From a virus (Duplodnaviria > Caudoviricetes), in IMG/VR virus record IMGVR_UViG_3300034341_000115, positions 1 to 28,163 of that record: a stretch of DNA of 28,163 nt; one strand, written 5' to 3'. Positions 1-28,163 of this stretch are shown piece by piece. The notes under the pieces are model-generated. The model saw nothing but the letters and a program-made list of their open reading frames with translations. It searched no databases and had not been told where the DNA came from. The translations under genes and the position numbers were made by a program. How positions within the stretch are numbered: the first letter of the stretch is position 1; each line of letters opens with the position of its first letter.

Positions 1-615
1 TACGACCAAGTGGACGGCTTTGTGGAGACTTGGTATGACCAGTCAGGTAACGGCATCGACTTGTCTCAGTCGGTATCCAGCCGTCAACCACTCATTGTTA
101 ATGCAGGCACTCTAGTCACAAATCCAGAAGGCTCTCCCTCCATAGAGTGCGAGTCGACTGGTCATTGGCTAGAATCTGCTGGCAATAACACAGTAGGCCC
201 TGACTTTTCCATTTACGCAGTATGGACAACTCCCCCTGCTCTTTCGACTTTGTTGGGATATAATAACAACCAACATATGATTAGGATTTCAGACGACAGA
301 TTCAAAGTGAGAATAAGTAACACTTTCACTCCTTATCTTGAATTTACTGAATTAACAGTGGGAGAAACCACTTTAGTTAACATTAACAAACATAGTGATA
401 CTATTAGTGGAAACTTTAATAGCACCATATCCTCGGAAACCGATACTTTAAGTGGCACTTTTGGTTGGAATCGTATTTTTAATAGGTCTGGAACGGGAGC
501 TTCTTACAATGATTATCAAGGAAAAGCATCTGAGCTAATCATCTACCCCTCCGACCAGTCAGCCAACCGTCCCGCCATCGAAGCTAACATTAACAATCAA
601 TACGACATTTACTAA
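1..615 (+). CDS. Virion-associated protein with a concanavalin/LamG-like beta-sandwich (5'-truncated by window edge)
   Basis: Frame is open from base 1. Contains a WYDQSGNG...Q...QP motif and a beta-rich, Asn/Ser/Thr-rich sequence typical of LamG/arabinofuranosidase-B-like domains in phage fibre or decoration proteins. Confidence 0.5.
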   Translation, partial: YDQVDGFVETWYDQSGNGIDLSQSVSSRQPLIVNAGTLVTNPEGSPSIECESTGHWLESAGNNTVGPDFSIYAVWTTPPALSTLLGYNNNQHMIRISDDRFKVRISNTFTPYLEFTELTVGETTLVNINKHSDTISGNFNSTISSETDTLSGTFGWNRIFNRSGTGASYNDYQGKASELIIYPSDQSANRPAIEANINNQYDIY

Positions 616-845
616 TGTACCTAATATACGAAACTGAACAGGACGCTTGTGAACGTGCTGACGAAGAAGGCAAGTACCAAGGATTCTCCTACTGGACTGA
701 AGGCAAAGGCACACGCTGGTTGACTAAGCCAGTACCTACTGCTGACGGCAAGTGGGCATTGGATGTCTCCGAGTACGAGCTGGACGGTCTTGAAGAATCA
801 ACGACTGTCGATACCTATACACCCCTAGAAGTAGAAGAGGACTAA
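615..845 (+). CDS. Small acidic hypothetical protein
   Basis: 76-aa ORF coupled to the upstream gene (TAATG overlap); ends 7 bp before the portal gene. Confidence 0.7.
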   Translation: MYLIYETEQDACERADEEGKYQGFSYWTEGKGTRWLTKPVPTADGKWALDVSEYELDGLEESTTVDTYTPLEVEED

Positions 846-852
846 TAATTTT

Positions 853-2400
853 ATGAGCAAACAATCAGCCCAATCCTTATATCAATCCCTTGAAGGTAAA
901 CGATACACCTACTTGGACAGGGCTAGAAAAGCTGCAAAACTTACACTTCCATACGTCATGCCAGATGAGGGCTTCGGTTCTCACAGTCGTTTGGATACAC
1001 CATTTCAGGGCGTTGGGGCAAGAGGAGTAAACAACCTCGCTTCTAAATTACTGTTGGCACTCCTACCTCCCAACGCCCCCTTCTTTCGTTTAAAGATTGA
1101 CGAGTATCAGTTACGTGCTGAAGGCGCACCTGATGAACTCATCACTGAGATAGAGTCCTCTCTTCAACAAGTAGAGGAAGCCGTGATGGATGAGATCAGT
1201 GGCAACACTTATCGCACAGGTATTCACGAAGCTCTTAAACATCTTATCATTACAGGCAACGCCCTTATATATCTGCCAGACGAGGCAGGTCTACGTGTGT
1301 TCCACCTTGATCGTTTCTGTGTAGAGCGTGATGCGATGGGCAACGTCCTTTATATATGCACCAAAGAAGACCTATCTTATATGTCACTGACAGAAGAGAT
1401 GAAGAGTCTTGCTGGTGTGCAGAGCATGGAGTCTCCTGATGAAGAGATTTGCTTATACACTGCTGTGTGCCGTAAAGCAGACAAGTGGCATGTGTGGCAA
1501 GAGATTAATGGAGAGGTGATTCCTTCCTCTGAAGGCTCGTATCCATTAGATAAGAATCCTTTCATACCTCTACGGTTCTCCCGTATTGACGGAGAAGACT
1601 ACGGTAGAGGATACGTAGAAGAATACTTAGGTGACTTGCAGTCCCTTGAAGGACTGACACGTGCGCTCGTTGAAGGTAGCGCAGCAGCAGCTAAGGTATT
1701 GTTCCTTGTTAACCCTAATGGCACAACCAGAGCAAAGACTCTAGCTGAGTCTGCTAATGGTTCTATTACACAAGGTAATGCGCAGGACGTATCGGTTCTC
1801 CAGTTAAACAAGTTCAATGACTTCCGAGTTGTGCAAGAGAGCATGGCTAAGATTGAAGAGCGTATGGGACATGCGTTCCTACTTACATCAGGAGTTGTTC
1901 GTAATGCAGAGCGTGTGACAGCTGAAGAGATTCGCATGCTCGGACAAGAGCTAGAGTCTGCTATCGGTGGTCTCTACTCTCTACTAAGCACTGAGATGCA
2001 GTTACCTATGGTCAATCGTTTAATGACCATCATGAACAAGAAGAAGTCTCTTCCTAAGTTACCTGATAATGTAGTGAGTCCTGTCATCATCACTGGTGTG
2101 GAAGCACTAGGTAGAGGCAACGACCTACAGAAGCTTGATATGTTCCTAGCAGGAGCAGCTCAGGTTGTGGGTCCAGAAGCCGTTCAACAATTCATTAACG
2201 TAGAAGAATACTTTAAACGCAGAGCAACATCGCTCGGCATTAAAACAAGCGGTCTAGTTAAAGACCAAGAGCAAATGCAGGCAGAAGCCCAGCAAGCTCA
2301 ACAAATGCAAATGGCAGAGAAACTTGGACCAGCAGGTATCAAGGCTATGTCAGAAGAAGCAAAACTACAACAACAACCTATAGAGCGAGGAGAACAGTAA
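853..2400 (+). CDS. Head-to-tail connector (portal), T7 gp8-like
   Basis: 515 aa with GARGVNNLASKLLLALLPP, GEDYGRGYVEEYLGDL and RVTAEEIR motifs of T7-like portals; precedes scaffold and capsid. Confidence 0.95.
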   Translation: MSKQSAQSLYQSLEGKRYTYLDRARKAAKLTLPYVMPDEGFGSHSRLDTPFQGVGARGVNNLASKLLLALLPPNAPFFRLKIDEYQLRAEGAPDELITEIESSLQQVEEAVMDEISGNTYRTGIHEALKHLIITGNALIYLPDEAGLRVFHLDRFCVERDAMGNVLYICTKEDLSYMSLTEEMKSLAGVQSMESPDEEICLYTAVCRKADKWHVWQEINGEVIPSSEGSYPLDKNPFIPLRFSRIDGEDYGRGYVEEYLGDLQSLEGLTRALVEGSAAAAKVLFLVNPNGTTRAKTLAESANGSITQGNAQDVSVLQLNKFNDFRVVQESMAKIEERMGHAFLLTSGVVRNAERVTAEEIRMLGQELESAIGGLYSLLSTEMQLPMVNRLMTIMNKKKSLPKLPDNVVSPVIITGVEALGRGNDLQKLDMFLAGAAQVVGPEAVQQFINVEEYFKRRATSLGIKTSGLVKDQEQMQAEAQQAQQMQMAEKLGPAGIKAMSEEAKLQQQPIERGEQ

Positions 2401-2403
2401 ACT

Positions 2404-3210
2404 ATGGCTAATTATCAGTCAGTAACAGTAAGCGAGAATACTAACGAAGAGAATATTTCTCTTGAGAAGCAAGCAGCTATGCAAGAAGAAGCTGCTCAAC
2501 AACGGGGTCAGACTATAGAGTCTAGTGCTGACGAAGGTAAACAAGAAGTCGAAGAGACTTCAGAACGTCCTGAGTGGCTTGATGAGAAGTTTGAAAGCCC
2601 TGAAGATTTAGCTAAGGCTTATAAAGAGCTACAGCAGAAGCAATCCAAGAAGGAGACACCAAAAGACGAAAAGAAAGAAGACGAATCAACTGAGGAACCA
2701 GTCAATACAAGCACCAGCCAAGCTGTGCAAAAAGCCACAGAAGAGTTTACGGAGACTGGTAAGCTCTCTGACAAAGCTTTCATTGAACTTGATAAGGCAG
2801 GCATCCCACGAGAAATGGTTGAGCAATACATCCAAGGACAACAAGCTATCTCGACAGCGTCAGCTCTAGAGATTCAAGAGTCTATTGGTGGCAACGCAAA
2901 CTATGCAGCCATGAGTGAGTGGGCTGGAGAGAACCTTGCAGATTCGGATCTAGAAGCCTATAATGCAATCGTAGAGAGAGGCACTGTTGAACAAGCACGT
3001 GTTGCTGTCAAAGGTATGTACGCTCAGTTCTTAGCAGCTGGTGGTAAGGCTCCCAACCTTGCTCAAGGTGCTACCTCTGGCGCAGCTGGTGCCAAGGCAT
3101 TTGGTTCTGCTGCTTCTATGGTCGAAGCTATGCAAGACCCAAGGTACAAAAGCGACCCTGCATATCGTGAACAAGTTGAGAAGCGTATCGCTGTCTCGAA
3201 TGCCTTTTAA
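2404..3210 (+). CDS. Capsid assembly scaffolding protein, T7 gp9-like
   Basis: Acidic 268 aa with RPEWLDEKF...DLAKAYKEL and C-terminal AMQDPRY..DPAYREQVEKRI; lies between portal and capsid. Confidence 0.9.
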   Translation: MANYQSVTVSENTNEENISLEKQAAMQEEAAQQRGQTIESSADEGKQEVEETSERPEWLDEKFESPEDLAKAYKELQQKQSKKETPKDEKKEDESTEEPVNTSTSQAVQKATEEFTETGKLSDKAFIELDKAGIPREMVEQYIQGQQAISTASALEIQESIGGNANYAAMSEWAGENLADSDLEAYNAIVERGTVEQARVAVKGMYAQFLAAGGKAPNLAQGATSGAAGAKAFGSAASMVEAMQDPRYKSDPAYREQVEKRIAVSNAF

Positions 3211-3228
3211 CAATAACTGGAATATAAT

Positions 3229-3417
3229 ATGAAAGAAATCATTACCTATCTTATCTCTAATGCAGACAATCTGCTTGCTGTTGCTACGGCTATCGTAGCT
3301 GCTGCTTCTGCTATTGCTGCACTAACCCCAACTCCCAAAGACAACGACCTTGCCGCTAAGGCTTATAAGGTCTTGGACTGGCTGGCACTTAACATCGGTA
3401 AAGCTAAAGACAAGTGA
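3229..3417 (+). CDS. Small membrane protein, putative holin-like
   Basis: 62 aa with hydrophobic stretch LLAVATAIVAAASAIAAL, then TPTPKDN and a basic C-terminus. Confidence 0.5.
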   Translation: MKEIITYLISNADNLLAVATAIVAAASAIAALTPTPKDNDLAAKAYKVLDWLALNIGKAKDK

Positions 3418-3581
3418 TTACCACAATCGTTCAATTACTAATAGCGTTCCCAAAACTGGGTGCGCTATTTTTAAAGATACGTACTGAATATGTTAAAGAA
3501 CTTGCTACTCGTCGTCATAATGAACACAGCACTCGTATTAATGAGTGGGTGCGTGACACTAAGGGAAAGCAGGATTCCTGA
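3414..3581 (+). CDS. Putative inner-membrane spanin-like (Rz-like) protein, not in ORF track
   Basis: GTG start overlaps the upstream stop (GTGA). 55 aa, MITTIVQLLIAFPKLGALFLKIRTEYVKELATRRHNEHSTRINEWVRDTKGKQDS, with hydrophobic N-terminus and charged helical tail; overlaps the lipoprotein ORF in another frame. Confidence 0.45.
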   Translation: MITTIVQLLIAFPKLGALFLKIRTEYVKELATRRHNEHSTRINEWVRDTKGKQDS

Positions 3582-3684
3582 GTTCATTGATAAACTAGAC
3601 CAGCACGAGTTTAGTTTAGATGAACGGGAAACTATCGGCACGATACTAGATTACGTAAACGATCTAGAAAACGATGTTCGATAA
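3490..3684 (+). CDS. Putative lipoprotein, outer-membrane spanin-like (Rz1-like)
   Basis: Hydrophobic signal ending in lipobox-like LMSG-C; starts inside the preceding ORF as Rz1 does in Rz (alternative ATG at 3520). Confidence 0.5.
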   Translation: MLKNLLLVVIMNTALVLMSGCVTLRESRIPEFIDKLDQHEFSLDERETIGTILDYVNDLENDVR

Positions 3685-3695
3685 ATAAACAATTT

Positions 3696-3804
3696 CTACT
3701 CTACGTTTAAAGTAGCGACTGAGCCTGATACGTCAGACAACTCATTGATCGTAAAATATACAAGGACTGAAAGACCACAAAATCAACGAGAACATTCTGT
3801 TCTC
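3696..3804 (+). promoter_or_regulatory. Structured 5' leader of the major capsid gene
   Basis: Hairpins CTACT/AGTAG (3696-3715), TGAG-c-CTGA-TACG-TCAG-acaa-CTCA (3720-3744, UNCG-type loop) and GAGAACA-ttc-TGTTCTC (3788-3804) in a 150-bp intergenic gap. Confidence 0.4.
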
Positions 3805-3835
3805 ACTAACTAATAAAAAACAAAAGGAAAATACT

Positions 3836-4873
3836 ATGGCTAACGGAGATTTCTCCCCAACTCGTAGTGGTTTAATTCAAGGTGGGTCTGATGTAGATGC
3901 ACTCTTTCTGAAAGTTTTCTCTGGTGAAATTCTTACGAGTTTCTCTGAGACAAACGTGATGAAAGACCTGCACATGCTTCGCACGATTTCTTCAGGGAAG
4001 TCTGCGCAGTTCCCAGTATCTGGAATTGCTACTGCTAAATATCACACTGTAGGCGAAAACATCGTCGAGTCCGACTCTGGCTACTTGTCCAGCATCGGCA
4101 TGAACGAGAAGATCATCACTATCGATGACGTTCTTGTTTCCTCGACCTTCATCGCTAACATTGACGAACTCAAGAAGCACTACGACGTTCGTAGCATCTA
4201 TGCTGCTGAACTTGGTAAAGCTTTGGCAAAGCGTTTCGACATCGCAACGATGAAGACTCTCTATGCTGCTTCTCAAGACAGTGCTAACCTCAGCAACACT
4301 CCTGCTGGTGCAAGCATCACTGGTGCTACTACCAACACAGCTGCTGGCATCATCGATGCTCTCTACGCTGTTGCTGAAACTCTCGACAAGAACGATGCTC
4401 CAGATGAAGGTCGCTTTGCGATCCTTGCTCCATCAACTTACTACAAGTTGCTGACATCTGACAACGTCGCTATCAACAAGGACACTGGTTCTGGCGGTAA
4501 CGTCAACGCTGGTACTGTTGCAAGCGTTGCTGGTATCAGCCTTGTAAAGAGCAACCATCTTGCAGACATCGCTGACTTGGGTGACCAGTCGGCTGTGGCT
4601 ACTGATGACGGTTCGACAAACAATGACGTATTCGGTGATAATGGTTCTGGTTACAACGGAGACTTCTCTGCGTTGACAACTGGTTCTGGTGCATCTCTTG
4701 AATACGGCATGCTTTGCGGTACTAAGGAAGCTATCGGTACGGTCAAACTTCTTGACCTTGCTACTGAAAGCGAATACCAAATCGAGCGTCAAGGTACGCT
4801 CTTCGTTGCTAAGTACGCAATGGGTCACGGAGTTCTCCGTCCTGAGTGTGCTGTTGCAGTGAAGCCTGCTTAA
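3836..4873 (+). CDS. Major capsid protein, T7 gp10-like
   Basis: ALFLKVFSGEILTSF, RTISSGKSAQFPV, ITIDD and KYAMGHGVLRPE motifs; AAGGA SD-like sequence upstream. Confidence 0.96.
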   Translation: MANGDFSPTRSGLIQGGSDVDALFLKVFSGEILTSFSETNVMKDLHMLRTISSGKSAQFPVSGIATAKYHTVGENIVESDSGYLSSIGMNEKIITIDDVLVSSTFIANIDELKKHYDVRSIYAAELGKALAKRFDIATMKTLYAASQDSANLSNTPAGASITGATTNTAAGIIDALYAVAETLDKNDAPDEGRFAILAPSTYYKLLTSDNVAINKDTGSGGNVNAGTVASVAGISLVKSNHLADIADLGDQSAVATDDGSTNNDVFGDNGSGYNGDFSALTTGSGASLEYGMLCGTKEAIGTVKLLDLATESEYQIERQGTLFVAKYAMGHGVLRPECAVAVKPA

Positions 4874-4882
4874 CGATTACTC

Positions 4883-4917
4883 AAGCCCTGCCCCTCTTCG
4901 GAGGGGTGGGGTTTTTT
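4883..4917 (+). terminator. Intrinsic terminator after capsid (T-phi equivalent)
   Basis: AAGCCCTGCCCCTC-TTCG-GAGGGGTGGGGTTT stem with C(UUCG)G loop, running into a T-tract. Confidence 0.9.
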
Positions 4918-4946
4918 ATTATTACAATTCAAAAGAAAGATAGATA

Positions 4947-5528
4947 ATGGCAACTTTAACTTCTCAACTAGAATCCGTTAATGTGATGCTAGGTCACATT
5001 GGTGAGTCTCCTATCAATACACTCACAGGTTCTTTACCTATTAGTGCTACCACTGCTCTGGCTGCTTTGAATGAAGTAAGCAAAGAGGTTCAATCTGAGG
5101 GCTGGCACTTTAACTCTGAGAAGAATGTCACCTTATCTCCTGTCGATGGAAGCATCACTGTTCCTTCGGACGCTGTTCAAGTAGACACTGATGACAAGTC
5201 ATTGGACATCATACAAAGAGGCTCAGTCTTGTTTGACCGTGCCAACAACACAACAACATTTACAAAGAGTATTAAGGTAAGCCTACTTCGTTTACTTGAT
5301 TGGGACTCTTTACCAGAAGAAGCTCGTAGATACATTACACTACGTGCCTCTAGAATTTTCCAAGGACGGACTGTGGGTTCACGTGAGCTTGAAGCATTGA
5401 TAGCTCGTGATGAATACCAAGCTCGTGCTAGACTTGAAGAGTCTGATTATGGCAGCTCTGATAGAACTATATTTGACAACTACGATGTAGCGACAAGAAT
5501 TGGTGTGAACCGTAACTACGATATTTAA
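4947..5528 (+). CDS. Tail tubular protein A, T7 gp11-like
   Basis: LESVNVMLGHIGESPI, EVQSEGWHFN and LPEEARRYITLRASRIFQ motifs; follows capsid. Confidence 0.92.
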   Translation: MATLTSQLESVNVMLGHIGESPINTLTGSLPISATTALAALNEVSKEVQSEGWHFNSEKNVTLSPVDGSITVPSDAVQVDTDDKSLDIIQRGSVLFDRANNTTTFTKSIKVSLLRLLDWDSLPEEARRYITLRASRIFQGRTVGSRELEALIARDEYQARARLEESDYGSSDRTIFDNYDVATRIGVNRNYDI

Positions 5529-5530
5529 TA

Positions 5531-8230
5531 ATGCCTTTAATCAATACAGCAGTCCCCAACCTTATCCAAGGTGTATCACAACAACCTGACGCTACACGTT
5601 TCGCTGGTCAATGTGAGGAGCAGGAAAACGCTCTTAGCTCTGTTGCAGATGGACTGAAGAAACGCCCTAACACTCGGCACGTTGCTAGGTTACTCCAGAC
5701 AGCTATTGATGAGGACAGCTTTGTTCACTTTATTAATCGTAGTGACACTGAGAAGTATGTAGTTATTCATGACGGAAACTGCATCAAAGCTTGGAATATA
5801 ATCACAGGCAATGAAGCAACCATCAATGGTTCTACTGGTGGTTACACTCCTGCGTCATCAAGTTACCTCGACGTGGTGAATGCTCGCGAGGATATGAAGG
5901 GACTTACGGTTGCTGATAATACGTTTCTGTTAAATACCAAGAAAAGTGTTCAAGCAGATAATACGGACATCTCTGACCCTGTTAATAAAGATGCCTTTGT
6001 GTTTGTTAAACAAGGAGACTACTCTAAGAAATACGCTATAGTTTTTAACGAGAACCAGACAGCAACAGCTTATTATACTTATGGCTTTGCTGGGTGGTAT
6101 CAAGGTCTCAATATCCCTCAGTTTGGAAACACCTTCACAATTTCAGACGGTGGTTCAGGTTATCCATCAAATGCTGATGTATATTGGACGAATTTGAATA
6201 GGTTACCGACTAACTATGTCGTAGGCAGTAAAGATTTATACCTTAAAACAAACAACGCAGGAGTTGTAACAGGGTTTACTTTTCAAGGGACTTACCATCC
6301 AAACAGTTTTAGTTTCCTCTCTATAGGGGGTCCAGCTGCGAGTTATGTCCCTCCTTTGCCTTCTCCATCAGGCGGTTCTGGAGCTTCAATTGGTACAGTG
6401 GACACTACAACTGAGAAAGCTTCTTATAATAGCTCAAGCGGCGAGGGTGCTAGGTCAACTCGTATCATCACCCGTTTATATAATGACGCAAACGGTAACG
6501 CTAATCTTAAAACTTATTTTACATTAGATAGTAAAGGCAACGGCTTGCGGTTTACCTTAAAACCTACAGCATCCTCTCAAGACTTTTATATTAGGACTCA
6601 AGATGACTTGTCTGGGGATGGCTTAGGCTTATTATATAAAGAGACATCCGCTCTCACATCTTTACCTCTAAACTGCCCAAATGAATTTAAGATTAAAATC
6701 ATTGGAGACCCCGAAATTGACCAAGATGATTACTACGTTAAGTTTGTTACAGCTAATGGGAGTGACTGGAGTGAAGGTTCTTGGGAGGAAACGGTTGGCT
6801 TCAATACTATACAAAGCTTTGATGCTTCAACGATGCCTCTTACGTTAGTCAATGATGGTGTAGACTCATTCACTCTTAATGAAGTTTCTTGGGATTCACG
6901 TACCGTAGGAGATGAGGACACCAATCCGATGCCTTCCTTTGTTAATAAGAGTATTAACAACATTGGTCTCTTCAAGAACAGACTAGTAATGCTCTCAGGA
7001 GATAATGTTATCTTCTCTGAAGCGGGTCAGTTCTTTAATTTCTTTAGAAACACCACAACAACCTTGTTGGACTCTGCTCCGATTGATGTGTCTGTTAATT
7101 CTAAACAAGTGACCAATCTAAAGAGTGCCATTGGTTTCCAAGAGAACCTTATTCTGTTCTCTGAGTCTGCTCAGTTCGCACTGAAGGGTGGGGATTTACT
7201 TACACCCAAGACCGTCAGTATTAATCCAATAACTAACTTTGATTATACGTCAGACATTGACCCTTTACCTTTAGGTTCGTACATCTACTACCCGTTCACC
7301 CGTGGAGCCTACACAGGTCTCCGTGAGTTCACTGTAAATGCTAATACGGATGTCTATGACTCTGCTGAGGTGACCGAACACGTTCCTTCCTACATTCCAA
7401 AGAACATTGTGGATATGGCAGGGACATCCTCGGAGGACATCATAGCACTTGTAAGCGGTGATGAGACTAACGCTATCTACATCTACAATTACTTCTGGAA
7501 CAACAATCAGAAAGTCCTTAGTGCTTGGTCGAAGTTTACCTTCACGGGTGAGATACGAGGTATCGAGTTCATCGAGTCTACCCTCTACGCAGTCATTACC
7601 AACAACGGGGAAACCAACCTCGTAGAGATGCCTCTTGAGTCTGGTCTATCGGATAATGCAGGTTATGTTACGCACTTAGACAGTCGAGTGGCTGTCACAG
7701 TAGACAACGGCTCCGATACAATAACCCTGCCGTACACTCCAGAGGACAACTCTGTTGAAGTATACACGACGGACGGACTCAAGCTTAACTGCACTAACTC
7801 TGGAGCTACTGTTACTCTTACACAAGCGGTGTCCTCTGATACAGACGTGTGGGTAGGTATCCCTTACACAATGAAGTATACGTTCTCTGAACAACTCTTC
7901 AAAGCTAAAGCAGGAAACGGAACGAGTCCTAGTAATGCAGCCAAGCTAATGATACGTAATGGCTCTATCTACTTTGCTGACTCGTCTTACTTCAAAGTTA
8001 AAGTCACTCCAGCATTCCGTGATACCTATGAGAACACCTTTACACCTGACGTTGTTGGCTCAACATTAATAGGAAGTTTATACTTAGACAGTGGTTTCTA
8101 TCGTTTCCCTGTGTTAACAAAAGCACAGGACACTAAAATCACTATTGAGAACGATTCAGCTTTGCCATCTAACTTTCAATCGGCAGAGTTTGAATCATTC
8201 ATGCACTCTAGATCATCACGCTATGCGTAA
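5531..8230 (+). CDS. Tail tubular protein B (nozzle), T7 gp12-like
   Basis: N-terminal PNLIQGVSQQPD...GLKKRP, GDEDTNPMPSF and SAWSKF motifs; 899 aa. Confidence 0.92.
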   Translation: MPLINTAVPNLIQGVSQQPDATRFAGQCEEQENALSSVADGLKKRPNTRHVARLLQTAIDEDSFVHFINRSDTEKYVVIHDGNCIKAWNIITGNEATINGSTGGYTPASSSYLDVVNAREDMKGLTVADNTFLLNTKKSVQADNTDISDPVNKDAFVFVKQGDYSKKYAIVFNENQTATAYYTYGFAGWYQGLNIPQFGNTFTISDGGSGYPSNADVYWTNLNRLPTNYVVGSKDLYLKTNNAGVVTGFTFQGTYHPNSFSFLSIGGPAASYVPPLPSPSGGSGASIGTVDTTTEKASYNSSSGEGARSTRIITRLYNDANGNANLKTYFTLDSKGNGLRFTLKPTASSQDFYIRTQDDLSGDGLGLLYKETSALTSLPLNCPNEFKIKIIGDPEIDQDDYYVKFVTANGSDWSEGSWEETVGFNTIQSFDASTMPLTLVNDGVDSFTLNEVSWDSRTVGDEDTNPMPSFVNKSINNIGLFKNRLVMLSGDNVIFSEAGQFFNFFRNTTTTLLDSAPIDVSVNSKQVTNLKSAIGFQENLILFSESAQFALKGGDLLTPKTVSINPITNFDYTSDIDPLPLGSYIYYPFTRGAYTGLREFTVNANTDVYDSAEVTEHVPSYIPKNIVDMAGTSSEDIIALVSGDETNAIYIYNYFWNNNQKVLSAWSKFTFTGEIRGIEFIESTLYAVITNNGETNLVEMPLESGLSDNAGYVTHLDSRVAVTVDNGSDTITLPYTPEDNSVEVYTTDGLKLNCTNSGATVTLTQAVSSDTDVWVGIPYTMKYTFSEQLFKAKAGNGTSPSNAAKLMIRNGSIYFADSSYFKVKVTPAFRDTYENTFTPDVVGSTLIGSLYLDSGFYRFPVLTKAQDTKITIENDSALPSNFQSAEFESFMHSRSSRYA

Positions 8231-8705
8231 GAAAATCTATCAACAAGGTAAGATTTATATGTGTGAGTCCGTTGAGGACGACATCGAAAGTATCTATCCG
8301 TTCATGCGGCAAGTAGATAAGATTGAGTGTGAGTGTATGGGCTTCACTCCGAAGGAAGCTTTGGAGGTAGCTCTAGGTGCTGACACTATTACTTACACAG
8401 TGTTCGATCCGTACGATGTCCCGTTCTGTATGTTCGGAACTGGTTCCCTAAACTACGACGGCGATGGGTACATATGGATGCTGTCAACAGATACAGTGTT
8501 TGATTACAAATACGATTTTATAAGAGGCTCTAAGTTTGTAGTGAACACACTTATAAGCCCATACAAGCAAGCAAAGAACTTTGTTCACCAAGATAATAAA
8601 GCATCCATCACTTGGCTAAAGTGGTGTGGTGCGGAGATGGGGCAAGAGTATAAATTCTCTGACCACCCCTTCTATGAATTTACAATAACTAATAAGGAGA
8701 AATAA
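8223..8705 (+). CDS. T7 gp13-position protein (internal virion protein A / acetyltransferase-like)
   Basis: ATG at 8223 overlaps the end of tail tube B; MRQVDKIEC, IWML and NFVHQDNKASITWLKWCG pattern plus synteny. Confidence 0.7.
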   Translation: MRKKIYQQGKIYMCESVEDDIESIYPFMRQVDKIECECMGFTPKEALEVALGADTITYTVFDPYDVPFCMFGTGSLNYDGDGYIWMLSTDTVFDYKYDFIRGSKFVVNTLISPYKQAKNFVHQDNKASITWLKWCGAEMGQEYKFSDHPFYEFTITNKEK

Positions 8706-8709
8706 TAAT

Positions 8710-9297
8710 ATGTGTCCAGTAACAATAGGAGCAGCTTTTACCGCAGCAGGAGCAACAGCAGCTACGCAAGCTGCCGTAGGTAGTGCTATCCTTTCAACAG
8801 CAATGGGCGGTGCTACTTCTATACTCAGCATCACAGGACAGCAACAAGCAGCTAAGGCGCAGGCTCAAGCACAAGCAAACCAAACTAAAGCAGAGCAACA
8901 ACGTCTTCTCCAACAACAGTCTGCTGAACGTATCAATCAACGTTTCCAAGAAGAGCAGGTCGCTAATCAATTACAGAAGTCCGCTATTAAAGCACGAGAG
9001 GCACGAGCAACGGCACGAGTAAGTGCTGGTGAGGCAGGAGTATCTGGTCTCAGCGTTGATGCTCTAATGAACGACCTGACACGCAAGCAAGCTGTTTACA
9101 GTTACGGACTTACACGACAACTAGAACAATCCAACATCGCTACGGACTTGCGTATGCAAGACAACGCTCTAGGTTCTTCACAACGTCTTCTATCTATCAA
9201 TCAACCTATTAAGCAACCTGATTACCTTGGAGGACTCCTCAAGGGAGCATCTACAGGTCTTAATACTTACGGAACTCTCAGCTCTATTGAATCATAA
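8710..9297 (+). CDS. Internal virion protein, T7 gp14-like
   Basis: MCPV start, Ala/Gly/Gln-rich, AGEAGVSGLSVDAL motif; AAGGAG SD upstream. Confidence 0.85.
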   Translation: MCPVTIGAAFTAAGATAATQAAVGSAILSTAMGGATSILSITGQQQAAKAQAQAQANQTKAEQQRLLQQQSAERINQRFQEEQVANQLQKSAIKAREARATARVSAGEAGVSGLSVDALMNDLTRKQAVYSYGLTRQLEQSNIATDLRMQDNALGSSQRLLSINQPIKQPDYLGGLLKGASTGLNTYGTLSSIES

Positions 9298-11888
9298 TGG
9301 CAAGAAAACAAACTCTTAAATCCCTGCTAGGGGGAAATGACTCACGTGTTGAGGTTGACCTTAACCTTGACGAGCAAGTCTTCCAAGCCCCTACAGTACG
9401 AGCTGGCAACTATTCGGTAGCTGCCCCTGTGTACGCTAAGACAAATGCCTTGTCGCAGCTCTCAGACTCCCTAGAGAGGTACGCTGGTCCAATACTAAGA
9501 GGGTATGCCAACATTAAAGAGCAGCAGTCTATTGCGATGGCAGATGCTACAGAGTTGTTAACACCTGAGCAGCTTCAGTTGCTCGATGCTGGTGACTCCT
9601 CTGGTCTTGTTCAATCAATCAATGAAACGGAAGATAAACTAGATGAGGCTCAACGTAAGAAGTTAATCAGCTTTGCAGAGAACCCTAACAATTACTCACG
9701 TGCTTACAAGCGTGTAGGTAGTCGTGTTGCAGGTGTCTTTTCTGAAGACTATCTGACTAACATGGAAAAGTACGCTGAGGATGAGAGCTTTGACTTCCAA
9801 ACAAAAGCAGATGAGTTGGCTGAAAAGTACGGACTAAATGGACTAGGCGAACAAGAGTTCTATAAACAGATTAATAACATCAGTGAATCAACTAAAGCTA
9901 GATTCGGTGAACTTAAGAATGCTCACATGGTTCGTGAACATAAGGCTGAAACTGTTTCCGATCAGGTTCAGAAGTCAGTCAACGGTACTTGGTCCGCAGA
10001 AGACTGGGAGGAAGCTACTAAAGCAGGAACAGTAGCACAGAACCAAGACATACTGTTAGGTATGGTCACACAGTTACGAGAGAAGAATCCAGCAAAGGCT
10101 GATAAATTAATTGAGCTTTATGGCGAAGGCGGTATCAAAATAGGTAACGGTGGTATCAACGAAGAGTTTGAAGACGAGCTACAAAATGCTAGGGCTAATG
10201 AAGATAGGCGACTAAGTCTTATAGCGGATGTCGTCGAAGGAAAACGTAATGACTCTATTGCTGAGTTCCAAGCAGTCTATTCCAACGCTATCACTTTAGG
10301 TCAAGAAATTCCAGAATCTACAGACATATTTATCAACGACGGACTTACAATAACAGTTGATACATCGAACGCTAAGAACGCTGCTGATGTTGCCAATGCT
10401 GTGTCAGACGCTATCAACAAGATTCCAGAGAACGACAAGACTATCTCTAATGGCACTAAGGCTTTAATAATAAATAAGTTCGCAGGTGAGGTTGAGAAGC
10501 AGAAATTGAAGGTTGTTCAGCAACGAGAGAGTGCAGGAGTAAATGTAGCAAGTTCTCAGTTCATGGATTTGTTGGCTGTTAAAGATTCTGAAGGTAATTA
10601 CATTTATGGAGAAGGATCGGAGACAACACTAGGTAGAGCTAGTCAAACACAAGAATGGGTGGAAGAGTTAAATCCCATCATTGACGCTATCTACGCTGAT
10701 CCAGAACTAGATATTTCTCAGAAGGTTCAACAATCAAAAATGGCTACATTGAGGTTTGTGGCTGAGAAGAAAGCTACTCACGATCAGTTCGTTAAAGAAA
10801 AAGAAGACGCTATAAAATCTGTTGAGTTCGAGAAAGATACAGGAGGCGACCAAGAAAAGTTTTATGTCGCTGATTTGTTTACACAAGTTGCGGCGGCGGA
10901 TGGTGATCTTGAAGCAATGCGTCAAAGACCAGAGATTGTAGCAACAGCAAGAGAGTTCAACGCCGAGACTGAAAGACTGCGTGACGATATTCTTAATAGG
11001 TCAATGACTGATGAAGAGATTGCTTCAGGAATGACATCAGCAGAGTTCACGCAAAAGAAGTTATCAGAAGGTGAAGCATTAAATGTAGACCGAAGAGCTT
11101 TGTATCAGCAAGACTACGGTAATGATGAAAAGATTGATGGAATAACATCTGAAGAACAGATGCCTGAGAATGCGTTAAAGAAACAAGAAGAAATAACTAA
11201 TGACGAAAAGCCAGTTAATGTAAAAATTAATACCAACGGTGTCACGGGGTTTGCAGATCAGAAACTAAATGGAATTAAAAAACAAGACCCAACATGGGTA
11301 AAGGGTAACAATGTAAAGAACTTCATCCAAGATATCACTACTCCTAGAGGAGAAGGTCATATATTTAACCAAGGCATTAAGGACTCTTACAACACAGCTT
11401 ACATGGTTGCTCAAATCAACGATCCAAATGTTAAGAGTATGCACGAAGCCCACAAGCACAATGCGCTGGCTTATCAGTCTGGAGAGGAAATGGGATTAAC
11501 CCCATTCCAAAGATTGCGTGATGTAGATGAAGTTGGACCACAGATGGTTGCTAACTACATTCAAGGAGAAACTACCATCAGAGCAGTTCAAGAAGGTAAG
11601 GCTGGCATGACACTAGATGAATTAGCTTTTCAAAGTATTGACGGAGTACGATTTGATGCTACTTTATTAAATCAATCAGCAACTCCAATCGTGCCTTATA
11701 CTCTTATTAATAAGGCATTAACAAACCAAGACATGTCTCCAACTGAAGAAGCTACATTAAGAGATTATGCAGACCTTCTATATGATTCATCTGAACTAGA
11801 TGAAGCAGGAAAGACAGTTGTCTTACAGAAGATGATTGAATTGCAGGTTAACGCTTATGCACAACTAGGATTTAGGTTCTCAAAATAA
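9297..11888 (+). CDS. Internal virion (ejection) protein, T7 gp15-position
   Basis: 863-aa helical, charged protein between gp14- and gp16-like genes; assigned mainly by synteny. Confidence 0.7.
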   Translation: MARKQTLKSLLGGNDSRVEVDLNLDEQVFQAPTVRAGNYSVAAPVYAKTNALSQLSDSLERYAGPILRGYANIKEQQSIAMADATELLTPEQLQLLDAGDSSGLVQSINETEDKLDEAQRKKLISFAENPNNYSRAYKRVGSRVAGVFSEDYLTNMEKYAEDESFDFQTKADELAEKYGLNGLGEQEFYKQINNISESTKARFGELKNAHMVREHKAETVSDQVQKSVNGTWSAEDWEEATKAGTVAQNQDILLGMVTQLREKNPAKADKLIELYGEGGIKIGNGGINEEFEDELQNARANEDRRLSLIADVVEGKRNDSIAEFQAVYSNAITLGQEIPESTDIFINDGLTITVDTSNAKNAADVANAVSDAINKIPENDKTISNGTKALIINKFAGEVEKQKLKVVQQRESAGVNVASSQFMDLLAVKDSEGNYIYGEGSETTLGRASQTQEWVEELNPIIDAIYADPELDISQKVQQSKMATLRFVAEKKATHDQFVKEKEDAIKSVEFEKDTGGDQEKFYVADLFTQVAAADGDLEAMRQRPEIVATAREFNAETERLRDDILNRSMTDEEIASGMTSAEFTQKKLSEGEALNVDRRALYQQDYGNDEKIDGITSEEQMPENALKKQEEITNDEKPVNVKINTNGVTGFADQKLNGIKKQDPTWVKGNNVKNFIQDITTPRGEGHIFNQGIKDSYNTAYMVAQINDPNVKSMHEAHKHNALAYQSGEEMGLTPFQRLRDVDEVGPQMVANYIQGETTIRAVQEGKAGMTLDELAFQSIDGVRFDATLLNQSATPIVPYTLINKALTNQDMSPTEEATLRDYADLLYDSSELDEAGKTVVLQKMIELQVNAYAQLGFRFSK

Positions 11889-11900
11889 CATTTAAAAATT

Positions 11901-14900
11901 ATGGCACTAGGAATAAACACAGAAGAAATACTCAACAACCTCAACGATACTAATAATGAGGAGCTGATACAGAACCAAAAAGACCCTAGCATGGTCAAGG
12001 ACATCCTTGCTGCGCCATTCAGAGGTGTTGAAGGAGCTGTTCAAGGTGTCTACAACCTTGCTGATTGGGCTACGTTTGATTACCTACCAGACTACGATAA
12101 CCGTTTCTTAGGTAAGTCAGAGACTATTGCTGGCTCTCTTGTTGAAGGTATTACACAGTTTGTTGTTCCCTACGGTGCTATATCTAAAGGTCTAAGCATG
12201 GCTGGCAAGGCTACTAAGTTTGCCAAGCCTTTCATGAAGGTAAACAAGAAGGGTAAAGAAGTTCTGAATTGGAAAGGTGTTCTAGCATCTGAAGCGGCTA
12301 CAGACTTTGTAGCGTTCGATGCACAAGAAGAACGTCTCTCTAATCTAGTACAAGCTTTTCCTTCTGTGGCTAATCCTATTACTGAGTACCTAGCAGCAGA
12401 CGGTGATGATGCAGAACTTGAAGGACGTTTCAAGAACACCTTAGAAGGTCTAGGTATTACTGGAGCTATGGCAGGCGCATTCGGTCTTGCACTAAAGGCT
12501 CACAAGAAGATGAAGACCAAGCCAGAAGAAGCCAAGAAGATTGGCGAAAGCATGGACTTCAAACAGATTCGGACAGTGCCTGTAGAGGATTACAGTCCTG
12601 CTATTAAAGCTTCTAAGACTGCGTTCACTAAGTCCAAGAGGATGGACAAAAACAAGTCTATTCCCGTCAATATGATGGAGAAAGAACTTACTGTATACGG
12701 AGAAAAAGGTACAGCAGAAGAGTTACGTTGGATGGGCTTTTCTGATTGGGCGCAATCAAAAGGTAAAAATCGTGTTACACAGAAAGAAGTCGATGAGTTC
12801 TTAGAAGAAAATCAGTTTAAATATCAACTCACCGAGCGTAGTGGTTCTTCCACAAATAAAGTTTATGAACGATTAGGGGGTCAGAAAGGTGGCGATAATT
12901 ATCGAGAGTTCATCCTGACAGCAGACGAAGCTAAGAAGGGAACTAAAGATTATGGTGTTAACCAACACTACAATCGCAAGGAGGGTGATACTCTCATGCA
13001 CTTCCGAACAACAGACCGAACAGACCCTGATTCAGGTCAAAGAGTTCTTTACGTTGAAGAAGTTCAGTCTGATTTAATGCAAGGCAAACGTAAGGCTCTT
13101 AAGGTTGGTGCTGAAGATCAAGGAAAGCTTCCTTTAGAAGATAGTTACATTAATACATCTATGCGTATGGTAATGCAGCTGGCAGCCAAGGAAGGCTATG
13201 ATAAAGTATCATGGTCTACTCCGCAGCAAATTGCTTCTCTGTATGACGCAACACTTGATAACATTAAACTTAATTCCATTAATGAAGATGGTAGTCGCTC
13301 TTATGATATCACAAAACAAAATGGTGAAACAGTTACAAAGATAGTTAAGAATTCGGAAGAGTCAGAAAACGTATTTGGTAAAAGGGCATCTGAAACTTTA
13401 AATGCTAGACTCACTAAAGCAGGTGATGAGATAATGGACTTTGAGGTCAAGCAAGATGCAAAGAGTTACAACCAATACAAAGATAAAATGGTATCCGCCG
13501 TTAACAAGGTAGCTAAACCTTTTGGCGGTAAGGTTGAAATGTCTAGAACAGACAGAACAAAAGAAGCAGCATCCCTCGAAGGAAAGTTTGAATCTTTTAT
13601 AAAACAACTAAAAGAAGACCAACCAGAAAGTGATGTATTAGATAGGTTGATGCAATTCACTAGGGAAGATTTATTTGCAGACTGGCGGTCATCGCAGGTT
13701 CGTAGGGGCGGTAGGTGGATGTCCTCTGAAGAAGCTTTGCTTAAAGATTTTGATTTTGAATTAGACTTGTCTGGATTAGAAGATGACATGCTGGAGAAAT
13801 TCCAATACCACGAAGACTTCACAGAATTACTTGATAAGCTATACAGTGAATCGTGGGACTTTGACACTATGCTTCTTCTAGAAGATACCCTTTTTGATCA
13901 CTTCAGGAAGTACAAACCAGAAATGAGATCTAAAGAGTTTGGGCAACCTCAACCTTCTTTCTCAATTAACCTTAACGATGGTATGAAGAAGTCCGTAGAA
14001 GAAATACGGTTGTGGGGACTCAAGACTGGAGACGAAGCAAAGCTTGGTGGTGAGATACAAGACCCTGCTTTGGAGCAAGCACTACAACTTCCCGCACTTC
14101 GTTATTTAAATGACAAAGAAGTTATAGGTATGGAGCGAGATTTTTCTGGCAACATTGCTGGAGAAACAAACGCTAAGTTTGCTCTTGAGCGGCTTGCTGA
14201 GAATGGTTCGACTCCTCAAGTTAAGAAATTAGCAGCTGGTATGTTAGAACTGTTTGGAAAGGATAATGACTTCCTTGAAACAACTATACGTACTATCCTC
14301 GAAGACTCCGACTCATTTGGATCGTTTGGGTTCAAAGGAAACAAACAAAACATCGATCTTTACTCAAACCGAACACAGATTGCAGATGGAGAGATGGCAA
14401 GAGATGCTGTGTTCACGGAAGCAACATTGCTTCACGAAATTACTCACGCAGCTCAAGTACGTTTCATTCCAAAAGAAATATCTACAATTAGCACTCTTAA
14501 AGGTGCTGACTACTTAGCAAAGGTTGATGAACTTATTGCTAGTGCTGACACAGCTCCACCACTCAAGCGTTTACTGGAAAGCTACAAGACAGCTCTTGAT
14601 AACGCTCCTGAAGAGTTCAAGGGAATCATGGGAAGCTTGAATGATGCAACAGGATTCTTAGATGACGCAGGTATGCGTTCTCGTATTGGAGAGTGGTACG
14701 GTCTTAGTAACGTAGATGAGTTCTTAGCTGAAGCGATGAGCAACACTAAGTTCCAGAATTATCTAAAGAGTGTTAAGACTGGTAACACAAGTCTATGGGA
14801 TAATATCATTCAGGTCTTAAAAGACTTTCTTGGTGTTGACGCTAAGGGAACTTTGTTAGGAGACACTATCTCAAACTTTGCTGACCTAGTTAGTAAGCAA

Positions 14901-17858
14901 AACAGAAAGTATTCTGTAGAGAGTTACAAGACACCGTACGTTAATCCTATCAGGTCAAGAGGTACACGGATGAACGAGAATCGTTTCTTCCAGAAGTCTG
15001 GTGAAAATAAATCTGGTATCACTGTAGAAAACAGAGGTGGTCAAATTGCTGTTGAAGGAACAGTCAAGGCTATCGGTGAAGTTGAAACAGCATACGACCT
15101 TGGTGAAGTATTAGCGAAGGCGGAGACTTCTGTTCTCGAAGAAATGGAAAGAACAGGAAGCATAGGCTTCTATGAAGATGGTACGCTACAAGGTTCTGAT
15201 GGACTTAAAGGTGGCGGTGTCGTTCAGGCTGTTGAACAAGCTCGACGAATGGCTGAGATGTCTGGTCAAAAGATTGACATAATTGAGTCAGAAGTCCGAG
15301 CAGCAGGTAATGATGCAGCAGCGTTGCGTCGAATTGCAGCTCGTATGTATACGGTAGAATCTATCGCCGTACAGCAAGGTGCTGACATCGTTGAGAAAGC
15401 TAAGAAGATTGCAGCGCAAAGTGCTGAAGCTACTGATGCAGACCGTGCAGAACTGATGGGAGACATCCAGAAGATGTTGAACCTAGTTGCTGCTGGCTCC
15501 AACCTCCGTCGAGGATTTGGTCAAGGTCTACAGTCAACACAGTTTGCTAGAACTAAGCTAAGTCTATCAGCGGCAGAGCGACGTTCTCAAGAGATTGTCA
15601 ACCAGTACATGGCAAGCAACAAGGGAGAGAAGAATAACTTTGATGTTCTAATTAACCGAATCATTCTTGCAGGCGGTGATCCTAAGAACACCTCAGCCAA
15701 GGACATGATTGACCAGATGCTTGGTGTCGTTAAAGCAGGGCGTGCTTCCGAAGGGGGCAAGTTCATGGAGATGGCACAGAACTGGTTCATCAACTCCCTA
15801 CTGTCTGGTCCTCGCACTATGATGAAGAATGGTATTGGTAACATGATTACTCAGACTCTTCTTCAAACTGAGCTAGCGATTGGTGGACTATCTGTTGACC
15901 CTGCTATCACTCGTATGGTGCTGAAAGAGATGTCAACCTTTGAGTCGTTCCGTGAGTCTATGAAGTATTTCTTAGATGTGTATTCGATGAAAGACCAACT
16001 GTTGGATATCGGACGTAACCCACTTGAGAACACAGCGAACACAGGTATTCCAAAATACTTTGATAACGCTGCTCCTGAAGAGACAATTAAGAACTCCATG
16101 AACTGGTTCAGTGAGAATGTTGTTAACATTCCAGCTAAGACCCTCATGGCGATGGACGAAGTCTTCAAGCAATCGATATTCCGTCAGAACGCAAAGATGG
16201 AATGGACACTGAAAGGTATGAAGTTAGGTATCAAAGACCCTGACGCATTGACCGAGTATGTCATGAGAGGTATGGACGCTGTCCTTGTGGATGGTGAACG
16301 TGCGTTCTCTGATGCTGGTGTGATGAAGTTTGCACAAGCATCCGTCAAGAAGATGGATGACGAACTTGTAGCTGCTGGTCAAAAGCCAATGACTCCTCAG
16401 AAGAGAGGTGCTGAAGTAAATCGTATCATTGGTGAAGAGACACAGAAACGTGCAGACATGCTTAAGTCGTACGAAGAAGGTGGTCTTGGATTAGAGAACA
16501 TCTCGGACATTGACAACGTAGCAGCTCGCTCCCTAGAGCAAGCACGTTACGGAACATTCACGAACGATGCTGGTGCTTTCGCAGACTTGGCGCAAGCGAT
16601 GACGCAGAAGGTTCCACCACTTCGTCTGATCTTTCCGTTCATTCGGACTCCAGTAAACATTCTGAAGTTCTCGTTTGATCGTGCATCAGGTGGTGCGATG
16701 GATGCAGGTCGTAGCGCACTTGCTATGATGCCTGATATGCCTATGCTGAAACGAACTCAAGATGAGTTGCGTATGAAGCTAGAGTCTCGTAACCCAATCG
16801 AGGTTGCACGAACACGAGGTAAGATTGCTACATCTGTTATGATCAATGGCACGTTGCTGTATATGATTATGGCAAACCGTGACTTCATTACAGGTGGTGG
16901 TCCAAAAGATATTGCACAGCGCAAGACTCTTGAAGCAACTGGATGGCAGAAGTATTCTCTTAAGTTTGGTAACAAGTACGCAAGCTTTGCAGGTCTTGAT
17001 CCGCTTGGAACACACTTCGGTATTCTTGTAGATATTGTTGAGCAGTTGGATGAACATGCCAGCCACAACACAACTACTGCCGAGCAGATGTTCGCAGCAG
17101 CTTCTATATCTCTATCACGTAACGTAACTGAGAAGTCTTATCTAGCAGGTCTTAAGTTCCTGACTGATGCTATCTCTGAGCCTGACCAAAAGATGGAACG
17201 AGCAATCCGAAACATTGCTGGTGGGTTTGTTCCCAATGTTCTGTATCAAGGTCAGTCCGTTATGGGTGACACAACTTCTAGAGAAGTTCGTAGCCTTAGT
17301 GATGCGTTCATGAAGAAGCTTCCGTTCGGTAACGGCAACTTAGACCCCAAGCGTAACATCTTAGGTGAGCCTGTTATTATGGAACAGTATCCAGTTGTTG
17401 GTCCGTTCAATCCTTCGTCTATCTCCACAAGAGACGGTGACGTAGTGTTTGAAGAGCTTGCACAACTTGAGCATGGCTTTACACAGACAAGCACAATGCT
17501 TGACCGTAGTATCGACATGACTGAGTTCGTTAACGACAAAGGACAGTCTGCTTACGATCGACGTTTAGAACTGCTTAACAAAACAAAGATTCGAGGAAGA
17601 ACTCTCCGACAAGAACTTGAGAAGTTAATCAAGAGTGGACGATACCAACGACTCTCTCCACTTACGGACGGAGCTTTGAAGAGTCCTCGAGTTAAACTTA
17701 TCAATAAAGTCCTGAGCAAGTACCGTTCACGCTCTCTGAGTTTGATGATGGAAGAGTTTCCAGAAATCGAACAAGAGTATACACGTATGCGCTCTATCAA
17801 CAAACAAGCACAGAGAGGTGCTTCAACCGAAACATTACAAGCATTGCTAGACGCATAA
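11901..17858 (+). CDS. Large internal virion (ejection) protein, T7 gp16-position, with extra domains including a HExxH metallopeptidase-like motif
   Basis: 1985 aa. C-terminal half has INSLLSGP.T, DEVFK, PFIRTPVNI and ITGGGP motifs seen in gp16-position proteins of T7-like phages; internal LLHEITHAA (14427-14453) plus EFLAE. Confidence 0.75.
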   Translation: MALGINTEEILNNLNDTNNEELIQNQKDPSMVKDILAAPFRGVEGAVQGVYNLADWATFDYLPDYDNRFLGKSETIAGSLVEGITQFVVPYGAISKGLSMAGKATKFAKPFMKVNKKGKEVLNWKGVLASEAATDFVAFDAQEERLSNLVQAFPSVANPITEYLAADGDDAELEGRFKNTLEGLGITGAMAGAFGLALKAHKKMKTKPEEAKKIGESMDFKQIRTVPVEDYSPAIKASKTAFTKSKRMDKNKSIPVNMMEKELTVYGEKGTAEELRWMGFSDWAQSKGKNRVTQKEVDEFLEENQFKYQLTERSGSSTNKVYERLGGQKGGDNYREFILTADEAKKGTKDYGVNQHYNRKEGDTLMHFRTTDRTDPDSGQRVLYVEEVQSDLMQGKRKALKVGAEDQGKLPLEDSYINTSMRMVMQLAAKEGYDKVSWSTPQQIASLYDATLDNIKLNSINEDGSRSYDITKQNGETVTKIVKNSEESENVFGKRASETLNARLTKAGDEIMDFEVKQDAKSYNQYKDKMVSAVNKVAKPFGGKVEMSRTDRTKEAASLEGKFESFIKQLKEDQPESDVLDRLMQFTREDLFADWRSSQVRRGGRWMSSEEALLKDFDFELDLSGLEDDMLEKFQYHEDFTELLDKLYSESWDFDTMLLLEDTLFDHFRKYKPEMRSKEFGQPQPSFSINLNDGMKKSVEEIRLWGLKTGDEAKLGGEIQDPALEQALQLPALRYLNDKEVIGMERDFSGNIAGETNAKFALERLAENGSTPQVKKLAAGMLELFGKDNDFLETTIRTILEDSDSFGSFGFKGNKQNIDLYSNRTQIADGEMARDAVFTEATLLHEITHAAQVRFIPKEISTISTLKGADYLAKVDELIASADTAPPLKRLLESYKTALDNAPEEFKGIMGSLNDATGFLDDAGMRSRIGEWYGLSNVDEFLAEAMSNTKFQNYLKSVKTGNTSLWDNIIQVLKDFLGVDAKGTLLGDTISNFADLVSKQNRKYSVESYKTPYVNPIRSRGTRMNENRFFQKSGENKSGITVENRGGQIAVEGTVKAIGEVETAYDLGEVLAKAETSVLEEMERTGSIGFYEDGTLQGSDGLKGGGVVQAVEQARRMAEMSGQKIDIIESEVRAAGNDAAALRRIAARMYTVESIAVQQGADIVEKAKKIAAQSAEATDADRAELMGDIQKMLNLVAAGSNLRRGFGQGLQSTQFARTKLSLSAAERRSQEIVNQYMASNKGEKNNFDVLINRIILAGGDPKNTSAKDMIDQMLGVVKAGRASEGGKFMEMAQNWFINSLLSGPRTMMKNGIGNMITQTLLQTELAIGGLSVDPAITRMVLKEMSTFESFRESMKYFLDVYSMKDQLLDIGRNPLENTANTGIPKYFDNAAPEETIKNSMNWFSENVVNIPAKTLMAMDEVFKQSIFRQNAKMEWTLKGMKLGIKDPDALTEYVMRGMDAVLVDGERAFSDAGVMKFAQASVKKMDDELVAAGQKPMTPQKRGAEVNRIIGEETQKRADMLKSYEEGGLGLENISDIDNVAARSLEQARYGTFTNDAGAFADLAQAMTQKVPPLRLIFPFIRTPVNILKFSFDRASGGAMDAGRSALAMMPDMPMLKRTQDELRMKLESRNPIEVARTRGKIATSVMINGTLLYMIMANRDFITGGGPKDIAQRKTLEATGWQKYSLKFGNKYASFAGLDPLGTHFGILVDIVEQLDEHASHNTTTAEQMFAAASISLSRNVTEKSYLAGLKFLTDAISEPDQKMERAIRNIAGGFVPNVLYQGQSVMGDTTSREVRSLSDAFMKKLPFGNGNLDPKRNILGEPVIMEQYPVVGPFNPSSISTRDGDVVFEELAQLEHGFTQTSTMLDRSIDMTEFVNDKGQSAYDRRLELLNKTKIRGRTLRQELEKLIKSGRYQRLSPLTDGALKSPRVKLINKVLSKYRSRSLSLMMEEFPEIEQEYTRMRSINKQAQRGASTETLQALLDA

Positions 17859-17886
17859 TATATTAACCCCCCTAACCAACTGTGAG

Positions 17887-18756
17887 ATGCCATTGTCATA
17901 TCAATCAATAACTAATCCAAGCTCAACATCCTTTACGGTAAGTTTTGAGTTTTTAAACTTAGCCGACATTAAAGCTGTCGGTAAACTTAACTCCGCCTCA
18001 GAATGGACAGAGCTTCCAGTAACTGATGCAGCAACAAGCAATGGTGTAACAACCGTCACTGTCGCTGATGCTGGCACTTACAGTTCTGCTGGTGAGGTTC
18101 GTATTTATCGAGCATCGTCTCAAGCAGCTTTGGTAGACTTCCAGAACGGTTCACGTTTATCGGAGAGTGACTTGGACACAGCTTACAGACAAGGCTTGTT
18201 TGCAGCTCAAGAAGTGCGTGAGAACGCTGCGGATAGCATCACAGCTGTTGGTCCACAAGGTCCAGCTGGTGCTGATGGTCAGGATGGTGCTGATGGTGTT
18301 GATGGTGCTGATGGAACAAGTGCTAGTAACACTCCTAATTTTCATGCCAATAAATCAAACACAACTATTCCAAATAATGTTGGGGAGGAAGTCATTTACT
18401 CGACTAAAGCTTGGGATACAGCAAATTTATATAGTAATACTACTGGTAAATTTACTGTAGGCGATACCACAACTGGATACTACTATATATATGCGGGTGT
18501 AAAATTTAATCAGCTTGGAGCTGATAGAATACAATTAAGACTTAAGTATTATAATGGAACCAGCACTATTACGTTTGCACTAACAGAAATGCAAATGGCT
18601 AATAATGGGTATGCCGCACCTCATATTGCAACTTTAGTCCCACTAGTAAATTCTGGTGATTATGTTTGTATAGAAGCATACCAAACCAGTGGCAGTTCTA
18701 AAAACTTAAGTAATGAAGTTGAAGGTAATTACTTTGGAGGATTCAAGCTCGCATAA
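17887..18756 (+). CDS. Tail fibre/adaptor, T7 gp17-like N-terminus, collagen-like repeat, C1q-like C-terminal domain
   Basis: VRIYR...VDFQNGSRLSESDLD attachment motif; GPQGPAGADGQDGADGVDGADG G-X-Y run; C-terminal GKFT...GYYYI...SGDYV...FGGFKL pattern. Confidence 0.8.
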   Translation: MPLSYQSITNPSSTSFTVSFEFLNLADIKAVGKLNSASEWTELPVTDAATSNGVTTVTVADAGTYSSAGEVRIYRASSQAALVDFQNGSRLSESDLDTAYRQGLFAAQEVRENAADSITAVGPQGPAGADGQDGADGVDGADGTSASNTPNFHANKSNTTIPNNVGEEVIYSTKAWDTANLYSNTTGKFTVGDTTTGYYYIYAGVKFNQLGADRIQLRLKYYNGTSTITFALTEMQMANNGYAAPHIATLVPLVNSGDYVCIEAYQTSGSSKNLSNEVEGNYFGGFKLA

Positions 18757-18760
18757 TATC

Positions 18761-18925
18761 ATGAACAACGATAGCCATCTTACACCTGCTGTAGCCATCG
18801 CTGGACTACTAGGTACAATAACTCTCGAACACGTGAACACGTTTGTTGCAATTATACTCGGACTTGTTTCACTCGCTTATGTCAGCGTTAAACTATGGAA
18901 GGAGATTAAGAATGGCAGGAAATAA
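18761..18925 (+). CDS. Putative holin (T7 gp17.5 position)
   Basis: 54 aa from ATG 18761 with hydrophobic segments and basic tail KLWKEIKNGRK; between fibre and terminase. Confidence 0.6.
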   Translation: MNNDSHLTPAVAIAGLLGTITLEHVNTFVAIILGLVSLAYVSVKLWKEIKNGRK

Positions 18926-19142
18926 AGAACTACTAGACGAGTTGATGGCTCTCACAATCGAAGAGCTACTGACCGTCATCAAGTCTGGAGAAGCAAATCC
19001 AGCAATCCTCAACGTAGCTAGGCAGCTACTCAAAGACAATCAAGTCACTGCCTCAGTCAAGGAAGACAGCCCTATGCAAAGTTTAGTAGAGGTGTTGCCG
19101 TTCCGTGAAGATGATGAACCAATCGCAGCCACAAATACCTAA
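18912..19142 (+). CDS. terS: Terminase small subunit, T7 gp18-like
   Basis: ATG 18912 after GGAG; IKSGEANPAILNVARQLLKDN and terminal LPF motif; directly upstream of terL. Confidence 0.85.
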   Translation: MAGNKELLDELMALTIEELLTVIKSGEANPAILNVARQLLKDNQVTASVKEDSPMQSLVEVLPFREDDEPIAATNT

Positions 19143-20796
19143 CGAACTCAAAGACTTTCGTAACTTCCTGTATTTCATTTGGCACTCGCTAGAACAGATC
19201 AAGCGTGACCCAACAGAGATACAGTACGATATCGCTGACTTCATGCAGCACGGTCCAAAGAGGGCTGTGGTACAGGGTTTTCGAGGAGTAGGCAAGTCTT
19301 GGATTTGTTCTGCGTTCGTAGTACACCAACTGTTCCTAGACCCAACTAAGAACATCCTTGTTGTCTCTGCATCGAAGACACGTTCTGATGACTTCTCTAC
19401 GTTCACGCTGAGACTTATTCATGACATCCCTATTCTGAGTTTCTTGAAGCCCAGTGCTGACCAGCGATTCTCTAAGGTGTCGTTTGATGTTGGACCGTCT
19501 GGAGCCTCTCACGCACCCTCTGTCAAATCATTAGGTATCACGTCACAGCTGACAGGTTCTCGTGCTGACATCATCATTGCTGATGACATTGAGGTAGCGA
19601 ACAACTCTGCTACACAGCAGATGAGAGACAAGCTATCAGAACAGGTAAAGGAGTTTGACGCTATTATCAAGCCCAACGATTCCTCTAGAATTATTGTTCT
19701 AGGAACTCCGCAATGTGAGGACAGTCTCTACAGTAAACTACAGGAACGAGGATTTACAACTAAGGTATGGTCTGCTGAGAAGGTAGACCCCAAGAAAGCG
19801 CTGAACACTTATGGAGACACACTGTCTACCCTCTGTATAGATGAAGATACCCAAGGCGATTCAGCCGAGCCTACACGTTTTACAGACTTTGATTTGCAGG
19901 AGCGAAAGATTTCTTACGGATCGGCTGGTTACGCTATGCAGTTCATGCTCAACCCCAACCTTGCTGACCTTGACCGCTATCCTCTTAAACTTGGCAACTT
20001 GGTTGTGCAAGATATTGACCCAGATGTTGCACCAGAGAAGCTAGTATGGGCGCAGACACCTGAGCTAGAATGGGAAAGACTTCCTAATGTAGGAATGAGA
20101 GGCGACCGCTTCTACAGACCGATGAAGATTCTAGGTGATATGATACCTTACACTGGGTCTGTTATGTCTATCGACCCCTCTGGTAGAGGTAAGGACGAGA
20201 CTGGCTACGCTGTAGTAAAGATGTGCAACGGAACTCTGTTTGTTCCAGAGGCTGGTGGACTCAAAGGCGGTTACGAAGAACCTACCTTGCTAGAACTAGT
20301 CCGTATCGCTAAGAGGAACAAGGTGAACGCTGTTATTACAGAGAGTAACTTCGGTGATGGTATGTTCACCCAGCTTATAACGCCCATATTTAGCCGAGAA
20401 TACCCCGTCACCCTTGAAGAGGTACGTCACCATCAACAGAAAGAGAAACGGATCATAGACACCCTTGAGCCTCTCCTAGCAGCTCACAGACTTGTTATAG
20501 CACCCTCTGTTATTGAGAACGACTACAAGACTGCACAAGGCTATCCAGCAGAACAACAACTCAGGTACATGATGATGTACCAGTTAACAAGATTAACAAG
20601 ACTCAGAGGAGCTTTAAGGAACGACGATAGACTTGATGCTCTTAGTATAGCTTGCAACTATTGGGTAGAACAAATGGCTCAAGATGCAGACATGAAGATT
20701 AAGGAACGAAGAGATGACCTAGCCTCTAAACAACTAGATGAATTCATGGATGCCTACTATAAGAGAACAACTAGATCACAGTCCTCTTGGATATAA
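19111..20796 (+). CDS. terL: Terminase large subunit, T7 gp19-like
   Basis: Walker A QGFRGVGKSW, TGSRADIIIADD Walker B, IDPSGRGKDETGY, ESNFGDGMF and DDRLDAL nuclease motifs. Exact start uncertain (GTG 19105, ATG 19111 or 19114). Confidence 0.96.
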   Translation: MMNQSQPQIPNELKDFRNFLYFIWHSLEQIKRDPTEIQYDIADFMQHGPKRAVVQGFRGVGKSWICSAFVVHQLFLDPTKNILVVSASKTRSDDFSTFTLRLIHDIPILSFLKPSADQRFSKVSFDVGPSGASHAPSVKSLGITSQLTGSRADIIIADDIEVANNSATQQMRDKLSEQVKEFDAIIKPNDSSRIIVLGTPQCEDSLYSKLQERGFTTKVWSAEKVDPKKALNTYGDTLSTLCIDEDTQGDSAEPTRFTDFDLQERKISYGSAGYAMQFMLNPNLADLDRYPLKLGNLVVQDIDPDVAPEKLVWAQTPELEWERLPNVGMRGDRFYRPMKILGDMIPYTGSVMSIDPSGRGKDETGYAVVKMCNGTLFVPEAGGLKGGYEEPTLLELVRIAKRNKVNAVITESNFGDGMFTQLITPIFSREYPVTLEEVRHHQQKEKRIIDTLEPLLAAHRLVIAPSVIENDYKTAQGYPAEQQLRYMMMYQLTRLTRLRGALRNDDRLDALSIACNYWVEQMAQDADMKIKERRDDLASKQLDEFMDAYYKRTTRSQSSWI

Positions 20797-20899
20797 TATA
20801 TATAATATATAAGGTCTAGTTCTTGACCTATAAATTAGGTCTGTAGGAGACGAGGTCTCCATCTCTAGTGCTAGCACCATCTCGTATTAGTATATAATA

Positions 20900-20927
20900 A
20901 TTATAAGAGCAGTTCTAAATCTGTCAA
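20900..20927 (-). promoter_or_regulatory. Leftward sigma70-type promoter
   Basis: Minus strand reads TTGACA-16 bp-TATAAT (plus strand TGTCAA 20922-20927, ATTATA 20900-20905). Confidence 0.65.
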
Positions 20928-20962
20928 GCACTCTTATCGGACAATCTTTTAAAACTTTTAGC

Positions 20963-20991
20963 TTGCAATTTGAAAGTTAGAACTTCATATT
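20963..20991 (+). promoter_or_regulatory. Rightward sigma70-type promoter for putative sRNA
   Basis: TTGCAA (20963-20968)-17 bp-CATATT (20986-20991). Confidence 0.5.
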
Positions 20992-20996
20992 GTCAT

Positions 20997-21081
20997 GAGC
21001 ATAATTTCAACGTGTGTGTGTTGTTATATGTGTGGGGGAGTCATTGCTGGGAATACTCGGTGGTGGCTCCCTTTTCTTTTT
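20997..21081 (+). ncRNA. Putative ~85-nt antisense small RNA
   Basis: Bounded by the promoter above and a terminator; GU-rich unstructured 5' part is complementary to the integrase leader 26944-26972. Confidence 0.5.
21036..21081 (+). terminator. Intrinsic terminator
   Basis: 16-bp stem GGGAGTCATTGCTGGG-AATA-CTCGGTGGTGGCTCCC, fully paired only with six G-U wobbles (so plus-strand RNA), followed by TTTTCTTTTT. Confidence 0.85.
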
Positions 21082-21646
21082 AGTATGCCCCTTGTACCCC
21101 CTCTCCAGTCCACAGCGGTTGTGAAGGGGCTTGGGGCTTCTTCTTGGTGAGAAATACAGGGTAGTTTTTCTCACTAATGCCTGCCTTTTTGTTTTTGTTA
21201 CAAAAATGTGAGAGGGTTTATATACGTGTGATTTACCGCTAACCCCCCATACACCCTTTCAGGGTGAGGATTGGCACAGCTTTCGTCACATAAAGGTCTA
21301 AAGACCTTTGTTTATCAGCTACTGCAACGGATTATAAATCCGATATAGCCTGTCAAACGCACAAGGAAGGCGTGTTTGAGAACTTTCGGTGTGGTTCACT
21401 CATCTTTTTCTACACAGATGTTTTTTTATTTTAGAGCGAAGCTCTAGTACCTCTCCAAGCATAAGACTTTAAAAGTCTTGAGGCGCACTGCGTCCGCATC
21501 ATTCCGCACTCATTATGCGATCACCGAACATGATCACGCACGAGGCAAAGCTCTCTCCAAAACTTTTTTCATCTTTTCGTATGGTATCCTGTGCATTATG
21601 CGCACGCTACGGCACGCTGAAAAAAGTCCTGTGGGTACGAGGCGAC

Positions 21647-21667
21647 TTGACAGGGTTGTTATAATGG
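21647..21667 (+). promoter_or_regulatory. Early promoter-like motif (extended -10 TGTTATAAT preceded closely by TTGACA)
   Basis: TTGACAGGGTTGTTATAATGG, about 80 bp upstream of the first early gene; 17/21 identical to 24732-24752. Confidence 0.55.
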
Positions 21668-21744
21668 TGGCGGCAACTCACTCCGAGTCAAGCCAAGCCA
21701 AGCACGGCACGACACACAATAACACACCAAGGAAACGCACAATT

Positions 21745-22116
21745 ATGGAAGCTACCCAAAAACAATGGTTCTCAGACTCACCCTTCGCAGAAGAGTTCAC
21801 TCAAGTTATCTTCGATAACGAATGCAGTAAGGCAAGCGAAGACTTCGTCTCATACACTGTCGGTGAAACCGATGAATCACCTGATGAACTTACGTTCAAA
21901 TTTGAGGTTGAAGACGAGGGGCGAAGCTCTCTCACCTTGACTCTTACCGAAGGTACGGTGGTGATAAATCACCTTATCCTTGATAAGGGTAACTCAGAGG
22001 TTACACCTCTTATTTGGTCGCTTAACGAAGACATCGACATCTTCCTTGAAGATTTAACGGATAAGCACGGCATCGACCTTGTCGAAGCTAAGTCTCACGG
22101 CACTGAAATCAAATAA
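21745..22116 (+). CDS. First early gene; highly acidic 123-aa protein (possible DNA mimic)
   Basis: ATG in the recurring CACAATTATG context; by my count 29 D/E versus 8 K/R. Confidence 0.7.
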   Translation: MEATQKQWFSDSPFAEEFTQVIFDNECSKASEDFVSYTVGETDESPDELTFKFEVEDEGRSSLTLTLTEGTVVINHLILDKGNSEVTPLIWSLNEDIDIFLEDLTDKHGIDLVEAKSHGTEIK

Positions 22117-22167
22117 TCACCCACAGTTTACACTCACAATTCCAATCACACAAAACAACACATAATT

Positions 22168-22470
22168 ATGAAGCAAATGTACAAATACTACGAAGTAGTC
22201 GCTAACTGCCAAACAGTCCTCTACGGTTCTTACGATCGAGACGAAGCCAAGTTCGAGCTGGAAGCTATGCGTGACACCTACAAGGAAGACGGATACAAAG
22301 GCGTAAAGCTTCGCTGGAGAGCTACTGAAGAAGCTCCAGATGTTGGCATCTATGGAAAGGCTTTTAAGCCTAAGATGGCGAAGGTGATAGCTGGCTATAA
22401 ACTACCAAAGGTAAGCTCTAACGTCGAACAAATTCAACACCAACTTGGGGCATCTCTGTTACCTTGGTAA
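22168..22470 (+). CDS. Early hypothetical protein
   Basis: 100 aa, CA-rich leader ending AATTATG; stop abuts ribozyme 1. Confidence 0.75.
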   Translation: MKQMYKYYEVVANCQTVLYGSYDRDEAKFELEAMRDTYKEDGYKGVKLRWRATEEAPDVGIYGKAFKPKMAKVIAGYKLPKVSSNVEQIQHQLGASLLPW

Positions 22471-22530
22471 CTAAGGCGAAACGGTCTTTAGACCGTCTGT
22501 TGGTAACCTTCCAGCACTGATGAGCCTAGT
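22470..22530 (+). ncRNA. Hammerhead ribozyme, type II (copy 1)
   Basis: AGGC-GAA-ACGGTC[TTTA]GACCGT-C^-TGTTGG[TAACCTT]CCAGCA-CTGATGA-GCCT; complete core; predicted cleavage after C22497. Confidence 0.92.
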
Positions 22531-22603
22531 ACACACAGATCAATCAAGACAAAGTAAGGTAGCGACTCTCGCCAAAAATCACACAATCCAAATCCACACA
22601 ATT

Positions 22604-23341
22604 ATGACCACAGTAAACACGAAGTTACTTTCAGTAAATGCCGATGCTAAAACAAGCAAAGGCTCTAACGCTGGATACCTTACAGGTATTCTTTACCTAG
22701 CTCCTGCTAACGAAGCCTCACCGAAGGTTAATATTTGTCCGTTCGCTTCAGATGGGTGCAGGGATGTGTGCTTATACAGTGCAGGGCGAGGCAAGATGGA
22801 CTCCGTAGTCAAAGCTAGGATAGCCAAAACCTTAAGGTTTCTCGAAGATCCGAAGGAGTTCGTAGAACTATTGGCAATCGACATTCAGAAAATCGTCAAC
22901 AAAGCCGCCAAGGTAGGCATGACACCTGCGATTCGACTGAATGGCACATCTGACCTGCCTTGGGAGAAGCTCGGCGGTAAACTTGGCGTAGCCTTGATGA
23001 ATAGGTTTCCAAGCGTAGCTTTCTACGATTACACGAAGAATCCTAACCGTGCTATAGCTCATGCCGAAGGCAAGATGCCAGACAATTACCACATTACTTT
23101 CAGTAAATCTGAGTGTAACGATGAAGCAGTTGCCAAGGTGGTTGAGGCAGGTGGTAACGTAGCCGCAGTTTTCAGCACGAAGAAGGCGGATGAACTGCCT
23201 GCAGATTACAACGGTCGTGAAGTGGTTGACGGTGATAAGACTGACCTACGGTTTCTCGATAAAAGCGGCGTCTTCGTTGGTCTTCGAGCTAAGGGCGATG
23301 CACGTAGTGATCGTTCTGGCTTCACCATCATACTTGACTAA
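22604..23341 (+). CDS. Conserved phage protein with C-x6-C-x3-C motif (GP88-like / Fe-S-binding candidate)
   Basis: GILYLAP...ICPFASDGCRDVCL...RLNGTSD...FYDYTK...DGDKTDLRFLD...GLRAKG. True start is probably ATG 22604; the ORF-track start at 22520 lies inside the ribozyme core. Confidence 0.7.
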   Translation: MTTVNTKLLSVNADAKTSKGSNAGYLTGILYLAPANEASPKVNICPFASDGCRDVCLYSAGRGKMDSVVKARIAKTLRFLEDPKEFVELLAIDIQKIVNKAAKVGMTPAIRLNGTSDLPWEKLGGKLGVALMNRFPSVAFYDYTKNPNRAIAHAEGKMPDNYHITFSKSECNDEAVAKVVEAGGNVAAVFSTKKADELPADYNGREVVDGDKTDLRFLDKSGVFVGLRAKGDARSDRSGFTIILD

Positions 23342-23394
23342 GGCGAAACGGTCGTAAGACCGTCTGGCGGTAACCTTCCGTCACTGACGAGCCT
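23337..23394 (+). ncRNA. Hammerhead ribozyme, type II (copy 2)
   Basis: AGGC-GAA-ACGGTC[GTAA]GACCGT-C^-TGGCGG[TAACCTT]CCGTCA-CTGACGA-GCCT; predicted cleavage after C23364. Confidence 0.92.
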
Positions 23395-23400
23395 GTTAGA

Positions 23401-23431
23401 TAATCACACAATCCAATCCTACACAACTATG
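23401..23431 (+). repeat. Leader repeat B, copy 1
   Basis: TAATCACACAATCCAATCCTACACAACTATG, 30/31 identical to 23645-23675; looser copies near 22577-22606 and 22131-22170. Confidence 0.9.
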
Positions 23432-23647
23432 ACACCTACAATATACAAACTCGCTTACGTTAACAACGTCATTAACAGAGAAGGCTACGTCCTTTTCCAA
23501 AACGACGGCAATGTAGACGTAGTCTATGAAACATTTGAGACGGAAGCAGACCTTCTTAGGTATGTAGGCAGATACTTCGAGAAGGTCGGCGAGATAACAG
23601 ACTATGGTCTGTATATTCGTAAAAGCTTTCACGATCTCAACAAATAA
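23429..23647 (+). CDS. Early hypothetical protein
   Basis: 72 aa flanked by two copies of leader repeat B. Confidence 0.7.
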   Translation: MTPTIYKLAYVNNVINREGYVLFQNDGNVDVVYETFETEADLLRYVGRYFEKVGEITDYGLYIRKSFHDLNK

Positions 23648-23675
23648 TCACACAATCCAATCCTACACAATTATG
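23645..23675 (+). repeat. Leader repeat B, copy 2
   Basis: TAATCACACAATCCAATCCTACACAATTATG, spanning exactly from stop codon to next start codon. Confidence 0.9.
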
Positions 23676-24080
23676 CAATCAGTAAAAAATCGCACTATAG
23701 ACAAGTCCAAACCTGTAAAGGTTTACTGGAATCTACACCGCAACTGCTATTCCGTTCAACAGAACGGTCTGGTAGTGGGTCATACTGACCATATCGAGCT
23801 TCGTGATGTTACCTTTAAGGTAAGCGAGGCAGGTCGGCAACGTGTCTTGAAAGAGCGCAGAAAGAATGTGCATGCTTTCGTTACAGGCTACTTGGACGAC
23901 TTGGATGCTATCCGCATCTGGTATGTAAAGATTGTTTACAATCCTTACAAGTATGACAGCTTTCGGCTCTGGGTTGACCCAACTGTGACTGTAAAGTCAT
24001 CCGAAGCAGTAGTTCTACGAACAAGGGACGGCAAAGGCTGTATCCTTTCGGAGCGTAAGATAGGCACACACTGTGCATAG
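23673..24080 (+). CDS. Conserved phage hypothetical protein
   Basis: ATG 23673 at end of repeat B; VYWNLH...FKVSEAGRQRVLKERRKNVHAFV.G...YNPYK motif pattern seen in diverse phages. Confidence 0.75.
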   Translation: MQSVKNRTIDKSKPVKVYWNLHRNCYSVQQNGLVVGHTDHIELRDVTFKVSEAGRQRVLKERRKNVHAFVTGYLDDLDAIRIWYVKIVYNPYKYDSFRLWVDPTVTVKSSEAVVLRTRDGKGCILSERKIGTHCA

Positions 24081-24137
24081 TCTGCGTAGTACAATCAAGA
24101 CAAAAGTAAAGTGGCGAAACTGCCGACAAAAATTATG
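24077..24137 (+). repeat. Intergenic repeat A, copy 1
   Basis: ATAGTCTGCGTAGTACAATCAAGACAAAAGTAAAGTGGCGAAACTGCCGACAAAAATTATG, from TAG stop to ATG. Confidence 0.9.
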
Positions 24138-24311
24138 CAAATGCGAAACACCATCACACTCCGCAAGCGAGAGGTCTATGGCAACGAACTGTTCTACGTA
24201 GTAGACAAGGATCAAGCCAAGGCTATCTCGATTCTAACGGGACAAAAGACGGTTACGGAACGTAACATCGGAGCTTTGAAGCTTCTCGGATACACCATCA
24301 CATACGTATAG
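24135..24311 (+). CDS. Small early hypothetical protein
   Basis: 58 aa between two copies of repeat A; EVYGNELFY...LTGQKT motif. Confidence 0.7.
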   Translation: MQMRNTITLRKREVYGNELFYVVDKDQAKAISILTGQKTVTERNIGALKLLGYTITYV

Positions 24312-24367
24312 TCTGCGTAGTACAATCAAGACAAAGTAAAGTGGCAATTCATGCCGACAAAATTATG
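24308..24367 (+). repeat. Intergenic repeat A, copy 2
   Basis: ATAGTCTGCGTAGTACAATCAAGACAAAGTAAAGTGGCAATTCATGCCGACAAAATTATG; partial third copy at 22541-22577. Confidence 0.9.
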
Positions 24368-24568
24368 GAAAAAGAAGACGCACTAATCCTAGCCTCACGT
24401 TACTACCTATGTGAGGAACTACCCGAAACATACGTTGACTTCGATGCCGACAAATTAGATCAGTTCCTTGAGTCTAACGCATGGCAACCGTTCGAGTTCT
24501 ACCCTGCAGTAGACATATGGGATTTGATCAACGACCTTGCTGACGAATTTGTTCGAGTAAGCAAGTAA
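24365..24568 (+). CDS. Small acidic early protein
   Basis: 67 aa from ATG 24365; about 17 D/E versus 5 K/R. Confidence 0.7.
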   Translation: MEKEDALILASRYYLCEELPETYVDFDADKLDQFLESNAWQPFEFYPAVDIWDLINDLADEFVRVSK

Positions 24569-24595
24569 CATTACACAACCACATATCATAACATC

Positions 24596-24775
24596 ATGCT
24601 CAATCAAATCCTATCTACCTGCAAGCAACTCAATCGCTTGCTCAAGACTAAAGACCCGTATCATTCCGACCTTGTGGCACAGCTACTTACGAAGATTGAA
24701 AACCAAATCCCATCCGAAAACCCTCAAGGGGTTGACAAGGATGCTATAGTGGAAGCTCTCAACAAAAACGACTAA
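24596..24775 (+). CDS. Small early hypothetical protein (not in ORF track)
   Basis: 59 aa MLNQILSTCKQLNRLL...EALNKND after a CA-rich leader; its GAC-TAA end is the 5' end of ribozyme 3, as for ribozyme 2. Confidence 0.6.
   Translation: MLNQILSTCKQLNRLLKTKDPYHSDLVAQLLTKIENQIPSENPQGVDKDAIVEALNKND
24732..24752 (+). promoter_or_regulatory. Second copy of early promoter-like motif
   Basis: TTGACAAGGATGCTATAGTGG (extended -10 TGCTATAGT), just upstream of ribozyme 3. Confidence 0.5.
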
Positions 24776-24831
24776 GGCGAAACAAGGCGCAATGCCTTGT
24801 CTGCTGGTAACCTTCCAGCACTGACGAGCCT
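24771..24831 (+). ncRNA. Hammerhead ribozyme, type II (copy 3)
   Basis: AGGC-GAA-ACAAGGC[GCAAT]GCCTTGT-C^-TGCTGG[TAACCTT]CCAGCA-CTGACGA-GCCT; predicted cleavage after C24801. Confidence 0.92.
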
Positions 24832-24866
24832 GTCAGCTTATACATAATCAGATACATATACTGCAC

Positions 24867-25853
24867 ATGAAACAAGACACATACATCGTAAACACACAAC
24901 AAAACGGCTGGTCACAAAAGATCACAGACACTATCAACTCTGTTGATGATATCGGACTCAATTGGGATGTTCAGAAGACACCTATGGTGGCACTACTCGA
25001 AGGCAAGTATCCTTTGCCTATCAATTCACACGTCAGCATCAATCGCTCTGACTCTAACGAGTCCATCGGAGTGGTCGGCTCTGGCTATGAGCCTATCCAA
25101 AACTCCCGTATCTGGGAAGCTTTGCACCAGTCACTGGAAGGCACGAAGCACGAAGTTGTAGGTGGTGGATACACTCACAACGGTGGTCGAGTGTTCGTTC
25201 AGACCAAGGTCTCAGACAAAGACTTCACCGTCAACGGAGATGCCTTCGATAACTACGTTACATTCTACAGCTCTCACGATGGTAGCTCTGCCTTCGAGAT
25301 GTTCGACACTAGTGTCCGTATGATTTGCCAGAACACTTTCCGTCTGGCTAAAAAGGAGGGAGGCAGAGCCTTCAAGCTCCGTGTTCGACACACTCGGAAC
25401 GCTTCAGTGCGATTCGAGAACGTCATGCAACACCTTGAGTCTATGTTCGACAACCGTAGGGTTGCTTATGAGAAGCTTAACCGCACTACCGAAACTCCTA
25501 TGGCTTATCCAGAGATGATTGCTTGGGCAACTTCGTTCTTCAACAAGTCCAACAAGCTGTCTACTGTAAGTAGTAACAAGGCTCACGAGGCTCGTCGGCT
25601 TGCCATCGGTGGTATAGGCAACAACGGTCGGACATCCTACGACATGTTCAACGGAGTCACGGAGCTACTCACTCACGGCGACCGTCAAACATCCAAGGAT
25701 CGCTCCGCAATCTGGCGTTCGTCAGAGCTAGGAGCAGGTGCTGTACAGAAGGCATCTGCCTTGGAGCAGTTGCACAATATCAACAACCGCACAGCTCACA
25801 TCAACAGAGGTCGTGAGCTTATCAACACTGGCGAGACTTTGCTGTCTGCATAA
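24867..25853 (+). CDS. DUF932/DUF945-family phage/plasmid protein
   Basis: GLNWDV, GVVGSGYEPIQN, SHDGSSA, VRMICQNT, RHT and YDMFNGVTELLTH motifs. Confidence 0.8.
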   Translation: MKQDTYIVNTQQNGWSQKITDTINSVDDIGLNWDVQKTPMVALLEGKYPLPINSHVSINRSDSNESIGVVGSGYEPIQNSRIWEALHQSLEGTKHEVVGGGYTHNGGRVFVQTKVSDKDFTVNGDAFDNYVTFYSSHDGSSAFEMFDTSVRMICQNTFRLAKKEGGRAFKLRVRHTRNASVRFENVMQHLESMFDNRRVAYEKLNRTTETPMAYPEMIAWATSFFNKSNKLSTVSSNKAHEARRLAIGGIGNNGRTSYDMFNGVTELLTHGDRQTSKDRSAIWRSSELGAGAVQKASALEQLHNINNRTAHINRGRELINTGETLLSA

Positions 25854-25870
25854 CTGAAACCCCTACTCCC

Positions 25871-25906
25871 AAATGTCCTGAGCATGACAATAAACTGCTC
25901 ACATTT
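25871..25906 (+). promoter_or_regulatory. H-type RNA pseudoknot / alternative hairpin in gene leader
   Basis: S1 TGTC/GACA, L1 C, S2 TGAGCA/TGCTCA, L3 ATAAAC; ends 9 nt before ATG 25911. Confidence 0.55.
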
Positions 25907-25910
25907 TATT

Positions 25911-26096
25911 ATGGATAACACAACACAACACACAATAGACACAGCCTTTCAACACAAGCAAACCGTAGCGAAGCTCAAGCACGAGCTGTTAGCTAAGGAT
26001 GACGAGATCACACAACTAAAATACGATCTTGAAGCAGAGCGTCACGTGAGTGCGCAGTTGGAAGCACACATAAGCGAATTCCAATCACAATTCTAA
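25911..26096 (+). CDS. Small coiled-coil early protein
   Basis: 61 aa from ATTATG at 25911; heptad pattern VAKLKHELLAKDDEITQLKYDLEAE. Confidence 0.65.
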   Translation: MDNTTQHTIDTAFQHKQTVAKLKHELLAKDDEITQLKYDLEAERHVSAQLEAHISEFQSQF

Positions 26097-26116
26097 GCAA
26101 CCACAATAACACACAT

Positions 26117-26398
26117 ATGAAATACGTAATCAAACTACCTAAGCAAGCAGGCTACCTGTGTCATGCTGGAACTAATCGTGTCGTTATATACGACAACGCA
26201 ACAAGCTACCCTATTGGGATGGATGTGATGGCGTGTAACGGCGAGCGTAAGGCTCTCGAAGGGGACACCCTTCATACTGTCTTTGTGTCGGGCTGGTATG
26301 ACAACAACATCGACGAGATTGAATGTCCTATTAAATCATTACATGATTTCAAAGACTTCTTTAGCGAGTATGACGAGCCTACCGTATACCTACCCTAG
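26117..26398 (+). CDS. Early hypothetical protein
   Basis: 93 aa with CA-rich leader; followed by a terminator. Confidence 0.7.
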   Translation: MKYVIKLPKQAGYLCHAGTNRVVIYDNATSYPIGMDVMACNGERKALEGDTLHTVFVSGWYDNNIDEIECPIKSLHDFKDFFSEYDEPTVYLP

Positions 26399-26408
26399 TT
26401 AAAGATAC

Positions 26409-26447
26409 AGCCAGCCGTCACTTAACAAATGGCGGTTGGCTTTTTTA
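26409..26447 (+). terminator. Intrinsic terminator ending the early gene array
   Basis: AGCCAGCCGTCA-cttaacaaa-TGGCGGTTGGCT followed by a T-tract. Confidence 0.85.
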
Positions 26448-26509
26448 TAAAATACCCGTAAAGGTTGCACTTATTATTATAAGAAACCTACGTATATACA
26501 TCATCCAAT

Positions 26510-26869
26510 ATGCACGAGCCTAAACCCCAATGTCCTCAATTTCGTAGCATTCTTGAACAGTATTTAAGTATTATTTACTACACAAAAGACAAAAAGACAA
26601 ACCTTGAACCTCTCCTCAAGAATAAAAGGAATCATGACATTGCCATCTTATCATTGGTTTACCTTAAGCAACCGATCAATATGACTGCCCTTAAAAATCT
26701 TTTGCTTTGTTCTTCTAGAACATTTGATGCTTGTGTAATCAAGCTACATGAACTTGGTTTCCTTATTATATCTGACAGTAAAGAGGACAAAAGAACCAAG
26801 CTTTTACGCATAACACCGCACACTTACGCTAGTCTTAGTAAATTCATACACGGTATTTACAACTTTTAA
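26510..26869 (+). CDS. MarR-like winged-helix transcriptional regulator
   Basis: KLHELGFLIISDSKEDKRTKLLRIT matches the MarR wing motif (L...G......D.R...L.LT); adjacent to the integrase. Confidence 0.7.
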   Translation: MHEPKPQCPQFRSILEQYLSIIYYTKDKKTNLEPLLKNKRNHDIAILSLVYLKQPINMTALKNLLLCSSRTFDACVIKLHELGFLIISDSKEDKRTKLLRITPHTYASLSKFIHGIYNF

Positions 26870-26915
26870 TAGTAATCCTTACCTATACCTTTTGCGTCTA
26901 TTAATTCTATTCACC

Positions 26916-26944
26916 TTGACATAGATGGTTCTATGTTTTAACTT
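26916..26944 (+). promoter_or_regulatory. Sigma70-type promoter of integrase
   Basis: TTGACA (26916-26921)-17 bp-TAACTT (26939-26944); GGAGG SD at 26960-26964. Confidence 0.55.
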
Positions 26945-26969
26945 ATAACACACACACACGGAGGAACTT

Positions 26970-28061
26970 ATGAAGATAAGAAGGAGAGGCAAGAGCTGGC
27001 AGGCTGATGCACACATAGAAGGCAAGCGAGTTCGCAGACTATTCAAGAGTCTGGCGGATGCCGAAGACTTTGTTACTAACCTAGAGCATCGCTCTAAACT
27101 AGGACTGAAAGTCACGCACATACTCAGCACGAAGAATGCGAGCCTAACCCTGAAGGGTCTAACCGATACTGTTTATGAAGCAGTATGGAAGGACACAGCT
27201 AACGGCATCAATGCGCTACGCAACGTAGAGTTAATCCAAAAGATTGTTGGCACTAACATTAGGGTTGAGGAAATCAACACGATAGTGATTGATGAAATCA
27301 TCCAGACCTTAAAGAACCAAGGCAACAGCAACGGCACAATCAACAACAAGATGTCTGCTCTCATGGTATGCCTGAAGTATGCACACGACAGGGACTGGAT
27401 ACAGAACGTGCCTAAGTTCAAACGATACAAGGCATCCGAAGGTAGGCTACGATACTTCTCGCCCGAAGAGGAGGAGATGATCATCTCTACCAACAAAAGG
27501 CTAGGACAGGAAGACTTCGCTAGCTTCGTGAAGGTTCTCATAGATACGGGATTGCGTACGGGTGAGCTTTGCCGTGTTCAATACAAGGACGTCGTGAAGG
27601 AATCTAACAGGTGGAAGATGTATGTATGGGCGAGAGGACACGACTACAGAACTAAGAACGGAGAGATGCGTATCGTTCCACTATCGGATGAGGTCGTAGA
27701 GATTATGACTAACAAGTGGAATGCGCTTGACATAAACTCTACCCATCCTACTATAGATAATAGTATTACTTCTATTGCACACCGTAATAGTAAAGTTTTT
27801 AACTACACTAAATCTAACATACGCACACAATGGAACAACGTCCGTGACATACTGGGCTACATGGATGACGAGGAGTTTGTTCCTCACCTGTGTAGACACA
27901 CCTGCGCTACTCGCTTAGTGCAAGCAGGAGTCCCACTACTCGCAGTCAAAGACTGGATGGGACACAAGTCTATACAAGTCACGATGCGCTACGCCAAGCT
28001 AGCACCTGACGCTGTCTTTGACGCTCTCGATACACTCAACAAGAAACGAAAAAACAAATAA
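26970..28061 (+). CDS. int: Tyrosine recombinase / phage integrase
   Basis: DTGLRTGEL, TKNG, PHLCRHTCATRL, MGH and RY catalytic R-K-H-R-H-Y set; N-terminal arm-binding-like domain. Confidence 0.93.
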   Translation: MKIRRRGKSWQADAHIEGKRVRRLFKSLADAEDFVTNLEHRSKLGLKVTHILSTKNASLTLKGLTDTVYEAVWKDTANGINALRNVELIQKIVGTNIRVEEINTIVIDEIIQTLKNQGNSNGTINNKMSALMVCLKYAHDRDWIQNVPKFKRYKASEGRLRYFSPEEEEMIISTNKRLGQEDFASFVKVLIDTGLRTGELCRVQYKDVVKESNRWKMYVWARGHDYRTKNGEMRIVPLSDEVVEIMTNKWNALDINSTHPTIDNSITSIAHRNSKVFNYTKSNIRTQWNNVRDILGYMDDEEFVPHLCRHTCATRLVQAGVPLLAVKDWMGHKSIQVTMRYAKLAPDAVFDALDTLNKKRKNK

Positions 28062-28088
28062 ACACACCAGAAATAAACTGAGAGTTGC

Positions 28089-28118
28089 TGTCACAAGTTG
28101 ACCCACTAAATTGTGACA
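28089..28118. repeat. Inverted repeat downstream of integrase (candidate att/arm or operator site)
   Basis: TGTCACAA-14 bp-TTGTGACA perfect inverted repeat. Confidence 0.5.
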
Positions 28119-28163
28119 ATATAAACTCACATAAGCGCACACCCTAGAAGTGAACCGAGAGTT

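Follow-up and report, generated by a model that had tools for sequence, protein, structure and literature searches.

The window, by which is meant the whole stretch of 28,163 nucleotides analyzed, is part of the genome of a T7-like phage, a fragment of 28 kb in which portal, capsid, tail and terminase genes run up to position 20796. Past the terminase large subunit gene, the last late gene (19105–20796, plus strand; PHROG 38, E 5e-110; PF22530), come the intergenic stretch that holds the element considered here (20963–21081), early genes from 21745 onward, a MarR-like gene and a tyrosine integrase gene (26970–28061, plus strand; PHROG 1, PF00589). In relatives, the integrase gene is followed by a small open reading frame (ORF), usually a tRNA-Leu(CAA) gene (present at nine of the 15 loci scanned) and genes for a T7-like RNA polymerase, SSB, an endonuclease and a primase-helicase. 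(The SSB and endonuclease labels are readings of ORFs, and the positions of polymerase, tRNA and primase-helicase, all beyond the end of the contig, are known from the relatives.) This is the gene set of a temperate T7-like (Autographiviridae-like) phage, with T7 genes, an integrase beside the RNA polymerase and a tRNA attachment site. The nearest phage record by terminase is the uncultured MedDCM-OCT-S45-C18 (64%), the best phage-record match of the integrase is LUZ100 (34%), and a search for a host or prophage in GTDB genomes with the integrase gave one weak, unrelated match only. The last stretch of the window, after the integrase (28062–28163), is unlike G001 and G002 in having no small coiled-coil ORF; the contig ends there, perhaps at an attachment site.

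The MarR-like winged-helix gene (26510–26869, plus strand) scores below cut-off (PF13463, E 0.027; PF01047, E 0.04), and its L001 homolog gives E 2e-4. Such genes are present in the window, L001, G002, L267 and L274, and are not found in G001, G010 and L265. Before integrases that are 79–99% identical, this slot either is empty or holds one of at least two distinct MarR-like genes (those of the window and of L013:3261–3701, L274:9676–10038 and L267:7219–7572), and in one MarR type the ORF overlaps the integrase start. Three repeats resembling type II hammerhead ribozymes lie between early genes (22474–22530, 23341–23398 and 24775–24842, plus strand; 28–34 bits, cut-off 37), with one to three copies in six relatives, and may process the transcripts of early genes; Agrobacterium has already been described as having tandem hammerheads close to marR and integrase genes, according to the available part of one report (PMC3088659). 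A conserved 26-nt motif directly after the DUF932 gene (25875–25900, plus strand), found in nine of 33 records including the distant G043 and without an Rfam match, is possibly another RNA processing element.

Relatives were drawn from the best 80 of 433 matches in the terminase scan and the best 80 of 464 in the primase scan, G000 being the window alone. The target tests exclude G019 and G053, whose cores are the same as those of G015 and G031, G030, which is without a primase, and eight genomes with no acidic-ORF match, in which the core is undefined (G016, G021, G026, G027, G029, G045, G048 and G059). In distant genomes, the limits of the core were set by visual inspection. A simple caller supplied the gene starts; it omits internal ones and mis-called some, such as that of the G002 integrase.

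Architecture and conservation of the element

The element begins with the promoter that the original prediction had described, TTGCAA (20963–20968) and CATATT (20986–20991) separated by 17 nt; as a plus-strand sigma70-like promoter (20963–20991) it is weak, with 8/12 consensus positions at a scan threshold of 9. The GU-rich stretch that follows had been called unstructured, which is not correct, since the core (20999–21033, plus strand) forms a weak hairpin of −6.2 kcal/mol that leaves a GUGUGU loop open. Then comes the intrinsic terminator (21034–21081, plus strand), consisting of a hairpin at 21034–21073 and a T-run to 21081, and here the 16 bp with six G-U pairs were found as described, pairing well as plus-strand RNA only. 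The fold of 20963–21090 has z = −3.8 on the plus strand versus −1.5 on the minus strand. In being intergenic and non-coding and ending in an intrinsic terminator, the element resembles genes of trans-encoded base-pairing sRNAs, and 20963–21081 is likely the gene for a multi-target antisense sRNA of ~85 nt acting in trans. A peptide reading (a 51-aa ORF, 20995–21150) was rejected, the ORF being present in one of seven genomes checked and having no family match. No Rfam family matched over the element at threshold; the best was BTnc201, at 20 bits versus a cut-off of 105.

Among the best 80 of 433 terminase matches, a core of ~34 nt follows the terminase gene in all 17 contigs whose terminase is at least 94% identical. 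When the viral collection was scanned by pattern, 20 matches came up, 18 of them in these close relatives; the other two (L112 and L114) were dropped for their unrelated context. In 13 aligned sequences, 22/34 core positions are invariant, as compared with 1/17 in the promoter spacer and 3/38 in the terminator. The TTG of the promoter is unchanged in all 13, and the terminator is exchangeable, seven sequences sharing the hairpin of the window and six having an unrelated one. Selection is thus indicated, from this alignment, to act on the core and not on its flanks. The same order of acidic ORF, U/G-rich stretch, hairpin and end motif recurs with different sequence in twelve records with terminases 64–73% identical, and integrase-less relatives, including the near-complete G028 and G031, retain both the layout and the primase pairing described below. 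The sRNA promoter scores 9–10/12 in four distant genomes (G004, G046, G049 and G052) and was not found in seven of 16 genomes, namely G001, L274 and five integrase-less ones.

Upstream, a short remnant (20933–20962, plus strand) marks an acidic ORF of ~82 aa, complete at this place in relatives and lost by deletion from the window and L023. Most relatives encode the acidic protein between terminase and sRNA (L002:4931–5179 and homologs), and it belongs to no Pfam family. Further upstream lies a perfect (12/12) sigma70-type promoter (20900–20927, minus strand), divergent from the sRNA promoter and directed leftward to the terminase gene. It is present in 11 of 16 genomes, all 11 of integrase lineages and none of five integrase-less ones, in a tally that spans few clades and in which the integrase region of G046 is not covered. 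The stretch that it would transcribe (20927–20800, minus strand) has a conserved 5' part and a weak terminator-like site at 20829–20812, and may yield either a second RNA of ~90 nt or a transcript that runs antisense into the terminase gene. No consistent trans target of this leftward RNA was seen at gene starts in 11 genomes. The conserved 5' motif was also considered as a phage promoter and rejected, as it is not repeated before late genes.

Downstream, a conserved motif (21196–21240) is the probable start of the terminal repeat, since the first base of the G003 and G010 contigs falls no more than 1 nt from 21227–21228, although the contig of G052 begins inside the core, which speaks against this placement. 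T7 genomes enter the cell in a set order. The contig starts of G003 and G010 suggest that the sRNA locus lies a short way in from the right end of the packaged DNA and enters last. The ~115 nt of the window between terminator and end motif (21082–21195) are missing in most relatives, and G008 has a different insert there.

Predicted targets

Where would such an RNA bind? Ranked by strict helix, the top three sites of the window are the DUF932 start, the integrase start and the start of early gene 26117. At the DUF932 start (24863–24884, plus strand), 20 bp with two 1x1 mismatches extend over the AUG, making this the best strict helix of all; the leader of gene 26117 (26100–26119, plus strand) holds the third, with a net binding of −16.5. 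The CA-rich leaders of early genes 21745, 22168, 22604, 23673 and 24596 (within 21720–24600, plus strand) are also predicted targets, with −14.0 to −19.6, as compared with −1.6 to −8.4 by the same measure for six late genes. The AATTATG start context that had been noted at early genes is indeed present at six early starts. The pairing of the MarR-like gene is predicted to be weak (−9.0).

It had been cautioned that CA repeats inflate chance complementarity, and this holds in part. With opening costs included, the mean is −18.0 over eight early and integrase starts of the window, as compared with −5.2 over eight late ones; early starts are preferred by shuffled cores as well (−12.6 versus −7.2), but less strongly, and only 2/218 reach the early value of the real core. 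Composition thus accounts for some of this preference, and the order of the bases for a further share. G001–G003 show the same bias, which fades in distant genomes, being absent in G028, G031 and G046 and marginal in G052. Exact 11-nt matches are enriched at gene starts in G001, G003, G008, L267 and L274 (P 0.003–0.04); no such enrichment was seen in the window (0.21), G004 (0.12), G002 or eight of nine distant genomes. Repeated CA-rich leader modules stand before early genes (22574–22617, 23399–23442, 23643–23686 and 22112–22155; 24077–24104 and 24308–24335). They are likely to be both recombination points for gene swapping and the motif that the sRNA would read.

The integrase translation-initiation region (26944–26972, plus strand) is a predicted target by duplex energy, by shuffling and by the leaders of relatives. 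The proposed pairing of 21011–21028 with 26944–26960 is there, as 17 bp with one bulge, and so is the flanking pairing over the start codon, giving about 26–28 bp in total and −32.8 kcal/mol, the best plus-strand site in the window (the next has −27.1). Shuffled controls sustain this at the site itself, where none of 2000 shuffled cores and none of 2000 shuffled leaders reach −32.8, and none of 218 shuffled cores match the site when opening costs are included. The whole-window comparison, which is the fair one, is weaker: 52 shuffled cores average −27.6 ± 2.1 with a best of −34.3, and at least one of the 52 equals or beats the real site. Since shuffled cores given the whole window sometimes match, the window alone gives roughly p 0.02–0.04, modestly beyond chance. 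A promoter-like site of the integrase gene (26916–26944, plus strand), recognized by sequence and by a TTGACA that 11 of 23 leaders of relatives have 54–58 nt ahead of the start codon, predicts an mRNA start near 26950, inside the match, so that 11 of the 17 bp would be left in that transcript; net binding then drops to −16.7 from −20.9.

The sequence ACACACAC is kept in 16 of 17 distinct integrase leaders (from 23 loci), in spite of differences in the DNA upstream and in the spacer that leads to the start codon; in L274 (integrase 79% identical) the leader is rewritten and is still the best-pairing site there. In G002, L267 and L274, the (AC)n repeat doubles as MarR codons. In six of seven close genomes, the integrase start is one of the three best-pairing gene starts (1/30, 2/52, 3/27, 1/30 and 1/23 in five), that of G002 being top-ranked under a mis-called start; it ranks low in G001 (22/49) and G004 (11/37). 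By strict helix, its ranks in five genomes are 25, 96, 343, 350 and 568. Swapping own for other cores gives a borderline result (P 0.035 with nine, 0.058 with five), and the pairing was not seen in distant lineages. The sole exception among the leaders is the lineage of G001 and L269, which lacks the integrase site and the tRNA-Leu, yet keeps the RNA element. In this lineage (G001:36620–37960 and L269), the integrase ORF is intact, and the MarR gene, integrase promoter, leader and tRNA-Leu site are missing; it is possibly a lytic derivative. Comparison of the sequences thus supports well a predicted sRNA directed at the integrase and CA-rich early starts. The integrase-centered framing of the original prediction is too narrow, since G001 and L269 keep the RNA without the integrase site, integrase-less relatives keep the layout, and the primase covaries best.

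On the best reading of these comparisons, the primase-helicase gene is the most conserved predicted target, ahead of the integrase. The longest complements in complete relatives fall on primase codons 7–11 and on the leader of what is probably an internal start for the helicase, assumed by analogy with T7 gp4B. Eleven of 15 genomes, G004 and four integrase-less ones (G015, G017, G028 and G031) with cores unrelated in sequence among them, have one of their five best sites by strict ungapped score in the first 260 nt of the primase gene; shuffles as good as the real pairing number 1–49 of 500 in these 11. The pairing was not seen in the four distant genomes G043, G046, G049 and G052 (392–495 of 500 shuffles as good), so that a conserved core with covarying complementarity to distant mRNAs is found for the primase in 11 of 15 genomes and not in four. 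When own cores are compared with those of other genomes, P = 0.002 (seven genomes) or 0.008 (five distinct cores), values that are optimistic since the genomes are related and since the primase was chosen after inspection and then tested partly on the same genomes. Swaps across lineages give P 0.0065 (seven), or 0.045 once the close clade is removed, and the control genes (RNA polymerase, terminase, portal, capsid and DUF932) P 0.19–0.5.

Paired changes can be followed base by base. Compared with the window, G001 has C for U at one core position and an extra AU in the core; its primase site has AGT for AAT and CAT for CAC, each of which restores a Watson-Crick pair with the changed core. Further matched changes of core and primase are found in G003 and L274. 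Primase codons 8–11 are identical in 12, 12, 11 and 11 of 12 haplotypes, respectively, and 115 of 414 comparable codons are uniform. The core of G002 pairs poorly with the N-terminal primase site (rank 17/46). The start of the RNA polymerase gene, with a mean of −13.9, does not count as a target. The gene next in line (SSB-like by ORF reading) has its start ranked first to fifth as a predicted target in five close genomes (G002:7579, G003:8417, G008:11159, L267:11459 and L274:13926).

Mode of action and alternative readings

What would such an RNA do? Sequence comparison provides the layout, the selection on the core, the complementarity to early and replication starts that spares late ones, and the paired core–primase changes; from these we infer that the RNA is made, how it pairs and represses, and when. 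The open GUGUGU loop would seed on CA-rich leaders, the 5' CAUAAU would extend the pairing over AUG contexts, and initiation would be blocked at the integrase, primase-helicase and early starts, as GcvB does at ACA enhancers. Because the sRNA locus would enter the cell last, the integrase and early genes would get a head start. Once the host polymerase reached the right end, or by constitutive expression from the prophage, the sRNA would stop replication and further recombination, and the divergent leftward promoter would oppose the terminase operon. Antisense silencing as such, whether it serves dormancy or lytic shut-off, is probably the correct mechanism; its combination with a role in keeping the phage dormant or as a prophage has close to an even chance. 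That T7-like cyanophages integrate without stable lysogeny, in the available account (PMC8776855), counts against the dormancy role, as do the integrase-less phages that keep the element.

These same phages support a lytic use of the same antisense RNA, which would be made late, either from its own promoter or by way of the terminase transcript, of which it would form the 3' end, and would shut off translation of early, integrase and primase-helicase genes at the time of packaging. G015, G017, G028 and G031 keep element and primase pairing without an integrase or a clear sigma70 promoter, the element ends the late operon, and late starts are spared. Integrase lineages, however, have host-type promoters at this place, one of them perfect and aimed against the terminase gene that packaging needs. 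It is the distribution of this leftward promoter, in 11/11 integrase-lineage and 0/5 integrase-less genomes, that favors dormancy over late shut-off, and the lytic use is accordingly held to be somewhat unlikely.

A simpler view is that nothing but the terminator of the late operon lies here, with a conserved GU-rich 3' tail whose match to CA leaders reflects base composition. The weak promoter, the preference of shuffled cores for early leaders, the shuffled best of −34.3 in the genome-wide search and the four distant genomes without a self-target all agree with this. A bare terminator is nevertheless hard to reconcile with a hairpin that is exchangeable beside an invariant core, with paired core–primase changes and a swap test that has negative controls, or with an integrase site that 218 shuffles did not match, and this view is considered unlikely.

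The sRNA might also be real and have its main targets in mRNAs of the host or of co-infecting phages, or work as a sponge that binds a host RNA or protein; self-pairing would then be secondary. Such targets would suit G043, G046, G049 and G052, which keep the layout (three of them with a 9–10/12 promoter) and have no clear target of their own, and cores do pair well with the leaders of close relatives; that own primase pairs beat swapped ones makes this quite improbable. A DNA-level signal for packaging or the terminal repeat, or a gene start on the minus strand, is barely credible: the element does have the terminase gene on one side and the probable terminal repeat on the other, and its reverse complement resembles an early-gene leader, but the core is wholly different between lineages and yet tracks a distant mRNA site, no minus-strand ORF is conserved in the aligned sequences, and the G-U pairs favor plus-strand RNA.

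Relation to known systems

The predicted sRNA does not fall into the class of cis-encoded antisense RNAs such as sar, OOP and aQ, which lie opposite a fully complementary target, its predicted targets lying 0.7–6 kb away or more and the longest exact match in the window being 11 nt. The C4 RNA of P1 and P7 and the CI RNA of P4 are, like it, trans-acting phage RNAs with short, split complementarity, and they confer immunity; they differ in being processed, structured and directed at an antirepressor or at their own operon. Both have Rfam families, and neither model matched over the element at threshold.

There is a close likeness to GcvB, a multi-target trans-acting sRNA described as silencing ACA translation enhancers just upstream of the Shine-Dalgarno sequence (PMC3879156, in its available part). 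Here, too, a GU-rich core is predicted to pair with ACA-rich elements in the same position before the ribosome-binding site. The resemblance is one of working only, since GcvB is enterobacterial, Hfq-dependent, chromosomal and concerned with amino-acid transport, whereas the RNA considered here is phage-borne, aimed at the phage's own genes and without an Rfam match. Phage RNAs that repress mRNAs of their own phage in the choice between lysis and lysogeny include sar of P22, OOP and aQ of lambda and 24B_1 of an Stx phage (PMC12197685); as presented in the accessible text of that review, each acts on one regulator (ant, cII, Q and, as proposed, d_ant) in a lambdoid phage, in contrast to many distant targets in a T7-like one. 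VpdS of VP882 and PreS of lambda are likewise trans-acting phage sRNAs that affect phage replication, but they promote lytic growth, largely via host targets or Hfq, as far as the same text goes (PMC12197685), instead of the own-gene repression predicted here. No such RNA in T7-like phages was found in the literature searched, mostly main texts of non-subscription papers; a further 38 undescribed sRNAs are tabulated in Table S1 of PMC12197685.

LUZ100 resembles the window in having a MarR-like gene, a tyrosine integrase and then an RNA polymerase (PMC10134795). Its model, in the available portion of that paper, is a protein repressor of the polymerase promoter, with antisense RNA reported in the structural region only and no mention of an sRNA or ncRNA (PMC10134795). 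The MarR switch for integrase-bearing T7-like phages is there a hypothetical one, and it was the only account of control in temperate T7-like phages found in the literature searched, as given in the accessible part of PMC10134795. In the present group, by contrast, MarR comes and goes among close relatives and the RNA element stays. A tentative and rather doubtful proposal is a T7-like lineage kept dormant by RNA and not by a protein repressor. A right-end cassette with two divergent host promoters would encode a GcvB-like sRNA that had co-evolved with the phage's own CA-rich enhancers and silenced the primase-helicase, integrase and early genes together, the second promoter would oppose the terminase operon, the order of entry would serve as a timer, and superinfection immunity would be a by-product.

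Integrase genes are carried by 625 of 1143 marine populations, in the available part of one survey (PMC12361551). With a defined RNA, named targets and natural compensatory alleles, control at the RNA level can be tested by simple reporters even without a host. If the prediction is true, the phage would read a shared motif in its own leaders and thereby turn off a whole class of genes.

Follow-up and report, generated by a model that had tools for sequence, protein, structure and literature searches.

Gene content of the early region

The window (the whole stretch of DNA analysed, 28,163 nt, IMG/VR record IMGVR_UViG_3300034341_000115) carries virion genes that form a T7-type module, and these bear out the original prediction of a T7-like phage. 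An integrase gene is also present, and an RNA polymerase gene is absent. In relatives, tRNA-Leu(CAA) and the gene of a T7-type RNA polymerase come after the integrase; the polymerase lies downstream of the integrase in both near-complete relatives searched and in two of five related records overall, which supports the label 'early region' for this block. Of the two marks of an Autographiviridae-type phage, a T7-type virion module and a single-subunit RNA polymerase, the first is seen in the window and the second would lie past its end. The closest named phages share 52-64% identity in the terminase. As for the host, a search with the integrase in genome contigs gave one weak, unrelated match among 28 candidates, and the names of homologs and clusters held no host clue. 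The features of the early region and its surroundings are the following.

21647..21665, + strand, promoter-like element opening the early region (TTGACA and TATAAT 7 nt apart, the latter preceded by TG; extended -10 type)
21745..22116, + strand, first early ORF, 123 aa, no family match
22168..22470, + strand, 100-aa ORF upstream of HH1
22468..22530, + strand, HH1, type II hammerhead (RF02276, 33.8 bits; predicted cut after C22497)
22526..22575, + strand, repeat B, copy 1
22604..23341, + strand, GP88-family gene, 245 aa (PF17338, phrog_1617)
23335..23399, + strand, HH2, type II hammerhead (RF02276, 28.3 bits; predicted cut after C23364)
23429..24775, + strand, five small ORFs between HH2 and HH3 (72 aa; L5 gp82-like, PF25735; 58, 67 and 59 aa)
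24077..24130, + strand, repeat B, copy 2, starting with the upstream stop codon
24308..24360, + strand, repeat B, copy 3, starting with the upstream stop codon
24732..24750, + strand, second promoter-like element, within the last part of the 59-aa gene and 28 nt ahead of HH3's GAAA
24770..24836, + strand, HH3, type II hammerhead (RF02276, 32.8 bits; predicted cut after C24801)
24867..25853, + strand, DUF932/TIGR03299 gene, 328 aa, downstream of HH3
26409..26447, + strand, terminator-like 12-bp hairpin with a 9-nt loop and a U run (z = -5.3)
26970..28061, + strand, tyrosine integrase

Both promoter-like elements are candidate promoters judging from their sequence. Their spacing occurs twice in the window; the first element is kept in the related loci compared, and the second precedes the HH3 junction in 16 of 16 loci (window included), with or without HH3 itself. 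At the other end, the terminator-like hairpin is likely to mark the end of the early transcript. This hairpin is not the same in all relatives, and one scan missed it, its loop being 9 nt long.

Repeat B is a second junction module, made of a conserved primary sequence and a small variable hairpin. It has no Rfam match, and RNAalifold on 47 copies found no consensus pairs, with the variable hairpin poorly aligned. HH1 runs directly into copy 1, and the two appear to have been fused at a short shared sequence. With regard to an anti-defence role for the flanked genes, PADLOC returned one weak match among 12 proteins (E 0.0028), which was disregarded.

Three type II hammerheads between the genes

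Three hammerheads with a full core and an open stem II had been predicted in this region, and all three were confirmed on the + strand. Each has CUGANGA, GAAA and NUH at a three-way junction, with GAAA starting at 22478, 23345 and 24779 (HH1, HH2 and HH3), the cleavage C of GUC at 22497, 23364 and 24801, and CUGANGA starting at 22517, 23384 and 24821. Stem I and stem III each end in a loop and stem II is open, the arrangement that Perreault 2011 defines as type II. Stem I has 6 bp under the same 7-nt loop, UAACCUU, in the three copies; stem III, besides the core A-U, has 5, 5 and 7 bp; stem II consists of 4 bp (AGGC/GCCU), a bulge, and then 3-4 more pairs.

A search of the whole window with Rfam model RF02276 (Hammerhead_II) at E<=1 recovered exactly these three sites, with E values of 0.0022, 0.06 and 0.0038 and alignments over the full model (1-66). 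Each score is below the gathering score of 37 bits, which is also unreached by every copy in 15 related loci; because of this, standard annotation overlooks the subfamily. Chance is a poor source of such a cluster: a descriptor search gave 3 matches in the window, whereas 100 first-order Markov sequences as long as the window gave none in 97 cases and one in 3, and never more than one.

Conservation and distribution among relatives

The survey of related phages suggested by the original prediction yielded 40 hammerhead copies over 22 of 25 contigs, all on the coding strand and between genes, patchily spread over equivalent junctions. The pattern matches number 1, 2 and 2 in three near-complete relatives and fall in the early region, except for one (G002:36170), a candidate by pattern.

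Among 32 distinct copies, 94.7% of the stem cells are paired, and two-sided changes occur at 15 of the 19 pairs. Shuffled alignments never reached these levels (0/500) on four of five measures, and slid alignments were 30-45% paired. By stem, pairing is 100% in stem I, 98.9% in stem III and 32/32 in inner stem II. The invariant positions are the core except position 7, the U of loop 1 and the A flanking stem II. Core and loop I had both been described as invariant. The core is indeed conserved in relatives, except for position 7, where HH1 has U and the other two have C; loop I is the same in HH1-HH3, but in relatives only its first U and penultimate pyrimidine are fixed. Since covariation of the stems is strong and the core is invariant, it is very likely that catalysis is under selection, as had been proposed: stem changes are compensated while the core and the putative tertiary-contact bases stay fixed.

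How would such a ribozyme hold its stems together? All 32 regular copies (from 33, one irregular copy being set aside) carry at the sequence level the UNmYN/RNnA motif, that is, a loop 1 with a 5' U and a penultimate pyrimidine, and a loop 2 whose 3' A faces a purine; the A lies directly 5' of stem II with the purine opposite (32/32). A viroid-like contact between loop and internal loop is thus predicted to replace the usual pseudoknot. The pseudoknot subtype, defined by at least 4 pairs between loop I and a 3' tail, was considered and set aside, as only HH2 among the 32 regular copies could form 4 pairs.

The distribution is more irregular than the structure. In the window, hammerheads occupy only 3 of the 10 junctions of the early region. 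The HH3 junction has a ribozyme in 9 of 15 related loci and none in 6; the gene end of the 100-aa ORF comes with a ribozyme in four loci and without it in L063 and L068; and the early regions of L068 and L069 have no hammerhead anywhere. As in other clustered phage hammerheads, several ribozymes on the coding strand flank single genes or short blocks, and the flanked genes are variable. By these comparisons the hammerheads are accessory, and they probably act as optional and swappable junction modules.

Farther afield, the 19 more distant GP88 loci L035-L053 and a 17-kb stretch of phage S45-C18 yielded no ribozyme, and blastn queries with HH3 and with the promoter region gave no match to named phages. 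A search for other ribozyme classes at hammerhead-free junctions of eight loci (Rfam, E<=1) returned two tRNAs and one chance match only, and was insensitive enough to miss even the hammerheads present there. About 700 viral stretches fit a strict canonical hammerhead pattern.

Comparison with known systems

The general layout has a precedent, and the novelty implied by the original prediction does not stand. Perreault 2011 (PMC3088659) reports double and triple hammerheads that flank genes or gene blocks in prophages, and proposes that they cut long phage transcripts into operon- or gene-length mRNAs; three tandem arrays were cleaved in vitro, and a triple array also in E. coli. Of the consensus hammerheads tested there, 14/18 were active and 4/18 inactive. 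The present ribozymes resemble those arrays in being type II, in standing in twos and threes between small phage genes near an integrase, in the variability of the flanked genes and in the role proposed for them. They differ from that consensus in lacking the pseudoknot of loop I with the 3' tail (at least 4 pairs in only 1/32), in having a bulged stem II of 4 bp where 2 bp is common, and in carrying a tail that can pair with the core. The phage is different as well, since it is T7-like and its relatives encode their own polymerase. The loop-bulge contact may already be tallied for type II in Figure S5 of that paper, which gives contacts by type.

Dufour describes UNmYN/RNnA as the tertiary-contact motif of fast natural hammerheads. 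The heptaloop, its 5' U and penultimate pyrimidine, the A 5' of stem II and the purine opposite are all shared here, whereas the setting is not: the present copies are a type II permutation between genes in phage DNA, with no rolling-circle replication.

In T7, RNase III cuts the early message at five places, which optimizes translation (PMC4858673). The likeness would lie in a polycistronic message made by the host polymerase and cut between genes by processing that is helpful and not essential. In contrast, the chemistry predicted here is protein-free and leaves 5'-OH and cyclic-phosphate ends, at 3 sites in 10 junctions that are gained and lost among close relatives. An inverted-repeat list of the window held no long RNase III-type hairpins at the junctions. 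A hammerhead study in T7-like phages was not among the matches listed by a literature search.

A last parallel is RiboJ, engineered from sTRSV, for which mRNA increases of about twofold and protein increases of two- to tenfold are given in E. coli (Clifton et al. 2018, PMC6206723). There too a hammerhead followed by a second hairpin sits between promoter and start site, and HH3 lies just past a promoter-like element; unlike in RiboJ, the second hairpin is predicted to be built from the catalytic core itself.

Proposed role in the early transcript

Our favored reading, which we consider probable, is that HH1-HH3 self-cleave the early transcript into pieces that set lifetime and translation separately for each gene block, so that the ribozymes tune early expression and are not a required processing system. 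The predicted pieces measure about 0.8, 0.87, 1.44 and 1.65 kb and carry 2, 1, 5 and 3 genes; the GP88-family gene is the only one predicted to be freed alone (867 nt), and the five small ORFs would travel together on 1437 nt.

The process would start with host RNA polymerase transcribing from the element at 21647 and perhaps also from the one at 24732. Stem II would then close and loop I dock on its bulge. The cut after GUC would leave an upstream piece ending in stem III with a 2',3'-cyclic phosphate and a downstream piece opening with the 5'-OH stem I hairpin. At HH2 and HH3, the downstream piece would refold with its tail paired to the core, and ribosomes halting at the stop codon in stem II would pull the pieces apart, so that resealing is avoided. 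Finally, the hairpin-capped piece would present an A/C-rich leader to ribosomes, much as the engineered RiboJ insulator does.

The ends thus predicted agree with the hairpin-ended products expected earlier, the downstream piece starting with one or two flush hairpins. The further claim of processing without host enzymes was overstated: seven of the ten junctions are ribozyme-free, the pieces are mostly multi-gene, relatives have no ribozyme at the same junctions, and host nucleases may take part as well. With 60-120 nt of flank, models of secondary-structure energy alone do not favor the active fold at HH2 and HH3, giving stem II a probability of 0.00-0.04. Cleavage is not predicted to free the downstream start site, as the predicted accessibility of the start region was unchanged at all three sites (0.83, 0.93 and 0.64 before and after), which leaves a benefit to translation putative.

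Stop codons and the core-pairing tail

Another intriguing point is the position of the upstream stop codons. The one at HH1 (22468-22470) finishes 7 nt short of GAAA; at HH2, the GP88-family gene's stop codon (23339-23341) makes up the bulge of stem II together with its fourth pair; and the one at HH3 (24773-24775) lies within stem II. In 35 of 40 copies the stop codon lies in or against stem II, within 7 nt of GAAA, and in 25 of 40 it ends exactly 3 nt before, across three gene families and with both TAA and TAG. On the 3' side, the HH2 tail (23395-23399) is complementary to core bases 23384-23388 and the HH3 tail (24832-24836) to 24821-24825. Of 33 copies, 26 have such a tail; among 1624 control positions the pairing turned up 27 times. 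For these 26 copies, folding predictions give the tail-core hairpin a probability of 0.92-1.0 once the RNA is cut; before the cut, the range is 0.02-1.0 if the precursor is free and 0.94-1.0 if its 5' strand is blocked. The hairpin and the active stem II are mutually exclusive. Core position 7 and the first tail base pair as C-G in 19 copies, U-A in 11 and U-G in 1, with 1 other, although this is one column pair that reflects some two or three lineages, and in 6 of the U-A copies no further pair forms.

Does the hairpin act after the cut, or before it? In the models it is predicted to block re-ligation, and possibly lets the terminating ribosome gate cleavage. The second option extends the favored reading: a ribosome at the upstream stop would cover the 5' strand of stem II, the tail would pair with the core and park the ribozyme inactive, and the cleavage rate would report upstream translation. 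Taken to its end, this would be a self-latching, protein-free and one-way cutter, with the stop codon in the contact-making bulge and a conserved tail that grabs the core once the strand is cut away or covered, coupling early translation to mRNA segmentation. The stop-codon spacing, the exclusive folds and the covariation of position 7 speak for it. However, the stop-codon overlap is weakened as a lineage-specific device, as 101 of 143 unrelated phage type II hammerheads share it, with offsets spread over 1-7 nt; because packing is so general, and because other junction modules here also begin with a stop, compaction accounts for it. HH1 and six other copies have no tail hairpin, the covariation is thin in lineages, and a plain product ratchet accounts for the hairpin by itself. 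We regard both the gating and the full latch as rather unlikely. The literature retrieved on stop-codon overlap and phage ribozyme function comprised only Perreault 2011, Weinberg 2019 and theta ribozymes.

Would cleavage perhaps silence the downstream block instead? As an early shut-off or damping device, it could serve an integrase-bearing phage that might need damped early genes; HH3 sits just past a promoter-like element, and glmS RNA is degraded by cellular RNases once it has cleaved itself (Weinberg 2019). By analogy with RiboJ in E. coli, hairpin ends that resist decay would fit the favored reading, as opposed to the glmS outcome: the downstream piece opens with one or two flush hairpins, the layout that raised RiboJ expression. 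Perreault 2011 moreover maps the 5' end of a phage transcript to no more than 3 nt from where a hammerhead cuts, which means that such products can accumulate. A damping role is a still less probable account.

Alternatively, the main importance of the motifs could be as DNA repeats by which small early genes are shuffled, cleavage being incidental or decayed. Gene order between junction modules varies among relatives, remnants of the 5' arm persist without a ribozyme in L001 and L030, and HH1 seems to be joined to repeat B. Nevertheless, the compensated stem changes and fixed core and contact bases point to selection for catalysis by the RNA, and diverging stems hinder recombination; we read shuffling rather as a side effect, and give this explanation very little weight. 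Least probable of all is re-ligation of the pieces between ribozymes into circular mRNAs (867 and 1437 nt), whose two ends can rebuild a hammerhead: a 4-bp cross stem II is kept in 16/18 adjacent pairs, both window pairs included, and a compatibility test did not reject it, but compatibility follows from common descent, several relatives carry a single ribozyme, after the cut the core is predicted to be buried in the tail hairpin, and Perreault 2011 states that circular and spliced products were sought and none found (data not shown).

Implications

Self-cleavage that tunes the early message is the reading we retain as probable, in a field where Weinberg 2019 still calls it unresolved what hammerheads do in the DNA of bacteria and phages. 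The general arrangement is already published (Perreault 2011) and common in viral DNA; what is added here is the viroid-like contact motif, the stop-codon packing, the promoter-like element before HH3 and the core-pairing tail. The tail-core hairpin might lend itself to ribozyme insulators of compact design, and it offers a handle on whether natural phage ribozymes are ratcheted or translation-gated. Lastly, these phages come with their own natural controls: close relatives have the same junctions with and without the ribozyme, and their T7-like layout is directly comparable to RNase III processing.

Hammerheads in the window

By a structural descriptor, the window holds exactly three type II hammerheads, at the places where the original prediction had put its three motifs, and that observation is confirmed. 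Run on 100 Markov sequences of window length, the descriptor gave no match in 97 and one in 3.

Predicted cleavage sites
HH1, after C22497, before the GP88-family gene
HH2, after C23364
HH3, after C24801, before the DUF932 gene

With the Rfam Hammerhead_II model (RF02276), the outcome was divided: all three give a full-model match, but their scores (33.8, 28.3 and 32.8 bits for HH1, HH2 and HH3) lie below the gathering score of 37. The likely reason is that the usual type II pseudoknot, which can form in only one of the 32 regular copies in the window and its relatives, is replaced by bases of the UNmYN/RNnA-type contact. These are present, at the sequence level, in all 32, and the contact is described as a feature of fast natural hammerheads (Dufour, PMC2632901).

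As for the relatives, one locus per contig was taken from 25 contigs, the window included; 19 distant GP88 loci, in which no hammerhead was found, were excluded. The survey gave 40 hammerheads in 22 of the 25 contigs. Of the three remaining contigs, one starts inside DUF932, and two (L068 and L069) span the region and hold none. Among 32 distinct copies, 94.7% of cells are paired and two-sided changes occur at 15 of 19 pairs, against 30–45% paired when the same alignment is slid; the copies share descent, so that shuffle counts are not to be read as probabilities. Apart from position 7, the core does not vary, and neither do the opening U of loop I and the A adjoining stem II. Covarying stems, with invariant core and contact bases, uphold the proposal of selection on activity, and from them we infer self-cleavage; Perreault et al. 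2011 tested 18 candidates that fit the consensus and found 14 active (PMC3088659). For HH2 and HH3, stem II is not favoured by secondary-structure models in longer context. In HH3 of the closest relative (L025:8182-8255), one extra base is inserted in stem I; the copy may be decaying, or the extra base may be a sequencing error. Taken together, the three hammerheads are real and very probably active.

Genome context and predicted transcript pieces

Main features of the window
853-20796, T7-type portal, scaffold, capsid, tail tube, nozzle, internal virion proteins and two terminase subunits
21745-26398, after a non-coding stretch, eleven small same-strand ORFs, including the GP88, L5 gp82-like and DUF932 families
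26409, terminator-like hairpin after the eleven ORFs, followed by a 119-aa ORF, the integrase and the window end

Five related records were searched, and in the two near-complete ones a T7-type RNA polymerase lies 3' of the integrase; the ORF cluster, lying before the polymerase, is therefore read as the early region. Many marine phages of this family carry an integrase (PMC12361551). Ribozymes occupy three of the ten early junctions, so that the predicted pieces hold 2, 1, 5 and 3 genes, with lengths of ∼817, 867, 1437 and 1645 nt; for the two outer pieces the length rests on assumed transcript ends.

The 119-aa ORF (26510-26869) gives weak MarR-type HTH matches (E 0.008–0.014, far below cut-offs) and is replaced or missing in most relatives. 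An inverted repeat directly 3' of the integrase stop (28085-28120) is possibly an integrase arm site. Between integrase and polymerase, five relatives carry a tRNA-Leu(CAA) (L001:5817-5902, L003:7226-7311, L026:8915-9000, L029:11555-11640, L030:8559-8644), likely the attachment site and a handle for a host search; the integrase scan, homolog and cluster names, and named-phage comparison did not recover the host's identity. A sigma-70 consensus (12/12, 16-nt spacer) on the minus strand at 20927-20900 faces the terminase gene, antisense to the late genes.

Optional modules at the junctions

Sequence comparison of the junctions indicates that the ribozymes are optional modules. The survey of equivalent junctions, proposed with the original prediction, gave a mixed picture: before DUF932 the ribozyme is present in nine of 15 loci and absent from six (L067, L071 and L072, truncated or split, were excluded). 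On the DUF932 tree, well-supported branches force at least three changes of presence or absence, and presence is no more clustered than in shuffles (137 of 500 as low). The gene before HH1 has the same end whether the ribozyme follows (four loci) or is missing (two loci), only the 5' arm remains in L001 and L030, and gene order between modules varies among genomes. One relative has DUF932 as two separate ORFs (L001:2727-3711).

The other gaps hold two further modules, an A/C-rich leader and repeat B. A Shine-Dalgarno match of three or more bases is absent at nine of the 11 early starts scored, two of these nine being at slightly wrong coordinates.

Repeat B in the window
22526-22575, first copy
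24077-24130, second copy
24308-24360, third copy

Repeat B, with 47 distinct copies in related loci, also occurs in ribozyme-free relatives. It usually starts with the upstream stop codon and contains a conserved A-rich stretch, an imperfect palindrome that can lie either way round, and a small hairpin whose sequence varies. The 47 copies gave no consensus fold and no Rfam match; repeat B could be a protein-binding site, a promoter or a nuclease signal. A third conserved element lies 3' of it in relatives (L026:2885-2930, L028:5945-5990 and others), not in the window: a short hairpin whose loop and upstream bases could form a small pseudoknot.

Tail, stop codon and mechanism

The five bases 3' of stem II (the tail) match the core CUGAY by complementarity over 4–5 pairs in 26 of 33 distinct copies, as against 27 of 1624 control positions. 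Core position 7 covaries with the first tail base, a single column pair in few lineages. The tail hairpin and the active fold are mutually exclusive and predicted to compete in the precursor; once the 5' strand is cut away or blocked, the hairpin is predicted to dominate (0.92–1.0). HH2 and HH3 have it and HH1 does not; HH1 appears to be fused to repeat B.

What would these elements do together? Our model, which we consider probable, is that cleavage by the ribozymes would divide the early transcript into blocks with hairpin ends, that the tail hairpin, together with terminating ribosomes, would keep the cut from being reversed, and that the stability of each block would depend on flush hairpins at its 5' end. 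The arrangement is already known: Perreault et al. 2011 describe hundreds of bacterial hammerheads near integrases, with multiple copies flanking prophage genes or gene blocks, as in the window; three tandem arrays cleaved in vitro and a triple array in E. coli, and cutting of long phage transcripts into operon- or gene-length mRNAs was proposed (PMC3088659). In T7, RNase III cuts early RNA at five sites, which is helpful, not essential (PMC4858673). The variant features here are the loop/bulge contact, the sub-threshold Rfam score and the core-pairing tail, and the 2011 supplements may list the contact type or subfamily. The strict canonical type II pattern occurs in an estimated ∼700 viral stretches, with many copies on some contigs; one IMG/VR contig of an unrelated phage (L147 and L148, overlapping loci with four each) has up to eight matches in ∼3.4 kb.

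The boldest remaining reading, a self-latching ribozyme whose cleavage is gated by translation, would extend this model and is unlikely. Of 40 copies, 25 have the upstream stop ending 3 nt before GAAA, whether it is TAA or TAG and in three gene families, and in 35 the distance is at most 7 nt; a terminating ribosome, judging from its footprint size, would unfold stem II. However, of 143 distinct canonical type II hammerheads on unrelated viral contigs (150 matches, less three without flank and four duplicates), 101 also have the stop within 1–7 nt, so that compaction suffices to explain its position. Among the papers listed by literature searches, none deals with hammerheads in T7-like phages or with such stop-codon overlap. 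That cleavage triggers decay, by analogy with glmS (Weinberg 2019, PMC6765202), seems less probable still. A role only at the DNA level, in shuffling, is improbable, and circular mRNAs are the least credible outcome: 16 of 18 adjacent ribozyme pairs are compatible with circles, but Perreault et al. 2011 detected none in their own study (PMC3088659).

Beyond the block-cutting model, a promoter-like element bears on HH3.

TTGACA-7 nt-TATAAT-like element, TG before the second hexamer
21647-21665, head of the region
24732-24750, 28 nt before HH3

All 16 loci examined keep the second copy, though the encoded residues differ. The 7-nt spacing is odd for sigma-70, and the element may combine an extended -10 promoter with an operator half-site, or belong to a promoter type specific to the host. 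Should the second copy act as a promoter, HH3 would remove a short leader as well, like the ribozyme insulator RiboJ (PMC6206723).
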